Assembly: GCA_030638575.1 (NCBI GenBank)
Contig: DAOWEJ010000103.1
Span: 5,417-69,416 of the forward strand
Direction of reading: 5' to 3'
Length of the DNA: 64,000 nucleotides
Origin: Deltaproteobacteria bacterium
Lineage (GTDB): Bacteria; Desulfobacterota; Desulfobacteria; Desulfobacterales; JAUWMJ01
Shown: positions 1 through 64,000 of the stretch, one piece after another
Layout of the letters: each line of letters begins with the position of its first letter
How positions within the stretch are numbered: the stretch's first letter is position 1
Notes under the pieces: generated by a model
Database searches by the model: none
What the model was told of the DNA's origin: nothing
The model's input: only the letters and a program-made list of their open reading frames with translations
Program-made: the position numbers and the translations under genes

Positions 1-2259
1 CAGAGGGTTGGGAATTGGCCCGGTGTTACTGTGGAACGTAAGATCGGAGAATACACACATACCGGCAAAAAAATTGAAGTGGTGGATTTGCCGGGAATCT
101 ATTCGCTATCTGCAGCGTCGGTTGATGAGGAAGTTGCACGGGATTATATACTATCCAAAGAGGCTGATATCATTGTCAGCATTATAGATGCATCCAACCT
201 TGAACGCAATCTGTATCTCACTGTCCAGCTTTTGGAAATGAAGACGCCGCTGGTTATAGCACTTAATATGATGGATGTTGCCAGAAGCCGTAAGATAGAT
301 ATCAATGTTGACGACTTGTCCAGTCGTCTTGGTTGTCCTGTTGTTCCGATTGTTGCGACAAAAGGAGAAGGGGTCGAAGGGCTTAAATCCGTTATCAATC
401 AGGCGGCGGCAAAAAAAACAGTACCGGCGACACCGGTTAATTATCCTGCCGAAATAGAGCAGGCCATCGACGAACTGGTTCAGGCAATTCAGTGCTCTAT
501 TGAAAGTCAAAATCTGGAACCTCGATGGGCAGCCATTAAGCTTCTTGAAGAGGACAGAATGGTATCCGAACTCGTGGGTAATAAAGCAGATAAAATTCTT
601 ATGCGCTGTAAAGAAGATATTGAAGTAAAACTTGCTGAAGAGGCCGATATTATACTGGCAGACAGCAGGTATGGCTTTATAAATGAGCTGACCGGGGAGA
701 CCGTTAAGAAAGGCACCAGGATACGCAAAACGGTTTCAGACAGGATTGACCGGATCGTGTTAAATCGCGCTCTTGGAATTCCAATCTTTCTTGCGGCCAT
801 GTATCTTATGTTTATGGTTACAATAAACTTAGGGAGTGCTTTCATAGACTTTTTTGACATCTTTGCAGGCACTATCTTTGTGGACGGATTTGGGAAATTG
901 CTGTCAGCTATTGACAGTCCGGATTGGCTCATTGCAATTTTTGCAGGAGGAATCGGAGGCGGCATTCAGACTATTGCTACCTTTATACCGCCCATTGGAT
1001 TCATGTTTCTTTGTCTTTCCCTGCTGGAAGACTCCGGCTACATGGCTCGTGCAGCATTTGTTATGGACCGGTTCATGAGGTTTATCGGATTGCCGGGCAA
1101 ATCCTTTGTTCCCATGCTGGTCGGTTTTGGTTGTAATGTTCCTGCTATTATGGCGACACGTACCCTGGAAAATCAACGGGACAGAACTCTTACCATCATG
1201 ATGAATCCATTCATGTCTTGCGGAGCACGTCTTCCGGTTTATGCGCTTTTTGCCGCTGCTTTTTTCCCATCAGGCGGGCAAAACCTGGTTTTTGGTCTCT
1301 ATCTCATCGGCATTGGATTTGCCGTTATAACAGGGCTTGTATTAAAAAGCACCATGCTGAAAGGGAAGATTACGCCTTTTGTAATGGAACTTCCCCCATA
1401 TCACATGCCTACTGTGCGAGGTGTAGTTTTACGAGCCTGGGAGCGGCTTAAAACCTTTATATTTCGTGCCGGAAAAATCATTATTCCTGTTGTAGTAATC
1501 TTAAGTTTCCTAAATTCCATGGGAACCGACGGAAGTTTTGGTAACGAAGATACGGACAAGTCAGCCCTTAGCGTTATAGGGAAATCAATTACGCCTGTTT
1601 TTTATCCCATGGGGCTTACCAAAGATAACTGGCCGGCTACAGTGGGAATTTTTACAGGAATATTTGCCAAAGAAGCGGTTGTCGGGACTCTTGATGCCAT
1701 GTATTCACAGATGGATGCAAGTGCCTCGGGCGAAGAAGGAGAAGAAGAGGCTTTCGATTTCTGGGTCGGCATCAGAGAGTCGTTTTCTACTATTCCTGAA
1801 AACCTGGCAGGTGTGGCAGGGACATTTTTCGATCCGCTGGGAATTTCGGTCGGTGATGTCAGCAATATAGAAACAGCTTCAGAAGAGCTGGAAGTAGGCA
1901 AAGGAGTTTTCGGATCGATGATCAAACTTTTTGATGGAAAGATCGGAGCATTTGCCTATCTTCTCTTTATTTTGCTCTATTTTCCATGCGTAGCTGCAAT
2001 AGCTGCCGTTTATCGAGAGACTAATTTAAAGTGGACTGTTTTTTCTGGTGCCTGGACGACCGTTATCGGCTATATGGCTGCAACGCTTTTCTACCAGGTT
2101 GCCACAATAAACCGTCATATGGCTTCTTCATTGATATGGGTTTCAGCTTTAATCAGCGTTTTCGTTTTTGCCGTGTTCATAATGGGATACCTTGGCCGGA
2201 AAGAAGAAAAAGCGGACTATAAAGTTTTGAAAACGGCAAAAGCGACGGTAAAAGCATAA
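1..2259 (+). CDS. feoB: Ferrous iron transporter FeoB (5' end cut by window edge)
   Basis: Frame 1 is open from base 1; QRVGNWPGVTVERK precedes the track's GTG start at 31. A GTPase region (VVDLPGIYSL, ALNMMD) is followed by the long polytopic membrane domain typical of FeoB. Confidence 0.95.
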   Translation, partial: QRVGNWPGVTVERKIGEYTHTGKKIEVVDLPGIYSLSAASVDEEVARDYILSKEADIIVSIIDASNLERNLYLTVQLLEMKTPLVIALNMMDVARSRKIDINVDDLSSRLGCPVVPIVATKGEGVEGLKSVINQAAAKKTVPATPVNYPAEIEQAIDELVQAIQCSIESQNLEPRWAAIKLLEEDRMVSELVGNKADKILMRCKEDIEVKLAEEADIILADSRYGFINELTGETVKKGTRIRKTVSDRIDRIVLNRALGIPIFLAAMYLMFMVTINLGSAFIDFFDIFAGTIFVDGFGKLLSAIDSPDWLIAIFAGGIGGGIQTIATFIPPIGFMFLCLSLLEDSGYMARAAFVMDRFMRFIGLPGKSFVPMLVGFGCNVPAIMATRTLENQRDRTLTIMMNPFMSCGARLPVYALFAAAFFPSGGQNLVFGLYLIGIGFAVITGLVLKSTMLKGKITPFVMELPPYHMPTVRGVVLRAWERLKTFIFRAGKIIIPVVVILSFLNSMGTDGSFGNEDTDKSALSVIGKSITPVFYPMGLTKDNWPATVGIFTGIFAKEAVVGTLDAMYSQMDASASGEEGEEEAFDFWVGIRESFSTIPENLAGVAGTFFDPLGISVGDVSNIETASEELEVGKGVFGSMIKLFDGKIGAFAYLLFILLYFPCVAAIAAVYRETNLKWTVFSGAWTTVIGYMAATLFYQVATINRHMASSLIWVSALISVFVFAVFIMGYLGRKEEKADYKVLKTAKATVKA

Positions 2260-2292
2260 AATTACGATACCGAAAAAGAAGAACGGCGTTCA

Positions 2293-2317
2293 GGCTCACG
2301 GGCCGTGAGCTTTGATT
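2293..2317 (+). terminator. Possible intrinsic terminator after feoB
   Basis: GCTCACG-ggc-CGTGAGC stem lies 35 nt after the feoB stop and is followed by TTTGATTG. The loop is short and the U-tract weak. Confidence 0.35.
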
Positions 2318-2333
2318 GTGCGGATGAGATGAA

Positions 2334-2464
2334 GCAGGGCGGAAAAGCTCCCAAGGCCTTGATCCGCCCTGCTGCCAGTTTGAACCATTAGACCCAAAAT
2401 GGAGGTTCGGTTCCGCCAGAGGCAGAAAACTTACCTGGCGTGCAGACAATACCACCGGACCTCC
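2334..2464 (+). promoter_or_regulatory. Structured 5' leader of the porin-like gene (unclassified)
   Basis: Three helices can be read directly. GCAGGGCGGA (2334-2343) pairs with TCCGCCCTGC (2363-2372). GGAGGTTCGGT (2401-2411) pairs with ACCGGACCTCC (2454-2464, one G-U). Nested inside the latter, CGCCAG (2414-2419) pairs with CTGGCG (2435-2440). The structure ends about 9 nt before the SD AAGGAGGA. Confidence 0.3.
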
Positions 2465-2488
2465 TTAAAGTAAAGGAGGAAAGGATTT

Positions 2489-3649
2489 ATGAAAAGATTA
2501 TTCAATTTGGCTGTTGTTTTGTTAAAGCGCGATGGTGAGACAAAAGAAAAACATTGGTTAGGAATTGCAAGTATCTTGAGTATCGCCCTGCTCGGATTTA
2601 CTTCCCATGCATTGGCGGTAGACATTAATGAGAAGCTGTCCATAGGGGGAGTAATAGGGGGCGCATACCAATATCAGAGCGTAAACGATACAGATGCTGA
2701 TAACGCCGGCCGGGGTGGCCTACCAATTCAGGCGGAGATTAGCTATAGGCCCACGGATAAAAACGAGTTGTTTGCCAAACTAGGATTTGCTGCAGGCAAC
2801 GGCTTAAACGAAATCTCACCCTTTGTCCTTGCCCCCTGGGCGGCCCCTATGGAGGACGATGTGAAAGACATCAACGGCCGAAACAGAGACTACCTGCTCA
2901 CTGCCTGGTACAAACATACTTTACAGTTCGGCGAAAGCACTTCGCTGGGATTAACTGGTGGTTTGATAGACGCAACGGATTATCTGGATGAAAACGCATT
3001 TTCCAATGACGAATTCACCCAGTTCATGAACGAGGCCCTGGTCAATGGCCCCAACGGTTTTGCGCCTTCCTTCGATATTGGTGGCGCAGCAGAACTGGAC
3101 CTGGACAATTTCAGCGTCAGGGGAGTTATCATGGAAATTGGTGAAAATGACGACGGTAACAGTTACCACTTCTACGGTCTCCAGCTTGGATATAGGATAG
3201 AGACCTCTCTGGGAGAGGGAAACTACCGGTTGATTGTCAACGGCACCAGTAAAGAATTCTTGGATATAGATGGTGAGGATAAGGAACGGAAGGTATGCGT
3301 ATTACTGTCTTTTGACCAGCAGTTGGGCGATATTTTTGGCGCATGGATCCGGGTTGGCAAACAGGATGACAAGGCAGCGATTGATTGCGAGAATCTTCTA
3401 TCAGGAGGTATCAATATCAGCGGCAAGCTATGGGGACGCGAAGACGATAACTTCGGGATCGGCTATGCCTATATAAATGGTGGCAATACAGACCTGGACA
3501 GCAGTCAGGTGGCCGAAGCATATGTGCGTTTTGCGCTCGATGAATATGTTGCATTGACACTGGATGTCCAGTACATGCAGGATAAATACGATGATGCGGA
3601 TGATCCGAACGGATTCATCTATGGTCTCCGATTAGCGTGTGAGTTTTAA
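2489..3649 (+). CDS. Putative outer-membrane beta-barrel porin
   Basis: Signal-peptide-like LGIASILSIALLGFTSHALA/VD, G/Y/D/N-rich alternating pattern, and C-terminal ...GLRLACEF with a terminal aromatic residue. A strong SD sits 8 nt upstream. I could not assign the family by eye. Confidence 0.55.
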   Translation: MKRLFNLAVVLLKRDGETKEKHWLGIASILSIALLGFTSHALAVDINEKLSIGGVIGGAYQYQSVNDTDADNAGRGGLPIQAEISYRPTDKNELFAKLGFAAGNGLNEISPFVLAPWAAPMEDDVKDINGRNRDYLLTAWYKHTLQFGESTSLGLTGGLIDATDYLDENAFSNDEFTQFMNEALVNGPNGFAPSFDIGGAAELDLDNFSVRGVIMEIGENDDGNSYHFYGLQLGYRIETSLGEGNYRLIVNGTSKEFLDIDGEDKERKVCVLLSFDQQLGDIFGAWIRVGKQDDKAAIDCENLLSGGINISGKLWGREDDNFGIGYAYINGGNTDLDSSQVAEAYVRFALDEYVALTLDVQYMQDKYDDADDPNGFIYGLRLACEF

Positions 3650-3707
3650 CTGAGATACAGTAATGTGCAGCTTAAGATAGATGGAAGATCAGGAGTTAGC
3701 GGTGTAG

Positions 3708-3798
3708 AATTTGAGAATGATGATGAAAGGGATCTGCTGACCGCCCATCTTCCATAGAATATTAATGATGCGGTAAATTTGAAAATGATGATGAAACC
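3708..3798 (+). promoter_or_regulatory. Two direct repeats containing Fur-box-like hexamer arrays
   Basis: AATTTGAGAATGATGATGAAA (3708-3728) and AATTTGAAAATGATGATGAAA (3776-3796) lie 68 bp apart. GAnAAT-GATGAT-GAAAnn resembles the GATAAT-hexamer model of Fur boxes. The site lies in the iron locus between convergent genes. Confidence 0.25.
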
Positions 3799-3940
3799 GA
3801 TGTTGTTACAGCGCAGCTTGCAATAGAGTTCTAAGGGAAAAAAGATCAAGGGGGCTTGCCGTAAAGAAAGAAGCCTCCTTGATTTAAATTTAAACTTTTT
3901 TATCCAGAAAAGCATAAAAAATACTGGGAAATGGCACAGT

Positions 3941-4082
3941 GAGACCTTTGCAAAACGGCACTTTTTGCCCGATTTTTGCGTCAGGCTTAAATTTTAATCC
4001 TCGAAATATTCCATATATTCATGTGGTTGAAATTTTCGCCTTCCTTGAACTCGAACAAAAAAGACCATCTTTCAATGGGTTC
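3941..4082 (+). mobile_element. MITE-like repeat family A, copy A1 (right end degenerate)
   Basis: Starts GAGACCTTTGCAAAACGGCA and ends ...GACCATCTTTCAATGGGTTC. Flanked by the 5-bp direct repeat ACAGT (3936-3940 and 4083-4087). Abuts the stop codon of the DtxR-like gene. Confidence 0.85.
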
Positions 4083-4087
4083 ACAGT

Positions 4088-4846
4088 TTAAAGCAGTTGA
4101 ACCATAATTTTCGATGCCTCATCTTCGTTTAGGGAAAGATGGTAACCTCTAACCTTGATATCGATAGATCCGTTTTCAGGGGATATTTGTTCCATTTCAA
4201 TAATACTCCCTGGAGTTATATCCAGATCCGAAAGGCGTTTGTTGATACTTCCCTTTCCTTTAACCTTAATAAGTTTTGCCCTCTGGCCCGAATCGAGATC
4301 TTTAAGAATAACAGGGGATTGAGGCTTACCTGCAACCCTTTTTTTCCTCTTTTTCAAATCTTCCAGGCACATTGTTATCGATGTTCCACAATTTGGGAAA
4401 GTTGTGCCCTGATCGCAAAATTTGTTAAAACCCTTTATCCATTCATCTCCGCCACGCGGGCAAATTTCAACAAATTCGATAAAACGGATGATTTTCTCTA
4501 AAATGTTATTTGAAACAGCATGTTCCATTTTGCATGCAGATTCGTCAGCTTCTGCTTCATCAATGGAAAGGACCTTAATAAAAAATTCCCGTAAGACTTC
4601 ATGTCGCCTTACAACATCTTTAGCAAGCTCACTACCTTTTTTTGTCAGTGTAATCAGGTCGTAAGGTGCATAGTTGATGTAACCCTTTTCAGACAGGGCA
4701 CGTAGTGCACCGGTCACGGAAGAATTATTCACACCAAGGCGTTGTGCAATGTCTTTGGCTCTTGCAGCCTGCTTTTTTGCAGCAATGTGAAAGATTGCCT
4801 CAAGATAGTCTTCCATACTTGCGCTGATCATTTGGGCATTTTTCAT
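4088..4846 (-). CDS. DtxR/MntR-family metal-dependent repressor with C-terminal FeoA/SH3-like domain
   Basis: N-terminal winged HTH and dimerisation region (EDYLEAIF..., ARAKDIAQRLGVNNSSVTGALRALSEKGYI, RRHEVLREFF). The C-terminal ...GQRAKLIKVKGKG...RLSDLDITPGSIIEMEQ is FeoA-like. Confidence 0.85.
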   Translation of the reverse strand: MKNAQMISASMEDYLEAIFHIAAKKQAARAKDIAQRLGVNNSSVTGALRALSEKGYINYAPYDLITLTKKGSELAKDVVRRHEVLREFFIKVLSIDEAEADESACKMEHAVSNNILEKIIRFIEFVEICPRGGDEWIKGFNKFCDQGTTFPNCGTSITMCLEDLKKRKKRVAGKPQSPVILKDLDSGQRAKLIKVKGKGSINKRLSDLDITPGSIIEMEQISPENGSIDIKVRGYHLSLNEDEASKIMVQLL

Positions 4847-5084
4847 TTTTAAGCCTTTGGAATAATTTTTTAAGATATCAAAGTTTATATGGCTTTCCGA
4901 ACATTTGTCAAGTTATTCTTTGATTAGTAAACAGCCAATTTATATGGAACATTAACAGAATGTATTGTTTCAGTGCTCTGAAAAACATGCCCAAATGATC
5001 ATTCAGGTGATTCGGTTTTGAAACGGCCTCTACGGTTTTACTGGATAGAGGCTTAAAAAATAAGAAAGGTTTAGCGCTGAAAAA

Positions 5085-5435
5085 TCAAGCCTTCAGCCAT
5101 GCGGGTGATGCGATAACAAGAATGACGCAATCTTCCTGACCATTATTTAGAAGTGAATGACGGGACCCGACAGGAATCCAGGTTGCATCGCCGGGAATAA
5201 CCTGTTTTTTTTCATCGTCCACCTGGATTTCACCCGATCCGCTCAAGACATAATATATCTCTTCCATAGGATCAATATGTTCCTCGATTATCCTGCCTGG
5301 GGCAAGGGTTGCAATGGCTAGGAAACCGATTTCTTCTAGCGTTCGACGATCTAAAATCATTTGTGCAACTGCACCGCCATGTGCAATATAGGTGGTATCC
5401 ATAACTTCTTTATCTTTTAAATTTCTGACGATCAT
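5085..5435 (-). CDS. Cupin-domain protein
   Basis: 116 aa with a cupin_2-like core (EEHIDPMEEIYYVLSGSGEIQVD...GDATWIPVGSRHSLLN). Confidence 0.7.
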   Translation of the reverse strand: MIVRNLKDKEVMDTTYIAHGGAVAQMILDRRTLEEIGFLAIATLAPGRIIEEHIDPMEEIYYVLSGSGEIQVDDEKKQVIPGDATWIPVGSRHSLLNNGQEDCVILVIASPAWLKA

Positions 5436-5544
5436 TTATCCTTCCTTTATTTGCAGTAAAGTATATTGCAGTGATATTGATATTTTGCCTGATCATGACT
5501 TTTCTTGTAGAAGAAATAATCTTTTTTTTTATATTAATTTAGCT

Positions 5545-5594
5545 CTTTGAAAAACGGATTATATGAATGCGGCTTTTTAAAATGCTAAAATGTT
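5545..5594 (-). repeat. Family E palindromic repeat, copy E1
   Basis: Reverse complement reads AACATTTTAGCATTTTAAAAAGCCGCATTCATATAATCCGTTTTTCAAAG. The same 5' block recurs at 43614 and 59812. Confidence 0.5.
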
Positions 5595-5622
5595 ATTCTT
5601 TTTAAATAATGTGGAATAGTTT

Positions 5623-6789
5623 TTAATGAATCTTTGAAATTTCGCCAAATGTTTTTATGTCACCAGGGAGGTCTTTAACTTGAATAGTCATGTCAACTCC
5701 CATAGCAAATGATCTTTCTATAACGTTTTCCAACTGGATAACATTTCCCGGCCAATTATATAAAAGTAAATAATCCATGGCCTCTGTGGAAACATTCAGA
5801 ATTTTCTTTCCGCCTTTGCTTTCAAATTTATCCAGGAAATTGATTATCAACAGGGGAATATCTTCTTTTCGATCTCTTAATGGAGGCATTTTAATAGAGA
5901 CAGCATTTATGCAGTTGAAGAAATCTCTTTTTAAGCTGCCGTTTTCAAGGGCTTCTTTGGGGTCCTTATTTGTAGCAGCAATTATTCTGACATCAAGAAA
6001 TGATTTTTTATAATTGATATCAGATTCTTTCGACTTTTGCTTTAAGGCGTGAAGAAATTCAATTTGGATTGGAGGTGAAATTTCAGTTACTTCGTCTAAA
6101 AAGACAGTTCCGCCTTCCGAAGTCTTAAGCAGTTCAATAAGGCTATCATGATGTTTGGTTTTGGGAAGTTTTTTTGTAAAACTGCTGCAATTTACAAGAG
6201 TAAAGGGTTTATCGTCCCTGTCGCTGTTTTTGTGGATGGCGTGAGCGGTCAATTCTTTTCCGGTTCCGCTTTCACCTTGAATCAGAACGTTGGGGCTGTG
6301 TTGCTTCATTCTGTCAATTATTTCGTAAATCTCCTGCATCATAAGATTGATTCCGACCATTGCATCGTATTTATGTCTTTCTCTTATTCTTTTTTTTATG
6401 AAAGCATTTTCCTGTTTAATCTTTTTTTCATCGATAATTCGGTTGATAATTATTTTTAAAAGTTCGAGTTTAAAAGGTTTTTGGAGGAAATCGTAGCTGC
6501 CTATTTTCATAGCTTTGACTGCGGCCGCCATGGTTCCATGGCCGGTTGCTATAATCACTTCTATTTCAGGACGGTATTCTTTTATCCTGGAAAGAAGTTC
6601 CAGCCCATCGATTTCCGGCATCTTGAAGTCGGTAAAAACAATATCGAAGTTTTTCTTTTTTAACAACTTAAGGGCTTCAATACCATTTTCCGCAAGAAAT
6701 ATTTTATATCCTTCTCTGGACAGATAGGCTTCCACCAATGCCCGTATTGCACTGTCATCATCGACAAACAGAATTTCAAAATCCTTCAT
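5623..6789 (-). CDS. Response-regulator receiver fused to a degenerate sigma-54-type AAA+ domain (no GAFTGA loop, no HTH)
   Basis: REC domain (FEILFVDDD...DIVFTDFKMPEIDG), Walker A GESGTGKE and Walker B VFLDEV. The GAFTGA region is replaced by KKLPKTKHHDSLIELLKTSEGG, and the protein ends without a Fis-type HTH. ATG at 6789 has GGAGG 5 nt upstream; the track start at 6801 is a TTG. Confidence 0.8.
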   Translation of the reverse strand: MKDFEILFVDDDSAIRALVEAYLSREGYKIFLAENGIEALKLLKKKNFDIVFTDFKMPEIDGLELLSRIKEYRPEIEVIIATGHGTMAAAVKAMKIGSYDFLQKPFKLELLKIIINRIIDEKKIKQENAFIKKRIRERHKYDAMVGINLMMQEIYEIIDRMKQHSPNVLIQGESGTGKELTAHAIHKNSDRDDKPFTLVNCSSFTKKLPKTKHHDSLIELLKTSEGGTVFLDEVTEISPPIQIEFLHALKQKSKESDINYKKSFLDVRIIAATNKDPKEALENGSLKRDFFNCINAVSIKMPPLRDRKEDIPLLIINFLDKFESKGGKKILNVSTEAMDYLLLYNWPGNVIQLENVIERSFAMGVDMTIQVKDLPGDIKTFGEISKIH

Positions 6790-6896
6790 ATGTGCCTCCA
6801 AGAGACGCAGGTGTGCTGTGATCTTTATGGTTAAAACAAATTGGTTAACATTTCCGGTTTATCTGGAAAAGAAGAAAATGTTTGTAAAAGTTTATA

Positions 6897-7883
6897 TCAC
6901 ATTTCTTTTTTTATTTTGTGTCTTTTTATTTTTTCCACAAGAGTAGTTCGTTTAATCTGGAGAAGTTCAGCTGCTTTGTTTTTAATCCAGTTAGTCTTTT
7001 CCAGTGCTTTTATGATAAGGGCTTTTTCATATTCGGTTACCGCAGTATTGAAATTTATTCCTTCCCCCGGGACGTCTATCTCTAGAAGGGTTTTTCGATC
7101 TTTACCTGACTTGATTTTTTCAGGCAAATCCTGATGTAATATCTCTCCATTTTCATTTAAAACCACCAGTCTTTCAATCAAATTTTTAAGCTCTCTTACA
7201 TTTCCAGGCCAGGGATAATCCATTATAATATCCATTGCCTCATCTGAAATTGTTACAATGCCTTTTTTTTTCTCCTCGGAAAATTTCCTAAGAAAATGAT
7301 AAACTAGAAGGGGTATATCCGATCCTCTTTCTTTTAAAGGTGAGAGAACTATAGGAATGACATAGAGACGGTAAAACAGGTCTTCTCTGAAATTTCCTTT
7401 TTGAACCTCTTTTTCTAAATCCCGATGTGTTGCGGTGATGACTCTAACATCTGCCTTTATGGTTTTGTTTCCGCCTACCGGTTCAAATTCATTTTCTTCC
7501 AGAACCTTTAATACTTTTACCTGAAGGTCCATGCTCATATCGCCGATTTCGTCCAGAAAAACAGACCCTCCTTCTGCCAGTTCGAATTTTCCGGGTTTAT
7601 TCGATATGGCACCGGTAAATGCTCCTTTAACATGACCGAAAAGTTCGCTTTCCAGAAGGCCTTCGCTAATTGCTCCGCAATTTAACTGGATAAAAGGTTT
7701 GTTCTTTCGGTTGGAGCATTGGTGAATCGCTTTGGCTATTAACCCTTTGCCTGTTCCTGTTTCTCCGTTGATCATTATCGTAGTGTCACTGTTTGAAACT
7801 TTCTTGACTATACTGAAAATTTCTTTCATCGGTTCGCTTTCACTGATGATACTATCAAATATATGTGTATGTCCGGATTTCAT
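6897..7883 (-). CDS. Sigma-54-dependent activator, AAA+ plus HTH only (no sensory domain)
   Basis: GETGTGKG Walker A, intact ELFGHVKGAFTGA, GSVFLDEI, and C-terminal Fis-type HTH (NKAAELLQIKRTTLVEKIKRHKI). Only about 20 aa precede the AAA+ core. Confidence 0.9.
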   Translation of the reverse strand: MKSGHTHIFDSIISESEPMKEIFSIVKKVSNSDTTIMINGETGTGKGLIAKAIHQCSNRKNKPFIQLNCGAISEGLLESELFGHVKGAFTGAISNKPGKFELAEGGSVFLDEIGDMSMDLQVKVLKVLEENEFEPVGGNKTIKADVRVITATHRDLEKEVQKGNFREDLFYRLYVIPIVLSPLKERGSDIPLLVYHFLRKFSEEKKKGIVTISDEAMDIIMDYPWPGNVRELKNLIERLVVLNENGEILHQDLPEKIKSGKDRKTLLEIDVPGEGINFNTAVTEYEKALIIKALEKTNWIKNKAAELLQIKRTTLVEKIKRHKIKKEM

Positions 7884-7951
7884 TATATCAGAAGATATTT
7901 TATTTTCGTAAGAAGTCCTTAAAATTCATTTAGTCTTTTAAAAACATACTC

Positions 7952-8287
7952 AAAGGAACATTCAGGAGATCCGGTTTTCAGGGCGGATACTTGGTTGAGC
8001 ATATTAGTGGGCGAGTTCGATACGGCGAGACCTTTGCAAAACGGCATTTTTCGAAGTCTTGCGCTTATCTGCCCGATTAGCGCTAAAGCTTCACTAAAGT
8101 GCCTGCGTCAGGCTCAAATTTCGGCACTTTAGTGAAGCTTTAGCGCTATCCTCGATCCGCCTGAGGCGGATCGCCTTCCTTGAACTCGAACCCCGGTTAA
8201 ATATAAAAAAGATTTAACAGGGCAGGCAAAAATTACCATTTTTCAAAGGTCTCACGGCTTAAAACCGGATCGTCTGAATGTTCCTTT
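7952..8287. repeat. Family E-like 30-nt inverted arms (7952-7981 / 8258-8287) enclosing MITE A2
   Basis: AAAGGAACATTCAGGAGATCCGGTTTTCAG versus the reverse complement of CTTAAAACCGGATCGTCTGAATGTTCCTTT, with 3 mismatches. Confidence 0.6.
8029..8253 (+). mobile_element. MITE-like repeat family A, copy A2 (long variant)
   Basis: Canonical ends GAGACCTTTGCAAAACGGCA...TACCATTTTTCAAAGGTCTC. 5-bp direct repeat ACGGC (8024-8028 and 8254-8258). The internal module carries a 25-bp perfect inverted repeat and a GATCCGCCTGAGGCGGATC hairpin. Confidence 0.9.
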
Positions 8288-8315
8288 TTTAAGTGGATAA
8301 AATATTATGTTTTTT

Positions 8316-9848
8316 TCAGTTTTTTTGCAATATGGAACTCCGAGTCATTCCAGCACCTACAGAATCATTTAGGATTATTTTTGCATTCAGCAGATTGTCG
8401 AGGTTTGTATTAACAGGGTAGCCATGTATAGTATCTTCTTTAAGAGCTCCTCGCTGAAGATCATAAGGGAGCCTTTGTATACACACAACGGAACAATTGC
8501 CTCTTGTATGAATATTGTTTACCATTTTATTTGCGATAAAATCTTTGACAATTTTCTTTTTGTTCGGTTCGGCATCCCAAAAAACCTGCTCCAACGTCAG
8601 AGGTATCATGGCAAAATTCGCCTGATGTTCAATGAGAAGGTCAATATCGTACATGGTAAGGTTGTTTTCCGACAATAATTTGGTTATATGGCTCCTTGCA
8701 CCGCGGGTGGCATAAAGAAAGACACCTTTTCCGTCCATATCTCCAAAGACATCTCCATCTTCCGAAATTGCTTGAATAAAATTGCCAAAGCAGCCATGGG
8801 TGCTTGTGCACGTGTCCACAATACCTTTAGAGGGCCTTTTGAAGTTAAAATCTTCTCCTTTATGAATTACAAGCTCTACGTTTAAGTCAGGAGACAGAAA
8901 AACTGAAACAACCGTCTTATATTTTCCGGATTCCACATAAGCCCTGGCAATTCTTTTTACAACAGTTGGATTTTGGCTTAGTGTCTTAATGTCAAAGGCA
9001 AATGATTCTATTTTTTGATTATAAAACTCCAATGTATCCTTAAAGCGTTTAAAGGCTCCCTTTGCCGCCTCTTCCGGATACATCTGTTCAGCCATGCTGT
9101 GTTGAACCCTTGCAGCAAGCGCCGGAATTCTGTAAATAATTTGTCCAAGCTGATTGTCAATAATTATTCCGTCAATTTTATTTTGCCCGCTTGACTTAAT
9201 GATCATTTTTGCGATGCCCGCAATAAAATCATCTTTTAAAGAGGCCTTTATCTTGTCGCTGCAGGAATAATGTCCTTCTGGTTTAAAGGTAACTTTTGTT
9301 TCAAGGGATGTAGCTAAAGCGTCATCACCGAAAATAATGCCTGCTGTGTTGTTTTGTTTAAATGCCTGAGCACGATGCAAATTCTCAGCCCCTATGATAA
9401 CAGATGTATCATCTTCCGCGAGAGCACCGGTTAGAGAAAGCATGAAAACAAGCTCTGCTGCAACATTAAAACCGGGACAACCGGCATAAAGGTCAATAAC
9501 AATGGCATCCGGGCAATACTGCTTAAGAAGTTCAAATGGATATCTGACCAAAGGTCCCGGGTCATATTTGTCATCCCCGACATTTGTTGCACCGATGAGG
9601 ATTTTGATCCGGGAAGGGTCGATATCGGATGTATGAAGAAGATCTTGAAGGGCAATTACGCCGATTCTTTCGTCAGGCCCGGCAGCCATCCTTGTACGGA
9701 TACCGATTCTTTCTTCAATTGTTTTGTTGTTGACAGGAATGCCGCCTTTAAATGACATTCCCTTTTTTGAATAAATTGAATTATCTACAAGAGTACCACC
9801 ATTCCATGCACCTTGTGCGGTGATTTCCAAAACAGAATTTGGTGACAA
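8316..9848 (-). CDS. KAS III (FabH)-like condensing enzyme with a large internal insertion
   Basis: Cys/His/Asn motifs align with the canonical FabH in this window: LYAGCPGFN, IEHQANFAM, TRGNCS, then GAGMT. The Cys-to-His spacing is about 150 aa longer (510 aa versus 328 aa). TTG start with AAGGAAAC upstream. Confidence 0.7.
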   Translation of the reverse strand: MSPNSVLEITAQGAWNGGTLVDNSIYSKKGMSFKGGIPVNNKTIEERIGIRTRMAAGPDERIGVIALQDLLHTSDIDPSRIKILIGATNVGDDKYDPGPLVRYPFELLKQYCPDAIVIDLYAGCPGFNVAAELVFMLSLTGALAEDDTSVIIGAENLHRAQAFKQNNTAGIIFGDDALATSLETKVTFKPEGHYSCSDKIKASLKDDFIAGIAKMIIKSSGQNKIDGIIIDNQLGQIIYRIPALAARVQHSMAEQMYPEEAAKGAFKRFKDTLEFYNQKIESFAFDIKTLSQNPTVVKRIARAYVESGKYKTVVSVFLSPDLNVELVIHKGEDFNFKRPSKGIVDTCTSTHGCFGNFIQAISEDGDVFGDMDGKGVFLYATRGARSHITKLLSENNLTMYDIDLLIEHQANFAMIPLTLEQVFWDAEPNKKKIVKDFIANKMVNNIHTRGNCSVVCIQRLPYDLQRGALKEDTIHGYPVNTNLDNLLNAKIILNDSVGAGMTRSSILQKN

Positions 9849-10062
9849 AATTGTTTCCTTTTCAATAAAAATTTAAGCAATTAACGATTGCGTATTTGTG
9901 CTAAAGAGTATAGACGGAGTAGGCTTGTATGTCAAATAAGAAAGTATTTTAAGACAAATAACCTTGTTTTGCCTTCCGTTTTTATTGTATTATAGACACC
10001 TCATATCTTAAGACCCCTATAGGGCAAATAATCAATTCTCAATTTACTGCAGGCAGGAGTTT

Positions 10063-11217
10063 ATGTCCGGCATTAGAAACGTATTAATGATGTTCTTTCT
10101 TTTAGGAGGGATGCTGTTGGGCTTGCCTTTTATAGGCATTATGCTGGCCGGATATCAGATTGCCAAATATTTTGATTTTCCTCCTAAAACTCAGTATGTG
10201 AGTCATGCACCTTTTTCGTGGATTGCTTTTACGGCACTCAGTCTTTTTGTTCTCGCTACGTTTGTTCCTATAATAATTAAAGGATTCAGGAGAGTGAAAC
10301 TTGTAAGAGACGGCTCAGTGACTAAATATTTTTTTCCATGGTGGGGGTGGGTTGGAGTTTTTACCGGAGCTGTTGCCTGGACATTTGCATGGACCCGTTT
10401 TCCATGGTTTGCCCAATTCCAGCCGCACACTTTTTTCCCATTGTGGTTTTCTTTTATCCTGGTAGTAAATGCGCTGTCATATCGGAAATCCGGGTATTGC
10501 ATGATAATCAATCGACCGGTATATTTCCTTTTGCTTTTCCCTGTAAGTGCCACGTTCTGGTGGTTCTTTGAATATTTAAACAGATTTGTTCAAAACTGGC
10601 ATTATGTGGGCGCTACTTTTGGCCCCTGGGAATATTTTTGGTATGCAACCCTTTCATTTTCAACTGTTCTTCCTGCGGTTTTAGGAGTTCGGGATCTTCT
10701 TCTCAACGCTTCATGGCTTGAAAAGGGTTTTGGAAATTTTATGCCTATCGAAGGATTTCAGTCTAAATTTCCGACCTTAACAGTCCTTGTACTGTCAGGG
10801 ATCGGACTCGTAGGGATCGGGGTTTGGCCTGACTATCTTTTTCTTCTCCTCTGGATTTCTCCTTTGCTTATCATCGTTTCAGTTATGTCTTTGTTCGGAG
10901 AAAGTAGCGTTCTGTCCGGCATTAAAAGGGGTGACTGGCGTGTTGTTATATCTTCATCACTGGCAGCATTTGTATGCGGATTCTTCTGGGAGATGTGGAA
11001 TTTTTATAGTCTGGCTAAATGGGTATACAGTGTTCCGTTTGTTCACCGATTCCAAATTTTTGAGATGCCGATACTTGGATATGCAGGATATTTCCCTTTT
11101 GGGTTGGAGTGTGCTGTAATTGGCGGGCTGCTTGAAGGGATAACAAAATCAAAGATTGACGGTCTCGTAAAAAGTCTCCCGCTTCAGTGCAGCGGGACGT
11201 TATGCTGCATTTCGTAA
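10063..11217 (+). CDS. Polytopic membrane protein of unknown function; last ~20 codons lie inside MITE B1
   Basis: About 10 hydrophobic segments rich in W/F (FWWFFEYLNRFVQNWHY). I recognised no family. The ORF runs 60 nt into repeat B1 before its stop. Confidence 0.6.
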   Translation: MSGIRNVLMMFFLLGGMLLGLPFIGIMLAGYQIAKYFDFPPKTQYVSHAPFSWIAFTALSLFVLATFVPIIIKGFRRVKLVRDGSVTKYFFPWWGWVGVFTGAVAWTFAWTRFPWFAQFQPHTFFPLWFSFILVVNALSYRKSGYCMIINRPVYFLLLFPVSATFWWFFEYLNRFVQNWHYVGATFGPWEYFWYATLSFSTVLPAVLGVRDLLLNASWLEKGFGNFMPIEGFQSKFPTLTVLVLSGIGLVGIGVWPDYLFLLLWISPLLIIVSVMSLFGESSVLSGIKRGDWRVVISSSLAAFVCGFFWEMWNFYSLAKWVYSVPFVHRFQIFEMPILGYAGYFPFGLECAVIGGLLEGITKSKIDGLVKSLPLQCSGTLCCIS

Positions 11218-11327
11218 TCATTCAGCGTACGAAAAGTACGATTCATGATTATCCCGCTTTAGCGGGACACGCCTTGAATTTGAACTTTTTACGAAACCGT
11301 CTAAATCGGACTTTTTACAAGATCATC
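11158..11327 (+). mobile_element. MITE-like repeat family B, copy B1
   Basis: Ends GACGGTCTCGTAAAAAGTC...GACTTTTTACAAGATCATC. Internal TCCCGCTTCAGTGCAGCGGGA and TCCCGCTTTAGCGGGA hairpins. Flanking direct repeat AAGATT (11152-11157 and 11328-11333). Confidence 0.85.
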
Positions 11328-11640
11328 AAGATTAGGATATAGAAAAAAGGATGCTTTTTGTGAGTTTATCATTTTAAAAATATAATACGCATCTTGTGTG
11401 CTAGGTAGTAGTGAGCACAATATGTTGTTGTTAAACAGTGTTTGTTCAAACCAGGGCATAATAAATAGGCAGATAGCCTGCGTAAGTTAATTTAAAAATA
11501 TTTTCGCAAAATGAATTATAGTTCTTTTTTTCTTTCCATCCTGTTGTATATGCTGTTTATATATGGTAATGGGAAAAGGTCTTTTCGTTAAATGTTGGAG
11601 TATTATATCCTTGCTGGCGCTTTAAAGAAAGAGGTAGGAA

Positions 11641-13797
11641 ATGGCAAACAAAGCACACAAAAACAACATTCAGCTTCTCGATACAACCACAATAGCTGCT
11701 GAGCAGGAGAAAGAGAAGATCTACAAGTCCACTAAAAAAAGTACTGGAGTCAGCGAACAGAAAAAAGATGTAACTTTATCGACCCCCCCGGCAAGCATTG
11801 AAGCAGTTGAGCATGAAATAGGCAATGAAGTCAGCAGAGAATATTTGGTCAACAAACTCAACTTCACAAATTTCCAAGATGGCACTATCCTTATAAATTT
11901 TAAACATACAAAATATAACCGGATTATTACTCTTCACGCTAAGCCGAAGCCATGTCTTGGGAATCATCTGGATTGTCTTTGGGTGGAAACACAAGGACTT
12001 GATGAGAAGTTGCGTCCTTATAAATTTGACAATTTTTTTGTCATAGATGGTAAAAAACTTCTTTCAGTGAGTCCGGAAGAATTCAGCATTAACGATGAAG
12101 GGATTAGTTTTGAACTGCCTGAAACATGTTATGAAATCAATTCTCGTAAAGTAACAAGGCATTCATGCGAAGGAATAGAGGTTCAGTTGATTCAGAGCAG
12201 TTCTCTTTTTTATGGCTCTCTTATTGATTTCAACGCTGTTTCCTTTTGTATCAAACTGAAAACAGTGCCTCCCCAGACCTTTCGATGGCTTGATAAGAGC
12301 CTTCCGGCAAATCTTATTTTTTCTGACAGGAACGAAGTATTATATGCAGGGGGATGCAATATATTAAGGAATACCCGTGGACACAAAACGAGAAAATATG
12401 TCATAGAGCCTCTTGAATACCACATAAAAAGGTATCAAAACAAAGATCACCGCAGCACGAGACAGAAAGTAATACCTTCCCCTGATATTATTTTCAGACA
12501 CCCTTTTACAAAAAAGCTGGTAACTTTAAAAGCCTTAGATATCTCGGGGTCCGGTTTTTCAGTAGAAGAAGACGAGAATAGCGCTGTACTTTTACCGGGA
12601 ATGGTCATACCTGAACTGGAACTTAGCTTTGCAAACAGTTCAGCGATAAAGTGCAAGGCTCAGGTTGTATATAGAAAAATTTCCGGCGGAGGCAAGAGAG
12701 GGATGCGTATCAAATGCGGCATTGCCGTATTAGACATGCTGTTCAAAGATAACATGAAACTTTTATCTATTTTGCATCAGGCAAAAGAAAGTAATTCTTA
12801 TGTCTGTAACAGGGTGGACTTGGATGCCCTGTGGGACTTCTTTTTTGAAACCGGTTTTATTTATCCTGGTAAATACGAGTTTATTCAAAAAAACAAAAAG
12901 AAAATCAAAGAAACTTACGAAAAACTTTACGCTCGGAATCAAAATATTGCACGGCATTTCATATATCAGGATAAGGATCATATCTCCGGCCATATGGCCA
13001 TGGTACGCTTTTATAGAAATACATGGATGATTCACCACCATGCTGCAAGGAAGTCGGCTCTAAATAGGGCAGGGCTGATTGTATTGAACCAGATCGGAGA
13101 TTTTACATATAATTGCCACAGGCTTTATTCTCTCCATATGAATTTTCTTATATGTTATTTCAGGCCCGATAACAAATTCCCCAGCAGGGTTTTTGGAGGG
13201 GCTGCCAGATATATAAAAAATCCGAAACAATGTTCAGTAGATGCTTTTGCCTATTTTCATTTTAAAACCGCATTGAGTGTAAAACATAGGTTATCAAGGC
13301 CGTGGGAACTGACTGAAACCCGGCGTGAAGACCTTTTAGAACTGGAAAGTTTTTATGAACACGAGTCAGGAGGTCTCATGTTAGCTGCACTGGATCTTGA
13401 ACCGGGGACGGCTGATTTTGATGAACTTATAAAAGAATATCAAAAAATCGGATTTAAAAGGGAACGGCTTTTATTTTCATTAAAAAAGAACAAAAGACTA
13501 AAAGCCGTTGTTATGGTGGATATATCAGATATCGGTTTAAACCTGTCTGATCTTACTAACAGCGTAAAGGTGGTTGTCGTGGATTCAGATGATCTTTCAA
13601 GGGAAGTGCTTTACGGGATGCTTGCATTACTTACTGAAAAGATAGATCAAAAGGATATACCCATACTTCTCTTTCCTGCCGCATATGCTGAGCAAAAGGT
13701 AATTCCCTATGAAAAAACATATAATCTATGGGTTCTTGGCACACAAGATTCAGATCCTTATTTCAAATATATTGACCGCCTCCTAAGATTTACTTAA
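11641..13797 (+). CDS. Large protein with two PilZ-like segments and an unassigned ~330-aa C-terminal domain
   Basis: RKVTR...(no DxSxxG) in the first segment. RSTRQ...27 aa...DISGSG (DxSxxG) in the second. I did not recognise the C-terminal half. Good SD (AGAGGTAGG). Confidence 0.5.
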   Translation: MANKAHKNNIQLLDTTTIAAEQEKEKIYKSTKKSTGVSEQKKDVTLSTPPASIEAVEHEIGNEVSREYLVNKLNFTNFQDGTILINFKHTKYNRIITLHAKPKPCLGNHLDCLWVETQGLDEKLRPYKFDNFFVIDGKKLLSVSPEEFSINDEGISFELPETCYEINSRKVTRHSCEGIEVQLIQSSSLFYGSLIDFNAVSFCIKLKTVPPQTFRWLDKSLPANLIFSDRNEVLYAGGCNILRNTRGHKTRKYVIEPLEYHIKRYQNKDHRSTRQKVIPSPDIIFRHPFTKKLVTLKALDISGSGFSVEEDENSAVLLPGMVIPELELSFANSSAIKCKAQVVYRKISGGGKRGMRIKCGIAVLDMLFKDNMKLLSILHQAKESNSYVCNRVDLDALWDFFFETGFIYPGKYEFIQKNKKKIKETYEKLYARNQNIARHFIYQDKDHISGHMAMVRFYRNTWMIHHHAARKSALNRAGLIVLNQIGDFTYNCHRLYSLHMNFLICYFRPDNKFPSRVFGGAARYIKNPKQCSVDAFAYFHFKTALSVKHRLSRPWELTETRREDLLELESFYEHESGGLMLAALDLEPGTADFDELIKEYQKIGFKRERLLFSLKKNKRLKAVVMVDISDIGLNLSDLTNSVKVVVVDSDDLSREVLYGMLALLTEKIDQKDIPILLFPAAYAEQKVIPYEKTYNLWVLGTQDSDPYFKYIDRLLRFT

Positions 13798-13832
13798 TTT
13801 TTTATCATTTTTTCATTATCAGATCTGTATTT

Positions 13833-15782
13833 ATGAAAAAACCATCAAACTTTGCCAAAAGATCTTTATATAACAGCAGAATAATCGATACTTATGTTAA
13901 GCTTATTGAAAGGAAATACAGCTATGTAAACGTAGAAGAACTGCTGCACTACGCTAAAATGGAGCCGTATGAGGTTGCTGATCAGGGACATTGGTTCACC
14001 CAGGATCATATAGACCTATTTCACGAGAAGCTTTCTCAGATGACTCAAAACAGAAATATTGCACGGGAAGCCGGTCGATACGCCGCATCACCTGAAGCTA
14101 TCGGTGTAATGAGGCAGTATTTTCTTGGGCTGGTTGGTCTGGCAAAAGCCTATGAAATGATAGAGAAAGGGGCTAAAAATTTTACCAGATCGACTGTTTT
14201 AAAATGTAACAAGATCACTTCAAACAAAGTAGAAATAACAGTTGAACAAAAAAAGGGGGTTGTTGAAAAACCATACCAATGTGAAAACAGAATGGGTTTT
14301 ATTGAAGCGATTGCAATGGGCTTTACAAACAGACTGCCCAAGGTTGAACACCCGGAATGTATTTTCAAGGGTGGAAAATCCTGTCGCTATATAATTTCGT
14401 GGAAAAAAACGGTTTCTGCCTTATTAAAGAAAATCAGAAATTATCTCTCCATCTTTTTTATTTTAATCTGCACAGGCCTTAGTTTTATCAATCCATTTCT
14501 TACCTTAACAACTCTTTTACCTGTTTCAGCAGCCATCATTCTTATATTGACCTTATTTGCAAAAGATAGTGAAAACGGAGAGTTAAGAATAAGTCTGAAT
14601 AACCTAAGCGATTCAACAGACCAATTGATCGATCAGATAAACATCAATTATAATAATTCTCGCATGACAAATGAAATTGGGCAGGCGATTAGCAAGTATA
14701 CAAAAACCGAAGATATTTTGTCAAACATTGTAAGGCTTTCAAAAAAAAGACTAAATTACGACCGCTGTATGATTCTTTTATCCGATTCTGAAAAGAAAAG
14801 ACTCTATTTCAAAACGGGATTCGGTTATTCAGAATATCTGGTTAAAATTTTAAAAAAGACATCATTTCATTTAGATAAACCGGAATCTAAAGGAGCTTTT
14901 GTTGTAGCATTTAAAGAGAAGAGATCGATCCTGATAAATAATATTAACGAAATTAAAAATGATCTATCATTACAAAGCCTGTCCTTTGTGAATAAAGTGG
15001 GTGTACAGTCTTTTATCTGTTGCCCCATCATCAGCAGCGGAGAATCGATAGGTATTTTTGCGGTTGACAACCTTAAGTCAAAAAAGCCTCTGGTCCAAAG
15101 TGACGTGAGTTTATTGAAAGGACTGGCCTCTGTTTTAGGGATCAGTATCCTAAATGCTCGCCTTATTGAAACCAGTGAGAAACAGTTCAGATCAATTATA
15201 CGGGCACTGGTTGCCAGTATTGACGCCCGCGATCCGATGACAGCAGGACATTCGGAGAAGGTGACCGAATACTGTTTAGGGATATGTGATGAACTGGGAC
15301 TTTCCAGGGATTACAGGGAAATGATTGGTGTGGCGGCCATGCTTCATGATTATGGAAAAATCGGAGTTCCAGATGAAATTTTAAAGAAGCCTGAAAGATT
15401 GAATAAAATTGAGTTTGAAATCGTAAAAACACATGCTGAAAAAACCAGGAGAATACTTGAACAAATGAATTTCGAAGGAATTTTCAGCCAGGTTCCTGAA
15501 GTTGCAGGGTTACACCATGAAAAATTAGATGGCAGTGGTTATCCTAATGGGCTTAAAGGGGACGAAATTCCGTTGGGTGCCAGAATAATCGCAGTAGCAG
15601 ACTTTTTTGAAGCTGTAACATCCAGACGACATTACCGTGATTCGATACCACTAAAAAAAGCATTTGAGATGTTAAACAAAGAAAGTGGCAGTCGTTTTGA
15701 TGAAAAAGTTGTTGACGCTTTTACCTGCTATTATGCAATGACACATGCAGGCAAGCCCGAATACCGGGCCTTGTCGATGTGA
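13833..15782 (+). CDS. Membrane-anchored GAF / HD-GYP domain protein (c-di-GMP phosphodiesterase type)
   Basis: HD-GYP signatures GHSEKV...MLHDYGKIGVPDEIL...HHEKLDGSGYPNGL. A GAF-like segment precedes them, with two TM helices and an unassigned N-terminal sensor domain. Starts 35 nt after the PilZ-like gene. Confidence 0.85.
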   Translation: MKKPSNFAKRSLYNSRIIDTYVKLIERKYSYVNVEELLHYAKMEPYEVADQGHWFTQDHIDLFHEKLSQMTQNRNIAREAGRYAASPEAIGVMRQYFLGLVGLAKAYEMIEKGAKNFTRSTVLKCNKITSNKVEITVEQKKGVVEKPYQCENRMGFIEAIAMGFTNRLPKVEHPECIFKGGKSCRYIISWKKTVSALLKKIRNYLSIFFILICTGLSFINPFLTLTTLLPVSAAIILILTLFAKDSENGELRISLNNLSDSTDQLIDQININYNNSRMTNEIGQAISKYTKTEDILSNIVRLSKKRLNYDRCMILLSDSEKKRLYFKTGFGYSEYLVKILKKTSFHLDKPESKGAFVVAFKEKRSILINNINEIKNDLSLQSLSFVNKVGVQSFICCPIISSGESIGIFAVDNLKSKKPLVQSDVSLLKGLASVLGISILNARLIETSEKQFRSIIRALVASIDARDPMTAGHSEKVTEYCLGICDELGLSRDYREMIGVAAMLHDYGKIGVPDEILKKPERLNKIEFEIVKTHAEKTRRILEQMNFEGIFSQVPEVAGLHHEKLDGSGYPNGLKGDEIPLGARIIAVADFFEAVTSRRHYRDSIPLKKAFEMLNKESGSRFDEKVVDAFTCYYAMTHAGKPEYRALSM

Positions 15783-15929
15783 TTATTCGAAAGGCTTGTG
15801 TCTTCGACATAAAATTACTAGTGTATATATAGATCTTTTCGGATTAAAAAAATATTTTTATACTCTTTATAAAATTTCTCATATCCACCTTTATAGTTTT
15901 TTTCAAATCGGTATCCCGAATGTCTATCG

Positions 15930-15957
15930 GCAAAGTCGAACTTTTTGCAAAGGTCTC
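15930..15957 (-). repeat. Solo terminal fragment of family A
   Basis: ...CTTTTTGCAAAGGTCTC matches the family A terminus, with no partner end nearby. Confidence 0.5.
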
Positions 15958-15987
15958 GTCCGGTTGAAGTCATCACCATCACAGAAT

Positions 15988-16023
15988 AAAAAAAAGGGCA
16001 GAGGCCATTTGTGGCCCTGCCCT
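15988..16023 (-). terminator. Orphan intrinsic terminator (minus strand)
   Basis: Minus strand reads GGGCAGGGCCACAAATGGCCTCTGCCC followed by TTTTTTTT. No ORF of 60 aa or more lies upstream of it on that strand. Confidence 0.6.
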
Positions 16024-16175
16024 TTGCGCCTGGGATTTCAAATATTTGTCCAAGGACTTGTTGTGTTCGTTTGAGTCATCACCCATATTGAGTGTGTAGT
16101 CATCCGAACATTAGTAATAATGGCATGTCCTAGCACTATTTGTAGAACACACCAGGGATTGAACTATCCCAATAT

Positions 16176-16282
16176 AAAAAAAACTGGCTTCTCGAAATGC
16201 CGTTATTCTCGCACGGTGCATGTCTCATTTGTTTTTTTATTTTGACACCCGTCTGAAAAGATGCACGTACACCGGAGAAGCC
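16176..16282 (-). ncRNA. Candidate small RNA / long hairpin with U-tract (unclassified)
   Basis: Minus strand: GGCTTCTC...(inner GTGCAT/ATGCAC helix)...GAGAAGCC followed by AGTTTTTTTT. It lies in a 1.3-kb gene-free region. Confidence 0.2.
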
Positions 16283-16642
16283 TTTTAAATATAATTTCAA
16301 ATCAAAGAACATAATACAAAAAATAGTGAAGATAATTATTAACCGTTTGTAATATGTATATTCAATATTCGTGCCAAAAGCATAAAAAATTTAATATATT
16401 GATTTATCAAATAGTTACGCCGTATGACTATTATAGTGGTTTTTCCGAGGGGACAAAAATCGTCACTTTATTGCCGTTAATTGTCATTTTATTGTCTCCA
16501 GGCGTATTTTCTTGCTACCTGTAGGTGTTTTTATTTAAAAAGGATACATATATGAATGCCGGTAAACAAAAAAGTTTGTCTCTGCAAACTTCTATCCTTC
16601 CATACGCCTGACCTCCAGGCTTTTCATTTGTTCCATGTAATC

Positions 16643-16978
16643 GAAGGGCCTGAGAGTTTCTCCTCAAAGATTTTTGGTGAATTGTTTGCATTTTAATGAT
16701 TGTAAGAGGTTCGTCCGGGGAAACGCCCATTAGCCCGTTCAAGCCTTAACAAATGGTTACAGTTCTTCGTACACGCCCCCTATCTTCTGCGTTAAGCCCA
16801 TACAGGCAGAGACGATCATCGCCGTCGAGGAAATCTGTCTATTGGGGCCGGCTCAAATCTAATCTCAGCGAGATAGCTGCCGTACGTCAGTTCCTCGATA
16901 TTATTGTTAAGGCTTGAACGGGCTAATGGGCGTTTCCCCGGACGAACAGAGAAGAGATTAAAAACTCCCCGACCTCTC
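16643..16978 (+). mobile_element. Element C, copy C1 (MITE-like with long inner stem and conserved core)
   Basis: Right TIR ...TCCCCGACCTCTC; the left TIR is degenerate. Direct repeats ATGTAATC/ATGTAATT at 16635-16642 and 16979-16986. A perfect 42-bp inverted repeat (16711-16752 / 16904-16945) encloses 151 nt. Confidence 0.8.
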
Positions 16979-17102
16979 ATGTAATTACTTCCTTGACATA
17001 TTAAAGATTGAGCAGATAAGTTCTATTGGTCCTAAAGAAAGTATGGGGTTTTGAAAAAGGTTCTAAGAAAACCGGGAATAAAATCTTTAAAGGAGGCTTT
17101 GT

Positions 17103-17879
17103 ATGAAGTATGAGGAGATTCTGTTTTCTACTGAAGAAGAAATAGCGTTTTTAACATTGAACAAGCCTGAAAAAATTAATGCTCTGTCAAGAAGAATGAT
17201 CAGGGAAATGATACATGCTTTAACCGCGGTTTCATCTGATGAATCTGTTAAAGTCGTCATTCTGAAAGCCACCGGCAAGCATTTTTGCGCCGGGCACTAT
17301 ATGAAAGAAATGGTTGATGATAATTTAAAGGAATATAAGTTTATTTTTGATCAATGTGCTAAGATGATGCAATTAATCCATGAAATTCCCCAACCTGTCA
17401 TAGCTCAGGTGCAGGGGGTTGCCACTGCCGCAGGCTGTCAGCTTGCTGCCTGGTGCGATCTTGTTGTGGCTGAGGAAGGCGCCCAGTTTGCCACACCCGG
17501 AGTCAAGATCGGTCTTTTTTGTACAACGCCCATGGTGGCAATCACCAGAGCTATCGGCAGAAAGGCGGCAATGGAAATGCTTTTGACCGGCCGCTATTTT
17601 TCAGCCCGGGAAGCGAAAGAACTGGGTCTGGTGAACAAGGTGGTATCTTCTGAAGATTTAGGTAAAGAAACCAGGAAAATGGCAGGCCACATCGCAGAGG
17701 CAAGCAGGTTCGTTTTAGCCATAGGTAAACAGGGGTTTTACGCTCAGGTTGACCAAGCGGATGAAAAAGCAATGCATTTTGCCAAACATACAATTACCAT
17801 GAACTTGATGGCCGAGGATGCTCAAAACGGTATAAAAGCCTTTATTAAAAAAGAGACGCCTCAATGGAAAAACAGGTAA
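17103..17879 (+). CDS. Enoyl-CoA hydratase/isomerase (crotonase) family protein
   Basis: FLTLNKPEKINAL...KVVILKATGKHFCAGH...GVATAAGCQLAAWCDLVVA is a typical crotonase fold signature. SD AAAGGAGG upstream. Confidence 0.85.
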   Translation: MKYEEILFSTEEEIAFLTLNKPEKINALSRRMIREMIHALTAVSSDESVKVVILKATGKHFCAGHYMKEMVDDNLKEYKFIFDQCAKMMQLIHEIPQPVIAQVQGVATAAGCQLAAWCDLVVAEEGAQFATPGVKIGLFCTTPMVAITRAIGRKAAMEMLLTGRYFSAREAKELGLVNKVVSSEDLGKETRKMAGHIAEASRFVLAIGKQGFYAQVDQADEKAMHFAKHTITMNLMAEDAQNGIKAFIKKETPQWKNR

Positions 17880-18071
17880 TTTTTTTCAATTAAACCACGG
17901 GCTATGCCCGAGCGACCCTAAAAAGTTTTACCGTTCCGGCGAGAATAAATATACTCAATAGTATCAAAAAGAGAAAGAACAATATTTTTGATTCCCTCTC
18001 CTAATAGCATGGTCGTAAAATTAAGAAATAAAATGTTTATGATAAGAGAATATTGAACGGCAGAGTAAAGC

Positions 18072-18098
18072 GTTTTTTGAACATCGAACATCGAACGT
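18072..18098 (-). terminator. Coordinates entered in error; the intended HNH-gene terminator is listed as the next feature
   Basis: This range falls inside repeat D1, not on the terminator hairpin. The minus-strand stem ACCACCCG-tagaa-CGGGTGGT plus TTTTAT was mis-indexed here. Correct coordinates are 18271-18298. Confidence 0.1.
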
Positions 18099-18197
18099 TG
18101 AACATCGAATGGTGAAATCGCTTCGCTCCGCCGGTTTATAAATTGGCAGAATACCTTATTCAAAATTCGACGTTGGACGTTCGATGTTCGACGTTCA
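18077..18197. repeat. Family D heptad-arm hairpin, copy D1 (empty)
   Basis: Left arm TTGAACATCGAACATCGAACGTTGAACATCGAA and right arm TTCGACGTTGGACGTTCGATGTTCGACGTTCA are imperfect complements built from 7-nt units. The centre is 56 bp. Confidence 0.7.
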
Positions 18198-18270
18198 TGA
18201 CGGCTACGTCCTTGATATTGGATTGTAATCTGCAGGAATAGCGATGCTTTTAGACCCCTTCGAGGGGTCT

Positions 18271-18298
18271 TCATAAAACCACCCGTTCTACGGGTGGT
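18271..18298 (-). terminator. Intrinsic terminator downstream of the HNH gene
   Basis: Minus strand: ACCACCCG-TAGAA-CGGGTGGT (18298-18278) followed by TTTTATGA. A second hairpin, GACCCCTCGAAGGGGTC, follows. Confidence 0.7.
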
Positions 18299-18341
18299 AG
18301 ATGATTTTTTATCAAAAGGCCAAAATATTGTTACTATACAC

Positions 18342-18638
18342 CTAAACTTTAATCTTGTCTTTTAAGTATTCATCCCATTCCATGGGAAGGAGTTGCTTTT
18401 TTCTTGTGTTGCATTCTTTGCAGGCAGGGACAACATTACCCTTTATGCTCCGGCCCCCGCGTGCCACCGGAACTATATGGTCCATAGTTAGTTCTTTTGG
18501 GGGTGTTGGGCGTCCGCAGTAATGGCACACGCCTTTTGCAAGGCGTCGTTTCCACCACTGGGACTTTCTTAGTTCCCTTGCTTTGTGGCGTTCCCTTTTT
18601 ATATCCGCCTCATCCGGATCAAATGCAAAAGGTTTCAT
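18342..18638 (-). CDS. Small HNH endonuclease-domain protein
   Basis: CHYCG...DHIVPVARGG...NVVPACKECNTRK is an HNH/zinc-finger core; 98 aa. Confidence 0.85.
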   Translation of the reverse strand: MKPFAFDPDEADIKRERHKARELRKSQWWKRRLAKGVCHYCGRPTPPKELTMDHIVPVARGGRSIKGNVVPACKECNTRKKQLLPMEWDEYLKDKIKV

Positions 18639-18673
18639 AATATTTTTTAAATTTTTTTATATTTATCGTTTTG

Positions 18674-19813
18674 TCACTTTGTCTTATTTATAAATGTGTC
18701 ATTTTGATTTTTTTTATTTGTCACTTTGTCATTCAAATAAATGGTCAGTCGATCTCCAGGGTGTATGTGCCTCCAGCGTTTAAGGTTATTCCATATTAAA
18801 ATGTCCTGCAGAGAAACATTGAAGCGCTCAGCAATTGAGGTCAGATTATCGCCCTTTTTCACTACATAGGAGTGTACTTTATTTTCTAACAGCCACTCGT
18901 TAAAAGCCTTTTCAAAACGGGGGTGAAAATCAATGGCAGCACCTTTAGGAATTAAGATCAGGTGGATCCCTTCGGAAACATAGTGCCCTCTGATTTCAGG
19001 GTTTAAATCCTTTATGACTTTAAAATGTGTTCCGGAAGCCTGGGCAATAACATGGATTGGTACTTCCTTAGAGATTGTCAGGTAAACGTGATCAAATTGC
19101 AAAGGGGGATAAAGATCATCCTCCGTAAGATAAAACCCGTATTTTTCAGGGTCGGATAAAATTAATTTTGCAGCAATTATTCTGAAAACATACCTCTGGG
19201 TTTCTAAAGAGAGATAAAGCTGGTAATAATCACTTGTTTTTTGAGCCTCAATTTCAGATTTAAGACCATCTTCTCCCATATTATAAGCAGCAGCAGATAG
19301 TGTCCATGATTTCAAATCAGCATATAGGACTTTTAAATAATTTATGGCAGCTTTTGTGGAAGTAAAGATGTTTCGACGTTCATCCCTATCTCCGTTAATT
19401 GTCAGCCCATAGACAATACCTGTGTCTTTCATAAACTGCCAGAAACCTATCGCTCCTTTGCGGGAACCGACATGGGGTCTTAAGGCACTTTCTATAATCG
19501 CAACATATTTAAGGTCTTCAGGCATATCATTTTCATTTAACGTTTTTTCGATGTATGGCATGTATCTGTTGGACCTCTTAATCCAGAGAATCACCTGTGT
19601 TCGATCAGAAAGAGAAAGCAAAAGCTCCTTTTCCAATCTTTCACGCACCTCTCGTTTGTCAAGGGGAACAGCTTCTCCGCAGAAATCTAAAGGTGTGTTT
19701 ATCCGGATACTGGAAATTAATGATGGAAAAGAAGAGGGTTCCAAGAGCGGCTCAGCCAGAGCCCCCGAAATTCCGGTAATAAAAACACAAAAGAATAACA
19801 ATAATTTCCGCAT
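18674..19813 (-). CDS. Lytic transglycosylase (SLT domain) with C-terminal LysM
   Basis: AIIESALRP...GAIGFWQFM...AAYNMGE is an SLT core. LysM motif: YVVKKGDNLTSIAERFNVSLQDILIWNNL. I start it at MRKLLLFFCVF... (signal peptide), because the 18 upstream codons of the track ORF run into a family B fragment. Confidence 0.85.
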   Translation of the reverse strand: MRKLLLFFCVFITGISGALAEPLLEPSSFPSLISSIRINTPLDFCGEAVPLDKREVRERLEKELLLSLSDRTQVILWIKRSNRYMPYIEKTLNENDMPEDLKYVAIIESALRPHVGSRKGAIGFWQFMKDTGIVYGLTINGDRDERRNIFTSTKAAINYLKVLYADLKSWTLSAAAYNMGEDGLKSEIEAQKTSDYYQLYLSLETQRYVFRIIAAKLILSDPEKYGFYLTEDDLYPPLQFDHVYLTISKEVPIHVIAQASGTHFKVIKDLNPEIRGHYVSEGIHLILIPKGAAIDFHPRFEKAFNEWLLENKVHSYVVKKGDNLTSIAERFNVSLQDILIWNNLKRWRHIHPGDRLTIYLNDKVTNKKNQNDTFINKTK

Positions 19814-19839
19814 GCAGCACCTCAGAGCAAAATAGTTTT

Positions 19840-19878
19840 GATGATTTCGTAAAAAGTCAAAAACCACTTTCTACGAAA
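19840..19878. repeat. Minimal family B copy (two termini only)
   Basis: GATGATTTCGTAAAAAGTC-aaaaacc-ACTTTCTACGAAATA contains only the two family B termini. Confidence 0.5.
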
Positions 19879-19882
19879 TATT

Positions 19883-20164
19883 TTAAATATCTTTAAATGC
19901 GGAAAACAGGGTCCATATTCCCACAATGACAAAGAAAAAGCCTGCGCCGATTTTTATGTAATGTGCCGGCATAAAACGACTGAATGTTGCGCCGAAAAAC
20001 ACAGCAATAAGAGAACTTAAAACAAGTGCACCGGCAGAGCCTAAAAAAACAGATAGTCTCGAATCATTATCTGCTGAAAGGCTAAAAGTTGCAAGCTGGG
20101 TTTTATCTCCTAACTCGGCTAAAAAGACCATGCCGAATGTTGTTAGAAAGAGTTTAAAATCCAT
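19883..20164 (-). CDS. UPF0016 (GDT1/TMEM165) family half-size membrane protein, putative Mn/Ca transporter
   Basis: Signature ELGDKTQLAT in the first TM helix; 93 aa with three hydrophobic segments. Confidence 0.8.
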   Translation of the reverse strand: MDFKLFLTTFGMVFLAELGDKTQLATFSLSADNDSRLSVFLGSAGALVLSSLIAVFFGATFSRFMPAHYIKIGAGFFFVIVGIWTLFSAFKDI

Positions 20165-20339
20165 GACAGATCTCCGATTTTATAATTCAAATTTTAAATA
20201 TCATTCACTTAAGAGAAGGATTTTGGCGTAAAAGAAATATTTCTTTTACGCGCTATCAATTAATTTTGTCTAACGTATTCGGCACTTGTTGCTTCGGACA
20301 GATTAAAAGCGGCTTGCCAGGGAGTTTTTAAAACCGTTT

Positions 20340-22364
20340 TTAGCGATTAAGAAGTTCTGTCGCGTTTTTAACGATATTTTCAGTTGTAAAACCGAATTTC
20401 TCCATAACGGTTCCACCGGGTGCTGAAGCGCCAAATCCTGTGATTCCTACTACCATGCCGGCGTTTGTGACATACCGTTCCCACCCCATGGGAAGACCTG
20501 CTTCAACGGCAATTCTATCTGTTACATCCGGCGGAAGAACTTTGTCTTTATATTCCTGGGGGGTTTTTTCAAACAGTTCCCAGCTAGGCATATTCACGAC
20601 CCTGGCTGAAACACCTTTTTCAAAAAGCTCTTTTCCGGCTTTAAGGGCTAAAGGAACTTCCGACCCTGAAGCTATCAGGATAATTTCCGGTTTTTTGTCT
20701 GTATCGGCCATAATATAAGCGCCCTTTGCAAGTCCGTCGGAAGGATCGATGCTGCTTCTGTCGAGTACCGGGAGTTTCTGGCGGCTTAAGATCAATGCAA
20801 CAGGACTGTCGGTAGTCTTGACAGCAAGTCGCCATGCTTGCACTGTTTCAAAAGCATCTGCCGGACGGATAACTGTCAGGCCCGGAATAGCACGCAAGGA
20901 GGCGAGATGCTCAACAGGCTGGTGAGTCGGACCGTCTTCGCCCACGGCAATGCTGTCGTGTGTGAAGACATAAATCACCGGCAATTTCATCAGGCAGGCA
21001 AGGCGTATTGATGGGCGCATGTAGTCTGCAAAGACAAGGAAGGTTCCGCCATAGGGGCGAAGGCCCTTATGAAGTATAATGCCGTTCATTATTCCACCCA
21101 TTGCGTGTTCGCGTACACCAAAACGGATATTTCGGCCATTGTAGCTGCTTTTCTGAAAATCAGAGGAAGAATCTATAACAGTCTTATTTGACGGTGCAAG
21201 ATCAGCAGATCCTCCGATTAGCAGGGGCATTTTTTCAGCAATTGCATTTAATACTTTGCCTGATGCACTGCGTGTTGCAATGGGATCATCAGCAGGTTTA
21301 AATTCAGGCAAATCAGCGTCCCAATCAGGCAACAGATCGCCATTTATGGCATGTGTCCATTGATTTGCCATATCAGGATATTTGGTTCGATAGGCATCGA
21401 ATTTCTCCTGCCAGATTGATTCAGCCGTTTTTCCTCTATCTACGCATTCCTGGAAGGTATCCATGACCGGGCTGGGTACCTGGAAATGATCGTTTTGAGG
21501 AAACCCTAGGCGCTCTTTGGTCAGGCGCACTTCTTCTTCACCCAGCGGTGCGCCGTGGGCATCTGCCGAGCCCTGTTTGTTGGGGCTGCCGAATGCAATC
21601 TGGGTGCGTAACATAATCAAGGAAGGTTTCTTTCTTTCTTTCTTTGATTCTTCGATAGCCCTTTGGATTGAATCGATATCATTGCCGTCATCAACTTTCA
21701 GTACATGCCAGTTATAAGCTTTGAATCTAAGGGCGACATCTTCTGTAAAAGCGATATCCGTACTCCCTTCGATAGATATTTTGTTGTCATCATAGATACA
21801 TATCAATTTTGACAGGCCTAAATGTCCGGCAAGGGATGCAGCTTCGGATGATATACCTTCCATCATATCTCCGTCACCGCAAAACATATAAGTATAGTGG
21901 TCCACTATCGGGGCATCATCCCGGTTAAAAAAGCTTGCAAGGTGCTGCTCAGCCATTGCCATGCCCACAGCATTTGCAAATCCCTGTCCCAAAGGACCGG
22001 TTGTAGTCTCAACTCCCGGAGTATGACCAAGCTCAGGGTGTCCGGGGGTTTTGCTTTGCCATTGCCGGAAATTTTTTAAATCATCAATGATAAGGCCATA
22101 TCCTGTAAGGTACAAAAGACTGTACAAAAGCATGGAGGCATGCCCGCAGGAAAGAACAAATCGATCCCTGTCAGGCCAGTCGGGATTTTTCGGATTATGT
22201 TTCAGGATGCGGGTCCACAGGACATATGCAGCGGGTGCCAGACCCATAGGTGCGCCGGGATGGCCGGAGTTGGCCTTTTGAATCGCATCAATGGAAAGTA
22301 TGCGGATTGTATTAACACAAAGTTCATCGATTTTTGACTGGCTTACTGGCAAGCCTTCATTCAT
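20340..22364 (-). CDS. tkt: Transketolase
   Basis: 674 aa. [17 protein letters not shown] (ThDP/metal motif) and GEDGPTHQP are classic transketolase signatures. Confidence 0.97.
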
Positions 22365-22407
22365 GATTTGGTTCTCCTTTTTTTGAATTTTTCCCGGTTG
22401 AATATTT

Positions 22408-22602
22408 GATGGTTTCGTAAAAAGTCAGATTTAGACGGTTTCGTAAAAAGTTCAAATTCCCCCGCTAAAAAGCAACGGGATAAAAAGGCGTGTCCCGCTA
22501 AAGCGGGATAATCACAAGAAGTACTTATCGTACGTTGAATGATTGCGAAATGCAGCACAACGTCCCGCTGCACTGAAGCGGGAGACTTTTTACGAGATCG
22601 TC
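22408..22602 (-). mobile_element. MITE-like repeat family B, copy B2
   Basis: GATGGTTTCGTAAAAAGTC...GACTTTTTACGAGATCGTC, inverted relative to B1. Flanking direct repeat AATATTT (22401-22407 and 22603-22609). Confidence 0.85.
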
Positions 22603-22675
22603 AATATTTGCCTGGCTTGTTACACTGCTTTTAATTGTTATGCAAGAATTTATGAACTGGAAATACAGGTGAAAT

Positions 22676-23545
22676 CTAAAGAGCCCTTAAGTACTCCGGC
22701 TTAAGCGTTATATTGCCTGCCAGGGCATTATCTATCAGTTTTAATGTTGCTTCTTTATCTCTTGGCATTCTTGCCCGTATCGGCAGGTAATTCGAAGCAT
22801 GGTTTGCATGGAAAAGACCCCTTGAAAGGTTTGTATTAGCAATCATGATTCTTAGCTCTTCAAGCATTTCATCGGGCTCAAGGAGTGAAAATTTGCCTGA
22901 TTCGTAATCTTTAAATAAAGGTGTGCCTGGAATCAGCATTAAACTTAAGGCACCGACATATTCGGGATCTATTGCTGAAAGGACCCTTCCGGTTTCTTTG
23001 GCATGTATTTTGGATCTTTCTCTTCCGGCGATTGCCAAAAGAACAGTAATCGAAAGTTTAATGCCGGCAGCTCTTGCTTTTTTCCCCATACGGATCATTT
23101 GCTGTGCTGTTGCGCCCTTGTTTATATTTTTTAAGGTAACGTCGTCCCCTGTTTCAAGACCCATATAGGCGATGCCAAGTCCGTGTGCCTTAAGCTCTTT
23201 AAGTTCATCAGGACTTTTCATATTCAGGCTTTTAGCATTGGCATAAACGCCGACCCTTGTGACCCAGGGAAGCTGCTTTTTTATTTCGACAAGGATTTTC
23301 ATCAGCCTTTTCTGGGGAATAATAAGCACATCTCCGTCACAGAGAAAGACCCTGCGCTGTCGCTTGCAATAATTGGCTGCAAAAGCTATATCTTCCATAA
23401 TAATGGAATCCGGTTTTATTCTAAAGCGTTCCCCTTTGTATGTTCCACAAAAAGTACACTTGTTGCGTGAACATCCCACAGTTACCTGAAGCAGAATGCT
23501 GTTTGCCTCACTTGGCGGTCTTATTATGTTACCTTCATAATGCAT
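22676..23545 (-). CDS. Radical SAM protein with CX4CX2C cluster motif
   Basis: IRPPSEANSILLQVTVGCSRNKCTFCGTY; the Cys spacing read from the DNA is C-x4-C-x2-C. A TIM-barrel-like remainder follows; 289 aa. Confidence 0.75.
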   Translation of the reverse strand: MHYEGNIIRPPSEANSILLQVTVGCSRNKCTFCGTYKGERFRIKPDSIIMEDIAFAANYCKRQRRVFLCDGDVLIIPQKRLMKILVEIKKQLPWVTRVGVYANAKSLNMKSPDELKELKAHGLGIAYMGLETGDDVTLKNINKGATAQQMIRMGKKARAAGIKLSITVLLAIAGRERSKIHAKETGRVLSAIDPEYVGALSLMLIPGTPLFKDYESGKFSLLEPDEMLEELRIMIANTNLSRGLFHANHASNYLPIRARMPRDKEATLKLIDNALAGNITLKPEYLRAL

Positions 23546-23636
23546 TGTTTTTCCTAAACCGTATTGATACGTCTTTGTAAAGCCTTAAGTCAGACTGTTT
23601 ATTTCAACCACAAAGGAATAAAGAACACAAGGGATT

Positions 23637-23852
23637 TCATATTCCAAACTGGTCAAGGCAGGCCATGAAATCGTCGGAAAAAGCGTCAAGAATTTTTTCT
23701 TCCTGCCCAAATTCTGAAACGTCTGTCGGCTTATTTTGCCCTCTTCCGTATTCAACATCCCATCCCTTTTTTTTCAACATTTCAATCAATTCTATAGTCT
23801 GTTCCTTTGTCGCATCATTTCCGATATTTCCTTCTTCAATAAAAAATTTCAT
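23637..23852 (-). CDS. Hypothetical acidic 71-aa protein
   Basis: ATG ORF 91 nt upstream of the radical SAM gene on the same strand. No recognisable motif. Confidence 0.4.
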   Translation of the reverse strand: MKFFIEEGNIGNDATKEQTIELIEMLKKKGWDVEYGRGQNKPTDVSEFGQEEKILDAFSDDFMACLDQFGI

Positions 23853-24117
23853 TTAGGTCCCCTCTTTATTAATTATATTCTATCCGTTTGATTTAAACTA
23901 ATGGTTTTTTTTGAATATGCAAATAAAAAATGGTGTTGAGTTTATGCGGCTATAATGATATCTGCATGTTATTATTTTGTATTTTGGGCCATTATTGAAT
24001 TAAAATAAGGATATCAGGGCAAAAGAAATATTAATTTTTAAGCGGTGTCAATCAATTTTGCCCGGCATTCATGTAACTGAACGTCGGATAGGACACAAAC
24101 GTTATGGAGCAGGATAA

Positions 24118-24462
24118 ATGAAAAAGAAACAGGTAGATATAGACTGGGAGAACAGGAGGCTGTGCATCGATGGGAACTGTATTGGAGTGATCGGCCCTGA
24201 CGGGCGCTGCAAGGAATGCGGAAAACCTTATGAAGGCGAACTGCCGGAAGAAATCACAAAGACACAAACCGGCCTTGACGAAGACACAGTGTCAAAAGAA
24301 GACTCTGATAAATTCAAGAAAGACGAAGTTAATGATGAAGAAAAAACCTCAGTGAATATAGACTGGGAGAATCGCACACTATGCAGCGACGGGAACTGTA
24401 TAGGGGTGATCGGCCCTGATGGGCGCTGCAAGGAATGCGGAAAACTCCTTGAAAGCGGGTAA
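24118..24462 (+). CDS. Small protein with two tandem copies of a 4-Cys module
   Basis: IDWENRRLCIDGNCIGVIGPDGRCKECGKP and IDWENRTLCSDGNCIGVIGPDGRCKECGKL are separated by an acidic linker. The DNA of the two modules is highly similar. Confidence 0.65.
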   Translation: MKKKQVDIDWENRRLCIDGNCIGVIGPDGRCKECGKPYEGELPEEITKTQTGLDEDTVSKEDSDKFKKDEVNDEEKTSVNIDWENRTLCSDGNCIGVIGPDGRCKECGKLLESG

Positions 24463-24570
24463 TTTTATTTTGAAATTGGCTCTTGATTATTTATTTGGCC
24501 CTTAACAACTTCATATCGACATCTTGTTGCCGATCTCAGCCAGCATGTTGTTTTTACGTTGCAAGATTAT

Positions 24571-24658
24571 GTTACGAGTTACGAGTTGCGTGTTACGAAT
24601 CATAAAAAAGGAAACCATCCTATTTAAGACCCGTAACCCGTAACGCGAAACCCGCAAC
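24571..24658. repeat. Family D heptad-arm hairpin, copy D2 (empty)
   Basis: GTTACGAGTTACGAGTTGCGTGTTACGA ... CCGTAACCCGTAACGCGAAACCCGCAAC. The arms have 7-nt periodicity and the centre is 31 bp. Confidence 0.6.
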
Positions 24659-24829
24659 AGGGTACATGGACCCAGCAATTCTCGTTATTCATTGCTTTGA
24701 AAGAGCCCCATTTTTTATCACGTTGCTTTGGAAAATGCGTAGCTCTCAACAGGCCCAATGAACAGTAGATTTTAAAACAAGAAAAAGAAGATGTGTTTTG
24801 GTAGCAAATCCTGGTAATGGAGAAAGAGC

Positions 24830-26008
24830 ATGTTTTTTTTCGATTTAATTCCGACTCCCACATGGCGTGATTTTGCCGATATTCTTTTTCTTACATTCGT
24901 TACCTACCAGCTCTATGTCTGGTTCAAAGAGACCCGTGCGCTTCGAGTCCTTATAGGCCTCGCAGTGCTCGGAGCTATCTATTCCCTGGCCAAGCTGTGG
25001 GGCTTTTTCCTGACTACCATGGTTTTTCAGATTCTATGGCAGGTGTTGTTAATCCTTTTGCTGATACTCTTTCAGTCCGAAATCAGACAGGTTTTGGAAA
25101 AAGTAAGCCCCCTTCGTTATCTTAGATCGAAAAGGCGCGCTTTTCGTGGTTCTTTTGCAAAGAGCCTTGCCAGGACAGCCTTTGAGCTTGCCGGTGAAGG
25201 AACAGGAGCCCTCATCGTTCTTGTAAGAGATGACAACCCCGCTGAATTTGTTCATTCAGGCCAAACCATAATGGCCCTTCCCGAACCTTCTTTAATTAAA
25301 AGTATTTTTAGCCATCATGCTCCTGCTCATGACGGTGCTATAATCCTGTCTCAGGATTGCCTTACACAAATGGGATGTATTTTGCCTTTATCTAAAAAAG
25401 AGGGACTTCCGGAACAGTATGGAACCCGTCACCGTGCCGCCCTCGGCCTTTCAGAAAGGACAGATGCTGTTTGTCTTGTCGTTTCTGAAGAAAGGGCTGA
25501 AGTCTCAACAGTAACAGGCGGGGAAATTCAAACCTGGGAGGATTCCGAACTCCTGGCGGAAAAACTTAAAAAATTGCTGGGCGTTCCGGAAAGTATAGTG
25601 GGCTCACCAAAAGATTTTATAAAAGAGGCCTTTATCCAGAACTGGAAGGCGAAACTGGGAGCCCTGGCGTTGGTAACAATGGCATGGCTGGTTCTTGCAA
25701 GCCAGCAGGAAGTTAAAACCAGTATTACCGCTCCCATCAGACACCTTAATATACCTTCTGAACTTGTTTTGGGGAAGAATTCGGCGGAATCGGTCAGTCT
25801 GACCATTTCCGGCAGGAGAAATAGTATAAGGGCATTGCGAGACCAGGATATCCGGGTTGATGTTGATCTTGCAAATTTATCTTCAGGTATGCATCAGATA
25901 AGGTTGTCTGCAAAAAATGTTGATTTGCCTCTGGGCGTTAAAGTTGACAATGTAATGCCGAAGAATATTAGGGTTGTATTGAAGTCGTTGGGCAAGGAGA
26001 TTCGATAG
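24830..26008 (+). CDS. cdaA: Diadenylate cyclase CdaA fused to a YbbR/CdaR-like domain
   Basis: Three N-terminal TM helices, then DAC motifs HDGAIILS and GTRHRAALGLSE. An extra TM helix (LGALALVTMAWLVLA) follows, and then a YbbR-like beta-rich segment. Confidence 0.8.
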   Translation: MFFFDLIPTPTWRDFADILFLTFVTYQLYVWFKETRALRVLIGLAVLGAIYSLAKLWGFFLTTMVFQILWQVLLILLLILFQSEIRQVLEKVSPLRYLRSKRRAFRGSFAKSLARTAFELAGEGTGALIVLVRDDNPAEFVHSGQTIMALPEPSLIKSIFSHHAPAHDGAIILSQDCLTQMGCILPLSKKEGLPEQYGTRHRAALGLSERTDAVCLVVSEERAEVSTVTGGEIQTWEDSELLAEKLKKLLGVPESIVGSPKDFIKEAFIQNWKAKLGALALVTMAWLVLASQQEVKTSITAPIRHLNIPSELVLGKNSAESVSLTISGRRNSIRALRDQDIRVDVDLANLSSGMHQIRLSAKNVDLPLGVKVDNVMPKNIRVVLKSLGKEIR

Positions 26009-26053
26009 TTCTCTTTTAATCCGCCCTACCTTGCAGGAACCTTGGTTGTAACC

Positions 26054-26126
26054 GTTCACGGGTTCTGGGTTCCGGGTTCAACTAAAAAAAGATAACCCTG
26101 AACAGCGAACTCTGAACCTGTGAACC
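26054..26126. repeat. Family D heptad-arm hairpin, copy D3 (empty)
   Basis: GTTCACGGGTTCTGGGTTCCGGGTTCA ... CCCTGAACAGCGAACTCTGAACCTGTGAACC, with a 14-bp A-rich centre. Confidence 0.6.
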
Positions 26127-26137
26127 CCTATCCTTAT

Positions 26138-28468
26138 TTAAGCAATTCCGATGAATTCAAAATTTAACTTTGCCTGGAACTTTTCAATTCTTATAAAGAT
26201 TTCCTTTAGCATTTTCTGTTCGATACGGGTAAGTGTTTTTGGGTTTATATAGTTGTCGGGTTTTGCCTTTTCATCAATTATTGCTGTGAGTTGGCGTACA
26301 AACCGCAGCTGCAGGAGGAAACTGTAAGCTCTTTCAAGTTCTTCATATTCCTGTCGGTTGAAGACCCTTTTTATGTATAGCTGGCGCAGTCTTTCAAGAG
26401 TATTGGTTTCTTCGATTTTATTTTTCAGGGCATAAATTCTTGCAAAATCGACGATGGGCGTCATGGCGCTTTTAATATCGAAAGCATCGCGGTGTTCGCC
26501 TTTTGATTCAACGACAAAATTTCGAAAAAAGCCAAGAGGCGGCTTAAAGTACAGGGCATTTTCAGTCAGATGGCGGAAAAATCCCGACCAACCTTCCAGG
26601 GAACCAAAAAGGTGCCGGCGGAGGGAATCGATAAGGGTGTCATCACCATAACCTATGCGAAAATCAAAAAAGATACTGGCTTGAAGCAGGTCTTCAGCTT
26701 CAGCAGCATGAATCCAGCTTGAAAAATATTTTTTCCATTTCGATAAAGGTTGGCACCATTTGGGGTTTTTTGCCATTACATCGCCGGTGCAAAAGTCATA
26801 TCCGGCCTTGTCGAGCATGGTGCATACTTTTTCTCCGAACTTAAGAAAATAGTCTCTTACCCTAGACTCATCTTCTTTTGGAACATCTTCAAAAATAATT
26901 GCATTATCCTGGTCGGTTTTCAGAGTTTGTTCCCTTCTGCCTTCACTCCCTAAAATCATGAATACAAACTTAGCAGGCGGCTGTCCTAATGTATCGAGTG
27001 TATATCCTATAAGCTTGGCAAGGATGGAGCACGACACCGTGGTGATAAATCGGGTTAAGTTTTCCGCCTTTGCCCCGCTGGTTATCAGACTCTGGATCTG
27101 CCTGGGAAGCTTGTTATGTCTGTCGATGATCTCCTCTATGTTGTTTGCTGCCGAAATTTCGCGAACAAGGAATACCGGTGATTTTCCCTGGGCAGTAAGA
27201 AGGTCGCGGTTGGTAAGAATTCCTGTTACCTTTTCATTGGCATCCGTAACGGCAATATGCCTGATATCTTCCTGCATCATTGCCATAAGGGCCTCAAAAA
27301 TAAGGGCGTGGTCTGAAATCGTGTACACGGGTGAAGACATGATATCTGAAACAGGCCGTGAAATATCATATCCGGTTGCAATAACTTTTTTTGTAAGGTC
27401 TTTTTCCGTTACAACCCCTACACAGTTTCCATCCTGCGTATTAATAAAAATAGAACTTATTTGTTCCCGGCTCATTATTCCGGCTGCTTCCTGGATGGAC
27501 ATTTTTGTATTACCGAAAACAGGTTTTTTAGCAGAAATGTTTGCAACAGTCTGGTTGAAAAATTGCAGCCCCTCTTCTTCGGGCTGCATTGTCTTTGCAA
27601 TAATGGAAGCATACGATTTTTCAAGCATCCGTTTGCCGAAGGTATCTGTAAAATATTCGGTGAACGCTTTATAGCGTGAGCAGATATCTAAAAACAGTTG
27701 TTTCGGAAGAAGATAAAAAGACGATATTTCATTTACCCTAAATGTCCGCACCGAGATACCGTCATTTACAAGCATCGATATACCGCCGTATATGTCGCCT
27801 TCGCTTAACATCTCAATCATAGTTTTTTTATGGTTTTCTTCGTAATATCGCTCTGCCGAACCTTTTTGTACGATATAAAGATATCCCACCCTGGATCGTT
27901 CCTGAACAAACAGGACTGTATCTTTAGGATGATGCACCATGGTAAGCTTGGGGACTATCCGACTAATCTCCTCTTCAGGGAGGAAGGAAAATGGCTCCAC
28001 TCCGGTCAGGAAACGTTTTGCCTGGCCGGTTTCAATAATCGATGCGATTGATTCATCAAATATATTTTTACTGAAATTTTTAACAAAGTATTCGTAAAAT
28101 GCCTTGTTACGTGTACAGTAATCCTGGAAATCTTCTTTGGGAATCATATAGCCGGAGCAATCCTTGTCAACAATGATCGTTCTTAAGGAAATACCACCGT
28201 TCATCAGTATTGTAATTCCACCGAACACTTCACCAGGCTTAATATAGCCTACCAGTTTTTTTTCTCCCTGTTTTTCGTTATAAAGTGCGAAAGAGCCCTT
28301 TTGCACGACAAAGATACTGTCTATTTTTGTCTTGTCCTGAACTGCAAAAAGAGTGCCCTTAGGATGGCTTTTAAAGGAAGCCTTATCGGAAATTTTTTTT
28401 AATTCTTTCTTTGAGAGAAAGGAAAAATGGGGCATGTTTGACAAATATTTTAAGGCTTGTTCACTCAT
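26138..28468 (-). CDS. Two cNMP-binding-like domains + CBS pair + DUF294-type nucleotidyltransferase protein
   Basis: Two cNMP-barrel-like segments (GEVFGGITILMNG, GDIYGGISMLVNDG), then a CBS pair. The pol-beta NTase signature is GSEGRREQTLKTDQDNAI. Start set at MSEQALKYL (ATG 28468); the track's upstream 26 codons lie in MITE B3. Confidence 0.8.
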   Translation of the reverse strand: MSEQALKYLSNMPHFSFLSKKELKKISDKASFKSHPKGTLFAVQDKTKIDSIFVVQKGSFALYNEKQGEKKLVGYIKPGEVFGGITILMNGGISLRTIIVDKDCSGYMIPKEDFQDYCTRNKAFYEYFVKNFSKNIFDESIASIIETGQAKRFLTGVEPFSFLPEEEISRIVPKLTMVHHPKDTVLFVQERSRVGYLYIVQKGSAERYYEENHKKTMIEMLSEGDIYGGISMLVNDGISVRTFRVNEISSFYLLPKQLFLDICSRYKAFTEYFTDTFGKRMLEKSYASIIAKTMQPEEEGLQFFNQTVANISAKKPVFGNTKMSIQEAAGIMSREQISSIFINTQDGNCVGVVTEKDLTKKVIATGYDISRPVSDIMSSPVYTISDHALIFEALMAMMQEDIRHIAVTDANEKVTGILTNRDLLTAQGKSPVFLVREISAANNIEEIIDRHNKLPRQIQSLITSGAKAENLTRFITTVSCSILAKLIGYTLDTLGQPPAKFVFMILGSEGRREQTLKTDQDNAIIFEDVPKEDESRVRDYFLKFGEKVCTMLDKAGYDFCTGDVMAKNPKWCQPLSKWKKYFSSWIHAAEAEDLLQASIFFDFRIGYGDDTLIDSLRRHLFGSLEGWSGFFRHLTENALYFKPPLGFFRNFVVESKGEHRDAFDIKSAMTPIVDFARIYALKNKIEETNTLERLRQLYIKRVFNRQEYEELERAYSFLLQLRFVRQLTAIIDEKAKPDNYINPKTLTRIEQKMLKEIFIRIEKFQAKLNFEFIGIA

Positions 28469-28486
28469 AGTTACACCCTTTATTTT

Positions 28487-28681
28487 GACGTTCTCGTAAA
28501 AAGTCTCCCGCTTCAGTGCAGCGGGACGTTGTGCTGCATTTCGCAATCATTCAAAATACGATAAGTACTTCTTGTGATTATCCCGCTTTAGCGGGACACG
28601 CCTTTTTATCCCGTTGCTTTTTAGCGGGGGAATTTGAACTTTTTACGAAACCGTCTAAATCAGACTTTTTACGAGTTCATC
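28487..28681 (+). mobile_element. MITE-like repeat family B, copy B3
   Basis: GACGTTCTCGTAAAAAGTC...GACTTTTTACGAGTTCATC. Flanks are TTATTT(T)/TTATTT. Begins 19 nt upstream of the cNMP/CBS gene start. Confidence 0.85.
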
Positions 28682-28702
28682 TTATTTAGATAATCACTAA
28701 AC

Positions 28703-28854
28703 GAGACCTTTGAAAAATGCCCAGTTTTGTTCAAGTTCAAGGAAGGCGATCCGCCTCAGGCGGATTAACCACAGGTCCGCCTGAGGCGGATCGAGGATTA
28801 CAATTTGAGCCTGACACAGAAATTGGGCAAAAGGGGGTGTTTTGCAAAGGTCTC
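28703..28854 (-). mobile_element. MITE-like repeat family A, copy A3 (inverted, double-hairpin variant)
   Basis: GAGACCTTTGAAAAATG...TTTTGCAAAGGTCTC. 5-bp direct repeat TAAAC (28698-28702 and 28855-28859). Carries two GATCCGCCTSAGGCGGA hairpins. Confidence 0.9.
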
Positions 28855-28936
28855 TAAACCTGATGGATATGACTGTCGATAAATTCATCATGTATACAGT
28901 ATAAGAAAAAAAAGTTTTTGTGTCAAATTTTCGCCA

Positions 28937-29929
28937 TTATATATATTGCCTCATATGAAAAGGAGCTTCGATCATAGCGCTCCACTGAAGGAGGATTGAT
29001 ATCCAGGAAAGAGTGTTCGCACTTTTTGGTGCAATAAAGCCTGACCCGAGTAAAAGCCCGATTATGAGCATACTGCTGACATAACACCCCAAAAAATACC
29101 AGCCTGCCTTATTTCGTTTCTGGAGAAGCTGCCCTGTCCCAGGGCAAAGCCACCCCATAGCGAAAAGGGCAATGCCATATGCTGCCGACGGCTTTGTCCA
29201 TTTATTGTCAGCACCCGAAGAATGATAAGCTAAACTTGCAATAGTACCTGCTATGGCAAAATATCTGGCTGTCTCCTGAAAGAGATTACCAAAACTGAAG
29301 TTCAGTTTAATCATCTGTTCTTTTATAATATTAATGAGTGCATAGGGATTGTCGGTCGATAGTTGTCCGCTCTTTACCATCAAGGAAATACTCTGGTATA
29401 AATGTATATAGGCCGGAAGAATAAGAAGTATTCCAAGAAGGTATCCGGCAAACAGGATATAACCGAATTGTCGCGAACCTGTATAGATTTGACCGGCTCC
29501 GGGGCAAAACCAGGAGATCGCCACTCCCCATGGCACGCTTTCCTGTGGAGGTTCACCGGTTTTTTTTTGATGTTTTATTGCAACATCGACTGATGAAATC
29601 ATAGCCCACGACCAGATGTAATAAATACCTAAACAAGAGATTCCGAAGGAGAAAAAGGGTAGATCGGGCAACGCAAATGGCCTGGCCTGGTTGATACTGT
29701 CAAAAAACAGATTCATGGTACTTACCATGATATCTATAAACGTCCAGTTAAACCATACCAGGAAAAAAATGAATAATGATGCAGTAATAAAACCCCTGAT
29801 GCGGGAACCGGCATATATTTCACCAAGCCCTGGGGCACTGGCACCATAAATAAAGGCGCGGTGCACACTTATAGGCTTTTTGCTGTCAGGCCTTTCTTTA
29901 GTTTTATGTATTTCGCCCGGTAAGATCAA
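28937..29929 (-). CDS. Polytopic membrane protein with three PG-GQ/E-Y-G repeats
   Basis: APGLGEIYAGSRIRGF, CPGAGQIYTGSRQFGY and CPGTGQLLQKRNKAGWY each precede a pair of TM helices. No family assigned. Confidence 0.55.
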   Translation of the reverse strand: MILPGEIHKTKERPDSKKPISVHRAFIYGASAPGLGEIYAGSRIRGFITASLFIFFLVWFNWTFIDIMVSTMNLFFDSINQARPFALPDLPFFSFGISCLGIYYIWSWAMISSVDVAIKHQKKTGEPPQESVPWGVAISWFCPGAGQIYTGSRQFGYILFAGYLLGILLILPAYIHLYQSISLMVKSGQLSTDNPYALINIIKEQMIKLNFSFGNLFQETARYFAIAGTIASLAYHSSGADNKWTKPSAAYGIALFAMGWLCPGTGQLLQKRNKAGWYFLGCYVSSMLIIGLLLGSGFIAPKSANTLSWISILLQWSAMIEAPFHMRQYI

Positions 29930-30376
29930 TATTTTCGCCTTTTAATGGATTTTTACTTATTTTTCTACATGCCTGCCTGAATCGACGGGCTCTGTAAGTT
30001 GATTGTTTTATTTAGGACATGGTTTTCCAGTATTGTTAGGGAGAATATTTTGCTTTCGAATACGTTCCTTGTTCGGCGGAAGTAAATAAACCTGATAATA
30101 TAAAAAAAACTAGGAGTAGTAAGCTTATAAAAAATCATTTCTAAAAATAGTAGATTTTCACCGTCGAATGAAGAACTCACTAGCAACAAAGCCGCAAGGC
30201 TTTTGCTGTCAGGTGAAATGTAATGATAATATTGAAGGCTTTCTCCCAAGGCATGATAAAGTATTCTTAACCAAAAAACATTTCAAACCAAAGAAGGAAG
30301 CCAAATGTGATTTTACAAAAAACAACACAATACGTTTTTTGAAGTGCTAAAATGCTAACTGTATTTTAATATACTA

Positions 30377-31363
30377 TCAGTGTCTGTTCGTTTTAATATT
30401 GAATTTAAGTAGTTTGTATCTCAAAGTTCTGGGGCTGATGTTAAGGATCCTTGCTGTCTTTTCTTTATCACATTCGGTTCTGTTTAGAGCTTCTAAAATG
30501 GCTTTTGTTTCTGCAGTTTTACGTACTTGTGCTAAATCCATCATTTGAGGTGGTTCTTGAAAATGCCAAAGAAAATCCGATGGGAGCGATCTTGGACTGA
30601 TAACATCTTTATCATTAACAATGAACACTCTTTCAATGAGATTTTTTAGTTCCCTGACATTTCCCGGCCAGTCATACCGAAGGAAAATATTAATGAGCTC
30701 CGGTGTGACTGATGGTTTCGGCTTTTTATATTTGGCCGCCATTTGATTAAGAAACTGATCTACCATTTTGGGGATGGCTTCTCTTCTTTTTCTAAGTGGT
30801 GGTAAGTGGATAGGTACAACCTGAATTCTGTAAAAAAGATCCTCCCGGAAAGAATCGGCTTTGATAAGAGATTTTAAATTTTTATTCGTTGCGGAAATCA
30901 GGCGGATCGATACCTGAATTTTTTTTTCGCCTCCGATCCTTCTGAACCTGAAATCTTCTAAAACTCGTAAAAAATCAACTTGATTTTCAACAGGTAGCTC
31001 AGAAATTTCGTCAAGAAACAGGGTGCCTTGATGTGCCATTTCAAAACAGCCCTTTTTTCTGCGGGTGGCACCTGTAAAAGCTCCTTTTTCATGCCCGAAC
31101 AGCTTGTCTTCAAACATTAAGCCTGAAAGAACACCACAATTTACAGGGACAAAGGGATTCACAGCTCTGGGACTAAGGAGGTGAATAATTTTAGCAAGCA
31201 ATTCCTTGCCGGTGCCACTTTCCCCGGTAATCAAAACATTTACATCAAATCCGGCTACCTGATTGACAACCTTCATTATAGAATGCATGGAAGAGCATTC
31301 TAAAACAAACTCTTGTATTGCAGCATCACGAAGAAACTTTATGTTGGATGATTGAAGTTTCAT
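30377..31363 (-). CDS. Sigma-54-dependent activator, AAA+ plus HTH only
   Basis: GESGTGKE, HEKGAFTGA, LFLDEI, and HTH KTARILNISPRTLRYKLLKF. I start it at MKLQSS (ATG 31363). The track's TTG start at 31507 would add 48 low-complexity residues. Confidence 0.85.
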   Translation of the reverse strand: MKLQSSNIKFLRDAAIQEFVLECSSMHSIMKVVNQVAGFDVNVLITGESGTGKELLAKIIHLLSPRAVNPFVPVNCGVLSGLMFEDKLFGHEKGAFTGATRRKKGCFEMAHQGTLFLDEISELPVENQVDFLRVLEDFRFRRIGGEKKIQVSIRLISATNKNLKSLIKADSFREDLFYRIQVVPIHLPPLRKRREAIPKMVDQFLNQMAAKYKKPKPSVTPELINIFLRYDWPGNVRELKNLIERVFIVNDKDVISPRSLPSDFLWHFQEPPQMMDLAQVRKTAETKAILEALNRTECDKEKTARILNISPRTLRYKLLKFNIKTNRH

Positions 31364-31580
31364 AAAATTTAAATGAAAAATCAGGTGTTGAAAAGTCGAG
31401 TGTGGGAGCCTGATCGGCGCATGAAGGGTAATTATGTTCAGGCAAATTCTTAAAATGCTTCGGCAGCGAAGCACCCTCAACAAATCAGGTTTTATCGGGA
31501 TTGTCAAAAAAAACAGTTTCCAGCCAAGCTTTAATTAAATCTGAATTGATTTAGAGTCAAGATAATTGGCAAGCTTTTTC

Positions 31581-31606
31581 ACGTTTTGGCAATATTTTGC
31601 CAAAAC
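31581..31606. promoter_or_regulatory. Perfect palindrome, candidate enhancer (UAS) for the adjacent sigma-54 activator
   Basis: CGTTTTGGCAA-tatt-TTGCCAAAACG is centred about 107 bp upstream of the -24 element. An extra half-site TTGGCAAG lies at 31565-31572. Confidence 0.55.
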
Positions 31607-31699
31607 GGTACCGTCGGTCTTTTTTTCTTAAAATGTCGGCGATTTTGATTACTGTTATTATAACAGTTAGTTATAAGCCATACCTATTATATTCAAATT

Positions 31700-31715
31700 T
31701 GGCACATCCTTTGCT
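31700..31715 (+). promoter_or_regulatory. Sigma-54 (-24/-12) promoter
   Basis: TGGCAC-atcct-TTGCT matches TGGCAC-N5-TTGCW exactly. It lies 40-65 nt upstream of the first CBS gene and is divergent from a sigma-54 activator gene. Confidence 0.8.
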
Positions 31716-31778
31716 TTACCTTATTACTTCGCTATTGCCTGTAGAGGCTCAGTTTTGAATTATAAGGATACAAACTTT

Positions 31779-32285
31779 ATGCCTTTTGAAAAGATCGTTA
31801 ATGAATTTATGCGCCCCTTAAACCAGTATCCTGTTTTAAGAACCGGGCAAACGGTAAGCACAGCTTTAAATCAAATCAAAAAGTCTTTACGCCGGAATAA
31901 ATTACCTCATCTAATTGTAGCGGAAAATGACGCTTCAGGGGCCGAAATAATCAAAGGGTTTATTACACCTTCGGATATAGTCTTCGGGATGGCTGAACAT
32001 TTTCTTAAAGGCGCGGAAAAAACCGGCCCGATTTTCTGGGAAGGCCAATTGGAAACAGAATGCCGGTTTGCCGTTCAAAAACGTATTGAAGAAGTCATGA
32101 CGCCTATTAAGGTCTGTATTAGAGATGATGAAATGCTGATGGAAGCGATTTTTTTATTAAAGAAATATCAGGTAGATCTTCTTCCGGTAGTTCATGATGA
32201 CGAAGTGATCGGATTGATCCATCTTGAAGACATTTTAAAGCAAATTGCTCATATGGCCATAAAAAAAATCCCAACCGGTATTTAA
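31779..32285 (+). CDS. Stand-alone CBS-pair protein
   Basis: Two CBS-like motifs (…IIKGFITPSDIVF…, …VIGLIHLEDILKQI). ATG at 31779 has AAGGA 9 nt upstream; the track's TTG start is at 31755. Confidence 0.75.
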   Translation: MPFEKIVNEFMRPLNQYPVLRTGQTVSTALNQIKKSLRRNKLPHLIVAENDASGAEIIKGFITPSDIVFGMAEHFLKGAEKTGPIFWEGQLETECRFAVQKRIEEVMTPIKVCIRDDEMLMEAIFLLKKYQVDLLPVVHDDEVIGLIHLEDILKQIAHMAIKKIPTGI

Positions 32286-32470
32286 AATAAATTCCGGCAG
32301 GCCGGATAAGGGGACAAGGGAATCGTATTATCAATATCCTTGTTTTAACATTAGAGCGAAAGGGATAAAGAAGTTTTTTTCCAATACCTGGGAAAAGCTA
32401 CTGAGCGTTTTTTATCGATAGTTCATTAATGTTACTTCATGCCCAACTATTTTAATTAAGGAGATTTTAT

Positions 32471-33025
32471 ATGAGAGCGATAATTGTAAAAAATTTGATG
32501 GTGCCACTCAAAGAATATGCAACTGTTTCCCAAGAGGCTACTCTGTACGAGGCAGTCCTTGCTTTGGAAAAAGCTCAAATGGCACTTGACCCGTCACAGC
32601 ATAAACACCGTGCAATATTGGTGCTTGATGAGAGCAGAAAAGTTTTGGGTAAAATAAGCATGAAAGATATCCTGATCGCACTTGAACCGAATTATGGGAA
32701 ATTGGAAGGTATGGGAGTGCTATCCAGTTCAGGATATAGTCCGGAGTTGATCAAGTCCATGCTCGAAGATAACGTTCTTTGGCGTGAACCTTTAGAGTTT
32801 GTTTGCAACAGGGCAACCAAACTGAAAGTGAGCGATTTTATCAGAGCTCCCCTGGATGGTGAGCATATTGATGAAAATGCTACACTGGGTGAGGCAATAC
32901 ACCAACTGGTTGTGTATCGTTTTCATTCTCTGCTTGTGACCAGCGGTGATGAGGTCGTGGGAGTATTAAGGCTGTCTGATGTATTCACAAAAATTTGTGA
33001 CAAGATCAAATCCTGCGAATTTTGA
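32471..33025 (+). CDS. Stand-alone CBS-pair protein
   Basis: VLGKISMKDILIAL and VVGVLRLSDVFTKI are CBS motifs. SD AAGGAG upstream. Confidence 0.75.
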   Translation: MRAIIVKNLMVPLKEYATVSQEATLYEAVLALEKAQMALDPSQHKHRAILVLDESRKVLGKISMKDILIALEPNYGKLEGMGVLSSSGYSPELIKSMLEDNVLWREPLEFVCNRATKLKVSDFIRAPLDGEHIDENATLGEAIHQLVVYRFHSLLVTSGDEVVGVLRLSDVFTKICDKIKSCEF

Positions 33026-33102
33026 ATCCGAACTGTTTTTGAGAACAGGCGAGATACAATTAAATAGAAATTTTAATGAGATACATAAGGAGGAGTTTTT
33101 TT

Positions 33103-34707
33103 ATGGACGTTAATACTCACGGAGAAAAAACCGGAATATTCGCCAAGAAAGGACTGTGGATCGGTATAGGTGTTGGTATTTTTATACTAGTAGCCTTTAT
33201 TTTGCCAACGCCCCAGTCTCTTATCGACGTAATGGAAAAATACGGGTATGTCCAAAAAATGATTGACTGGGAGATCGCCCATGACGTTAAGGAGGCTTCC
33301 GCTAAAACGATGATCGTACTGGGGATTGTTCCCATGGCGGTTATCTTTTTTGCCGTAGAGGCCCTCCCCATCGGCGCAACGGGCATCCTGATGCCTCTCA
33401 TGGCTTACTTTTTCGGGCTTCTTCCTTTCAACCTGATTGGGAAAACCTTTTCCGGTGATGCACCTTTGTTCATGCTTGGCGTTTTTGCCTTGGGAGCGAC
33501 GGTTGTAGAGGTAGGTTTCCATAAGCGATTGGCCGTTTGGCTGCTGGGATGGACCAAAGGGTTCTGGGTTCCTATGATCGTGTTGTGCATAAGTATGTCA
33601 ATCGTGGGTTCGTTTATGTCGGCCCCAGCTATGTGTTCTTTTATGGTGCCGGTGATAATGGCTGTCTATTACGGGTCGGTGAAGGCCAACAGCCCGGAGG
33701 GGAAGGTGGTTCACGATCCGGCTCTGGCCAAATTTCTGCTTTTTTCCCTTTGCTTCGCCCTGAATATGGGAGGGCCCGGAACACCTTCTGCCGGCGGACG
33801 TAATGTGATCATGATGGGTTTCTTTAACGAATACGGCATACCGATCACTTACTCCGGCTGGATGAAATACGGGTGGCCACTGGTGCCGCTCGGCAGTGTC
33901 ATGCTGTTGCTCTATATGGCAACTTTTTTTAGCAAGAAAATTAAGACTCGGGATCTGACCCCAGGGCTGCAATATATAAAGGACGAGACGCGCAAAATGG
34001 GAAATATGAGTTATGCCGAATATATCACTGCCGGGTCGCTTTTCCTCATTGTGGCCCTCTGGATATTTGGCGGAGAAGCAACGGGATTGGGCGGTCCGGC
34101 TCTTCTGGCTCTTGTAATACCGGTTTTATTCAAGACCGTGAAATTTGAAAATATACTGAACCGTATATCCTTTAATGCATGGTTCATGTACTGCGGTGCT
34201 TTGACTCTGGGCGCCCTTCTTAAGGAAAGTGGCGGCGCCCTGTGGCTGGCGACAACCTTTCTGGACGGGCTCTCACAAGTTGGCATGGATAAAGGTTACG
34301 GGTTGTGGGTCGGGATGTCCGCTTTCTCCGGTCTTGTTACCAATTTTATGTCTGATGCCGCCACCGTCGCCCTTATCGGGCCGATTGTCGTCCCCATGGG
34401 GATTATGACTCAGGTCGCCGGGGAGCCCTGGGCCATCGGCATGGCCGTGGCACTGGCATCTTCTTATGCCCATTTTCTTATTGTGGGCTCACCTGCCAAT
34501 GCGCTCACATTTGCACTGGGAGTTTATCCCGATACAAATAAGCGGGTCCTTGAAGCGATTGATTTTGTAAAATACGGTTTCGGATTTTTTGTGCTGTCCA
34601 TGCTTTTGCTCTGGATCGTCGGATTTTTTGTGGTCTATCCCATCGTTGGTTTTCCGGAAGGGGTTCTCGAGCAGGCAACGCAGGTGCTTCAAAGTACTGC
34701 CCGGTAG
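33103..34707 (+). CDS. DASS/SLC13-like (ArsB/NhaD superfamily) anion transporter
   Basis: About 12-14 TM helices with paired hairpin-like SFMS-APA / SDAATVAL motifs. ATG 33103 is preceded by AAGGAGGAG 7 nt upstream (track start 33076). Confidence 0.65.
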   Translation: MDVNTHGEKTGIFAKKGLWIGIGVGIFILVAFILPTPQSLIDVMEKYGYVQKMIDWEIAHDVKEASAKTMIVLGIVPMAVIFFAVEALPIGATGILMPLMAYFFGLLPFNLIGKTFSGDAPLFMLGVFALGATVVEVGFHKRLAVWLLGWTKGFWVPMIVLCISMSIVGSFMSAPAMCSFMVPVIMAVYYGSVKANSPEGKVVHDPALAKFLLFSLCFALNMGGPGTPSAGGRNVIMMGFFNEYGIPITYSGWMKYGWPLVPLGSVMLLLYMATFFSKKIKTRDLTPGLQYIKDETRKMGNMSYAEYITAGSLFLIVALWIFGGEATGLGGPALLALVIPVLFKTVKFENILNRISFNAWFMYCGALTLGALLKESGGALWLATTFLDGLSQVGMDKGYGLWVGMSAFSGLVTNFMSDAATVALIGPIVVPMGIMTQVAGEPWAIGMAVALASSYAHFLIVGSPANALTFALGVYPDTNKRVLEAIDFVKYGFGFFVLSMLLLWIVGFFVVYPIVGFPEGVLEQATQVLQSTAR

Positions 34708-34807
34708 CCTGCGAAAATATTAGCGGTCAGCTAAGATCTCTTTGAGCAATATTGTTTTTTACTTTTAACTTTTCAGGCCGTTCGGGTTGGGAGGTAAAGC
34801 ATAAACT

Positions 34808-36574
34808 ATGGAGTCTAAAATTTCTTCAAAAAGTTCAGTCCTGCATTCAATCTTAAGGGGTTTGTTCTCAGATGAACATGCCATTACGGCCATATTGGGT
34901 ATTATAGTGGGGGTGGCAGGTGGTTTTGGAGCTGTCGGGTTTCGCTACCTTATAAACTTTTTCCAGTTTATCTCTTATGGGTCTGCAGCCGAATTGCTTG
35001 GTGTGGTTCAATCGATTCCATGGTATTTCAGGATTGCAATTCCCGCCCTCGGCGGACTGATTGTGGGTCCGGTTGTGTATTTTTTCGCCAGAGAAGCCAA
35101 GGGACACGGCGTTCCGGAAGTCATGTACTCCGTTGCCCTCCAAAGGGGGATTATAAGAAAGCGGATCGTTGGTATCAAGGCTCTGGTATCCGCTGTTTGT
35201 ATCGGAACCGGCGGCTCGGTTGGAAGAGAGGGCCCCATCGTTCAAATCGGCTCTGCAGTCGGATCGACCCTTGGGCAACTATTTAAGGTGTCGGGTAATA
35301 GAATGAGAACTATGGTGGGCTGCGGCGCTGCTGCCGGTATTGCAGCCACTTTCAATGCCCCCATTGCCGGTTCCATTTTTGCCATTGAAATCATTCTGGG
35401 CGAATTTGAAATTGCCAGTTTCAGCCCTATCGTTATCTCTGCTGTTTCGGCCACGGCTATTTCACGCCATTTCCTCGGGGATATCCCTGCATTTATTCTT
35501 CCTGCCTATATCCTTCACAGCCCCCTGGAATTTCCTTTGTATGCTATTTTGGGTGTCTTTTGTGCCCTGGTTGCCGTGGCTTTTACTTTATTTCTCTACC
35601 GTGCAGAAGATGTATGGGATGCGATTAAGTTCCCCGAATATCTCAAGGCAGTCGTGGGGGGATTAATGATGGGAACGATGGGGCTTATGTTCCCTCAGGT
35701 TTTAGGTGTAGGTTACGGCGCTATTGATCTGGCGCTTATGGTAAAGCTGTCCTGGTGGTTCATGGGTCTTCTGGTTCTCTTTAAAATCCTGGCCACATCC
35801 ATTACGATCGGATCTGGAGGTTCCGGCGGCATTTTTGCGCCTTCACTTTTTATGGGTGCTATGGCGGGAGGCGCTTTTGGAACGGTCGCTCATCATTTCT
35901 TTCCTTCAGTGGCGGCCTCTGCCGGAGCTTATGCTGTTGTCGGCATGGGAGCGGTCGTGGCTGCCACCACACATGGCCCTTTACAAGCGATATTGATTAT
36001 TTTTGAAATGACCGGTGACTACAAAATAATTCTTCCACTGATGATTACATGCATTATCAGCACCCTGGTTGCAAGACGGCTATGCGGTGAATCTATTTAT
36101 ACCTTTAAATTAATAAGAAGGGGGATAAACATCAAGGCGGGCAAAGAGGTCAATGTATTAAAATCAATGTATGTAAAAGATGTGATGTATCATAATGTAG
36201 AAACAGTACCGGAGAGCATGTACCTGAAAGAATTCGCCGAAAACCTGCCGGAAAGCAGGTCTAACAATTTCATAGTTGTTAATGATGAAGAGGAAATTAC
36301 CGGGGTGCTTACATTTCTAGATTATTATGACGCCTTATTTCGTGGAAAGATAAATGATCAGATGGTAATAGGAGATATTGCAGCCCGGGATGTGGTTACT
36401 GTATCAAGGGAAGATAATATCAGCACGGCTCTGGGAAAAATCACTGCGGAGGATTTCTCTATTCTGCCCGTTGTGTCCTCGGACAATCCTTTAAAACTGT
36501 TAGGAATTCTGACGCGCAGAGATATCCTTGAAGCTTATGATGAGGCTGTGGTTAAGAAATCTATCAAAAAATAG
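34808..36574 (+). CDS. ClC-family chloride channel/antiporter with C-terminal CBS pair
   Basis: Selectivity-filter motifs GSVGREGP, GAAAGIAATFNAPIAG and GSGGIFAPSLF, with two CBS motifs at the C-terminus. Confidence 0.92.
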   Translation: MESKISSKSSVLHSILRGLFSDEHAITAILGIIVGVAGGFGAVGFRYLINFFQFISYGSAAELLGVVQSIPWYFRIAIPALGGLIVGPVVYFFAREAKGHGVPEVMYSVALQRGIIRKRIVGIKALVSAVCIGTGGSVGREGPIVQIGSAVGSTLGQLFKVSGNRMRTMVGCGAAAGIAATFNAPIAGSIFAIEIILGEFEIASFSPIVISAVSATAISRHFLGDIPAFILPAYILHSPLEFPLYAILGVFCALVAVAFTLFLYRAEDVWDAIKFPEYLKAVVGGLMMGTMGLMFPQVLGVGYGAIDLALMVKLSWWFMGLLVLFKILATSITIGSGGSGGIFAPSLFMGAMAGGAFGTVAHHFFPSVAASAGAYAVVGMGAVVAATTHGPLQAILIIFEMTGDYKIILPLMITCIISTLVARRLCGESIYTFKLIRRGINIKAGKEVNVLKSMYVKDVMYHNVETVPESMYLKEFAENLPESRSNNFIVVNDEEEITGVLTFLDYYDALFRGKINDQMVIGDIAARDVVTVSREDNISTALGKITAEDFSILPVVSSDNPLKLLGILTRRDILEAYDEAVVKKSIKK

Positions 36575-36904
36575 AAAGTATAACCTGAATTTTGGTAAAT
36601 GTTTAAGGGGTAAAGGTTTTATCCTTCCATGTAAGCAAATTTAAGTTCGGGTGTTATCCTTTGAAAAATGAATCAATTGCAACCATTAAGGCTCATAGGT
36701 CGCAGGAGGAATGCGAGTTATCTCCCACCTCCCGCATTCCTGTAGAGACCTTTGTCTCTCCTTTGGGTAGTTGAATTTATATTTGTTTTCTTGTATCATT
36801 AGTTTTCGTGACGGATTATTGGGAACTGCGCGCAGCGTAATACAACAAAATGCTACGTGACCGGTTGAAATAGACGACAACTATTTAATAAAACGGAGGA
36901 TATT

Positions 36905-37198
36905 ATGACACGATGCAAAAAATGCGGAAAAACCGGTCTTTTCCATAGAATTGAAAAAGATACCGGATTATGTCTTTCCTGCAATGAGAATTTTGCCAGG
37001 GAAGGAAAGGATCTGACTGAAAAAATTGTACGGGCTAAAAAAAATGCTGCTGAAGCAAAAGAACCTGCTCTGGTCCGGGAGAAGTGTAAAGAGGTCGAGC
37101 GTTACGGAAGCTATTTAATTGAATTACACAGACGCTACAATCTTGAACCCAGTCAGGAACTTCTGGATTTAATCGAAACCTACAAAGATAAAAGGTGA
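36905..37198 (+). CDS. Small zinc-ribbon protein (hypothetical)
   Basis: CKKCGK...CLSCN at the N-terminus and a helical charged remainder. SD ACGGAGGA upstream. Confidence 0.5.
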   Translation: MTRCKKCGKTGLFHRIEKDTGLCLSCNENFAREGKDLTEKIVRAKKNAAEAKEPALVREKCKEVERYGSYLIELHRRYNLEPSQELLDLIETYKDKR

Positions 37199-37251
37199 GT
37201 TTTATGAAAATAAAACCAAATTATTGGGATAAGTCCCTATATTTTTAAACT

Positions 37252-37426
37252 GAGCCAATTTCAAAACGTCCCCTTTTGTCCGATATCTGCGTCAGGTTCA
37301 AATTTTGGCACACAGTGAAGCTTTAGCGCTATCCTCGATCCGCCTCAGGCGGACCTGTGGTTAATCCGCCTGCGGCGGATCGCCTTCCTTGATCTTGAAC
37401 AAAATTGAACATTTTGAAACCGCCTC
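37252..37426 (+). mobile_element. MITE-like repeat family A, copy A4 (degenerate ends)
   Basis: GAGCCAATTTCAAAACG...ATTTTGAAACCGCCTC aligns to the family A termini. Internal double GATCCGCC hairpin module. The flanking AACT repeat is only partial. Confidence 0.7.
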
Positions 37427-37460
37427 AACTATTTGAAGTTTTCATCAAGAAGGAGGATAC

Positions 37461-37940
37461 ATGACTGATAAACATGACAAGATAGAAGATTTAATCATTC
37501 CACTGAGTGATTATCCCCATATGCCATACTGGGGAACACTTCGGGAGGCAATCGCCCAGCTCAATGTCGCATATGAAACAGGCCACCATACAGTCCTGGT
37601 CTTTGACGAAGGATACAAGCTTGTAGGGATGCTTTCACGAAGGAATATTTTAAAAGGTCTGGTTCCTAAATTTGCAAACCAATATTCAGAAGGCATACCC
37701 GTATTCTGGGATGACTTATTCGCGGCGGGAAGTGAAGAGCGACTTGCCCTTCCGATTAAAGATTTTATGTCTAAAGCTAAATCAAGTATGGATCCTAAAG
37801 ATAGTCTCCTTAAGGCGGCGTATATTCTCCTTGAGGAAAACACTTATGTACTTCCTGTTATGGAAGCGGAAAAGGTTATCGGTGTCGTGCGGATGGACGA
37901 TATATTCCATGAAATTACCAATGTCGTTTTAAAGCTGTAA
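37461..37940 (+). CDS. Stand-alone CBS-pair protein
   Basis: LVGMLSRRNILKGL and VIGVVRMDDIFHEI are CBS motifs. SD GAAGGAGGA upstream. Confidence 0.75.
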   Translation: MTDKHDKIEDLIIPLSDYPHMPYWGTLREAIAQLNVAYETGHHTVLVFDEGYKLVGMLSRRNILKGLVPKFANQYSEGIPVFWDDLFAAGSEERLALPIKDFMSKAKSSMDPKDSLLKAAYILLEENTYVLPVMEAEKVIGVVRMDDIFHEITNVVLKL

Positions 37941-38025
37941 TCAGTCTCATCCTGCAAATCAGTTAATAATGTAATTGTCTTAAGATAAAGATATCGGAGC
38001 AAAATGAATATTCCTTTTACTCCTT

Positions 38026-38184
38026 GAGACCTTTGCAAAACGGCACTTTTCGAAGTCTGCGCTTATCTGCCCGATTTCTGCGTCAGGCTCAAATTTCAAT
38101 CCTCGAAATATTAAATATATTCCTGTGGTTGAAATTTTCGCCTTTTTTGAACTCGAACAAAAATTACCATTTTTCAAAGGTCTC
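38026..38184 (+). mobile_element. MITE-like repeat family A, copy A5
   Basis: Canonical termini. 5-bp direct repeat TCCTT (38021-38025 and 38185-38189). Confidence 0.9.
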
Positions 38185-38264
38185 TCCTTTAAAGGCAAGC
38201 CCTTTGTATAAGAATATTTATTGGCTTTTTGTGAGTCAACATGATTATTACAGCAAGGAGATAA

Positions 38265-40853
38265 ATGGCGAAATTTTTAAGCATTTTCGATTTTTTTAGT
38301 AAAAATCGGCGTGACAAGGTCCTTAACGATGAAGATGAAAAAGAGCTTTTTGTCGAACGTTACAGGGCCTTTCGCGAGATCCTTAAAAACAACCACCAGG
38401 TGCTGATGACCATGGGAGATATGCAGGAAAAGGCCGGCGGAGCCTACCTGTTTGATAAAGCTTATATCAGGTCTTCAAGCAGCACTCTGCTTTTAGGGAT
38501 TGAGAAAATTATCGGCCAGTTGAATCTGCTTTCCGATGACCGGTATAAGGGCCTGATTGTTTCATTTCAAAAATGTATGGCCGGAATTCAAAATCTGCTG
38601 GAATCCAGGATCAGTATTCCTCAGACAGAATGTACTAAAGATTTAAAAAAAATAACTAAAAGAGATATTGCATCGGCCGGAGGAAAAATTGCAAATCTGG
38701 GAGAACTTACCTCTGCACTTGATCTGCCGATTCCCCCCGGCTTTGTTATAACGACATGGGCCTACAAGTCATTTATGGAATTTAATCAAATCCAGGATTT
38801 TTTAGTAGATGAGCTAAAGAAGCTGGATATTCGTAATTACGATGCTTTGCGGGCAACAACCGATATAATTCAAAAAAAAATTCTAAACGCCAACATTCCG
38901 CCCGAGCTGAAAAATGAAATATTGGACGCATACCGGACCCTTTGCCATGTAACGGGTCAGTATCAACTCAAAGTAGCCGTGCGAAGCAGCGCCATTCATG
39001 AAGATATAAGAGCAAGTTTTGCAGGGCAATATATAAGCGCTTTGGATGTGCCGGCGGACAGGATTTTGGATGAGTACAAATCCGTTATTACAAGCCAGTT
39101 TTCACCACGGGCGATTTTCTATTTTAAAGATAAACAATTTAATATTGAGAACATGGCGATGGCTGTCGGAGTCCTCGCCATGGTGGATGCTGATGTCAGC
39201 GGTGTCATGTATTCACGTGATCCTGCAAAGCCGGACGAGCACTGCTCCCTTATTAACGCGGTTTGGGGTCTGGGAGAATATGCTGTTGGCGGTGTGGTTT
39301 CAGCAGATTACTACTCTGTTTTAACAGAAAATGGTGAAAAAAATATTAGTCTGGAATGTGGCGATCAGAAAGTAATGATGGTTACAAATCCGGAAGGTGG
39401 AACAGACGAGGTCGAAGTTCCTCGGGATAAGCTTGGCACACCATGTCTGGATAACGACCAGATAAAAGACCTTGTTGTCATAGCAGAAAGATTAGAAGAT
39501 CATTTCGGGTATCCCCAGGATATTGAATGGTCAATTGATAAAAAAAACCGGATATACGTTTTGCAGAGTCGGCCTTTACACTTTGCCTCATCTGCACTTA
39601 GGTCCGGAACGAAAAGGCCTTCTGTTATCAAAGGACAAACAATTTTGCTTAATAAGGGGAAAGTAGTCTGTCGCGGGGTTGGTGCAGGGAATGTTCATAT
39701 TGTGCGGCGGGAAGAAGATATGGCGAATTTTCCTGATAGTGGGGTACTTGTGATCAGACATAGTCATCCTGAATTTGCAGTTTTGCTTAAAAAGGCGTCG
39801 GCTGTTATCTCCGATGTCGGCACACCTCTGGGTCACCTGGCTACAGTGGCACGAGAAAATAATGTGCCTGCGATTTTTAATACTGAAAATGCAACAAAAA
39901 TTCTCGAGAACGGCATGAAAGTTACAGTTGATGCCGTATACGCTAATGTTTACAAAGGAAGTGTAGATGAACTTTTAGGCCAGGGAAAAAAAGAGGACGA
40001 TTTTTCTTCATCTCCGGTTGTTAAGCAACTTAGAGAAATTTTAAAAGTAATTACGCCATTGAATCTGACCGATCCCCGCAGTCCATCATTTACTCACACG
40101 GGATGCAAGACTTTGCATGACATCACACGTTTTTCCCATGAAATGGCAATGCAGGAGATGTTTGATTTAACTATAGACAGCAATTTTTCCGAGCGATCGG
40201 CCAGGCGGCTGGTTGCTGAAATTCCGCTGCAATGGTGGGTCATCGATTTGGAAGACGGAATTCAAGGGGGCAGTAGAGGAAAAACCGTTAGAATTGACCA
40301 GATCGTCTCTATCCCAATGCGTGCCTTATGGGAAGGAATGATAGCTATTCCTTGGAAGGGTCCGCCGCCTATTGATACCAAAGGATTTCTTTCGGCGATG
40401 TTTAAGGCTTCGAGCGATCCAAGTATTGATCCCGCAGTATCAAAACGCTTTGCCGATAGAAATTATATTCTTGTTGCCAGGAACTTTTGCAATATAAGCG
40501 CACGACTCGGATTCCATTTTTCTACTACCGAATCATTTATTGACGAGGAGGAGAACCAGAATTATATCAGTTTCGTATTTACCGGCGGCGGTGCGGATGA
40601 TGGAAGAAAAAACCGACGGGTTAAATTAATATCAAGGCTTCTTGAACGATTCGACTTTCGTGTTACATTAAGAAACGATACTGTTTTTGCCCGTATAGAG
40701 GGGTATAAGCCTGCTTTCATGAAAGAGCGCCTTAAAGCGCTCGGTCATATTATTGTACATACACGTCAGATGGATATGGTTATGTACAATGACAAGATGG
40801 TTGACTGGTATTATAAAGAAATAGAGAAAGATATTTTATCTTTTTTTAGTTAA
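38265..40853 (+). CDS. PEP-utilising (PpsA/PPDK-like) enzyme with non-canonical C-terminal domain
   Basis: N-terminal ATP-grasp/PPDK_N region (ASAGGKIANLGEL...VAVRSSA..ED) and a swivel phosphohistidine domain (SDVGTPLGHLATVARENNVPA). In the last ~310 aa I see none of the PEP/pyruvate TIM-barrel motifs. Confidence 0.7.
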   Translation: MAKFLSIFDFFSKNRRDKVLNDEDEKELFVERYRAFREILKNNHQVLMTMGDMQEKAGGAYLFDKAYIRSSSSTLLLGIEKIIGQLNLLSDDRYKGLIVSFQKCMAGIQNLLESRISIPQTECTKDLKKITKRDIASAGGKIANLGELTSALDLPIPPGFVITTWAYKSFMEFNQIQDFLVDELKKLDIRNYDALRATTDIIQKKILNANIPPELKNEILDAYRTLCHVTGQYQLKVAVRSSAIHEDIRASFAGQYISALDVPADRILDEYKSVITSQFSPRAIFYFKDKQFNIENMAMAVGVLAMVDADVSGVMYSRDPAKPDEHCSLINAVWGLGEYAVGGVVSADYYSVLTENGEKNISLECGDQKVMMVTNPEGGTDEVEVPRDKLGTPCLDNDQIKDLVVIAERLEDHFGYPQDIEWSIDKKNRIYVLQSRPLHFASSALRSGTKRPSVIKGQTILLNKGKVVCRGVGAGNVHIVRREEDMANFPDSGVLVIRHSHPEFAVLLKKASAVISDVGTPLGHLATVARENNVPAIFNTENATKILENGMKVTVDAVYANVYKGSVDELLGQGKKEDDFSSSPVVKQLREILKVITPLNLTDPRSPSFTHTGCKTLHDITRFSHEMAMQEMFDLTIDSNFSERSARRLVAEIPLQWWVIDLEDGIQGGSRGKTVRIDQIVSIPMRALWEGMIAIPWKGPPPIDTKGFLSAMFKASSDPSIDPAVSKRFADRNYILVARNFCNISARLGFHFSTTESFIDEEENQNYISFVFTGGGADDGRKNRRVKLISRLLERFDFRVTLRNDTVFARIEGYKPAFMKERLKALGHIIVHTRQMDMVMYNDKMVDWYYKEIEKDILSFFS

Positions 40854-40924
40854 GAAAATTAAAGCCTGGTTATTTTATAACAAATATATTTATTTTTGCC
40901 CGGTTTTAAGAATAAGGTGTAATT

Positions 40925-43159
40925 TTGAAGAAACTGCAGGAGGATGTCAAATCCAAACATACTGTCAGGTTGGTTATTATTATCATCCTTGCCTTACTGG
41001 CTGGTGCGATTGCTCTGGGTTATTATTCCGTTAAGGATATGAAGCGAATGATCGGTAAGGATTTTAATGATCAACAGCTCGCTCTGGCCAAACATGCCTC
41101 TGTTATCGTTGAACAATATTTTAAGATTCTTAAAAACGAACTTCTCATATCAGGTCTATCTCCTTCAATTCAGTATATTGAATCCGTTTCCTGGCGTAAT
41201 AGAATGGAGATATCATTATCGAGTGTTCGTGAATACGGTGTCTTCAGGATTATGCTTATTGATGCTGATAAGATGCAGACTTACTCTATTGACTACAACC
41301 GGGCGTTGTTTCAAGAAAACGGTTTAGATACTGATGCCGAGTATTTTAAATGGTGCAAAAACCCAATAAATAAAAACAAAGTATTTATCAGCAGCGTGCG
41401 GGAAGGCATTGTCGAAAACTCGGAGCCCGGACTCGTTATGGAAATGGCAACGCCTGTTTACCAGATTTCTCCTGACGAAGCCCATCCCACACCGACTAAT
41501 AAATTCACAGGCGCACTTGTTTTTTCCTTAGACGTTGAATTGTTGACAAAAAGGGTTATAAGCCCAATCAGATCGGGCAAGAGCGGTTATGCATGGGCCA
41601 TTGATCAGCAAGGAAAGTTTCTATATCATATGGAGAAGAAGTTTATTGGTCAGAATGCCTTTGAAGCCAGAAAGCTCGAAGATTCGCATATTTCCTTTAC
41701 CAAGATCAATCTTATTCAAAAGGAGAAGATGTTGCAGGGAAAAGAAGGATCTTCCTGGTATATATCAGGCTGGCACCGGGGGGAAACCGGCCGGATGGAA
41801 AAACTAATCGCTTTTGCTCCTGTTTATATCGGTGGAGCTAACAACACACAAATATGGTCGGTGGCGGTCGTAGCGCCTATGAGTGAAGTGCAGGAAACGA
41901 TTTATATTGTTTATTTCAGGCAGGCAATGATCCAGCTCGTTTTTACTCTGGCTGTTATAGTCATCTTGTTTTTTCTCAGAGCAAATGAAATTAGCTGGAT
42001 TAAGACGCTTGAACGAAAGGTAAAAGAAAAAACCGAAGATCTCAAAGACTATGCCGAGCGCCTGAAAAATTCAGAGAAAAGATACCGAAGCCTTATTGAA
42101 TCGGCTGACGACATGATATATGCACTGGATAAGGATTGTAACATTCTTAGCATGAATCAGAGTTGGACACGGCTTACAGGGCAAAAGGCTGACAATATCA
42201 TTGGGAAAAATCTTTTAGATGTTATTAAATTCAGCAAACCGGATCATATTTGTGCGATTGTCGAAAAGGTATTAACGGAAGATCAGGCAATCGCTCAAGA
42301 AGAAGCTGCCAAAATAGGTGATCGTGAATACTGGCTTAACACCAAATACAATCGTGCAACAGGGATTGGAATTTTCGAGGATTTTGATAAGCCTTTTGTT
42401 CTAGTGATTGCACGAGATTTATCAGAACATAAACAGATCGAATCGCAGCTCTTTAATACACAGAAATTAGCTTCTCTGGGAGAACTATCGGCCGGGGTTG
42501 CTCACGAAATCAACAACCCTATTGCCATTATTCTTGGTTTTACCGAAATGTTGCTGGAAAAAACCACTGAAGAAACGAAGCAGCATAATATGCTTAAAGC
42601 GATTGAACGCCAGGGGGAAAACTGCAAACGGATCGTTGAAAATCTGCTGGCCTTTTCCAGAGTTCAAAAAAAGGAAACCACCTATACAGATGTAGCAGCC
42701 GACCTGCATAAGGTCATCGATGTGGTGGAAAATGTGCTTCTTACAGAAAAAATTGATATCAATATAAAAATTCCTGACAATCTTCCAAGAGTTTATGGTG
42801 ATAGCCAGGAGCTGGAGCAGGTTTATCTCAATATCATCAACAATGCTGTAGCAGCAATGGAGGACGGGGGTTTACTGTCTATTTCCGTAGATAAAGATAA
42901 GGAAATGATGCGGATAAGGTTTCAAGATACCGGCAGTGGGATTCAGCCTGAATATCTGGATAAAATTTTTGAACCGTTTTTTACGACAAAAGAGGTTGGA
43001 AGGGGGACCGGACTTGGCCTTTCCGTAAGCTATGGTATTGTAAAGAAGATTGGAGGAGAAATTTACGTAGATAGTCACCTTGCGTTGGAGGAGGATGCTG
43101 AATCAGGCACAATATTTACCATACTTCTTCCCATTGTGGATGATACAAAAGTGGCGTAA
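40925..43159 (+). CDS. Sensor histidine kinase (periplasmic Cache-like, PAS, HisKA, HATPase)
   Basis: TM-flanked extracytoplasmic domain and a PAS segment. H-box SAGVAHEINNP, N-box NIINNAVAAM, G-boxes DTGSGI and GTGLGLS. TTG start. Confidence 0.9.
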   Translation: MKKLQEDVKSKHTVRLVIIIILALLAGAIALGYYSVKDMKRMIGKDFNDQQLALAKHASVIVEQYFKILKNELLISGLSPSIQYIESVSWRNRMEISLSSVREYGVFRIMLIDADKMQTYSIDYNRALFQENGLDTDAEYFKWCKNPINKNKVFISSVREGIVENSEPGLVMEMATPVYQISPDEAHPTPTNKFTGALVFSLDVELLTKRVISPIRSGKSGYAWAIDQQGKFLYHMEKKFIGQNAFEARKLEDSHISFTKINLIQKEKMLQGKEGSSWYISGWHRGETGRMEKLIAFAPVYIGGANNTQIWSVAVVAPMSEVQETIYIVYFRQAMIQLVFTLAVIVILFFLRANEISWIKTLERKVKEKTEDLKDYAERLKNSEKRYRSLIESADDMIYALDKDCNILSMNQSWTRLTGQKADNIIGKNLLDVIKFSKPDHICAIVEKVLTEDQAIAQEEAAKIGDREYWLNTKYNRATGIGIFEDFDKPFVLVIARDLSEHKQIESQLFNTQKLASLGELSAGVAHEINNPIAIILGFTEMLLEKTTEETKQHNMLKAIERQGENCKRIVENLLAFSRVQKKETTYTDVAADLHKVIDVVENVLLTEKIDINIKIPDNLPRVYGDSQELEQVYLNIINNAVAAMEDGGLLSISVDKDKEMMRIRFQDTGSGIQPEYLDKIFEPFFTTKEVGRGTGLGLSVSYGIVKKIGGEIYVDSHLALEEDAESGTIFTILLPIVDDTKVA

Positions 43160-43207
43160 AGTCGCTAACAAAAAAATATTCTAAAAATTTAACCGGAGGA
43201 TAAGATT

Positions 43208-43615
43208 ATGCCTGAAAGGATAATCATCATTGACGATGAAATCGACATGTTAATGTTACTAAAAATGATTCTTGAAGATAGTACTGAATATGTAGTTGAA
43301 ACGACCAACAATCCGTCTGAAGGGTTGAAATTGCTAATTGAAAAAAAGTTTGATCTTGTAATTACTGATTTGAAGATGCCTGGTCTTGACGGTATGGAGC
43401 TTTATTCAGAGATAAATAAAATCCATCCTGATGTTCCGGTTATCATAATTACAGCTTACGGCTCTCAAGATGTAGCCGACGAAGCAATCCAAAAAGGTGT
43501 AACAGACTTTATTACCAAACCATTTAAAAAACAAAGAATTTTGTTTAGCATCAAAAAAGCGTTTGAGATAACAAAACTAAGAAAGGAAAATCTGGAACTT
43601 AAAGGAAAATTGTAA
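43208..43615 (+). CDS. Single-domain response regulator (CheY-like)
   Basis: IIIDDE...DLVITDLKMPGLDG...TAYG...KPF; 135 aa, receiver domain only. Confidence 0.9.
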   Translation: MPERIIIIDDEIDMLMLLKMILEDSTEYVVETTNNPSEGLKLLIEKKFDLVITDLKMPGLDGMELYSEINKIHPDVPVIIITAYGSQDVADEAIQKGVTDFITKPFKKQRILFSIKKAFEITKLRKENLELKGKL

Positions 43616-43660
43616 CATTTTAGCATTTTAAAAAGCCGTATTCAGAAATCGAAGTTTTAA
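43614..43660 (+). repeat. Family E repeat, copy E3
   Basis: AACATTTTAGCATTTTAAAAAGCCGTATTCAG... starts inside the stop codon of the response regulator. Confidence 0.45.
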
Positions 43661-43820
43661 TAAGCCATAGGCTTATAAAGACGTGTCGAATTCACGCACT
43701 TGTCCGCCTTTGTAGTGTAAGTAAGCGTAAAGAAAGAACAGGTGTAATCCTTTTATAAAAAATTTACTAAACTGTCATATTATTTGTAAAAGTTAAATAC
43801 ATTTTTTCCTGCAAAGAATC

Positions 43821-44282
43821 CTACCCGATATTCGGCATGAGAGTCCACTTGATTATCCAAGAAAGAGTGTCAGGATCTTTATCTAAGCAAACAATACCCC
43901 CGTTTTGAAACTTGAAGACAGCCTTTTCGATAGAGCCGGTTATCAGGTAGGCTGTCAGCCTTTCCATAAAGGGAAGGTGACCAACTATCATTATGTTATC
44001 TTTACTGTTTATGGTATCTGCAATGGCTGTCACATCGTCTAAAGGTTTCAACCCGCTTCTTTCATGGATACCTCCGGAGGGCTTAAGGGCTGAAGCGAAG
44101 ATTTCAGCAGTCTGGCGAGCCCTTGTTTTCACGCTGTGGTTGATTTGCGAAATGTGAATAGAGTAATCTTTTGCGACATTTGCAATGCGCTCAACTTCTG
44201 AAATCCCTTCTTTTGAAAGACCCTGATCGGGGTCTATGTCCTTGGGTAGACTCTTGCCGTGTTGTACGAGAAAAACTGCCAT
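43821..44282 (-). CDS. sixA: SixA-like phosphohistidine phosphatase (QHG variant)
   Basis: MAVFLVQHGKS (Q replaces the R of the RHG motif), HSVKTRARQTA and IVGHLPF. Start set at ATG 44282; the track's TTG start is at 44333. Confidence 0.7.
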   Translation of the reverse strand: MAVFLVQHGKSLPKDIDPDQGLSKEGISEVERIANVAKDYSIHISQINHSVKTRARQTAEIFASALKPSGGIHERSGLKPLDDVTAIADTINSKDNIMIVGHLPFMERLTAYLITGSIEKAVFKFQNGGIVCLDKDPDTLSWIIKWTLMPNIG

Positions 44283-44339
44283 AATATTTATCCTCCTTGA
44301 AAGTTTCAGTAATTCAGTATATATGATGTTCAAAGAGTT

Positions 44340-44523
44340 GATGGCGTCGTGAAAAATTTCATCTACTGCGTTGTAGCGGTTTTTCAGGAACTCGACATAC
44401 TATATATGTATAGTCTCGTCCCTGAAAAACCGCTATGCCTTTTTATCCCGCTGATTTTTAGCGGGGGTATATGAGCCTTTTTATTTAGCCATCCGGCCCT
44501 TATAGACTTTTTACGATACCGTC
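44340..44523 (+). mobile_element. MITE-like repeat family B, copy B5 (divergent interior)
   Basis: GATGGCGTCGTGAAAAATTTC...GACTTTTTACGATACCGTC. The internal hairpin is TAGCGGTTTTTCAGG...CCTGAAAAACCGCTA. No clean flanking duplication. Confidence 0.65.
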
Positions 44524-44621
44524 AAAATTGATACGATATCAAATTAAAAACATCAATATATATCTCTTATATACGGTATAGCAACTCTTTTGTAACCTGA
44601 ACTGAATTTGGAGCAGATGAT

Positions 44622-45530
44622 ATGAGAATTGTAACGAGACCTGATTTTGACGGTATTGTTTGTGCAGCGCTTCTTTATGATGTAGAAAATATAACGGAAG
44701 CTGTGAAGTGGGTCGAGCCAAGTGATATGCAAAGAGGCCTGGTTGAAATTAGAGTGGGTGACATCATTGCGAACCTGCCCTATGTTGAAAAATGCTCATT
44801 GTGGTTTGATCATCATTATACAAATAAGATAAGCAAACCGTTTAAAGGAGCTTTCGAGATTGCACCATCAGCCGCAGGGGTAATTTTTAAGTATTACAAA
44901 GATAAATTTAAGCACGATTACATAGAATTAATTAAAGAAGCAGATAAAATTGATTCAGCGAATTTATCTTTAGACGAGGTTCTTTATCCTGAGAAGTATG
45001 ACTACATACTCCTTTCCATGACGATTTCAAACCGGGATGAGTCTGATGAAGCTTACTGGAACAGGCTCGTTGATTTAATAAGAAGACATAAAGTCAGTAC
45101 TATTATTGAGGATACGGAAGTAAAAGAACGCTGTAAGGTGGTTGCCGAAGAGAACAAAGAGTATAAAGAGTTTTTAATAAAATATACACAGGTAAAAGAT
45201 CATGTGGCTATTACCGATTTTCGTTCTTTAGGTAAAACGCCGAACGGGAATCGTTTCCTGGCCTATTCTTTGTTTCCGGAATCGGTTGTGAATGTTTATA
45301 TCCGTTATGATAACAAAGATAGAAATATGATTGCGTTAAGTGTAGGACATAGTATTTTTAATCGAAATTGCAATGTAAATGCCGGGCTTATGCTTTCCAG
45401 ATTTGAAGGCGGCGGGCATAGGGGGGCAGCTTCATGCCGTTTTTATGCCGGCAAGGCAGATGATTATATCCCTGAAATTATAGAAATATTATTAAAAAAC
45501 GAGTCAAATGAAAAGGAAATTGTAAGATAA
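44622..45530 (+). CDS. DHH-superfamily phosphoesterase-like protein (NrnB-like)
   Basis: N-terminal RPDFDGIVCAALL (DxD-type motif) and WFDHHYT (DHH motif); 302 aa. Confidence 0.6.
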   Translation: MRIVTRPDFDGIVCAALLYDVENITEAVKWVEPSDMQRGLVEIRVGDIIANLPYVEKCSLWFDHHYTNKISKPFKGAFEIAPSAAGVIFKYYKDKFKHDYIELIKEADKIDSANLSLDEVLYPEKYDYILLSMTISNRDESDEAYWNRLVDLIRRHKVSTIIEDTEVKERCKVVAEENKEYKEFLIKYTQVKDHVAITDFRSLGKTPNGNRFLAYSLFPESVVNVYIRYDNKDRNMIALSVGHSIFNRNCNVNAGLMLSRFEGGGHRGAASCRFYAGKADDYIPEIIEILLKNESNEKEIVR

Positions 45531-45533
45531 CGA

Positions 45534-46520
45534 TCAATCCATGGCCCATTTAAACAGACAGCTTCCCCATGTATAGCCTGCACCGAATGCTGAAATTACA
45601 ATCCAGTCTCCTTTTTTCATTAAGTTATCCTGGTAAGCTTCAGACATGGCAAGCGGTATGGTTGCTGCTGTTGTGTTTCCATATTTGCCTATATTAACAA
45701 CCACATGATCCTTATCCAGTTCCATCTTTTTTGCTACAGCATCGATGATTCGGTAATTTGCCTGGTGGGGAATCAAAAACCTTATATCCTTTCCGATGAG
45801 GTTGTTTTTTTTCATAATCTGTAAGGAGACATCCGCCATGTCTGTTACAGCACGTTTGAAGACAGCTTTCCCGTCCTGATAAACATAATGCCGCTTTTTA
45901 TTTACTGTTTCCTGAGAGGCAGGTTTTAAGCTGCCTCCGGCATCCACATATAAAGATTTGTAACCACTCCCGTCAAGATGAAGGATAAAATCTTCAATAC
46001 CAAGATCGTTGTTAGATGGCTCAAGCAATACTGCTCCGGCAGCATCTCCAAATAAGACGCAGGTGTTGCGGTCCTCATAATCAACAATTGCACTCATTTT
46101 ATCAGCACCGATAACCATAACCTTTTGATGCTTCCCGGTTTCTATGAACTGAGACGCTATGGATAAAGCATAAACAAATCCGGTACAACCACCGTTCAAA
46201 TCAAATCCCCAGCAATTTGATGCTTTCAGTTCATTTTGAACCAATGCAGCAGTTGCAGGAACCAGCATGTCAGGAGTTACAGTGGCAACGATTATTAAAT
46301 CTAGTTCATCCGGGGAAATATTTTTTTGTGAAAGGACCATTTCTGCGGCCTTGACAGCCATAAAGGATGTTCCTTTACCTTTTTCAAGAATTCTTCTTTC
46401 TTTAACCCCTGTACGGGTAGTTATCCATTCATCGTTGGTATCTACCATTTGTTCAAGATCTTTGTTGGTAAGCTTGTTCTCAGGAGCAAAATGTCCTACT
46501 CCGGTAATAATCGCTCGCAT
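45534..46520 (-). CDS. fabH: 3-oxoacyl-ACP synthase III
   Basis: Canonical length and motifs: GGCTGFVYAL, PHQANYRII, GNTTAATIPL, GAGYTWGS. Confidence 0.93.
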   Translation of the reverse strand: MRAIITGVGHFAPENKLTNKDLEQMVDTNDEWITTRTGVKERRILEKGKGTSFMAVKAAEMVLSQKNISPDELDLIIVATVTPDMLVPATAALVQNELKASNCWGFDLNGGCTGFVYALSIASQFIETGKHQKVMVIGADKMSAIVDYEDRNTCVLFGDAAGAVLLEPSNNDLGIEDFILHLDGSGYKSLYVDAGGSLKPASQETVNKKRHYVYQDGKAVFKRAVTDMADVSLQIMKKNNLIGKDIRFLIPHQANYRIIDAVAKKMELDKDHVVVNIGKYGNTTAATIPLAMSEAYQDNLMKKGDWIVISAFGAGYTWGSCLFKWAMD

Positions 46521-46715
46521 TCAAGTCCTCCTAAAATGTATTTTATTAAAATAGACAGGCTATGATATGAAATTGTCTGATGTAATATCCTAAAATAAAA
46601 TAATTTGTAAAGAGATATATTCTTTTTGGATAAGTTGATACATAAAGTTCTTTATGTTAAGTCACTCATAGGTTGATTGATATGGCATTGAAATTTCCTG
46701 TATAAAGGAGATAAG

Positions 46716-48422
46716 ATGGAAAAACACCAGGATATAAAGCGGCTGCTGATAAAAATATATGGCGAAGAAAAAGGAAATCCGGCGTTTATTAAAATAAACT
46801 CATTGATAGAAAAATTTCCGGTAAAAAAAGAAAGAAAAAACGGATATTTTTCCCAGGACGATGTTGTATTGATAACATATGGTGACACTTTAAATAAAAA
46901 AAGGGAAAAACCTTTGGTTACGCTTCATGAATTTGCAAACGGGTATCTAAAAGGCGCATTTTCACACATACATTTTTTGCCTTTTTACCCTTTTTCTTCA
47001 GACGATGGTTTTTCCGTTATCGATTTTTTTTCCGTTAATCCGGAACTGGGTTCATGGGGGGATATAGAATCAACAGGAACCGATTTCAAATTGATGTTCG
47101 ATCTTGTATTAAATCATATTTCAGCAAAAAGTAAGTGGTTTGAATATTATTTAGAAGAAGAAGAAAGCTTTAAGGAGCTCGCCATTGAAGTCGATCCGTC
47201 TACCGACATGTCAATGGTTACCCGCCCACGATCGTTACCGCTTTTAACTGAAGTTAAAAAACAATCCGGCGAAATCGCCCATGTCTGGACAACATTCAGT
47301 GCGGATCAAATCGATCTGAACTTTAAAAGCATAGATGTTCTTGAGAAAATGGTTGAAGCTCTTTTATATTACGTACGTCAGGGGGCAACCATCATACGGC
47401 TTGATGCCATTGCATATTTATGGAAGGAGATTGGGACGACCTGTATTCATCTGAACCGGACTCATGATGTGGTGAAACTGTTTCGTTTGATACTCGATAA
47501 AGCAGCTCCCTACGTCATGATACTTACAGAGACCAATGTACCCCACGATGAAAATATCAGCTATTTTGGTGATGGCCGGAATGAGGCACAGATGGTTTAT
47601 AATTTTACATTGCCACCACTTTTGTTTTATTCCTTTGTAAAAGAAGATGCATCTGCTCTATCAGCCTGGGCAAAGGGGCTGGCTTTAAAATCCGACAGCA
47701 ACACTTTTTTTAACTTCACAGCTTCACATGACGGCATTGGTGTCAGGCCCCTTGAAGGGATATTACCGGCAGAGGAAATAAATAAGCTTGTCAAGACCGT
47801 CAAAAATAATGGTGGGAGAGTTTCATATAAAACAAATCCAGACGGTTCAGAAAGTCCTTATGAGCTGAATATTACCTATATAGATGCTTTCTTAAATAAG
47901 AAATATAAGCCTGATATATATCACGCACAAAGATTTTTGGCCTCTCAGGCGATTGCGTATTCTATTCCCGGAGTTCCTGCAACGTATATTCACAGTCTGC
48001 TTGGTTCAAGGAACTGGGAGGAAGGGGTCATACAAACCAAGAGGGTAAGAACAATAAACAGAGAAAAATTGCAAATAGATAACGTGCTGTTACAACTAAA
48101 AAATCCTGAAACTTTTCGTTCCAGGATCTTTTTTCCTTATATCGAAATGATTAAAGTCAGAAAAAAGCAGCCTGCTTTCAATCCAAATGCTGCTTTTAAA
48201 ATAATAGACGTTGGCCCAAAAATTTTTGCAATAGCAAGATATAGTAAAAACCAGACTATATATGCTCTTATAAATATTTCACCAATGCATGTTTCTTGTT
48301 CATTGAAGGAAGACGGTCTGCCTTCAATGTTTAAGGACCTTCTTACAGGGGAAAGATTCGCAGCTGATTCACTACGGTTAAATCCGTATCAATATGTATG
48401 GCTTGCTGTTACAAGTGTATGA
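46716..48422 (+). CDS. GH13 sucrose-phosphorylase-like sugar phosphorylase
   Basis: FLPFYPFSSDDGFSVIDF, LVLNHIS, IIRLDAIAYLWKE and TETNVPH are GH13_18-type catalytic signatures. Substrate not inferable by eye. Confidence 0.8.
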   Translation: MEKHQDIKRLLIKIYGEEKGNPAFIKINSLIEKFPVKKERKNGYFSQDDVVLITYGDTLNKKREKPLVTLHEFANGYLKGAFSHIHFLPFYPFSSDDGFSVIDFFSVNPELGSWGDIESTGTDFKLMFDLVLNHISAKSKWFEYYLEEEESFKELAIEVDPSTDMSMVTRPRSLPLLTEVKKQSGEIAHVWTTFSADQIDLNFKSIDVLEKMVEALLYYVRQGATIIRLDAIAYLWKEIGTTCIHLNRTHDVVKLFRLILDKAAPYVMILTETNVPHDENISYFGDGRNEAQMVYNFTLPPLLFYSFVKEDASALSAWAKGLALKSDSNTFFNFTASHDGIGVRPLEGILPAEEINKLVKTVKNNGGRVSYKTNPDGSESPYELNITYIDAFLNKKYKPDIYHAQRFLASQAIAYSIPGVPATYIHSLLGSRNWEEGVIQTKRVRTINREKLQIDNVLLQLKNPETFRSRIFFPYIEMIKVRKKQPAFNPNAAFKIIDVGPKIFAIARYSKNQTIYALINISPMHVSCSLKEDGLPSMFKDLLTGERFAADSLRLNPYQYVWLAVTSV

Positions 48423-48449
48423 ACAGCCTATCTAAAAGAAATTTGTTTA

Positions 48450-48731
48450 TCAGTCGCCGTTGATTTTATCTCTTAGTTTCCCGGAACATTTGAATGTAAC
48501 GACTTTGCGTTCTCTCAGGATTAAGTCTGAACCTGTAGCCGGGTTTCGCCCACGGCGCTGGTTTTTGTATTTCACACAGAATTTCCCAAATCCAGAGATC
48601 AGGACATCGTCTCCCCTCTCAAGCGTGTTTTTCATGATTTCCAAAAGAGATTCAACGATATCAACAGATTTTTTTTTGGTAAAGCCGAGTTCATGTATTC
48701 TTGTAACAATGTCATTCTTGGTTAACGCCAT
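48450..48731 (-). CDS. HU/IHF-family DNA-bending protein (IHF-like)
   Basis: 93 aa. GFGKF...RRGRNPATGSDLILRERKVVTFKCS is the beta-arm signature. Confidence 0.88.
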   Translation of the reverse strand: MALTKNDIVTRIHELGFTKKKSVDIVESLLEIMKNTLERGDDVLISGFGKFCVKYKNQRRGRNPATGSDLILRERKVVTFKCSGKLRDKINGD

Positions 48732-48794
48732 ATTTCCTCCTAAAAGATATTGTTCCGTTTTAATCCGTTATGAATCGATGTTTATTTAATTAAT

Positions 48795-49001
48795 TTAATG
48801 ATTAACGTCAACTGTTATTTTGCCTGTTGGTGGGTCCGATGTTTTTCCATTGGTCATATCTTGTTCCCGGCTTGATACGTACTTTTTAGCAGGAAAAAAA
48901 TTTTCTATTTTTTTCATTGTGTTATCAATGCTTTTCATTATTTCGTCGATTTCAGTTTTTAGCTTTGAATCGTGACTATTAGCCATTAAAGATCGCTCCA
49001 A
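48795..49001 (-). CDS. Hypothetical small protein
   Basis: 68-aa ORF 63 nt upstream of the IHF-like gene, same strand. Helical N-terminus, no motif. Confidence 0.3.
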   Translation of the reverse strand: MERSLMANSHDSKLKTEIDEIMKSIDNTMKKIENFFPAKKYVSSREQDMTNGKTSDPPTGKITVDVNH

Positions 49002-49277
49002 GCAGATTATGTTTTAAAGAAAAGTAGTACTTAAATATACGAAAATAAAAGATATGTCAAGCCGCTTGCAAAAAAATCAGCAACAATTTAGCTGTTTTAA
49101 AGAGTTTTTTTGACTGGATTGCCGGGGCAAATAGGATTTAACTGATTGAAATACAAACTTATTTCTGATTTTTAAACAGAACCTTGTCCGTCACATCAAA
49201 ATATTGCTGTGGAGGCTTTTATAAAGCTATAAAAGTCATAAATTATCAATATCTTGACGGAATTGCATTGTTGCCAT

Positions 49278-49453
49278 CGCTTTTTACGAGTCCATCAATA
49301 TTTGATAATCTCGTAAAAGTCTGATTTAGACGGTTTCGTAAAAAGTTCAAATTCAAGGCGTGCAAATTTTGTAATCATGAGGCGTACTGATCGTACGTTG
49401 AATGATTACGAAATGCAGCACAACGCAGAAGTTGGACTTTTTACGGAATCGTC
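49278..49453 (-). mobile_element. MITE-like repeat family B, copy B4 (49304-49453) preceded by a solo B terminus (49278-49296)
   Basis: GATAATCTCGTAAAAGTC...GACTTTTTACGGAATCGTC is flanked by AATATTT on both sides. An extra CTTTTTACGAGTCCATC lies immediately to the left. Confidence 0.8.
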
Positions 49454-49475
49454 AATATTTCAGAGAGGTTAATTA

Positions 49476-49715
49476 TCATTTGCCGATGGTAACACTACTG
49501 TCTTTAAACAAATCTCTTATCCCGGCTTTCCTTAAGGAAGGGTTAATAAATAGTTTATATTTTTTTGCTCCTCTCGCATCAACAAAAGTGTTGTTAAAGG
49601 TTAAATCGGTCTTTTTTAAAAATTTAATACTTCGGTCCATTAGTATAAAATGGAAATTCAAGGCCAAAAAAGTAAGAGCTCCTGCAATGATAATAACAAT
49701 AAATGATTTTTTCAT
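49476..49715 (-). CDS. Hypothetical small membrane-anchored protein
   Basis: N-terminal TM helix (FIVIIIAGALTFLALNF) and basic remainder; 79 aa. Confidence 0.4.
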   Translation of the reverse strand: MKKSFIVIIIAGALTFLALNFHFILMDRSIKFLKKTDLTFNNTFVDARGAKKYKLFINPSLRKAGIRDLFKDSSVTIGK

Positions 49716-49796
49716 AAAGGACCTCCTTAATCTGGATGATAAATTTTAATTATGGAATAATAAATACGGGGTGATTTTTTAAAAAAATAGTCAGGG

Positions 49797-50291
49797 CTAA
49801 ATCAGTTTATCTATACTAAGATCCGGTTCTTTTTTATCAAATCTTTCGCCGGTTTTCAGCGTATCAAAAAATATATCAATTACACCTTTATGAATAACAA
49901 ACTTGCTTTTCAATAATTCTTTAAATTCCATGAAATCGGGTTCATTAAAAAGACGGTCGATTTCATATGCTCTTTTATTCAATTGCCTGCAATATTTGTC
50001 AATAATAGTCTGGGGCGCCGTCCCTCTTTTTTTTGCAACCCTTTTGGTTGCCTCTGTTCTCGAATATCCATTTATTTCCATTTCATATACAACCTCAAAA
50101 ATTTGTGATAATGCTTTTGGTACGCCCTTTATAATAATAGGAGGACTAGTACTAGTATCAGCTCCTTGCTTTTTACTTTCACTGAAAAGGAGTCTGTTCA
50201 GAACAGAATTTGGTGTGTCTGTAAATGGCTCAGCAAACATTTTAAGATGGTTCCAGACGTTATCGTCTATTTCAATTTGATGCATTTTCAT
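49797..50291 (-). CDS. Hypothetical protein with SeqA-N/ribbon-helix-helix-like N-terminus
   Basis: MKMHQIEIDDNVWNHLKMFAEPFTDTPNSVLNRLL resembles the SeqA N-terminal pattern (TIEVDDELY...SDILRRML). GGGAGG lies 6 nt upstream of ATG 50291. Confidence 0.45.
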   Translation of the reverse strand: MKMHQIEIDDNVWNHLKMFAEPFTDTPNSVLNRLLFSESKKQGADTSTSPPIIIKGVPKALSQIFEVVYEMEINGYSRTEATKRVAKKRGTAPQTIIDKYCRQLNKRAYEIDRLFNEPDFMEFKELLKSKFVIHKGVIDIFFDTLKTGERFDKKEPDLSIDKLI

Positions 50292-50553
50292 GTTATGCCT
50301 CCCAATTGTGCTAGTATAATAATAATTAAACGAAAGTTTTTTAAGCAAGTCAAGTACTTTTTCGTAAAATACAAAAAATAGTTGCAGTTAAAAATATCAG
50401 CAGCATCGAAAGTTTAGAAAAGATCATTAAGCGGCTTGAGAGCGGCACAAGATTCTGTTATATAAAAAGCCACAGACAACTTGAAAATTGAGCGCTTTTT
50501 AAAGGCCTCACTGATGCCGCACACAAAACGCACCATGTTATCGGAGATAACTT

Positions 50554-51297
50554 ATGGGAAGATGTAACATTTATATAAACACCGCAGTCTTTCTGTCAGT
50601 TATTATCGTTTGTGGTTGCTTGTATAGGACAAAAACACCTATTGATGCTTTGGTTTATGAGGCGAAAGGGAATAAAAAAAACACGCAGCTCTTTGTTTTT
50701 CTAAGGGGAATGGGAGGCAGTCACAAGAACTTTAAAAAAAATGGTTTTGTTGATGCTGTGCGAGACAGGGAGTTGCCTTTTGATATGGTCGCTCCAAATA
50801 CTCATTTGGGGTATTATAATGATCGCAGTCTTGAATTGCGGTTGAAAAAAGATATCATTGACCCTGCCAGGGCCAGTGGATATAAAAAAATCTGGTTGGT
50901 TGGCGTTTCATTAGGAGGCCTGGGGTCGATTTTTTATGTTAGAAAGTACCCGGATGACATTGAAGGGGTGATTACAATAGCGCCGTTCCTTGGTTCAGGT
51001 GCTATAGTTAAAGAGATTGAAAAAGCCGGCGGATTGAAAAAATGGAATCCCGGGATGTATGATGAAAAAGATTGGCAGCGTTTGCTCTGGCACTGGCTGA
51101 AAGTATATACTCGGCAGGATAAGGATTTGCCTCCACTTTACATCGGTTATGGACAAAGTGATATAAATTCGCGTGCGAATAACTTGCTGGCGGAAGTATT
51201 GCCAAGAGAACAGGTCGTTATGATCAAAGGGAGACATTCAAATTCTACGTTTAAAAAATTATGGGAAATCTTTCTTGATGGTTTTATAAAAAGTTAA
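50554..51297 (+). CDS. Alpha/beta-hydrolase lipoprotein
   Basis: Lipobox-like IIVCGC, nucleophile elbow GVSLGG, and a late GRH segment. Confidence 0.7.
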   Translation: MGRCNIYINTAVFLSVIIVCGCLYRTKTPIDALVYEAKGNKKNTQLFVFLRGMGGSHKNFKKNGFVDAVRDRELPFDMVAPNTHLGYYNDRSLELRLKKDIIDPARASGYKKIWLVGVSLGGLGSIFYVRKYPDDIEGVITIAPFLGSGAIVKEIEKAGGLKKWNPGMYDEKDWQRLLWHWLKVYTRQDKDLPPLYIGYGQSDINSRANNLLAEVLPREQVVMIKGRHSNSTFKKLWEIFLDGFIKS

Positions 51298-51423
51298 TTA
51301 CTTACTTTTACAAAGCATTTACGGTTTTAGGATTTAAGTATTTGAACAGATAATTGCTTTAACCTAAAACATATTAGATACGGTTTTTACGAATACATTA
51401 ACTCGACTTTAAGGAGAAATAAA

Positions 51424-51984
51424 ATGGAAAAAGTACAGCTTGGTCCTCAGACATTGCTTTACCCGATGCCCGCAGTTTTGGTCGGTTCAAAAGTGGACGA
51501 AACCCCCAATTTTATGACAGCCGCGTGGTGTGGCATTGCATCGCACAAACCGCCGGCCATCTCTGTTGCAATTCGGGAAGGCCGTTTTACAATGAAAGGT
51601 ATCAAAGAGAAAGGAATGTTCTCTATCAATGTACCATCAGCCGACCTTGTTAAAAAAGTCGATTTTTGTGGAATTTACTCCGGAAAAAAAAAGGACAAGT
51701 CTCAATTTTTTCAAATTTATTATGGCGTATTGGAGACAGTCCCCCTTATTCAGGAGTGCCCGGTAAATCTTGAATGCAAGGTAATCCATTCCCTTGACCT
51801 GGGAAGTCATACACTGGTCGTTGGCGAAATAATGGAGACTTACATAAATAAAGATTGCTTAACCGATGGTAAAGCAGATGCCGAAAAGATAGATCCTCTG
51901 GTCTATTCAAGCGGCACCACACAATACCAGCGTTTGGGAGAGGTTATAGGCAAAGCATTTCATATCGGAAAGGAGAAGCCATGA
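51424..51984 (+). CDS. Flavin reductase-like (split-barrel FMN-binding) protein
   Basis: YPMPAVLVGS...NFMTAAW...S..PP is typical of the flavin reductase domain family. Confidence 0.75.
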   Translation: MEKVQLGPQTLLYPMPAVLVGSKVDETPNFMTAAWCGIASHKPPAISVAIREGRFTMKGIKEKGMFSINVPSADLVKKVDFCGIYSGKKKDKSQFFQIYYGVLETVPLIQECPVNLECKVIHSLDLGSHTLVVGEIMETYINKDCLTDGKADAEKIDPLVYSSGTTQYQRLGEVIGKAFHIGKEKP

Positions 51985-52451
51985 TAGAAATAGCCATTCC
52001 CGGATACAAGACCATAAAGCTTAAACACCTTGTCCTGGATCACAACGGCACCCTTGCCTGTGATGGAATTCTAATAAAAGGGGTTAAGGAATGCCTGGTG
52101 ACACTGGCATCTGATTTGCAAATCCATGTTCTTACTGCAGATACTTTCGGCAAGGCCCGTTCTCAGCTTGAAGGTGTTCCATGCGAATTGTCAATCCTTC
52201 CGGCAGACAATCAGGATGTGGGTAAACTGGAATATGTTAAAAACCTTGGCTGTGAAAATGCGGTTTGCATCGGAAACGGCCGTAACGATAAGTTAATGCT
52301 GAAAGAAGCAGTCCTTGGTATTGCTGTTGTTCTTAAAGAAGGTGTTGCTGTGGAAACCCTGGTTTCAGCAGATGTTGTTTGCACGAGTATTATTTCAGCT
52401 CTGGAGATTTTGATGCACCCACTGAGGCTGACTGCGACATTGCGGTCTTAA
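51981..52451 (+). CDS. HAD-superfamily protein (soluble P-type-ATPase-like HAD domain)
   Basis: LVLDHNGTLA (DxxGT motif I) and GNGRND (motif IV). ATGA start/stop overlap with the upstream gene. Confidence 0.7.
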   Translation: MIEIAIPGYKTIKLKHLVLDHNGTLACDGILIKGVKECLVTLASDLQIHVLTADTFGKARSQLEGVPCELSILPADNQDVGKLEYVKNLGCENAVCIGNGRNDKLMLKEAVLGIAVVLKEGVAVETLVSADVVCTSIISALEILMHPLRLTATLRS

Positions 52452-52526
52452 GGGGGAAACTGCTACTGGTGATTCTTTGTTGCTGGACTCCTTGAATCCT
52501 GGGACCCTGATCAATCGACCAACTCT

Positions 52527-53033
52527 TTGGGAGATGATCCTAAAATTAATGCAATGGCTAATGGCATGAAAAAACCGAATCCAAAACATATAAAATCAAT
52601 TCGCAACATTATAAATTCATCTCCTTACCCGGCATTGCTCTCCATGAAGCTAATGGATATAGGGAGAGGATTTGCTGTAATTGAAATTGATATAGAAAAA
52701 AAGCATACGCAGCTCTTGGGTGCTGTTCATGGTGGTGTGTTAGCATCGTTAATTGATACAGTAGCCTTTTGGGCTGTCTATTATGGCATAGAAAAGCAGA
52801 ATACCTGGCTGACATCCGTTGACCTGAAACTTAATTACCTTGCGCCCATGATATCAGGTAAGCTTATTGCAAAGGGGCGGCAGATCAAGGTTGGAAGAAA
52901 GCTTTGCTATGCAGAGGCTGAAGTCAAAAGTGAAAATGACAAGATGATAGCCCATGGGTCTTCAACACTTATGATTATGCCTAAATTGGATATTACAACA
53001 GATTTTTCTTTTCCCCCCAAATTTATTGAGTAA
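52527..53033 (+). CDS. PaaI-type hotdog-fold thioesterase
   Basis: GAVHGGVLASLIDT and a late GR...KLCYAEAEV pattern. The start is uncertain: TTG 52527, or ATG at 52554 or 52566. Confidence 0.75.
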   Translation: MGDDPKINAMANGMKKPNPKHIKSIRNIINSSPYPALLSMKLMDIGRGFAVIEIDIEKKHTQLLGAVHGGVLASLIDTVAFWAVYYGIEKQNTWLTSVDLKLNYLAPMISGKLIAKGRQIKVGRKLCYAEAEVKSENDKMIAHGSSTLMIMPKLDITTDFSFPPKFIE

Positions 53034-53294
53034 AAAACTTACTTTAGCTTTTTAAAAAGAAAGAGTAATACAAATCCAAACCGGTGAAAGAAAGGGTTTT
53101 GAGCCTATTTAAATCGTAATATAATTATAGGAACTACTATAGAAAAAAATATTAGCCGACAGTAAAAAAACTCTTGATTAGTTGTTTTCAACCTGTTAAT
53201 GGCAGCAATCATAAGCTTGAGCCACAACTACTCATTTCCAGCAAAAGGCCTTGCCATTTGACGGATATTTGGTGTGATTCAGGTTGATACATTA

Positions 53295-53366
53295 GCCCGG
53301 ACCGTATTTATCATTTTGTGTGAGTAAATATAGCCTCCCACCAGTATGGTCCGGGCCTTTTTTTTT
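53295..53366 (+). terminator. Plus-strand intrinsic terminator 260-330 nt downstream of the thioesterase gene
   Basis: GCCCGGACC (53295-53303) pairs with GGTCCGGGC (53348-53356), followed by nine T residues. The minus-strand side has no U-tract. Confidence 0.6.
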
Positions 53367-53385
53367 GTTTAATAGCTTTTTAGCC

Positions 53386-54378
53386 TTAACCGCCGATTGA
53401 AGACATCTGACATGAAACGTTACCGGTATGGTTGATGGAAAGGTTGTGGTCGGAGGGTTTATGACGTACAGCCGCCAGGAAAATCTCAGATATTTCGGTG
53501 TCGGAACATCCTTTTCTCATAATGCTCCTAAGATCTTCCTGATGGTCTGATAAAAGGCATGGTCTAAGCTGCCCGCTTGCCGTTAATCTCAGCCTGTTGC
53601 ATTTATTGCAGAAGTGATGGCTCAAGGCACCTATAAATCCTATTTCTCCCTTTGCCCCTTCAAGTTTATAGCGTTCCGCCGGCCCGTCATGTATATCTTT
53701 CGTAACCGGAACAAGTTTTCCAAGCACATTAATCCTTTTTTTTATTTCAGGGACAAGCAAAAGCGGGCCGTATTTCATACGGGATTTCCCGATGGGCATA
53801 TATTCGATAAATCGTATATGAAAGGGGTATGAAAATGACAAGGCGGCAAAATCTGTCATTTCATTTTCATTAACTCCGTTAAGTGCCACCATATTCAGTT
53901 TAATGGGATCAAATCCCATTTCATGAGCAATCTTTATTCCTTCCCATACATGATCAAACCTGTCATATCCGGTTATTTCTCTGTATTTATTTTTATTTAA
54001 TGTGTCTAAGCTGATGTTAATCCGTTTTATACCGGCAGCCTTGATTTTTTCTATATTATCTTTGAGAAAAACACCGTTTGTTGTCAGGGCAATATCGCAA
54101 AGTCCGTCTATCCGGGACAGTTGGGACAGAAAATCGTAAACACCTTTTCTGACAAGGGGTTCACCACCTGTTATCCTTACCTTGGAGATGCCCAGGCTAA
54201 CGCCCACCCTGACAATCCGTAAAATTTCTTCATAGCTTAAGATATCGCTATGCGGAAGCCTTGGAATAAGATCCCGGGGCATGCAATAGATACATTGCAG
54301 GTTACACCGGTCGGTAATTGATATGCGAAGGTAGTTAAGGTGCCGGTTGTATTTGTCGATTAATTTTTGTTTCGGCAA
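53386..54378 (-). CDS. moaA: GTP 3',8-cyclase MoaA
   Basis: LRISITDRCNLQCIYCMP radical SAM motif, a C-terminal second cluster (CNKCNRLRLTASG) and GG tail. TTG start. Confidence 0.93.
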   Translation of the reverse strand: MPKQKLIDKYNRHLNYLRISITDRCNLQCIYCMPRDLIPRLPHSDILSYEEILRIVRVGVSLGISKVRITGGEPLVRKGVYDFLSQLSRIDGLCDIALTTNGVFLKDNIEKIKAAGIKRINISLDTLNKNKYREITGYDRFDHVWEGIKIAHEMGFDPIKLNMVALNGVNENEMTDFAALSFSYPFHIRFIEYMPIGKSRMKYGPLLLVPEIKKRINVLGKLVPVTKDIHDGPAERYKLEGAKGEIGFIGALSHHFCNKCNRLRLTASGQLRPCLLSDHQEDLRSIMRKGCSDTEISEIFLAAVRHKPSDHNLSINHTGNVSCQMSSIGG

Positions 54379-54382
54379 TTTC

Positions 54383-55357
54383 TTAGTTTATATTGAATTT
54401 TTTACGGTATTCGGGAATAGTTTCAATCGGTGGTCTTTCAAAGCCCTCGATTTTCAGTATATCCGGCTTAATTTCGCTTTTAACAAGATTATACTGTATC
54501 ATTTCGCAATAAATATCTTTTTTTAAATCGATCATTTCAAGTTTTTCTATGCGATTTAAAAATGTCTTAAGAATAACAAAGGACATTTTCCCTAAAGCTT
54601 TAGTATCCTGGTTTCTGTGAACACGCTTTTCAAGATCCACCTGCGCAATAACGTCAAATCCCCATTTTTCACAGATATCTAGGATCATGCTGGTTTCAAC
54701 ACCGTATCCTATGGGAAAAGGTATTTTTTCAAATATTTCCCGAAAGCCGGCATATTCACCGGATAAAGGTTGTATTATTTGTGTCAATTCAGGGAAAAAG
54801 AGTGAAAACATAGGCCTGATAACAAGTTCGGTAACTCTCCCGCCCCCTGTGGGTCTGATCTTATTCTTTCCGATAGCAATAGGCCTGTCGTAAAAGGCCT
54901 TTGCATATTTAATATTATCATAAAGAAGAAGCGGCGCTATAAGGCCGTATGCGAACCTGTGGTGAATATTTTTAATGTCTGCATCAAGATAAATAATAAT
55001 GTCACCCTTGGTTACATAAAGTGCCTTCCAGAGATTTTCGCCTTTTCCTTTAAATTTTTCAAGGTCAGGTAAAATACTATCTGCCTCATAGACATCTGCA
55101 CCAAAAGCTTTTGCAACTTCCAAAGTTTTATCTTTCGAACCGGAATCGATAACAACAATTTCATCTAAAAGCTCATGGCGGGTCATGAGTTCAGATTTCA
55201 TAATAATTATTTCTTTAGCAATGGTCTTTTCTTCATTAAGTGTAGGTAGGCATAATGATATTGAAAGGTTTTTCTTCCTCTTTTCTTTAACAAGACGGTT
55301 TAAGTCGGTGAACTCAGAGTAATGGAAAGTGTTTTTTTTAAGCCAGTTGTTATTCAT
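54383..55357 (-). CDS. gpgS: Glucosyl-3-phosphoglycerate synthase-like GT-A glycosyltransferase
   Basis: SLCLPTLNEEKTI...VIDSGSKD...YLDADI. ATG 55357 overlaps the M20 stop (ATGAATAA), which favours this start over the track's 55369. Confidence 0.65.
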   Translation of the reverse strand: MNNNWLKKNTFHYSEFTDLNRLVKEKRKKNLSISLCLPTLNEEKTIAKEIIIMKSELMTRHELLDEIVVIDSGSKDKTLEVAKAFGADVYEADSILPDLEKFKGKGENLWKALYVTKGDIIIYLDADIKNIHHRFAYGLIAPLLLYDNIKYAKAFYDRPIAIGKNKIRPTGGGRVTELVIRPMFSLFFPELTQIIQPLSGEYAGFREIFEKIPFPIGYGVETSMILDICEKWGFDVIAQVDLEKRVHRNQDTKALGKMSFVILKTFLNRIEKLEMIDLKKDIYCEMIQYNLVKSEIKPDILKIEGFERPPIETIPEYRKKFNIN

Positions 55358-56513
55358 CACACACTCCATTGTCTATGGACATGATTATACCTATGATTTG
55401 GGCGATTCCCTTAAATATCGGTTCTATTTCTACTTGAGCGTTTTTTTGGTGATAATTTTCTCCATGTGTAATTCCCAGTGTAATGGCAGGTATCTTCCTT
55501 GAGAGAAAAATAGAAAGCTCCGACTCACTGGGGCCGCCCGCAGGTTTGATCCCCAGTTCTTTCATCACTTCCCTTGCACTTTTTACCAGAGGATGATTAT
55601 ATTTTAATGTTGATGCATTAAGATTACTTATGGTCTTAAGGTTAAGTTCAACTTCATATTCGTGGCTTATACCTTCTATTATATCTTTGACATCGTTGAA
55701 AATTGATTTCACCATTTTGTCGGAATCGCTTTGTATTTCAAAACCGAGTGTTGCTTCATATGCGATTTCTCCATGCTTGAAGCCGCCGGATATTTTTCCG
55801 ATTATTACCCTTGATCGTGGTCTTTGAGGCAGGCGTAACTTCATTATCTGGTTGATTACTTCGTTTAGTATTAGTATTGCGTTTGGCTTGAATTTGTGTT
55901 TCTCTCCGTTTAAAGTAGAGATGTTACAAGCGGCTTCGCATCTAACCATTCCGGAAGAGTAATAATTGAGCCTGCCGAGTTCCATCGCCTCAATGCAGAC
56001 AGCTCCCCTGATAGGAGTCGGCCATGTTTTTACAAGGTGCCGGACACCACGCAAATTGCCTTTTCCCATTGATTGTATAACACCGGCAAGAACTATATCG
56101 GACTTAAAGCGAAGATCCAATTTTCGAAAGATTTCAGGGAGTGAAACCAGAACCCCGGCGCCGACTGAATTGTCTGTAACTCCAGGTCCTGTAATTGAAT
56201 TCTCCTTTACGATAAAATTGTGATCGACATCCTTGTCAAAAATTGTATCAATATGTGCAACGATTAAAATGGGTGGGTTGGACCCGGAACTTCCCCTTAT
56301 TATTCCGATGGGATTTCTATAGCCGTCGGTTGTACATTCATCAATCTGACATTCGGCCAACCGGTCCATGATAATTCTTGTGCGTCTTTTTTCTTTAAAT
56401 GTGGGAGAAGGGATCTGGCCGATTAAGACTATGTTAGCTATAATCGTCTCTTTTATGGATTCAATGGCATCTACGAATGACGATAGCTTATCAAGGTGGT
56501 TATTCATAATCAC
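55350..56513 (-). CDS. M20/M42-family metallopeptidase/deacylase
   Basis: VAHIDTIFD, TDNSVGAGV and a later E-rich metal site, in an ArgE/DapE-like layout. Confidence 0.7.
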   Translation of the reverse strand: MIMNNHLDKLSSFVDAIESIKETIIANIVLIGQIPSPTFKEKRRTRIIMDRLAECQIDECTTDGYRNPIGIIRGSSGSNPPILIVAHIDTIFDKDVDHNFIVKENSITGPGVTDNSVGAGVLVSLPEIFRKLDLRFKSDIVLAGVIQSMGKGNLRGVRHLVKTWPTPIRGAVCIEAMELGRLNYYSSGMVRCEAACNISTLNGEKHKFKPNAILILNEVINQIMKLRLPQRPRSRVIIGKISGGFKHGEIAYEATLGFEIQSDSDKMVKSIFNDVKDIIEGISHEYEVELNLKTISNLNASTLKYNHPLVKSAREVMKELGIKPAGGPSESELSIFLSRKIPAITLGITHGENYHQKNAQVEIEPIFKGIAQIIGIIMSIDNGVCDE

Positions 56514-56640
56514 TCCCTTTCCAATAATATTGAATATACCAAAAAGCAGGAAAAGGTCAATATATCTTTATTTATATGGTTTTCTTTTGAGTTCTTTGTA
56601 ATTTTGTGGTTGAAATAAAGGTCTAGAATAGGAGGTAGCC

Positions 56641-57438
56641 TTGAGAATTGCAATATCAGCCGATGGCCCAAATTTAGAATCAAAAGTAGGGCAAAGGTTC
56701 GGAACTTCAAAATACTTTGTTATCATTGATAAGGAAACAATGGCCTTTGAGTCGGTGCCGAATCCCGGCGCATCAAGCTTACATGGCGCAGGCGTAGAGG
56801 CTATTGTACTTGTTGTCAGTAAAAAAGTCGATACGGTTTTAACAGGATACTGCAGTCCTACCGCCATGAATCATCTCTTAAACAACGGTATAGAAATACT
56901 GACAGGTGTTGAGGGAAGTATATCCGAGGTCGTGGAGAAGTATAAAAAGGGTGAATTAATGGAAAATATGGGAGTTGAGCACAAAATTGAATCAGGGAGC
57001 AGTGAAATTAACAGGGTTGTTTTTATTCGCTCCCTTAAAAGCTCAGCCAGACAGTTTGTCAACATTCTGCCCACACTGTCAGGGGTTGTGTTGCTCATAG
57101 GGATGTTCAACACACTATTGTCAAAAGAGCTTTTATCCTCCGTTTTTTCGGGGAACGCAGCTCCGGACACCCTTTGGGGAGCATGTTTCGGCAGTATTTT
57201 TGCCGGAAATCCTGTTAACAGTTATATCATTGGGGGTGAGTTGCTGAAATATGGTATCAGCCTGTTCGCAGTTACGGCTATTATTATAACATGGGTGACT
57301 GTGGGTTTGGTACAAATGCCGGCTGAAATGGCAGCTCTGGGCAGAAGGTTTGCACTGGTAAGAAATATCGTTTCCTTTTTTATAGCCATAGCTATCTCAA
57401 TTTTAACTGTAACGGTTTTGAACTTTATCATAGGGTGA
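56641..57438 (+). CDS. NifX/NifB-like (dinitrogenase FeMo-cofactor-binding fold) domain fused to a permease half
   Basis: N-terminus: MRIAISADG...VGQRFGTSKYFVIID...GAGVEAI...TGYCSP...NGIEIL. C-terminal TM helices follow. TTG start. Confidence 0.6.
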   Translation: MRIAISADGPNLESKVGQRFGTSKYFVIIDKETMAFESVPNPGASSLHGAGVEAIVLVVSKKVDTVLTGYCSPTAMNHLLNNGIEILTGVEGSISEVVEKYKKGELMENMGVEHKIESGSSEINRVVFIRSLKSSARQFVNILPTLSGVVLLIGMFNTLLSKELLSSVFSGNAAPDTLWGACFGSIFAGNPVNSYIIGGELLKYGISLFAVTAIIITWVTVGLVQMPAEMAALGRRFALVRNIVSFFIAIAISILTVTVLNFIIG

Positions 57439-57444
57439 ATTAAA

Positions 57445-57969
57445 GTGAATGGTGAGAAATCACAGAGCATTACATGGAAAAAACGCGTGATTCGGTCGTT
57501 TATTTTTCCCTTTTTAGTACTGCTGATTTACGGGGTCCTTTTTGCTGTTATGCCTGAGAAAGCAATTGCAGCATTTAGTAGCAGCGAAAGGGTTTTACTT
57601 AACATAATTGTACCCCTTGGTTTTGTTTTCATCCTTTTGGTGGTTTTTAATATTTTTTTAAAGCCGGTAAATATCATAAAGTTTTTAGGAAAAGAATCCG
57701 GTATTAAGGGAATGGTGCTTTCTTCGGCAGCGGGGATCGTTTCTGTGGGGCCAGTTTATGCCTGGTATCCTTTGCTAAAGGAACTTCGGGAAAAAGGGGC
57801 AATGAACTTTCTTATTGCTGTTTTTATAAACAGCAGGGCTGTAAAGCCTTTTCTTTTGCCTGTGATGATTTCATATTTTGGTTTAAAATATGTGATAATA
57901 CTGACAATCTTTACCATCGCAGGATCATTTGTTGCCGGGTACTTTACCGGCGCTCTTACCAAAGATTAA
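57445..57969 (+). CDS. Permease second half (partner of the preceding gene)
   Basis: 174 aa with 4-5 TM helices. GTG start 6 nt after the upstream stop. Confidence 0.55.
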   Translation: MNGEKSQSITWKKRVIRSFIFPFLVLLIYGVLFAVMPEKAIAAFSSSERVLLNIIVPLGFVFILLVVFNIFLKPVNIIKFLGKESGIKGMVLSSAAGIVSVGPVYAWYPLLKELREKGAMNFLIAVFINSRAVKPFLLPVMISYFGLKYVIILTIFTIAGSFVAGYFTGALTKD

Positions 57970-57981
57970 CAAATTTTTTAA

Positions 57982-58256
57982 CTACTCAGGTTCACAGTTC
58001 AAGGGTTCACGGTTCAAGGTTGAAAAGAGATGAAGATTGAACGATTTGAAGACATTGAGGCTTGGCAACTGGCGCGCGAGTTGACACAAAAAGTGTACAG
58101 ACTGACGAAGAGTACATATCTTCCGGCGAATTTAAAGATACATATGAGCTGGCCAGACGAACCCGTGCTGTTGTTCGTGAATTCATCAACTATCTCAAAA
58201 AATATGAAGAGCACAAAGCAACTAACCGTGAACCGTGAACCCTGAACCTGAGTAGT
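57982..58256. mobile_element. Family D heptad-arm hairpin, copy D4 (occupied by a gene remnant)
   Basis: ACTACTCAGGTTCACAGTTCAAGGGTTCACGGTTCAAGG ... AACCGTGAACCGTGAACCCTGAACCTGAGTAGT. The outermost 10 nt are perfectly complementary. Confidence 0.75.
58030..58242 (+). pseudogene. Decayed four-helix-bundle protein gene (23S rRNA intervening-sequence protein family)
   Basis: MKIERFEDIEAWQLARELTQKVYRLT matches the family N-terminus. The family-like C-terminus EYISSGEFKDTYELARRTRAVVREFINYLKKYEE is in the -1 frame. The middle ~50 aa are missing. Confidence 0.7.
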
Positions 58257-58268
58257 TGCCAAACTTGA

Positions 58269-59789
58269 CTACTTCTTATTAAAGTACTGCACAATCGCTT
58301 TGCACAACCCTGGTATTGTGAAAAATTCTGCAGTGATATGAACCTCAAAACCCAATTTCCGGGCTGTTTCTGAAGTTATGGGACCGATACTCGCAATGGT
58401 AACGCCTTGCAAAAGGGTTTTGAAGTTTTCGGAGGGCAAAAGCTCTTTGAAATTTTTTACCGTGGATGAACTCGTAAATGTTATAAGATCTATTTTTTTT
58501 TCTTCAAGTTGTTTTAAAATCAGATCAGCGTTATCGCGAACCTTTTCGGTACAGTATGCGGTAATTTCATCAACATCGGCCCCCATTTTTTTAAGCTCAA
58601 CAGGAAGAACCGGTCTTGCTTCCCGGGCTCGGGGGAGGAGTATTTTTTTTCCGTTTATATCTTCTTTTTCAAAAGCCTGAGCAACAGATTCAGCTCTGTA
58701 GCTTTCAGGGATAATATCGCTGTTTAACCCGAAATCTAAAAGTTTTCTTGCAGTGGCAGGGCCTATGGTTACTGTTTGTATATTGTGCAAAACTCGTACA
58801 TCCATACCTTTTGCAAAAAGCCTTTCAAAGAAGAATTTTACACCGTTTACACTTGTAAAGATCAGCCAGTCATAGGCATGAAGGTTTTCGATTGCCGAGT
58901 CAAGGGGCTTAAAGTCATCCGGTGGCTGCACATTAATGGTTGGGCATTCCAGACACTCGGCGCCAAGATCGGAGAGGAGCTTTACAAGGTCGCTCGCCTG
59001 TTCACGAGCCCTGGTTATCACGACTTTTTTCCCAAACAACGGCCGGTTCTCAAACCATTTCATTTTTTGCCTGAGTTTAACGACATCGCCGACAACAATT
59101 ATCGCCGGCGCTTTCAGTCCGGCTTTGTTTATAATGCTTACAATCGTTTCAAGTGTTCCTGTGACAGTAACCTGTCTGGATGTTGTTCCCCAACGCACTA
59201 CCGCTACCGGAGTTTTTGGAGACTTGCCATGGTGGATAAGCTGACGGGTAATATGTGGCAGGTTTTTTACACCCATAAGAAAAACAAGGGTGCCTATACC
59301 CTTTGATATGGATGCCCAGTCAATACCGGATTGGGTTTTTTCGGGATCTTCATGGCCTGTAATAAAGGCAAGGGTGGATGTGAATTTTCTATGGGTTAGG
59401 GGTATTCCGGCATAAGCCGGAGCTGCAATTGCAGAAGTTACTCCGGGAACGATTTCGAACTCAATATTATTATCTATAAGTACTTGTGCTTCTTCTCCAC
59501 CCCGCCCGAAGATAAAGGGGTCCCCTCCTTTTAGCCGTGCGACCGTAGCCCCTGATTTCGCTTTTTCAACCAAAAGTTTGTTTATCCTGTCTTGAGACAG
59601 GGTGTGGTCCCCTCCTTTTTTCCCGACATAGATTATCTGTGCTTTTTTGGAGGCTTGTTTCAAAAGGGACGGGGATGCAAGGTAATCATAAATAATAACA
59701 TCAGCTATGCCTATGCATTCCAGCCCCTTTACGGTTATCAGCCCCGGGTCACCGGGTCCTGCGCCGATTAAATAAACTTTACCAGTCAT
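58269..59789 (-). CDS. cobA-hemD: Fused uroporphyrinogen-III C-methyltransferase / uroporphyrinogen-III synthase
   Basis: SUMT N-terminus (VYLIGAGPGDPGLITVKG, GGDPFIFGRGGEE) followed by a HemD-like C-terminal half. Confidence 0.9.
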   Translation of the reverse strand: MTGKVYLIGAGPGDPGLITVKGLECIGIADVIIYDYLASPSLLKQASKKAQIIYVGKKGGDHTLSQDRINKLLVEKAKSGATVARLKGGDPFIFGRGGEEAQVLIDNNIEFEIVPGVTSAIAAPAYAGIPLTHRKFTSTLAFITGHEDPEKTQSGIDWASISKGIGTLVFLMGVKNLPHITRQLIHHGKSPKTPVAVVRWGTTSRQVTVTGTLETIVSIINKAGLKAPAIIVVGDVVKLRQKMKWFENRPLFGKKVVITRAREQASDLVKLLSDLGAECLECPTINVQPPDDFKPLDSAIENLHAYDWLIFTSVNGVKFFFERLFAKGMDVRVLHNIQTVTIGPATARKLLDFGLNSDIIPESYRAESVAQAFEKEDINGKKILLPRAREARPVLPVELKKMGADVDEITAYCTEKVRDNADLILKQLEEKKIDLITFTSSSTVKNFKELLPSENFKTLLQGVTIASIGPITSETARKLGFEVHITAEFFTIPGLCKAIVQYFNKK

Positions 59790-59811
59790 TTTTTATAAAA
59801 TACCTGCTTGT

Positions 59812-59905
59812 AACATTTTAGCTATTTTAAAAGCCGTATTAAGTTGATCCGGTTTTAAACAGCCCCCGTCTTAAAACCGAATTACCTGAATGCTTATTTT
59901 AGTAT
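59812..59905 (+). repeat. Family E palindromic repeat, copy E4
   Basis: AACATTTTAGCTATTTTAAAAGCCGTATTAAGTTGATCCGGTTTTAAAC...CTTAAAACCGAATTACCTGAATGCTTATTTTAG. Confidence 0.5.
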
Positions 59906-59929
59906 ATCTTACAATAGGCTAAATTAATT

Positions 59930-60268
59930 GAGGGGTCGGGGAGTTTCTCCACTAAAGCCTTTTTGATAAACCGTTAGCGCTTTACTGATTGAGACCGGTC
60001 CGTCCGAGGAATAAGCCAATAGCCCGTGCAAGCCTTAACAAATGAGAATAGTACTCTGTACACGCCCCCTATCTTTTGCGCGAAGCCGATACAGGCAGAG
60101 ACGATCATCGCCGCCGTGAGAATCAGTCTACTGGGGCTGACTCAAATCTAATCTCAGCGAGATAGCTGCCGTACAAAAGTTCCCATATAATATTGTTAAT
60201 GTTTGCACGGGCTATGGGCTTATTTCTCGGGCGGACAGAATAGAGATTGAAAAATTCCCCGACCCCTC
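59930..60268 (+). mobile_element. Element C, copy C2
   Basis: TIR GAGGGGTCGGGGAGTTT.../...AATTCCCCGACCCCTC. 8-bp direct repeat AATTAATT (59922-59929 and 60269-60276). Inner stem 60000-60041 / 60193-60234. The core is homologous to C1. Confidence 0.85.
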
Positions 60269-60270
60269 AA

Positions 60271-61203
60271 TTAATTACCTGATTTAAGTTTTTTCAATAT
60301 TTCATCTGCGCCCATTGAAAGAAGTCGCTGTGCAAGCTGCACTCCGATTTTTTCCGATAACGCTTCGGATCCTGAACAGGTATCCTTAACAATGGTTTTT
60401 CCGTCTATATCTGCAACAAGTCCACATAGTGTGTAATTATTATCTTTTATTTCTCCATGTGCTGCAACAGGTATCTGACAACTTCCTTCCAGGTGATGTA
60501 AAAATGCACGTTCACCCATAACGATCGACCGTGTTTCCGGGTGATTCAGGCCTGAGACGATTTCATCAATTTCAGGGTCATTTTCTCTGATTTCAATACA
60601 CAGAGCGCCCTGACCGACTGCCGGGAGCATAATATCATAATCAAGATACTCGGTTATCCTGTTTTCGAGATTAAGGCGTTTTACACCTGCTGCAGCCAGA
60701 ACGATAGCATCCATATTGCCTGTTTCAAGTTTTTTAATGCGAGTGTTAAGATTCCCCCTTAAAGGGAGTATAACACAGTCCGGCTTTACATGGCGAAGCT
60801 GTGCGGCACGCCTTAAGCTGCTGGTGCCTATACGCGCCGAGGGGCCAAGCTCAGAGAGCCCAAGTCCTTTTTTTGAAATGAGAACATCCGAAGGAATTTC
60901 CCGCTCCGGTACCGGCCCGATGCACAAACCGTCAGGCAGGTCGGCGGGCATGTCTTTCATACTGTGAACGGCAAGATCGATGCGCCGATCCAAAAGTGCT
61001 TCTTCTATCTCTTTTACAAAAAGCCCTTTTCCTCCGACTTTAGCCAGGGGGACATCAAGGATTTTATCTCCTTTTGTCTTTATGACAACGATTTCAATGG
61101 AAAGGGAGGGGTGTATTCTTCTTAAGTTTGATTTAGTCCAGTTTGCCTGCCAGAGAGCGAGCTTGCTCCCTCTTGTTCCGATTCGGATATTGGATTTGCC
61201 CAT
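60271..61203 (-). CDS. hemC: Hydroxymethylbilane synthase (porphobilinogen deaminase)
   Basis: IRIGTRGSKLALWQA...KGLFVKEIE...HSMKD...RGN..TR are HemC signatures. Confidence 0.95.
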   Translation of the reverse strand: MGKSNIRIGTRGSKLALWQANWTKSNLRRIHPSLSIEIVVIKTKGDKILDVPLAKVGGKGLFVKEIEEALLDRRIDLAVHSMKDMPADLPDGLCIGPVPEREIPSDVLISKKGLGLSELGPSARIGTSSLRRAAQLRHVKPDCVILPLRGNLNTRIKKLETGNMDAIVLAAAGVKRLNLENRITEYLDYDIMLPAVGQGALCIEIRENDPEIDEIVSGLNHPETRSIVMGERAFLHHLEGSCQIPVAAHGEIKDNNYTLCGLVADIDGKTIVKDTCSGSEALSEKIGVQLAQRLLSMGADEILKKLKSGN

Positions 61204-61433
61204 CAGTGGCTACAGCTTGAACAACTGGTTGCCGAACACCCGTTGCAGGATGATGAAGAAGCGGATGAGGAAACCGTTTCTCCGCTGCTCCCCTTACTGA
61301 CAAAGCCGCACGCAGACATCATTCGTAATACTTTTTTACTGCTGCATGATGGACAATCCGGCTTTTCAGATCCAAAGACAAGGTATTCAAAGTCATTATT
61401 GCAGTTTTCACAATGATATTCATAAATCGGCAT
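61203..61433 (-). CDS. FmdB-family zinc-ribbon protein
   Basis: MPIYEYHCENC...CPSC with a Ser/Cys-rich tail. TGATG overlap with the hemC start. Confidence 0.8.
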   Translation of the reverse strand: MPIYEYHCENCNNDFEYLVFGSEKPDCPSCSSKKVLRMMSACGFVSKGSSGETVSSSASSSSCNGCSATSCSSCSH

Positions 61434-61535
61434 TTTGATAACTCCTTATAATTTTGCCGCTATGGGGATGCTTTATAATTCCTTATGATATAGATTTAAT
61501 AAACATGAATAACCTATACGTCAAGTATGATGATA

Positions 61536-62483
61536 TTATTTTAGCTTTTCTATTATCCCGGCAGCAATAAGTGGGAGCATGATTTCATGGTGGCCTACAA
61601 GATTAAAACCCTGACCGCCTTTGGATGTGGGTCTGTTAACAACATTGGTCATGGGGCGGTAGTGCTTAATAAAATCCATATTAACGGTAGTGAAGTTTTC
61701 CAGGGTGTGGCCTAAATTCCTGACAATTGTTATTGCCTTTAAAAAAACTTCAGGGAGTATAACTGCAGAGCCGACATTTAAGTAAACCCCGCCTTCAAGT
61801 GTGGATGTGACGGACGCGAGGGTTCGAAAATCCCTGTGGGTCGCTCCACCTGCTTCTTTTGGATCAAAACCGGGGTGCATGTGAATGATGTCTGTTCCCA
61901 TGGCAACGTGTATTGTGACGGGAATATCCAGATTTACGCCTGCAGCTAAAATGCTTTTGTCCTTTATGGGCAGATTCTGATCGATTATTGACTGTCCGAC
62001 GGCTTCCCCCATGCCAATTGATTCGCGGCCTGCTTTTTTTATGGCATCACTTAAAAAAATACCGGTTTCATGGGACATTCCGAATGAACCGTTTCCGATG
62101 GAGGCTGCAACATCTTCCGATGTCCGGCCGGTCATGGCGACTTCGAGATCGTGGATAATACCGGCGCCGTTCATGGCAACGGCGGTGATAATTTTACGTT
62201 TCATAAGATCTATTACAACAGGATTCAATCCCACTTTTATAACGTGCGCACCCATGCCGAATAGAACGGTTTTTTTATTCTGAAAGGCGGTTACAATAGA
62301 AGATATGACAGCTTTTAAGTCTTTACCGGCAAGTATGTCGGGAAGCGAGTCGATAAAGTCTGAAAAACTGCATCCTTTGCTTGAAGTTTTGGCAAAATCA
62401 GCCGTACTCACCTTGCTCTTTCTTTTTGAAACAGGGTATGTTTTCAGGCGGCTTAGATCTATGGGTTTAAATTTATGCGGCAT
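61536..62483 (-). CDS. Deoxyhypusine-synthase-like protein
   Basis: GMGAHVIKVGLNPVVIDLM...AMNGAGIIHDLE...HVAMGTDIIH is DHS-like in my reading. Start set at ATG 62483, because the track's 53 upstream codons are a translation of MITE A6. Confidence 0.5.
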   Translation of the reverse strand: MPHKFKPIDLSRLKTYPVSKRKSKVSTADFAKTSSKGCSFSDFIDSLPDILAGKDLKAVISSIVTAFQNKKTVLFGMGAHVIKVGLNPVVIDLMKRKIITAVAMNGAGIIHDLEVAMTGRTSEDVAASIGNGSFGMSHETGIFLSDAIKKAGRESIGMGEAVGQSIIDQNLPIKDKSILAAGVNLDIPVTIHVAMGTDIIHMHPGFDPKEAGGATHRDFRTLASVTSTLEGGVYLNVGSAVILPEVFLKAITIVRNLGHTLENFTTVNMDFIKHYRPMTNVVNRPTSKGGQGFNLVGHHEIMLPLIAAGIIEKLK

Positions 62484-62495
62484 GGCTGCTTTCAA

Positions 62496-62637
62496 GAGAC
62501 CTTTGCAAAACGGCACTTTTTGTCCGATTTCTGCGTCAGGCTCAAATTTTAATCCTCGAAATACTCCATGTATTCCTGTGGTTAAAATTTTCGCCTTCCT
62601 TGAACTCGAACAAAAATTACCATTTTTCAAAGGTCTC
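62496..62637 (+). mobile_element. MITE-like repeat family A, copy A6
   Basis: Canonical termini. 5-bp direct repeat TTCAA (62491-62495 and 62638-62642). Lies 13 nt upstream of the DHS-like start. Confidence 0.9.
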
Positions 62638-62723
62638 TTCAATTCCTACTAAATTTTTTTAATGTATCCTTTTGCGAAACAGGCAAAAAGGAGTATTCAG
62701 ATGATCCGGCTTTATCTGAAGAT

Positions 62724-63308
62724 TTAAAGTGCTGCAAACTCTTCCGGGAACAAAATACGGTCAACAAGATCGCATAAAATATGTCCCAGCGTAATATGGG
62801 TCTCTTGAATTCTTGCCGTTGTATCAGACTCAACCGACAATACCAGGTCGGCGCACGAGGCCAGTGTGCCACCTCGACCTGTCATGCCGATAGTAAAGAT
62901 TCCGGTTTTTTTTGCAGTATCTATCGCTTTTATAATATTTTTTGAATTTCCGCTGGTGCTGATTCCTATGGCTATATCGTCTTTATTGCCTATGGCTGTT
63001 ATTTGCTTGGAAAATATTTCGTCAAAATTATAATCGTTTCCAATGCTTGTTATTATAGATGTGTCCGTAGTCAAGGCGATGGCAGCAAGGGGTGGGCGTT
63101 CAATTTCAAAGCGGTTTACAAATTCCGCTGCAATGTGCTGGGCATCGGCAGCGCTGCCTCCGTTGCCGAAAATAAGAACTTTATGGCCGGAAGTAATACA
63201 CCCGGCAATCATATCAGCACCTTTGACAAGGAGGTCAATATTTCTTTTTACGCAGTTGCTCTTAACATCAATACTTTCTTTAAGTATATTTAAAATGGCC
63301 TCTTTCAT
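62724..63308 (-). CDS. gmhA: SIS-domain phosphoheptose isomerase (GmhA/DiaA-like)
   Basis: FGNGGSAADAQHIAAEF...ISTSGNSKNI...TG. Start set at MKEAILN (ATG 63308), directly after the upstream TPR gene stop. Confidence 0.85.
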   Translation of the reverse strand: MKEAILNILKESIDVKSNCVKRNIDLLVKGADMIAGCITSGHKVLIFGNGGSAADAQHIAAEFVNRFEIERPPLAAIALTTDTSIITSIGNDYNFDEIFSKQITAIGNKDDIAIGISTSGNSKNIIKAIDTAKKTGIFTIGMTGRGGTLASCADLVLSVESDTTARIQETHITLGHILCDLVDRILFPEEFAAL

Positions 63309-63309
63309 T

Positions 63310-64000
63310 TCATGACGCCTTGGCATGGGGGAGGTTTTGGATTTGTTCAATCTCTTGTGTCGATTCGTATCCAAGTTTTTGAGCAGCTTCAAATTCTTTT
63401 AATGCATCCTCGGTTCTGTTTGCCTTGTAGTAAAGTCGGCCGAGTCTGTTCCTGAAAAGACCGTTTTCCGGTGAGATGTCAACGCTCTGCCGGCAAAACA
63501 GAGTTGCAATTTCAAGATTTTCTCCCTGAGCATCAAATAACCAGCCCAGGGAAGAAAGGGAAGCAGCATCATTGGCATTTAGTTTTACCGCCTTTTGATA
63601 TGCTGAGATTGCCTTATCAATCATGTCGAGAGCAGTATAACAATCACCCAGAATGGAAAAAGCAGATCCTGATTTTGGCTTGAGCTTAATTGCTTTTTCA
63701 ATAAATTTTTTACCTTTGTCGGGTTGTTCCATTTCAAGATAAAGCTTTCCGGTTTGAAAGGCTACTTCAAAAATATTTTTGTCAATTTCGTATGCTTTAA
63801 GAAGGTATTCAAGAGCCTCTTTTTTGTTGCCTTTTAGCATATTTGCCATGCCGGCATTATAAGTGGCCATAACCTCATTGCCATTTAAGGAGATGGCTGC
63901 TTTAAATTCCTTGAGTGCTTTTTTATAATCGCAAAGCACGCCATGGCAAACGCCGAGACTGTTGTGAACATTTACATCAGATGGGTCGAATAAAAGTGCT
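63310..64000 (-). CDS. TPR-repeat protein (5' end beyond window)
   Basis: Repeated A-x-x-x-Y-x-K-A-hydrophobic TPR pattern. The frame stays open upstream of the track's GTG, through ...LGVCHGV, to the window edge. Confidence 0.8.
   Translation of the reverse strand, partial: ALLFDPSDVNVHNSLGVCHGVLCDYKKALKEFKAAISLNGNEVMATYNAGMANMLKGNKKEALEYLLKAYEIDKNIFEVAFQTGKLYLEMEQPDKGKKFIEKAIKLKPKSGSAFSILGDCYTALDMIDKAISAYQKAVKLNANDAASLSSLGWLFDAQGENLEIATLFCRQSVDISPENGLFRNRLGRLYYKANRTEDALKEFEAAQKLGYESTQEIEQIQNLPHAKAS

Follow-up and report, generated by a model that had tools for sequence, protein, structure and literature searches.

Loops enclosed by close inverted repeats are known to flip-flop in chloroplast small inversions, and inverted-repeat-mediated rearrangement is known from E. 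coli. Mobile elements of the IS200/IS605 and REP/RAYT types have neither terminal inverted repeats (TIRs) nor a target-site duplication (TSD), and carry subterminal hairpins that are recognised by a Y1 transposase, while Correia elements (CREE) of Neisseria end in 26-bp TIRs and duplicate a TA target. CREE are hairpin-forming repeats that are cut by RNase III once transcribed and that contain functional DNA sites (PMC10969869), and a passage of the same paper, citing Elbeyioglu et al. 2017, reports that they invert in situ. Chunjie, of Geobacter uraniireducens, is a further bacterial MITE (PMC10969869). Element C, the subject of the present analysis, is a member of a large MITE family, and holds within its termini a pair of inverted arms whose enclosed segment occurs in both orientations.

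Two copies of Element C lie in the window (the whole 64,000-nucleotide stretch of DNA analysed), at 16643-16978 (copy 1) and 59930-60268 (copy 2) on the same strand, with 77% identity over 300 ungapped nucleotides (~80% by blastn), and the repeat pair goes well beyond what chance would produce. Direct reading and alignment uphold most of the anatomy proposed in the preliminary description (Table 1), namely two copies in the same orientation, TIRs of which the left end of copy 1 is decayed (4/13 mismatches there), and flanking direct repeats that differ between the copies as a footprint of transposition, these being 8-bp TSDs in both cases. The inner repeat of copy 1, described as a perfect 42-bp repeat around 151 nt, is perfect and does enclose 151 nt, but is 44 bp long; the homologous stem of copy 2 is 89% complementary, and the compensated arm differences quoted for it are present. 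The core, here delimited to 117 nt, was likewise correctly singled out as the best-conserved part, and the copies adjoin housekeeping genes, among which no RT, TnpB/IscB or IS110-type gene occurs. Comparison of the ORFs agrees with the earlier statement that none is common to both copies: 54-aa ORFs run over the core of copy 1 on both strands (16753-16917 on the plus and 16816-16980 on the minus strand), the core region of copy 2 has no ORF of at least 50 aa, and across six frames the best frame is open in only 32/114 listed copies, with no 3-nt periodicity.

Table 1. Features of the two copies of Element C in the window.
Feature	Position	Strand	Remark
Copy 1 left TSD, ATGTAATC	16635..16642	.	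read directly; 7/8 match to 16979-16986
Copy 1 left TIR, decayed, GAAGGGCCTGAGA	16643..16655	+	4/13 mismatches vs family TIR GAGGGGTCGGGGA
Copy 1 long-side outer arm	16656..16708	+	one-sided segment, makes element asymmetric
Copy 1 left inner inverted-repeat arm, 44 bp	16709..16752	+	100% complementary to 16904-16947
Copy 1 central invertible segment, 151 nt	16753..16903	+	inversion seen in relatives, not in window
Copy 1 core, 117 nt, GTACACGCCCCC...GCTGCCGTAC	16769-16885	+	conserved part of central segment
Copy 1 right inner inverted-repeat arm, 44 bp	16904..16947	-	partner of 16709-16752
Copy 1 short-side outer arm	16948..16965	+	
Copy 1 right TIR, TCCCCGACCTCTC	16966..16978	-	1 mismatch in 14
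Copy 1 right TSD, ATGTAATT	16979..16986	.	read directly
Copy 2 left TSD, AATTAATT	59922..59929	.	identical to 60269-60276
Copy 2 left TIR, GAGGGGTCGGGGA	59930..59942	+	read directly
Copy 2 long-side outer arm	59943..59997	+	orientation class A
Copy 2 left inner inverted-repeat arm	59998..60041	+	89% complementary to 60193-60236
Copy 2 central invertible segment, 151 nt	60042..60192	+	conserved core 60058-60174
Copy 2 right inner inverted-repeat arm	60193..60236	-	partner of 59998-60041
Copy 2 short-side outer arm	60237..60255	+	
Copy 2 right TIR, TCCCCGACCCCTC	60256..60268	-	read directly
Copy 2 right TSD, AATTAATT	60269..60276	.	overlaps hemC stop codon (60271-60273, minus strand)

Copy 2 is located within the hemC-hemD operon, between hemC and cobA/hemD, where its TSD regenerates the hemC stop codon and the operon is not disrupted. 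We note that the element in this way puts a 44-bp hairpin into operons such as hemC-hemD, and that it also marks assembly breakpoints.

Beyond the window, the family comprises more than 125 further copies in Desulfobacterales-type MAGs (4 copies in 2 MAGs) and in sediment metagenomes (at least 120 loci, all listed ones being true copies), with at least 131 core matches in at least 125 sequences. These copies were collected by exact patterns inside the core, which inflates core conservation at those 19-22 positions. Among the listed copies, the element has a median length of 326 bp (range 314-342). The family TIRs, 13-17 bp long (GAGGGGTCGGGGAG / CTCCCCGACCCCTC) and present in the window copies, are both identifiable in 52 unique copies among the matches listed, and in 40 of these 52 an 8-bp TSD matches at 6 or more of its 8 positions (17 perfect, 14 at 7/8 and 9 at 6/8), as compared to 0-4 and mostly 1-3 matches for displaced control 8-mers, with one control exception at 7/8. 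The target is an AT-rich, intergenic 8-mer with the consensus AAWTAWTT, and insertions are found in every intergenic type among the listed loci, with no orientation bias relative to neighbouring genes (between same-strand genes, 12 listed copies are co-oriented and 24 anti-oriented). Furthermore, an orthologous site that is empty in the window (46521-46715) is filled in locus L126, with the TSD AAATATTT. Because of these TIRs, TSDs, dispersed copies and the empty and filled states of one orthologous site, Element C can be assigned to a large family of MITEs; together with the lack of coding capacity, the same observations support the earlier proposal of a non-autonomous mobile element. As judged from the ends of the copies, the combination of TIRs with an 8-bp TSD is the signature of staggered-cut DDE-type transposition, with the enzyme probably supplied in trans.

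An autonomous element sharing the TIR, for which the preliminary description had suggested a search, was found neither in the window, nor in 1.24 Mb of loci, nor beside orphan ends. Clustering of ORFs of at least 200 aa over the same 1.24 Mb gave no multi-copy transposase candidate, and Pfam identified no transposase or recombinase in any of the 30 window ORFs or in the flanking genes. The annotated plasmids and viral contigs searched gave no match to the family, and an exact-protein look-up for within-species polymorphism led back to the source metagenome alone, at 100% identity. In the literature, we found no paper on MITEs in these taxa and none joining a MITE with an inverton, while core and TIR sequence strings matched unrelated aptamer papers only.

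The inner arms have a median length of 42 bp across the listed copies. Within any one copy they have a median complementarity of 97% and are perfect in 25/110 listed copies, whereas from copy to copy their median identity is 62% (listed copies), and subfamilies carry different arm sequences that are each still complementary. The compensated stem noticed in the two window copies thus holds family-wide, with complementarity being kept while the arm sequence turns over. The arm ends are conserved and the middles variable (outer end GTCCGNCCGGGG, inner end AGCCKTAACAA; arm-end motifs GTCCGGGGAA and AGCCGTAACAA), and one motif recurs both in the termini (as GTCGGGGAG) and at each arm's outer end (as GTCCGGGGAA). 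Mismatches between the arms show no strand-specific G.U excess (54 plus-strand wobble, 41 minus-strand wobble and 69 transversion types).

The central segment lies in either of two orientations with respect to the asymmetric outer arms, with 37 A and 13 B copies among those listed (48 A and 19 B by a broader signature), and contig L118 carries one copy of each. For 16/19 B copies, the nearest relative among the matches listed is an A copy, and this implies many independent flips. Loci L098 and L124 are the same insertion, with collinear flanks that are 89-92% identical: the outer and inner arms are collinear, and the central ~145 bp is inverted, with the breakpoints at the inner arm ends. This in-situ inversion is seen in one orthologous pair, and the difference lies between related genomes rather than inside one population. 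Where flanks are at least 99% identical, all 11 orthologous pairs agree in orientation, and flips first appear at ~8% flank divergence, indicating that switching is slow, as expected for rare spontaneous recombination; we note also that the 48:19 ratio departs from the 1:1 expected under free neutral flipping. Two further candidate inversions, L089/L111 and L119/L121, were dropped, as only one flank matched in each, probably through a neighbouring repeat. As flipped copies of the enclosed segment occur, one of them at an orthologous locus, recombination or conversion between the arms at the DNA level appears to account better for the compensated stem.

The preliminary description had proposed a payload of another kind, a structured RNA or ssDNA-hairpin module, and in its fullest form the RNA reading would make Element C a MITE carrying a structured non-coding RNA, acting in cis or in trans (a regulatory RNA, a ribozyme or a guide-like RNA, for example), in which the 42-bp stem closes a folded RNA of ~150 nt. 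The predicted folds are very stable, with folding energies far below those of shuffled sequences (z about -8 to -10), but these low energies are due to the long stem. Core conservation that exceeds that of the termini, the family-wide compensation of the arms, and the position of copy 2 inside the hemC-hemD operon, where it is probably transcribed, would all be in line with an RNA. In the plus-strand consensus, weak pairings (GGCAG/CUGCC and CCGCC/GGGG) score above column shuffles (-8.5 vs -1.1 +/- 1.5 kcal/mol), and wobble pairs are retained where C has changed to U opposite the invariant GGGG run.

Against this, the core matches no known family in the Rfam comparison that had been proposed: the whole window gave no hits at gathering score, and the three divergent copies searched (copy 1, copy 2 and L129) gave chance-level hits or none at E<=5 / E<=10. 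For its 153 nt, the centre has a very weak consensus fold, at -8.49 kcal/mol on the plus strand (RNAalifold, covariation term -0.7) and -4.24 kcal/mol on the minus strand (covariation term 0), with double changes in 2/14 predicted pairs, 5 cells in all. Exhaustive enumeration of helices kept only G/pyrimidine runs above 5 pairs, none of them covarying on either strand, the helices that did emerge are short and made of invariant G/C runs, the strand signals of candidate helices contradict each other, and mutual information across the centre is dominated by subfamily signal and not by helices. The power of this covariation test is limited by the exact-pattern collection of copies, which hides compensatory changes opposite the 19-22 pattern positions. 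The arm mismatches, as noted above, have no RNA strand signature, the centre lies in both orientations relative both to the rest of the element and to genes, neither a sigma-70-like promoter nor an intrinsic terminator is found inside the elements, and the resident copy of the orthologous pair decays at close to a neutral rate. The structured-RNA proposal is thus not borne out, with no Rfam match, covarying helix or strand signature, and we regard such an RNA as unlikely. A tRNA or tmRNA origin, raised by a T-loop-like GGTTCAAATC, was also discarded, with ARAGORN finding no gene in the window and the putative T-stem not being complementary.

The two orientations of the centre raise a second alternative, in which the arms would be sites for a dedicated site-specific recombinase encoded elsewhere, and the centre a phase-variable regulatory cassette (a promoter or an enhancer) spread by transposition, making Element C an inverton carried on a MITE. 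In its favour, the two existing orientations show no correlation with the phylogeny of the copies, one flip took place in situ, the arms are conserved at their ends and variable in the middle, and biased switching could account for the A:B ratio. In-situ inversion of Correia elements, as reported in the passage of PMC10969869 that cites Elbeyioglu et al. 2017, offers a precedent. However, no sigma-70 promoter consensus occurs inside either copy. A putative sigma-54 promoter on the minus strand (CGGCAGC-N4-TCGCT) was rejected, as the -12 GC of this GG-N10-GC match is broken in ~14% of copies and the pattern is expected by chance. Moreover, no recombinase or invertase is found by the copies, among the 30 window ORFs or as a recurrent neighbour in the at least 120 loci listed, the 11/11 concordant pairs point to slow flipping, and neither the position nor the orientation of the copies shows a preference with respect to genes. 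Taking both sides into account, we give a programmed switch of this kind only a small chance. The same low expectation applies to a more specific version, in which the centre and the 42-bp arms would form a self-contained transposon-borne DNA switch, with a trans-acting recombinase or transposase recognising the arm ends and the core, flipping the cassette, and so toggling mobility or the expression of neighbouring genes. Were that so, it would be a mobile inverton present in dozens of copies per genome in marine sulfate reducers.

The architecture of the subfamilies bears on a third alternative, namely that arms and core make up a distinct foldback module, bounded by 42-bp terminal repeats of its own and lodged in an unrelated small MITE shell from which its mobility comes. 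In 8 listed copies, the same arms and core are surrounded by a second shell with different ends (ATATTCATTAGAAACAAACAGTCG... and ATAAATTTTCATGCCCGACTGGGCAC...), the long-side outer arm is wholly different from subfamily to subfamily, and shell-only mini elements occur at L063:7153-7243 and L096:1833-1959. The mini element at L096 keeps a remnant of one arm and so has the look of a deletion derivative rather than an empty shell. Furthermore, no target duplication surrounds the inner arms (copy 1 has just AGAG/AGAG, and copy 2 none), the short sides of types 1 and 2 are homologous to each other, and arms plus core were found outside a shell at none of the at least 125 loci listed. A nested element is, in our judgment, quite improbable.

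A fourth alternative starts from the hairpin itself, which, with its conserved apical region, would work as folded single-stranded DNA or as an extruded cruciform, providing a priming or nicking site in transposition or replication, with flip-flop arising from hairpin resolution. At parvovirus termini, hairpin transfer yields flip and flop of the loop relative to the stem, and the flipping of the Element C centre may resemble this, by analogy only. Near-perfect arms are kept without an RNA signature, palindrome-collapse derivatives exist, and the centre has a weak dyad symmetry (self-reverse-complement score 87 vs 54 +/- 12.6 in shuffles), but this symmetry is marginal, with 1/300 shuffles scoring higher. 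The TIRs and 8-bp TSDs instead indicate double-strand cut-and-paste or copy-paste DDE chemistry rather than HUH or single-stranded DNA chemistry, and no HUH, Rep, TnpA(Y1), RAYT or TnpB gene is found near the copies. We therefore consider a single-stranded or cruciform module very unlikely, and identity with an HUH-type hairpin element of the IS200/IS605 or REP/RAYT kind is contradicted by the TIRs, the 8-bp TSD and the lack of a nearby Y1, RAYT or TnpB gene.

What sets the core apart is its conservation across deeply diverged subfamilies, which is greater than that of the termini and includes near-invariant blocks outside the pattern positions family-wide (ACACGCCCCCTATC, TGGGGCTGG and CCGTAC); AGGCAGAGACGAT and GATAGCTGCCGTAC are further core blocks. 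Mini derivatives that have lost the core are rare among the listed loci and have no clear TSDs, in keeping with a core selected for propagation. At the L098/L124 insertion, by comparison, the central segment without ascertained bases is 75% identical, the outer arms are 75-79% identical and the flanks ~90%: in this pair, the same one in which the in-situ inversion is seen, the core decays like neutral sequence.

The reading that we find somewhat more convincing than not is that of a foldback-type MITE with arms that undergo recombination or conversion and with a core that serves propagation as a cis-acting DNA module. From the termini inwards, the element consists of asymmetric outer arms, an inverted repeat of ~42 bp and, between its arms, a central segment of ~150 bp. 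The inner arms would recombine or convert with each other on DNA, an exchange that would keep them near-perfectly complementary as their sequence drifts and would now and then flip the centre. The core would then be a DNA module rather than a folded RNA or a gene, probably comprising sites at which the mobilising transposase or an accessory protein binds, although both the enzyme and the binding are hypothetical. Its conservation could be maintained if only copies with an intact core go on to make new copies, while resident copies decay, and the motif common to the termini and the outer ends of the arms would fit repeated subterminal binding sites. Counting against a cis-acting module is the puzzle of what use a transposase would have for ~117 bp of internal sequence conserved above the level of the termini.

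MITEs are common elements whose hairpin-forming repeats are frequently misread as structured RNAs; Element C shows a route by which inverted-arm exchange at the DNA level can lead to a "compensated stem". The family is abundant in Desulfobacterales-type genomes of marine sediments, and is unusual in that the core stands above the termini in conservation, the arms evolve in concert and the centre has flipped many times. If the core proves to be a binding module for a transposase or accessory protein, it would specify what an uncharacterised family of transposons with 8-bp TSDs requires in cis, and if the flipping is driven by an enzyme, the element would be a mobile phase-variation cassette.

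Compared with bacterial MITEs such as Chunjie, Element C is likewise small and non-coding, with TIRs, direct-repeat TSDs and AT-rich targets, occurs in many intergenic copies and truncated derivatives, and is tolerated inside an operon (here, copy 2). Unlike them, it contains an inner inverted repeat of 42 bp, and its core is conserved above the termini, which is unusual for a MITE; it also has no sequence similarity to the annotated elements searched and no cognate IS found. With CREE it shares inversion in place by a MITE, hairpin-forming repeats and an internal conserved or functional sequence. However, CREE have an IHF site and sigma-70 promoters, whereas Element C has neither consensus (IHF, 1 hit in 104 listed copies), its TSD is 8 bp at AAWTAWTT, its TIR sequence is another, and its inversion involves the inner repeat and not the termini. 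Identity with a Correia-type MITE is contradicted by the 8-bp TSD, the different TIRs and the absence of the IHF consensus.

Invertons, the phase-variable promoters driven by invertases, also have a short segment that is enclosed by inverted repeats and occurs at one locus in either orientation, but Element C has no promoter and no nearby or recurrent recombinase, it flips slowly, on the scale of species divergence, and its copies are dispersed by transposition. The mechanistic parallel extends to the flip-flop of hairpin loops, where intramolecular recombination or template switching inverts the spacer that two close inverted repeats enclose, with concerted evolution of the arms; those cases, however, are incidental and at ordinary loci, whereas Element C is mobile and its spacer is strongly conserved family-wide.

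The preliminary description of Element C, a repeat of approximately 336-339 bp present twice in the window, holds for the shared orientation of the two copies (77% identity ungapped over 300 nt, and ~80% by blastn), as well as for the core being the most conserved part of the element and for the lack of any ORF common to both copies. The ends of copy 2 read GAGGGGTCGGGGA / TCCCCGACCCCTC, the left terminus of copy 1 is decayed (GAAGGGCCTGAGA), and each copy is flanked by directly repeated 8-mers (copy 1, ATGTAATC/ATGTAATT; copy 2, AATTAATT/AATTAATT). The inner inverted repeat of copy 1 is indeed perfect, and encloses the 151 nt originally reported, with its length corrected from 42 to 44 bp. 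Both arms have 8 additional nt in the window copies compared with the MAG copies, and the central segment of both window copies is type A (one of two orientations, A and B, relative to the asymmetric outer arms).

Positions of Element C, its relatives and other repeats (window coordinates, except for the L loci, which are fetched relatives)
Feature	Position	Remarks
Copy 1	16643-16978	same orientation as copy 2
Copy 2	59930-60268	same orientation as copy 1
Inner inverted repeat, copy 1	16709-16752 / 16904-16947	44 bp, perfect; encloses 151 nt
Inner inverted repeat, copy 2	59998-60041 / 60193-60236	44 bp, 89% complementary; encloses 151 nt
Core, 117 nt	16769-16885 (copy 1); 60058-60174 (copy 2)	best-conserved portion of the element
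Second subfamily of Element C	L155:10150-10650, L097, L154, L096:7500-8000, L167, L166, L069, L062	
Second palindromic family	3941-4089, 8027-8253, 28703-28855, 37314-37433, 38026-38191, 62491-62644	
Pieces related to the 200-nt repeats	11150-11334, 44437-44530, 49315-49460	

The genes surrounding both copies are ordinary, encoding a GAF/HD-domain protein, an enoyl-CoA hydratase, a small HNH protein and an SLT-LysM protein around copy 1, and hemC and a cobA/hemD fusion around copy 2. The latter copy lies inside the minus-strand hemC-cobA/hemD pair, with the hemC stop codon TAA (60271-60273) falling within its right target duplication (60269-60276), such that the end of the hemC reading frame is preserved by the insertion; the 44-bp hairpin is presumably carried into the operon transcript. 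We note that an independent copy (L118:3574-3838, a CAJHXW01 contig) occupies the same neighborhood as window 16643-18638 at a different site, with the HNH gene on one side and the 3' end of the hydratase gene on the other; the window copy is upstream of the hydratase gene.

Several other repeats were observed in the window. A second, unrelated palindromic family of ~140-150 bp with ends GAGACCTTTG...CAAAGGTCTC (for example 62496-62637, with 41-nt arms that are 83% complementary) is probably another MITE. Two 200-nt repeats in inverted orientation (22408-22607 and 28482-28681, 96% complementary and 5.9 kb apart) hold tandem 26-nt units such as GACTTTTTACGAGATCGTCAATATTT and flank radical-SAM, DisA-type DAC and cNMP/CBS/DUF294 genes; these may be either a third family of repeats or an invertible region. 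A palindrome at 18078-18197, built of GAACATC/GAACGTT heptamers, has 39-nt arms that are 85% complementary and separated by 42 nt; it is situated within an ORF without a Pfam match, between the enoyl-CoA hydratase and HNH genes. A 102-nt direct repeat (24137-24238 / 24356-24457, 84% identical, 219 nt apart) lies inside a 114-aa ORF (24118-24462), likewise without a Pfam match.

An exact core 19-mer retrieved four true copies, contained in two MAGs (labelled delta proteobacterium and Desulfobacterales), along with 45 chance matches, and a gapped core pattern retrieved at least 120 metagenome loci, with true copies in all 120 listed. Many of these loci originate from the MAG-like assembly CAJHXW01, which is syntenic with parts of the window. 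In total, at least 131 core matches in 125 sequences were obtained, yielding 114 distinct central segments. Most incidental second copies in the same loci carry the search pattern too, the sole full copy without it being L050:3842-3992. Separately, window 57771-63000 is 100% identical to the ENA metagenome scaffold_1072 (ERZ23498442, ZHAN22-2, SAMN18200495), which makes this sample its probable origin.

These relatives bear out and much extend the original reading of a mobile element. Of the 52 copies with both termini identifiable, 17 have a target duplication matching at 8/8 positions, 14 one matching at 7/8 and 9 one matching at 6/8, compared to 0-4 matches in outward-displaced control 8-mers, save one control at 7/8; targets have the consensus AAWTAWTT, and elements a median length of 326 bp. 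Furthermore, the intergenic region 46521-46715 of the window is an empty site, the ortholog of which (L126:9483-10026) is filled with a type B copy with TSD AAATATTT, inserted ~20 bp upstream of the next gene's ribosome-binding site. Insertions occur in intergenic regions of all three types (convergent, divergent and tandem), and family copies show no coding signal. Truncated copies are also seen in the family, as are solo ends and two mini derivatives without a core. Both of the latter (L063:7153-7243, 91 bp, and L096:1833-1959, 127 bp) keep their termini with no clear TSD, and in the L096 derivative a remnant of one arm is left, which would fit a collapse of the palindrome. The search for an autonomous element sharing the termini, as suggested in the preliminary description, found no transposase in the window, in the surroundings of orphan ends or among recurrent proteins in 1.24 Mb of loci. 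The mobilizing enzyme is presumably of the DDE type, to which the 8-bp staggered duplication points. Judged at the sequence level, the family has all the properties of a MITE except for an identified parent IS.

The compensation noted within the stem is strongly upheld across 110 copies (median arm length 42 bp), in which the arms are 97% complementary within a copy (perfect in 25/110) and the identity of a given arm between copies is only 62%. Arm interiors are unrelated between whole subfamilies yet still pair, as in the GC-rich arms of L095, L129 and L147. The preliminary description proposed a structured RNA or ssDNA-hairpin module; an RNA payload is not supported. The arm mismatches in the 110 copies (54 plus-strand wobble, 41 minus-strand wobble, 69 transversion) lack an RNA strand signature, and three divergent copies gave no Rfam match at either curated thresholds or E<=5. 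The RNAalifold consensus of the 153-nt central alignment is -8.49 kcal/mol on the plus strand (covariation -0.7) and -4.24 on the minus strand (covariation 0), with column shuffles at about -1; the few predicted pairs either do not vary or vary in just one partner, and mutual information mirrors subfamily structure. Exhaustive helix enumeration yields only 4-5-bp helices of G runs and pyrimidines, and transitions favor opposite strands in different candidate helices, as expected without any helix. No sigma-70 promoter, terminator or IHF consensus is present inside the elements, and a sigma-54-like spacing match was rejected, as it is not conserved at the positions where this is needed. The core is not recognizable as an RNA, gene, promoter or IHF site. 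Exchange between the arms, by recombination or conversion, would produce both inversions and concerted arm evolution, with no need for RNA.

Taking the asymmetry of the outer arms (~55 nt from terminus to arm on one side, ~19 nt on the other) as a compass, the orientation of the center splits 37 vs 13 with a strict probe, and into 48 A, 19 B, 14 symmetric and 19 unclassified copies with a broader signature. This biased 48:19 ratio merits attention, as does the conservation of the core. One A and one B copy share a single contig (L118), and for 16/19 B copies the most similar central sequence belongs to an A copy, so the center flipped independently many times. The most direct evidence of flipping is the pair L098 and L124, the same insertion in related genomes with collinear flanks of 89-92% identity, where termini, outer arms and inner arms are collinear and only the ~145 bp between the arms is inverted, the breakpoints being TTAACAA| and |TTGTTAA. 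Where flank identity is 99% or more, orthologous pairs agree in orientation in 11/11 cases, and of two pairs at ~92% flank identity, one is the same and one inverted, such that flipping looks slow, on the scale of species divergence. A second subfamily, with the same arms and core and other outer ends (short side ATATTCATTAGAAACAAACAGTCG..., long side ATAAATTTTCATGCCCGACTGGGCAC...), shows both core orientations, in four copies each.

Family-wide, the core blocks ACACGCCCCCTATC, A.AGGCAGAGACGAT, TGGGGCTGG and GATAGCTGCCGTA vary in <10% of copies, compared with variation at 30-60% of positions in the outer arms and arm interiors; 19-22 core positions were fixed by the search patterns, and several further core blocks are near-invariant without having been so selected. 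Between L098 and L124, identity is 75% for the central segment (ascertained bases excluded), vs 75-79% for the outer arms and ~90% for the flanking genes, and the ACACGCCCCCTATC block is damaged in both copies. Resident copies thus appear to decay, based on this one informative orthologous pair, and core conservation would be upheld among lineages that keep transposing. The core would then be required in cis for propagation, most simply as putative protein-binding DNA; this is the weakest link of the explanation, as it draws on a single pair and a hypothetical protein. Direct reading of the sequences shows a motif common to the terminus (GTCGGGGAG) and each arm's outer end (GTCCGGGGAA), which would fit multiple putative subterminal binding sites.

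Our literature search found no paper that combines MITE and inverton terms or gives these sequences. The behavior of the family resembles that of Correia elements, for which in situ inversion, internal protein-binding sites and RNase III-sensitive hairpins have been reported (review PMC10969869). However, with its 8-bp TSD, different termini and lack of an IHF site, the Element C family is not a member of that group. It also shares the geometry of invertons, but without a detectable promoter, a detectable recombinase or any sign of rapid switching. The Element C family is a foldback-type MITE with a flippable, strongly conserved center.

What the first reader, a model, noticed from the sequence alone, without database searches (positions are those of the whole stretch)
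30377..37940. Sensor-less sigma-54 activator next to three CBS-only proteins, a DASS transporter and a CBS-bearing ClC channel
Downstream of the sigma-54 promoter lie two stand-alone CBS-pair proteins, a DASS/SLC13-like transporter and a ClC channel with its own CBS pair. A small zinc-ribbon protein follows, and a third CBS-only protein lies after a MITE. CBS pairs commonly bind adenosyl ligands or ions. Because the activator lacks any sensory domain, my hypothesis is that one or more CBS-only proteins act as ligand-sensing partner switches, by analogy with PspA-PspF or HrpV-HrpS. This would couple anion transport to energy or ionic status. I know of no described system with this layout.
Basis: inference. 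Interest (0 to 1): 0.62.

Follow-up and report, generated by a model that had tools for sequence, protein, structure and literature searches.

The report
Sigma-54 regulon with CBS-only partners
Marine sulfate-reducing bacteria carry a conserved gene cluster in which a transcription activator with no sensor of its own always sits beside a small CBS (nucleotide-sensor-like) protein that probably switches it; together they control anion transporters, a kinase-like enzyme and a two-component sensor, and the system has not been described or tested.

Summary
The unit is larger than reported. It runs to 43615 and adds a PEP-synthase-like protein, a dCache histidine kinase and a receiver-only protein. 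Across about 40 Desulfobacterales loci the constant core is the sensor-less activator, divergent from a sigma-54 promoter (36 of 38 loci). One or two GGCAA-N4-TTGCC enhancer palindromes lie upstream, and CBS1 is the first gene. The other genes form modules: CBS2+DASS and (Zn-ribbon)+CBS3+PPS-like+HK+REC. When these modules are relocated they carry their own enhancer and sigma-54 promoter. The ClC occurs only in this window's immediate lineage, and in the closest relative it carries a fused receiver domain. In 78 loci of other Thermodesulfobacteriota the CBS-DASS and PPS-like-HK-REC modules occur without the activator, CBS1 or a sigma-54 promoter. Activator and CBS1 therefore come and go together, and their sequence divergences track each other (r=0.91). 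The best reading is that CBS1 is the trans-acting switch of the activator, as PspA is for PspF. CBS2 and CBS3 serve the transporter and the enzyme. No interaction or ligand is shown. This is a new variant of a known kind, of moderate interest.

The parts
30377..31363 (-). Sensor-less sigma-54 activator (bEBP): AAA+ core, lid and Fis-type HTH, 328 aa from the ATG at 31363
   Evidence: Pfam and NCBIfam. More than 120 orthologues at 64-94% identity are all 312-406 aa with no extra domain. The N-termini align with 0-16 residues before the AAA+ core.
31568..31606 (.). Enhancer (UAS): a degenerate distal site GGCAAGCTTTTTCA (31568-31581) and a perfect proximal palindrome GTTTTGGCAATATTTTGCCAAAAC (31583-31606), with centres 20 bp apart
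   Evidence: Sequence. It is the only exact GGCAA-N5-TGCC match in the 64-kb window. One or two such sites lie 110-135 bp upstream of the -24 element in most related loci.
31700..31715 (+). Sigma-54 promoter (-24 TGGCAC / -12 TTGCT)
   Evidence: 0 mismatches. An equivalent promoter lies upstream of CBS1 in 36 of 38 loci.
31779..32285 (+). CBS1: stand-alone CBS pair with a helical insert carrying GPIFWEGQLE. First gene of the operon and candidate switch of the activator
   Evidence: Pfam; alignment A1. The family is narrow: 8 clusters at E<1e-30 and none fused. 51 homologue clusters are all 157-186 aa. AF2 model pLDDT 90. Its divergence tracks that of the activator, r=0.91.
32471..33025 (+). 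CBS2: stand-alone CBS pair, partner of the DASS transporter
   Evidence: Pfam. A CBS gene lies immediately upstream of DASS in 29 of 30 loci. CBS2 subtype co-varies with DASS subtype, and the pair relocates together with its own UAS and promoter in L007 and L039.
33076..34707 (+). DASS/CitMHS-type anion transporter, substrate unknown
   Evidence: Pfam. TIGR00785 scores 131 bits, below its 198.6 cut-off. The best solved relative is VcINDY at E 1e-18.
34808..36574 (+). ClC with a C-terminal CBS pair, a lineage-specific addition to the operon
   Evidence: Pfam. Among the fetched Desulfobacterales loci that cover this part of the cluster, a ClC occurs only in the close relative L126, where it is 701 aa with a fused receiver domain. 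Its placement is confirmed by an independent metagenome contig spanning 34551-37276.
36905..37198 (+). 97-aa CxxC...CxxC (zinc-ribbon-like) protein that precedes CBS3 in many relatives
   Evidence: ORF; no Pfam or NCBIfam match. Homologues at 40-63% identity sit at the same position.
37212..37433 (.). MITE-like repeat inserted between the Zn-ribbon gene and CBS3
   Evidence: Absent from L126, where the gap is 34 bp. Word depth is about 5400 against about 10 in the flanks.
37461..37940 (+). CBS3: stand-alone CBS pair, partner of the PPS-like enzyme
   Evidence: Pfam. It lies immediately upstream of the PPS-like gene in 15 of 19 loci. Its divergence tracks that of the PPS-like protein, r=0.92. 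It is 39% identical to the CBS part of a REC::CBS fusion protein.
38026..38183 (.). Second MITE-like repeat, between CBS3 and the PPS-like gene
   Evidence: absent from L126.
38265..40853 (+). PEP-synthase-like phosphotransferase: ATP-grasp, swivel phospho-His domain, and a conserved 300-aa C-terminal domain that is not the PEP/pyruvate TIM barrel
   Evidence: Pfam. PDB sequence matches cover only residues 122-577. More than 120 full-length orthologues. The C-terminal model (pLDDT 77) has no PDB fold match below E 0.02.
40925..43159 (+). Sensor histidine kinase (dCache, PAS, HisKA, HATPase); best named match is AtoS
   Evidence: Pfam; NCBIfam. Conserved after the PPS-like gene.
43208..43615 (+). 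Receiver-only response regulator, 135 aa, NtrC-type receiver plus linker, with the DD/D/T/K receiver residues present
   Evidence: Sequence. Best NCBIfam matches are NtrX, GlrR and AtoC receivers. It is 50-66% identical at the end of the cluster in at least 10 loci.

Best explanation
This is a dedicated sigma-54 regulon of Desulfobacterales.

Shown or strongly supported by sequence:
- The activator consists only of an AAA+ core and an HTH.
- Tandem GGCAA-N4-TTGCC palindromes (putative enhancers) lie about 110-135 bp upstream of sigma-54 promoters, in the intergenic region next to the activator gene; binding by the activator is inferred, not tested.
- These promoters sit in front of up to three gene modules: CBS1; CBS2+DASS transporter; (Zn-ribbon)+CBS3+PPS-like phosphotransferase+dCache kinase+receiver.

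Inferred:
- Because the activator cannot sense anything itself, its ATPase is set in trans by CBS1, a CBS-pair paralogue that exists only together with this activator.
- CBS1 is encoded as the first gene of the activated operon, so the likeliest logic is PspA/PspF-like negative feedback. CBS1 would bind and hold the activator until a ligand changes its conformation and releases it. The ligand is probably an adenine nucleotide, or the phosphorylated receiver protein.
- CBS2 and CBS3 are sister paralogues doing the same job on the DASS transporter and the PPS-like enzyme.

In this window a CBS-bearing ClC has been added to the operon, and two MITEs have landed around CBS3.
For: Regulatory architecture:
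- The activator has no sensor.
- The promoter is conserved in 36 of 38 loci, and UAS palindromes are conserved in most loci.
- Relocated modules keep their own UAS and promoter in L007, L039 and L030.

CBS1-activator link:
- They are divergent neighbours in nearly all 37 CBS1-anchored loci.
- They are also neighbours in all 6 informative activator-anchored loci.
- When modules are shuffled, CBS1 stays behind a sigma-54 promoter with its UAS, and next to the activator gene in most cases.
- 78 loci of other Thermodesulfobacteriota carry CBS-DASS, PPS-like, HK and REC but have no activator, no CBS1 and essentially no sigma-54 promoter (1 of 60).
- Pairwise divergences correlate best for activator-CBS1 (r=0.91) and CBS3-PPS-like (r=0.92). 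Cross pairs are lower.
- Minimal loci such as Desulfococcus hold only the activator, CBS1, CBS2 and DASS. There the CBS proteins are the only cluster-encoded candidates.

CBS1 itself:
- It is a confident Bateman module (pLDDT 90). Its structural neighbours bind AMP, ATP or SAM.
- Its first CBS motif keeps a G-h-h-T-x-x-D/E pattern, read directly from the sequence.

Precedents:
- CBS pairs occur fused to sigma-54 activators, for example PrdR and in Clostridiales (PMC6615313).
- The stand-alone CBS protein DarB/CbpB is a ligand-controlled partner switch (PMC7900238, PMC8549634).
Against: - No interaction, ligand or transcript start is shown.
- No CBS1-type domain was found fused to an AAA+ activator, so there is no specific Rosetta-stone link.
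- In six loci CBS1 lies directly in front of DASS with no CBS2. There it could simply be the transporter's subunit.
- Synteny and correlated divergence can reflect shared inheritance of a module and need not mean physical contact. The 14 loci are not independent.
- Metatranscriptome contigs cover CBS2 to REC but not CBS1. Contig data cannot show absence.
- The sign of the effect (inhibitor or co-activator) is a guess by analogy.
Confidence: 0.45

Rival explanations
1. Split NtrC. The dCache/PAS kinase phosphorylates the receiver-only protein, which then controls the AAA+/HTH activator in trans. The CBS proteins act only on the transporters and the enzyme.
For: - The receiver's best matches are NtrX, GlrR and AtoC receivers including the linker (NtrX positions 3-134). 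The activator matches NtrX from position 134 onward. Together the two tile one NtrC-type regulator.
- The kinase best matches AtoS.
- HK and REC end the cluster in at least 10 loci.
- In L020-L023 the activator gene is followed on the same strand by PPS-like, HK and REC genes.
- Desulfococcus has a receiver-only gene next to the DASS gene.
Against: - The same PPS-like-HK-REC module, with REC 47-63% identical, is common in 78 loci that have no such activator. The receiver's conserved job is therefore something else.
- Several minimal loci (L004, L028, L035) have the activator but no adjacent HK/REC.
- REC is found fused to CBS pairs (P0334, P0386, and the ClC of L126) and not to this activator. 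This points to REC acting on CBS proteins.
Confidence: 0.15
2. No protein-level switch. The activator is constitutively active and the regulon is set by the activator's own level, sigma-54 availability or DNA architecture. CBS1 is just one more regulatory subunit or cargo of the transport and enzyme system.
For: - No sensor domain and no demonstrated partner.
- In six loci CBS1 directly precedes DASS with no CBS2.
- CBS1, CBS2 and CBS3 are paralogues at 22-27% identity with the same inserted linker. The default expectation is therefore a shared role on non-transcriptional targets.
Against: - Known sensor-less activators (PspF, HrpS) are controlled in trans (established knowledge; PMC4641369 makes the same argument for Desulfovibrio).
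- CBS1 is absent from all 78 loci that have the transporter and enzyme modules but no activator.
- CBS1 stays under the sigma-54 promoter (with the activator gene in most cases) when the DASS or PPS-like modules move away.
Confidence: 0.25
3. Any or all three CBS-only proteins switch the activator, and the DASS plus ClC pair is the conserved output coupling anion transport to chloride or energy status.
For: All three are paralogous CBS pairs in one sigma-54 operon. ClC genes also lie next to CBS-only genes in five unrelated loci (L109, L110, L113, L114, L116).
Against: - Among the fetched Desulfobacterales loci that cover this part of the cluster, a ClC occurs only in the closest relative L126.
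- CBS2 and CBS3 track DASS and the PPS-like enzyme, also in lineages without the activator.
Confidence: 0.08

Closest known systems
PspF/PspA phage-shock system (E. coli)
   Same: The sigma-54 activator consists only of an AAA+ core and an HTH. It is divergently transcribed from the operon it activates, and the first gene of that operon is the proposed trans-acting regulator, giving a negative-feedback topology.
   Different: CBS1 is a CBS pair, not a PspA/IM30 coiled-coil protein. The regulon encodes transporters, a phosphotransferase and a two-component pair, not membrane-stress effectors. Interaction is not shown here.
HrpR/HrpS-HrpV and NifA-NifL / FleQ-FleN anti-activator pairs
   Same: A bEBP is controlled by a separate protein instead of by a fused sensor.
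   Different: The partner fold is unrelated, there is no hetero-hexamer pair of activators, and the biology is different.
DarB/CbpB, stand-alone CBS-pair c-di-AMP receptors of Firmicutes (PMC7900238, PMC9293649, PMC8549634)
   Same: A small protein made only of a CBS pair binds and regulates unrelated target proteins depending on nucleotide occupancy.
   Different: The NCBIfam CbpB model scores 16-26 bits against a cut-off of 125. The targets there are Rel and pyruvate carboxylase, not a transcription activator. c-di-AMP binding is untested here.
PrdR and other CBS-fused sigma-54 activators of Clostridia (NF041552; PMC6615313)
   Same: A CBS pair serves as the sensory module of a sigma-54 activator. 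PrdR is the best-scoring named model for this activator's AAA+/HTH part.
   Different: In PrdR the CBS pair is fused in cis. Here it would act in trans, and CBS1 is not specifically related to PrdR's CBS region (E about 1e-5).
NtrC/AtoC/NtrX two-component sigma-54 response regulators
   Same: The kinase is AtoS-like. The receiver-only protein and the activator together tile the NtrC architecture.
   Different: Receiver and AAA+ core are separate genes about 12 kb apart, and the receiver also occurs widely without the activator.
CBS-regulated transporters (MgtE, OpuCA, eukaryotic and bacterial ClC)
   Same: CBS pairs gate ion or osmolyte transport in response to nucleotides. The window's ClC carries one, and CBS2 is inferred to do this for DASS in trans.
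   Different: For DASS the CBS pair is a separate polypeptide. Separate CBS subunits for DASS transporters are not described, to my knowledge.

Membership tests
Bacterial enhancer-binding protein (sigma-54 activator) | AAA+ sigma-54 interaction domain with Walker A/B and the GAFTGA loop | tested here: met
   PF00158 at 6e-64. GESGTGKE, LFLDEI and GAFTGA can be read in the translation.
Bacterial enhancer-binding protein (sigma-54 activator) | C-terminal DNA-binding HTH and a cognate upstream enhancer | tested here: met
   HTH_8 at 1.6e-09. Conserved tandem palindromes lie 110-135 bp upstream of the -24 element. Binding itself was not tested.
Bacterial enhancer-binding protein (sigma-54 activator) | Target promoter of the -24 GG / -12 GC class | tested here: met
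   TGGCAC-N5-TTGCT at 31700, conserved in 36 of 38 loci.
PspF-type (sensor-less, trans-regulated) activators | No N-terminal regulatory domain | tested here: met
   Orthologues have 0-16 residues before the AAA+ core.
PspF-type (sensor-less, trans-regulated) activators | PspF equivalog score, and a PspA/IM30 partner in the regulon | tested here: not met
   TIGR02974 scores 261 bits against a cut-off of 444. No cluster protein matches PspA.
PspF-type (sensor-less, trans-regulated) activators | Physical inhibition of the ATPase by the partner | not testable with these tools
   Needs biochemistry or a multimer structure prediction with interface scores.
NtrC-family two-component response regulator | Receiver domain fused N-terminal to the AAA+ core | tested here: not met
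   The activator has no Response_reg domain. A separate receiver lies at 43208-43615.
DarB/CbpB c-di-AMP receptor | Score above the NF041630 cut-off (125 bits) | tested here: not met
   CBS1 scores 16.4, CBS2 26.4 and CBS3 19.1 bits.
CBS-pair (Bateman) proteins | Two tandem CBS motifs forming one module | tested here: met
   Pfam CBS match for CBS1-3. The CBS1 model has pLDDT 90, and its Foldseek top hits are all CBS pairs at probability 1.00.
DASS / SLC13 transporters | Na_sulph_symp / CitMHS membrane domain | tested here: met
   PF03600 at 127 bits and PF00939 at 88 bits, both above cut-off. TIGR00785 is below its cut-off (131 vs 198.6), so the subfamily and substrate are unassigned.
ClC channel/exchanger | Voltage_CLC domain with the GREGP gating-Glu motif, GxFxP, and the conserved Tyr | tested here: met
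   PF00654 at 342 bits. Alignment to StClC (1kpl, S. typhimurium) shows GREGP, GIFAP and the Tyr kept.
ClC channel/exchanger | Central Ser (GSGIP) and internal proton Glu (E203) of the Cl-/H+ exchangers | tested here: not met
   GHGVPE replaces GSGIPE, and Ile stands at the E203 position. The transport mode and anion are therefore uncertain.
PEP synthase (pyruvate, water dikinase) | ATP-grasp (PPDK_N) plus swivel phospho-His domain | tested here: met
   PF01326 at 9e-91 and PF00391 at 1.5e-14. The His of the GH-LATVARE motif is nearly invariant.
PEP synthase (pyruvate, water dikinase) | C-terminal PEP/pyruvate-binding TIM barrel (PEP-utilizers_C) | tested here: not met
   The last 300 residues have no Pfam match. 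PDB PEP synthases align only to residues 122-577. The model of the C-terminal part has no fold match. Equivalog scores are far below cut-off.

The most novel reading that the evidence does not exclude
A family of long-linker CBS-pair proteins serves as interchangeable regulatory subunits for three unrelated targets: an AAA+ sigma-54 activator (CBS1), a DASS anion transporter (CBS2) and a PPS-like phosphotransferase (CBS3). These subunits would respond to a ligand and to receiver phosphorylation. CBS1 would then be the first CBS-type anti-activator or co-activator of a bacterial enhancer-binding protein. The dCache kinase and receiver would feed into the CBS proteins, as the REC::CBS and ClC-CBS-REC fusions suggest. 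The result would be an undescribed signalling-transport system widespread in Thermodesulfobacteriota.
Probability: 0.3. Interest if true: 0.75.

Novelty: new variant of a known kind. Interest (0 to 1): 0.55.

Why it matters
Desulfobacteria encode more sigma-54 activators than almost any other bacteria (PMC12316311). Several activators in sulfate reducers lack a sensor, and their partners are unknown (PMC4641369). This cluster names a concrete, testable partner for one such activator. CBS1 would be a new class of trans-acting regulator for AAA+ transcription activators.

The cluster also exposes a widely conserved and wholly uncharacterised gene set in abundant sediment and cold-seep sulfate reducers. 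That set comprises a CBS-paired DASS transporter, a PEP-synthase-like enzyme with a novel C-terminal domain, and a dCache kinase with a receiver. The substrate and signal of this set are open questions.

Tried and rejected
1. Rosetta-stone search for CBS1 fused to an AAA+ activator. None was found among 910 representatives or 51 homologue clusters. The resemblance of the CBS proteins to PrdR's CBS region is generic.

2. c-di-AMP as the ligand. A CdaA gene lies 4.4 kb away in the window, and a DAC gene abuts the activator in Desulfococcus and its relative. No DAC gene lies within 10 kb in the other lineages, and the CbpB model fails. This is kept only as a lead.

3. The PPS-like protein as a true PEP synthase. 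Rejected, because it has no C-terminal TIM barrel.

4. Additional sigma-54 promoters or UAS sites in the window's internal spacers. None found. No plus-strand terminator-like site lies in a spacer either.

5. Operon mapping from metatranscriptomes. Only unstranded assembled contigs are available. They show that CBS2 to REC sequences are present in RNA-labelled runs, but they cannot define transcripts.

6. A linker-fused activator+CBS1 co-fold. Not run, because the tool returns no interface or PAE data and would not discriminate.

7. Literature. No paper was found that describes a CBS-only partner of a bEBP or this gene layout.

Full report
**What is there**

The region 30377-43615 holds, in order:

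- A sigma-54 activator on the minus strand (30377-31363 from the conserved ATG).
- A 415-bp control region.
- On the plus strand: CBS1 (31779-32285), CBS2 (32471-33025), a DASS/CitMHS transporter (33076-34707) and a ClC with its own CBS pair (34808-36574).
- Then a 97-aa CxxC...CxxC protein (36905-37198), CBS3 (37461-37940), an 862-aa PEP-synthase-like protein (38265-40853), a dCache-PAS histidine kinase (40925-43159) and a 135-aa receiver-only protein (43208-43615).

These assignments rest. The activator has Sigma54_activat, AAA_lid_14 and HTH_8 with an intact GAFTGA loop, and nothing else. More than 120 orthologues at 64-94% identity are all 312-406 aa with the same three domains. Their alignment shows 0-16 residues before the AAA+ core.

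**Control region**

A zero-mismatch sigma-54 promoter (TGGCACatcctTTGCT) lies at 31700-31715, 64 bp upstream of the CBS1 start. In 64 kb such matches are no more frequent than chance, so the argument rests on conservation.

- An equivalent -24/-12 element lies 28-107 bp upstream of CBS1 in 36 of 38 related loci.
- About 110-135 bp further upstream lie one or two 14-bp palindromes, GGCAA-N4-TTGCC, with centres 20 bp apart.
- In the window the proximal site is the perfect palindrome GTTTTGGCAATATTTTGCCAAAAC (31583-31606). It is the only exact match in the 64-kb window.

**Conservation and modules**

A CBS1 profile retrieved 37 loci from species-representative genomes. All are Desulfobacterales/Desulfobacteria MAGs. 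Look-ups from activator orthologues added Desulfococcus, Eth-SRB1 and others. Gene order was obtained by tblastn.

- The activator and CBS1 are divergent neighbours almost everywhere.
- CBS2, or a second subtype CBS2b, is followed by one of three DASS subtypes. CBS2b always goes with DASSb, and CBS2 goes with the other two subtypes.
- (Zn-ribbon)-CBS3-PPS-like-HK(s)-REC forms a third block.
- Where blocks are rearranged, each carries its own palindrome and sigma-54 promoter. This holds for CBS2b-DASSb in L007 and L039 and for Zn-ribbon-CBS3-PPS-like in L030. All three blocks therefore belong to one regulon.
- Minimal loci such as Desulfococcus contain only the activator, CBS1, CBS2 and DASS.

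**The ClC**

Among the fetched Desulfobacterales loci that cover this part of the cluster, a ClC occurs only in L126, the closest relative that covers this part (PPS-like 91% identical). There the ClC is 701 aa and carries a C-terminal receiver domain after the CBS pair.

- In the window the receiver-coding segment of about 547 bp is replaced by 209 unrelated bases (36551-36759).
- An independent cold-seep metagenome contig spans 34551-37276 and is identical to the window, so the arrangement is not an assembly artefact.
- L126 also lacks both repeat insertions that flank CBS3 in the window.
- These MITE-like elements have at least six copies in the window. Their word depth in the metagenome is about 500-fold that of the flanks.

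**An older system without the activator**

The exhaustive search with CBS1 found only eight clusters at E<1e-30, all of them stand-alone proteins. It also found two proteins that join a receiver domain to a CBS pair of this long-linker type. One of them is 39% identical to CBS3 over its full length.

Scanning genomes with that protein gave 78 loci, mostly Desulfobaccales and Syntrophobacterales. Their content:

- A CBS (or REC::CBS) gene directly followed by DASSb: 57 loci.
- PPS-like genes: 44 loci.
- dCache kinases: 27 loci.
- Receivers 47-63% identical to the window's: 23 loci.
- Pairs of ClC genes next to a CBS-only gene: 5 loci.
- The sensor-less activator or CBS1: none.
- A sigma-54 promoter upstream of CBS-DASS: 1 of 60.

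The activator, CBS1, the enhancer and the sigma-54 promoter are therefore a package. This package has been laid over an older CBS-transporter and CBS-enzyme-kinase-receiver system.

**Who pairs with whom**

Pairwise identities over 14 loci that have all four proteins correlate most strongly for two pairs:

- Activator-CBS1: Pearson 0.91, Spearman 0.92.
- CBS3-PPS-like: 0.92 and 0.87.
- Cross pairs: Pearson 0.70-0.85, Spearman 0.55-0.79.

This agrees with adjacency. A CBS gene lies directly upstream of DASS in 29 of 30 cases and directly upstream of the PPS-like gene in 15 of 19. The data are not independent and show shared history, not contact. Even so, they single out CBS1 as the activator's companion.

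**The proteins**

- CBS1 folds confidently (pLDDT 90, pTM 0.81) as a Bateman module with a helical insert at residues 64-98 that carries the family signature GPIFWEGQLE. Its structural neighbours are CBS pairs solved with AMP, ATP, ADP or SAM. None is specific.
- The PPS-like protein has the ATP-grasp and the phospho-His swivel domain. Its strongly conserved last 300 residues have no Pfam match and no fold match. It is therefore not a PEP synthase but a phosphotransferase with an unknown acceptor.
- The kinase best matches AtoS. The receiver best matches NtrX, GlrR and AtoC receivers including the linker.

**Mechanism**

Shown or strongly supported:

- A sensor-less activator.
- Conserved enhancer palindromes next to the activator gene, and sigma-54 promoters in front of each module; that the activator binds them is inferred.
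- A regulon of three modules.

Inferred:

- The activator is controlled in trans by CBS1, most simply as a PspA-like inhibitor. CBS1 is encoded as the first gene of the activated operon and would be released by a ligand or by the phosphorylated receiver.
- CBS2 and CBS3 play the same part for DASS and for the PPS-like enzyme.
- The receiver fusions (REC::CBS next to DASS, and ClC-CBS-REC in L126) suggest that phosphorylation by the dCache kinase acts through the CBS modules. That would link the two candidate inputs.

Rivals:

- A 'split NtrC' in which the receiver-only protein acts directly on the activator. It is supported by the way the two proteins tile NtrX and AtoC. It is weakened because the receiver is conserved without the activator.
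- A constitutively active activator, with CBS1 as plain cargo.

**Expression**

Three runs labelled metatranscriptomic contain contigs matching CBS2, DASS, ClC, the Zn-ribbon gene, CBS3, the PPS-like gene and HK/REC. None matches CBS1, and only one matches the activator. These are unstranded assembled contigs that may include DNA. They show presence at most, not operon structure.

**Literature**

Kazakov et al. (PMC4641369) noted four sensor-less activators in Desulfovibrio vulgaris and proposed unknown partner proteins. Surveys list CBS among the domains fused to activators (PMC6615313). Stand-alone CBS proteins acting as partner switches are established for DarB/CbpB (PMC7900238, PMC9293649, PMC8549634). 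No paper was found that describes a CBS-only partner of an activator or this gene layout.

**Verdict**

This is a new variant of a known kind, a trans-regulated sensor-less sigma-54 activator whose candidate partner is of a new fold class. It sits in a widespread uncharacterised transport-signalling cluster. Interest is moderate (0.55), because the key step is inferred but can be tested directly in a cultured organism.

Noticed in passing
window 28703-28854, 37212-37433, 38026-38183, 62495-62637, 3941-4078, 8148-8191: A MITE-like repeat of about 160 bp with GAGACCTTTG(A/C)AAAA inverted termini, in at least six copies in the window. Word depth in a cold-seep metagenome is about 5400-5700 against about 10 for the flanks. 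The two copies around CBS3 are absent from the closest relative L126. Fragments also lie near the same cluster in other Desulfobacterales loci (L012, L019, L022, L025, L041, L042).
   Followed up: partly
L126 438-2543; window 36551-36759: In the closest relative the ClC is 701 aa: Voltage_CLC, CBS pair and a C-terminal receiver domain. In the window the receiver-coding segment (about 547 bp) is replaced by 209 unrelated bases, which contain a 13-mer identical to the MITE terminus (CCTTTGAAAAATG).
   Followed up: partly
window 34808-36574: The ClC has GHGVPE where E. coli ClC-ec1 has GSGIPE, so His replaces the central Ser. It has Ile at the internal proton-Glu (E203) position. GREGP, GIFAP and the conserved Tyr are kept. 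Its anion selectivity and its mode (exchanger or channel) are therefore uncertain.
   Followed up: partly
window 24830-26008 and 26138-28546; L009 11074-12510; L044 11083-12520: A CdaA-type diadenylate cyclase fused to a YbbR domain lies 4.4 kb from the activator, followed by a 2x cNMP-binding-CBS-DUF294 nucleotidyltransferase. In Desulfococcus and a relative, a different DAC-domain gene directly abuts the activator gene. This is a possible c-di-AMP link to the CBS proteins, but it appears in only two lineages.
   Followed up: partly
L046-L058, L118: In Desulfobaccales and Syntrophobacterales genomes, proteins that fuse a receiver domain to a long-linker CBS pair sit directly upstream of a DASSb transporter gene. 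No sigma-54 activator or promoter is nearby.
   Followed up: partly
L109, L110, L113, L114, L116: Two tandem ClC genes lie upstream of a stand-alone CBS gene of the same subfamily, on the opposite strand. This is a second, independent association of these CBS-only proteins with anion channels.
   Followed up: no
window 39942-40853: The last 300 residues of the PPS-like protein are very well conserved (motifs ITPLNLTDPRSP, PWKGPPP(I/V)DTKGF, RLGFHFSTTE). The domain has no Pfam match and no PDB fold match, so it may be a new substrate-binding domain.
   Followed up: partly
L020-L023: In these loci a second PPS-like gene, a PAS kinase and a receiver follow the activator gene on its own strand, in addition to the divergent CBS1 operon with its own PPS-like copy.
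   Followed up: no
L007 3011-6137; L045 11039-13857; L124 11161-13558: The genes flanking the activator on its far side vary, but they are often nutrient-status or anion-transport genes: GlnD plus PII, Usp plus SulP/STAS, and PhoU plus a Na/Pi cotransporter.
   Followed up: no
window 52105-52120: This is the only other zero-mismatch sigma-54 consensus in the window (TGGCATctgatTTGCA, plus strand). It lies inside the ORF 51981-52451. No GGCAA-N5-TGCC palindrome with 0-1 mismatch lies in the usual 110-135 bp enhancer position upstream of it.
   Followed up: no

What the first reader, a model, noticed from the sequence alone, without database searches (positions are those of the whole stretch)
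31565..31715. Textbook sigma-54 control region: near-consensus -24/-12 element plus a perfect 11-nt-arm palindrome about 107 bp upstream
TGGCAC-atcct-TTGCT (31700-31715) fits TGGCAC-N5-TTGCW exactly. CGTTTTGGCAA-tatt-TTGCCAAAACG (31581-31606) sits at the usual enhancer distance, and an extra TTGGCAAG half-site lies at 31565-31572. The region is divergent from a sigma-54 activator gene (30377-31363). That activator consists only of an AAA+ domain and an HTH, so its activity must be controlled in trans or by expression level.
Basis: partly seen in the sequence, partly recalled or inferred. Interest (0 to 1): 0.6.

Follow-up and report, generated by a model that had tools for sequence, protein, structure and literature searches.

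The report
Conserved sigma-54 switch, sensor-less activator
This is a real and evolutionarily conserved but textbook-style sigma-54 genetic switch (activator gene, two activator binding sites, a DNA-bending site and the promoter) that turns on small CBS sensor proteins and an anion (possibly sulfate) importer in marine sulfate-reducing bacteria; how the sensor-less activator is itself controlled remains untested.

Summary
TGGCAC-atcct-TTGCT lies exactly at 31700-31715 and is the only such match in the window.

Of 42 related Desulfobacterales loci with upstream sequence, 41 keep the same layout:
- a divergent 312-406 aa activator with no sensor domain;
- a sigma-70-type promoter for the activator gene;
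- two tandem GGCAA-N4-TTGCC sites 20-21 bp apart.
- an IHF-like box at a fixed offset;
- a -24/-12 element whose spacer varies freely.

The palindrome is unique in the 2.3-Mb assembly, so this looks like a one-operon regulon here. Across 200 genomes of the order, the UAS-promoter module co-occurs with the activator (p about 1e-6).

The target is a CBS-CBS-DASS transporter (-ClC) operon. Published work describes such clusters as putative sulfate-uptake clusters.

Verdict: a new member of a known kind; modest interest.

The parts
30377..31363 (-). Sensor-less sigma-54 activator (bEBP), 328 aa: AAA+ sigma-54 interaction domain, lid and a Fis-type HTH. There is no N-terminal regulatory domain.
   Evidence: Pfam gives Sigma54_activat at 6.8e-64, AAA_lid_14 at 4e-23 and HTH_8 at 1.3e-9. 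GAFTGA, Walker A and Walker B are invariant in orthologues. All 120 closest homologues are 312-406 aa with the same domains. No NCBIfam equivalog cut-off is reached; the best is PrdR at 337 bits against a cut-off of 795, and PspF scores 261 against 444.
31385..31514 (.). An extra segment of about 130 nt between the activator start codon and its promoter. It is absent from the 95%-identical relative L001.
   Evidence: Pairwise BLASTN against L001. The segment is unique in the assembly. Direct repeats AAATCAGGTGTT / AAATCAGGTTTT lie at 31378-31389 and 31482-31493.
31533..31560 (-). Sigma-70-type promoter candidate for the activator gene: -35 TTGACT at 31560-31555 and a weak -10 TTAATT at 31538-31533.
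   Evidence: In 32 of 41 sequences a perfect TTGACA sits at a near-fixed offset beyond UAS1, the same offset in 28 of the 41. A -10-like hexamer (GATAAT, TAAAAG) follows 16-18 nt on. The window copy is weaker and lies 12 nt closer. Function is inferred.
31568..31581 (.). UAS1, the distal enhancer site: GGCAAGCTTTTTCA. The left half matches the consensus; the right half has decayed (TTTCA instead of TTGCC).
   Evidence: The alignment consensus is AAACGGCAA-N4-TTGCC, always 20-21 bp upstream of UAS2. A direct repeat TTGGCAAGCTTTT / TTGGCAATATTTT has a spacing of 20 nt.
31582..31607 (.). UAS2, the proximal enhancer site: a perfect palindrome with 11-nt arms. The conserved core GGCAATATTTTGCC lies at 31588-31601, centred about 130 nt upstream of the predicted start.
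   Evidence: Inverted repeat I4, 100% complementary. GGCA-N6-TGCC is invariant in all 38 loci aligned and lies 110-116 (rarely 126) nt upstream of the -24 TGG. The site is unique in the 2.31-Mb assembly.
31661..31673 (+). IHF-like box TAACAGTTAGTTA, with 2 mismatches to WATCAANNNNTTR, centred about -58.
   Evidence: In most relatives the best match starts 39-41 nt upstream of the TGG. 25 of 39 sequences have at most 1 mismatch, against 7% of shuffles. The conserved block aaATAnCAa--agTTAt appears in the alignment. IHF-alpha-like and IHF-beta-like genes are present in the assembly, below equivalog cut-offs.
31700..31715 (+). Sigma-54 promoter: -24 TGGCAC and -12 TTGCT. The predicted transcription start is about 31725.
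   Evidence: Exact consensus and unique in the window. In relatives the TGG and TTGCT blocks are conserved while the 5-nt spacer varies freely. The start site is inferred from the canonical -12 position and was not measured.
31779..32285 (+). First target gene, a stand-alone CBS-pair protein (CBS1, 168 aa). The RBS AAGGA lies at 31765-31769.
   Evidence: Pfam CBS at 5.7e-15. The orthologue is the first gene after the promoter in most related loci.
32471..36574 (+). Probable remainder of the operon: CBS2 (32471-33025), a DASS/CitMHS-family anion:Na+ symporter (33076-34707) and a ClC channel with a CBS pair (34808-36574).
   Evidence: Pfam and NCBIfam. The CBS-DASS order after the promoter is conserved in relatives, while ClC occurs only in this window. 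The scan flags no + strand terminator in the gaps between these genes; its + strand hits fall inside the coding regions. The extent of the operon is inferred.

Best explanation
The 415-bp intergenic region 31364-31778 is a complete, functional sigma-54 enhancer-promoter module.

Proposed mechanism:
1. The divergently encoded 328-aa activator is made from its own sigma-70-type promoter.
2. It binds as dimers, through its Fis-type HTH, to two tandem GGCAA-N4-TTGCC sites. UAS1 is centred at about -150 and UAS2 at about -130, two helical turns apart.
3. It assembles into an AAA+ hexamer.
4. An IHF-like bend at about -58 brings the hexamer to sigma-54 RNA polymerase bound at TGGCAC-N5-TTGCT.
5. ATP hydrolysis drives open-complex formation, with transcription starting near 31725.

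The transcript encodes two stand-alone CBS-pair proteins, a DASS-family Na+/anion symporter and, in this genome only, a ClC channel. Published work considers DASS transporters of this kind in sulfate reducers to be sulfate importers.

In this genome the activator appears to serve only this one operon. It has no sensor domain, so the signal must enter by another route. My ranking is: a partner protein acting on the AAA+ domain, with the co-encoded CBS proteins as the obvious candidates, about 40%; an always-on activator whose amount sets the output, about 35%; something else, the remainder.

What is shown: the sequence elements, their conservation and spacing, and their co-occurrence with the activator. 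What is inferred: DNA binding, looping, the transcription start, operon extent, transporter substrate and the mode of control.
For: The consensus -24/-12 element is unique in the window. This promoter type is strongly enriched genome-wide against controls.

41 of 42 assessable related loci carry YGGYAY-N5-TTGCW with a freely varying spacer, and GGCA-N6-TGCC lies 110-126 nt upstream. UAS1 and UAS2 are always 20-21 bp apart. The IHF-like box sits at a fixed offset and is enriched against shuffles.

The activator has every catalytic motif and a conserved HTH (ISPRTLR-KL) in orthologues of 62-95% identity, and none of them has a sensor domain.

Across 200 genomes of the order, 5 of 8 genomes with the activator have the UAS-promoter pattern, against 3 of 192 without it. 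Fisher p = 1.2e-6, and the reversed-pattern control also gave 3 hits. In four of the five, the pattern lies directly beside the activator gene.

Extra copies of the same module precede CBS-DASS operons in some relatives. The palindrome is unique in the assembly, and no other sigma-54 promoter there has a good site upstream.

The assembly holds about 26 bEBP genes. rpoN is present in 20 of 21 relatives, including all 3 of the same genus. No Rfam family matches and the 5' UTR is not unusually structured.

Literature: sensor-less EBPs are a recognised minority thought to be partner-controlled (PMC4641369, PMC6615313). DASS + CBS clusters are proposed sulfate-uptake units in Desulfobacteraceae (PMC11887813, PMC5840216).
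Against: No rpoN was found in this assembly: neither PF04552 nor PF04963 gave a hit. The assembly is only 76% complete.

Binding of this activator to the palindromes is inferred from co-occurrence and symmetry only.

The window's UAS1 right half, its IHF box (2 mismatches) and the activator's -10 element are all weaker than in relatives.

Three of 8 genomes with the activator did not match the strict pattern. Locus L039 lacks the module.

For CBS-protein control there is only gene linkage, plus the existence of CBS-AAA+ fusions in a distant family: the PrdR profile is matched by CBS1 at positions 68-125 and by the activator at positions 266-576. None of 10 sampled nearest non-family relatives carries a CBS domain. 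A few related loci have the promoter directly in front of the transporter, with no CBS1.
Confidence: 0.85

Rival explanations
1. The architecture is as described, but the activator is constitutively active. Output would be set only by how much activator its sigma-70-type promoter makes (possibly with autoregulation), plus sigma-54 and IHF availability. No partner protein would be involved. This rival concerns the mode of control, not the module itself.
For: The activator has no sensor domain in any of 120 orthologues. A near-perfect, positionally fixed TTGACA -35 element suggests a strong promoter that needs no activator. Published proteomics found DASS transporters of such clusters to be formed abundantly and constitutively in cultured Desulfobacteraceae (PMC11887813). 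Some loci lack CBS1 next to the promoter.
Against: An always-on ATP-consuming activator at a dedicated promoter gives no regulatory benefit over a sigma-70 promoter. The characterised sensor-less bEBPs that I know of (PspF, HrpR/S; my own knowledge and PMC4641369) are held in check by partner proteins. At least one CBS-pair protein is encoded in nearly every cluster.
Confidence: 0.35
2. The GGCAA-N4-TTGCC palindromes are operators for a different transcription factor, such as a repressor or the response regulator of the neighbouring two-component system, and are not the enhancer of the divergent activator.
For: No binding experiment exists. The sites also lie about 60-80 nt upstream of the activator gene's own sigma-70-type promoter, so they could serve that promoter.
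Against: The sites keep a constrained distance of 110-116 nt to the -24 element. They also travel with extra sigma-54 promoter copies located away from the activator gene. Their presence tracks the activator family across genomes. Inverted-repeat symmetry suits a Fis-type HTH dimer. From my own knowledge, OmpR/WalR-type regulators use direct repeats.
Confidence: 0.07
3. The promoter is a relic in this organism: sigma-54 is absent, so the element is not used.
For: Neither the sigma-54 DNA-binding domain nor the core-binding domain was found in the assembly.
Against: The assembly is 76% complete. It still encodes about 26 intact bEBPs. It shows 14 exact TGGCAC-N5-TTGCW promoter matches against 0 in the reversed-sequence control. 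rpoN is present in all three genomes of the same genus and in 14 of 14 high-quality relatives.
Confidence: 0.03
4. The palindrome acts as a nucleic-acid structure (cruciform, RNA hairpin or terminator) or as a sigma-54 pseudo-promoter. TGGCAA-N4-TTGCC resembles a -24/-12 element with the spacer 1 nt too short, in both orientations.
For: The arms are a perfect 11 nt. One symmetric double change preserves pairing between the window and L001 (T/A to C/G). The resemblance to the -24/-12 consensus can be read directly from the sequence.
Against: Beyond the GGCA/TGCC core, arm symmetry is not maintained across relatives. No T-run follows the stem on either strand, and the terminator scan found nothing here. 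From established knowledge, sigma-54 promoters do not tolerate a change in -24/-12 spacing.
Confidence: 0.02

Closest known systems
Escherichia coli pspF-pspABCDE control region (PspF/PspA). Details are from my own knowledge; the analogy is also drawn in PMC4641369 and PMC6615313.
   Same: The activator lacks any N-terminal regulatory domain and is transcribed divergently from its single target operon. Two tandem upstream sites, an IHF site and a sigma-54 promoter lie in the shared intergenic region. The activator gene has a sigma-70-type promoter.
   Different: This is not a PspF orthologue: TIGR02974 scores 261 bits against a cut-off of 444, and identity to the nearest EBP clusters outside the family is at most about 53%. 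The operon has no PspA/IM30 protein; the first genes encode CBS-pair proteins and a transporter. The UAS sequence is different. Negative control by the first operon product is unproven here.
Sensor-less EBPs of Desulfovibrio vulgaris Hildenborough (DVU2894, DVU2956, DVU2989) in the sigma-54 regulome study PMC4641369
   Same: They occur in sulfate reducers rich in EBPs, where a minority lack N-terminal domains (4 of 37 in that organism). Those authors predicted regulons in the same way, from co-located promoter and palindromic UAS, and gave the same inference of partner-protein control or a cascade.
   Different: This is a different order (Desulfobacterales) and a different target operon. Orthology was not tested here. 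No motif resembling GGCAA-N4-TTGCC was seen in the passages I read.
DASS-type sulfate-transporter gene clusters with CBS-domain proteins and two-component systems in Desulfosarcina variabilis and other Desulfobacteraceae (PMC11887813). DASS expression depends on sulfate level in Desulfobacterium autotrophicum (PMC5840216).
   Same: The gene content matches: a DASS Na+/anion symporter, several stand-alone CBS proteins and nearby sensor kinase and regulator genes. The same bacterial family is involved. The authors also speculate that CBS proteins provide an intracellular control layer.
   Different: The section I read describes no sigma-54 promoter, enhancer sites or sensor-less activator. Orthology of this window's transporter to the named Dvar/HRM2 genes was not tested. 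The substrate is unproven.
NtrC at glnAp2, the general bEBP enhancer paradigm (my own knowledge)
   Same: Tandem dyad-symmetric sites lie more than 100 bp upstream and nucleate an AAA+ oligomer that contacts sigma-54 holoenzyme by DNA looping.
   Different: NtrC carries a phosphorylatable receiver domain, and its recognition sequence is different. The activator here has no receiver.

Membership tests
Sigma-54 (-24/-12) promoter class | GG and GC doublets exactly 10 nt apart within TGGCAC-N5-TTGCW | tested here: met
   TGGCACATCCTTTGCT at 31700-31715, exact and unique in the window.
Sigma-54 (-24/-12) promoter class | The element is conserved in orthologous positions while the spacer and flanks drift | tested here: met
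   41 of 42 assessable loci have it. The TGG and TTGCT columns are near-invariant and the spacer varies.
Sigma-54 (-24/-12) promoter class | The organism encodes sigma-54 (rpoN) | tested here: inconclusive
   Not found in this 76%-complete assembly. Present in 20 of 21 relatives, including 3 of 3 in the same genus. About 26 bEBPs are present.
Sigma-54 (-24/-12) promoter class | Transcription starts about 12 nt downstream of the GC and depends on rpoN | not testable with these tools
Bacterial enhancer-binding protein (bEBP), sensor-less PspF-like architecture | AAA+ sigma-54 interaction domain with Walker A, Walker B and the GAFTGA loop | tested here: met
   PF00158 at 6.8e-64. GESGTGKE, GAFTGA and LFLDE are present and conserved.
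Bacterial enhancer-binding protein (bEBP), sensor-less PspF-like architecture | C-terminal Fis-type HTH | tested here: met
   PF02954 at 1.3e-9, residues 284-321.
Bacterial enhancer-binding protein (bEBP), sensor-less PspF-like architecture | No N-terminal regulatory domain | tested here: met
   The AAA+ core starts at residue 22. The upstream in-frame extension to the TTG at 31507 is not matched in relatives, whose alignments start at residue 1-16. All 120 orthologues are 312-406 aa with no extra domain.
PspF proper (TIGR02974 / PRK11608) and the Psp system | Score above the equivalog cut-off | tested here: not met
   260.7 bits against 443.55, and 224 bits against 529.
PspF proper (TIGR02974 / PRK11608) and the Psp system | The target operon begins with PspA (IM30), the negative regulator | tested here: not met
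   The operon proteins are CBS, CBS, DASS and ClC. There is no PspA_IM30 hit.
PrdR (NF041552), the best-scoring NCBIfam model | Score above the equivalog cut-off and an N-terminal CBS/PAS region | tested here: not met
   337 bits against 795. Only profile positions 266-576 are matched, so the N-terminal part is absent.
IHF-assisted enhancer looping | A WATCAANNNNTTR site between the UAS and the promoter | tested here: met
   The window has TAACAGTTAGTTA (2 mismatches) at 31661-31673. 25 of 39 sequences have at most 1 mismatch at the same offset, against 7% of shuffles.
IHF-assisted enhancer looping | IHF alpha and beta subunits are encoded | tested here: inconclusive
   Four HU/IHF-family genes were found. 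One matches IHF-alpha best (96.5 bits against a cut-off of 111) and two match IHF-beta best (106 and 96 bits against 115). All are below the equivalog cut-offs.
Cognate UAS of the divergent activator | The activator binds the GGCAA-N4-TTGCC sites | not testable with these tools
   Only indirect support: co-occurrence with Fisher p = 1.2e-6, constrained spacing and a conserved HTH.

The most novel reading that the evidence does not exclude
The stand-alone CBS-pair proteins encoded behind the promoter would be the detached sensor of this sensor-less activator. They would bind an adenosyl ligand or ion that reports sulfate activation or energy status, such as APS, ATP/AMP or c-di-AMP (a CdaA cyclase gene lies 6 kb away). 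They would clamp or release the AAA+ ring, giving a PspA/PspF-like feedback loop with a different partner fold that tunes sulfate or anion uptake in marine sulfate reducers. This would be the first CBS-protein anti-activator of a bEBP.
Probability: 0.2. Interest if true: 0.6.

Novelty: new member of a known kind. Interest (0 to 1): 0.3.

Why it matters
The module is textbook in design. Its value is as a clean, conserved example and as a regulatory handle on a gene cluster (DASS transporter plus CBS proteins) that recent work proposes as a sulfate-uptake unit of Desulfobacteraceae, key players in marine carbon and sulfur cycling (PMC11887813).

That work did not describe a sigma-54 layer in the text I read. 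The layout defined here (activator, UAS1/UAS2, IHF box, -24/-12) gives precise sequences for reporter, gel-shift and knockout tests in cultured relatives such as Desulfococcus multivorans.

It also poses a concrete, testable question: how is a sensor-less activator gated, and do CBS proteins do it?

Tried and rejected

2. Larger regulon in this genome: scans for TTGGCA-N6-TGCCAA and for GGCAA-N4-TTGCC with 0-2 mismatches, paired with sigma-54-like promoters, found only this locus. The other exact GGCAA-N4-TTGCC match (C82:12) sits at a contig edge with no promoter. Pairings with 2-mismatch sites look like chance.

3. rpoN in the assembly: not found with two Pfam models. I attribute this to incompleteness, given.

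4. 'Rosetta-stone' support for CBS as the lost sensor: I looked for close relatives with a CBS domain fused to the AAA+ core. The family is a tight clade (at least 62% identity), and the next EBP clusters are at most about 53% identical. Ten sampled neighbours carry PAS, GAF, receiver, LMWPc or no N-terminal domain, and none carries CBS. Only the distant PrdR model combines CBS and AAA+. This is not supportive beyond showing that such fusions exist.

5. Extended palindrome symmetry as a selected feature: flanking positions outside GGCA/TGCC are not consistently symmetric across relatives, so the 11-nt arms are not a family trait.

6. Riboswitch or sRNA in the intergenic region: the only hit is a sub-threshold chance match to a eukaryotic lncRNA model, and the 5' UTR fold has a z-score of +0.68.

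7. The 130-nt extra segment as a MITE: it has no other copy in the assembly.

8. FlbD ftr elements as a possible look-alike UAS: my recollection could not be checked in the papers held, so I make no claim.
Full report
**1. Observation**

The sequence was read directly. It is the only match to TGGCAC-N5-TTGCW in the 64-kb window, where shuffles predict 0.06 matches.

The palindrome CGTTTTGGCAA/tatt/TTGCCAAAACG is real: two 11-nt arms, 100% complementary, with a 4-nt spacer. The extra TTGGCAAG is at 31566-31573, also shifted by 1 nt. The palindrome centre is 106.5 nt from the -24 GG.

The divergent ORF 30377-31363 (-) encodes 328 aa with only Sigma54_activat, AAA_lid_14 and HTH_8 domains. The AAA+ core begins at residue 22.

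**2. Is it more than chance?**

The window lies in a 2.31-Mb, 124-contig, 76%-complete assembly.
- The exact sigma-54 consensus occurs 14 times, against 0 in the reversed-sequence control.
- TGGYAY-N5-TTGCW occurs 47 times, against 5 in that control.
- Changing the spacer to N4 or N6 gives 10 matches each.

So sigma-54 promoters are a real, enriched feature of this genome. TTGGCA-N6-TGCCAA occurs once in the whole assembly. The 10-letter core GGCAA-N4-TTGCC occurs twice, against 1.3 expected, and only the copy studied here has a sigma-54 promoter downstream.

**3. Comparative evidence**

A scan of species-representative genomes with the activator protein returned 44 loci, all from Desulfobacterales-type metagenome-assembled genomes (Desulfococcus, Eth-SRB1 and others). 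They are 62-95% identical to the query. Two loci have no upstream sequence.

Of the other 42, 41 carry YGG(C/T)A(C/T)-N5-TTGC(T/A) on the strand opposite the activator, with GGCA-N6-TGCC 110-116 (rarely 126) nt upstream. Only L039 lacks the module.

The MAFFT alignment shows four islands of conservation in otherwise drifting DNA:
- AAACGGCAA-N4-TTGcc (UAS1);
- GGCAa-N4-tTGCC (UAS2);
- aaATAnCAa--agTTAt;
- tTGGtAt-----cTTGCT.

The 5-nt promoter spacer differs in nearly every lineage while the flanking blocks are fixed. This is the signature of selection on the -24/-12 contacts. UAS1 and UAS2 are always 20-21 bp apart, about two helical turns.

Its right half has decayed in this lineage: TTTCA in the window and in L001, against TTGCC in many of the more distant relatives.

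Only the GGCA(A)/(T)TGCC core of the 11-nt arms is family-wide. The outer arm positions are not consistently symmetric in relatives.

**4.

*(a) An IHF-like box.* The best match to WATCAANNNNTTR starts 39-41 nt upstream of the TGG in most loci. 25 of 39 sequences have at most 1 mismatch, and nine are perfect (for example TATCAATAAGTTG), against 7% of shuffled controls. The window copy, TAACAGTTAGTTA at 31661-31673, has 2 mismatches. The assembly encodes one IHF-alpha-like and two IHF-beta-like proteins. These are the best NCBIfam matches but fall below the equivalog cut-offs.

*(b) A sigma-70-type promoter for the activator gene.* In 32 of 41 sequences a perfect TTGACA lies at a near-fixed offset just beyond UAS1, on the activator's strand, at the identical offset in 28 of the 41. 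GATAAT or TAAAAG follows 16-18 nt later. In the window the equivalent is TTGACT (31560-31555, - strand) with a weak -10.

A consensus -35 argues that the activator gene does not itself need an activator. This slightly disfavours a pure transcriptional cascade as the control route (inference).

*(c) An extra segment.* Relative to the 95%-identical L001, the window has about 130 extra nucleotides (31385-31514) between that promoter and the activator start codon. The segment is unique in the genome.

**5. Link between activator and sites**

The UAS-gap-promoter pattern and the activator protein were each searched in 200 other genomes drawn evenly from the order.
- The activator (at least 65% identity) is in 8 genomes, and 5 of those have the pattern.
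- Of the 192 genomes without the activator, 3 have the pattern. The reversed-pattern control also gave 3 hits.
- Fisher p = 1.2e-6.

In four of the five, the pattern lies within a few hundred bases of the activator gene. In several relatives (L009, L014, L017, L044) a second copy of the same module sits 2-3 kb away, in front of a CBS-DASS operon in L009 and L014.

The HTH segment (ISPRTLR-KL) is conserved across orthologues, matching the conserved DNA core.

The family is patchily distributed: 8 of 126 genera, and only one of the three other genomes of the same genus.

**6. The activator**

Walker A, GAFTGA, Walker B and arginine-finger regions are invariant in an alignment of ten orthologues. 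All 120 closest homologues are 312-406 aa and carry no additional domain. Some are annotated as starting at the Met equivalent to residue 16, so the short N-terminal tail is not conserved.

In a search of 1.8 billion cluster representatives, the family appears as one cluster (62% identity). Identity then falls to 53% or less, to generic EBPs with PAS, GAF, receiver or no N-terminal domains.

No NCBIfam equivalog cut-off is reached. PrdR is best at 337 bits against a cut-off of 795, and PspF scores 261 against 444. The protein therefore works like PspF-type, sensor-less bEBPs but is not a member of the PspF family, and the operon has no PspA.

**7. Target genes**

After the promoter come:
- CBS1 (31779-32285), with RBS AAGGA and a predicted 5' UTR of about 54 nt;
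- CBS2 (32471-33025);
- a 543-aa DASS/CitMHS-family symporter (33076-34707);
- a ClC channel with a CBS pair (34808-36574).

Synteny in relatives shows a conserved set: CBS1, a second CBS protein and a DASS transporter. A small zinc-ribbon protein, a third CBS protein and an 862-aa PEP-synthase-like enzyme often follow. ClC is specific to this window.

The scan flags no + strand terminator in the gaps between these genes; its + strand hits fall inside the coding regions. The extent of the operon is inferred.

Published work describes DASS + CBS + two-component clusters in Desulfobacteraceae as putative sulfate-uptake units and speculates that the CBS proteins sense APS, ATP or ions (PMC11887813). 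DASS genes of Desulfobacterium autotrophicum respond to sulfate level (PMC5840216). I did not test orthology to those named genes, so the sulfate assignment is only a lead.

**8. Mechanism and rivals**

The best-supported reading is a standard enhancer-dependent promoter. Activator dimers bind UAS1 and UAS2 (about -150 and -130). An IHF-type bend forms at about -58. AAA+ hexamer contact with sigma-54 holoenzyme at -24/-12 leads to a start near 31725.

How the sensor-less activator is gated is open. The options I consider are:
- a partner protein, with the linked CBS proteins as obvious candidates. CBS-AAA+ fusions exist in the PrdR family and among Clostridiales EBPs (PMC6615313);
- constitutive activity set by activator level.

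Other rivals are judged unlikely, for the reasons given in their entries: another factor using the palindromes; a dead promoter because rpoN is missing from the assembly; a structural role for the palindrome, or a pseudo-promoter.

The missing rpoN is best explained by the 24% of the genome that is absent. rpoN is present in 20 of 21 relatives, and the assembly keeps about 26 EBP genes.

**9. Verdict**

The finding is correct and well conserved, but it is a textbook design: a new member of a known kind. Its modest interest lies in giving an unreported sigma-54 regulatory layer, with exact sites, to a putative sulfate/anion-uptake cluster of marine sulfate reducers. It also poses a testable question about CBS-protein control of a sensor-less activator.

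Noticed in passing
window 31385-31514: An extra segment of about 130 nt lies between the activator's start codon and its promoter. It is absent from the 95%-identical relative L001, is bracketed by AAATCAGG(T/G)TTT-like direct repeats (31378-31389 and 31482-31493), and has no other copy in the assembly. It could be an insertion here or a deletion in L001.
   Followed up: partly
L009:~4091(-), L014:~7261(-), L017:~3505(+), L044:~3981(+): Some relatives carry a second full copy of the same module (GGCA-N6-TGCC 113 nt upstream of TGGTATnnnnnTTGCT). In L009 and L014 it sits in front of a CBS-DASS operon. The activator therefore controls at least two operons there, where this genome has one fused operon.
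   Followed up: partly
whole assembly (G000): No rpoN was detectable (PF04552, PF04963), although the assembly has about 26 bEBP genes and strong enrichment of sigma-54 promoter motifs. The assembly is 76% complete, so the gene presumably lies in the missing part.
   Followed up: yes
order-level survey: The activator family and its module are patchy: 8 of 126 genera sampled, and only one of the three other genomes of the same genus. This suggests an accessory, possibly laterally moving cluster.
   Followed up: partly
window about 5893-6354 and 7350-7850 (- strand; C57:11309-11770 and C57:12766-13266): Two more sigma-54 activator genes lie in the same window. One sits in an open frame of only 342 aa, so it may be another sensor-less EBP. 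C95 holds two further short ones, in frames of 335 and 350 aa.
   Followed up: no
window 48459-48725 (-) (C57:53875-54141): An IHF-alpha-like gene (best NCBIfam match PRK00285, 96.5 bits against a cut-off of 111) lies in the same window as the IHF-box-bearing promoter.
   Followed up: partly
window 24830-26008 and 26138-28546: A CdaA-type diadenylate cyclase (DGA and RHR motifs readable in the translation) and a cNMP-binding + CBS + DUF294 nucleotidyltransferase lie just upstream of the cluster. Together with five CBS-bearing genes within about 12 kb, this makes c-di-AMP or adenosyl-ligand signalling a lead. CBS2 gives a weak match to the c-di-AMP-binding CbpB model (26 bits against a cut-off of 125).
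   Followed up: no
L001 about 1437-1543 (reverse strand), compared with window 31716-31750: The nearest relative has a tandem duplication of about 29 nt (…cttatcactttgttattgctggcataa / ctattacttcattattgctggcataa…) in the 5' UTR just downstream of the -12 element. Its -12 reads TTGCA instead of TTGCT.
   Followed up: no
window 38265-40853: The 862-aa PEP-synthase-like protein matches PEP synthase models only over its N-terminal ATP-grasp and swivel-His parts (profile positions about 5-469 of 798). It is linked to the activator in many relatives, either after the CBS genes or directly downstream of the activator on its own strand.
   Followed up: partly
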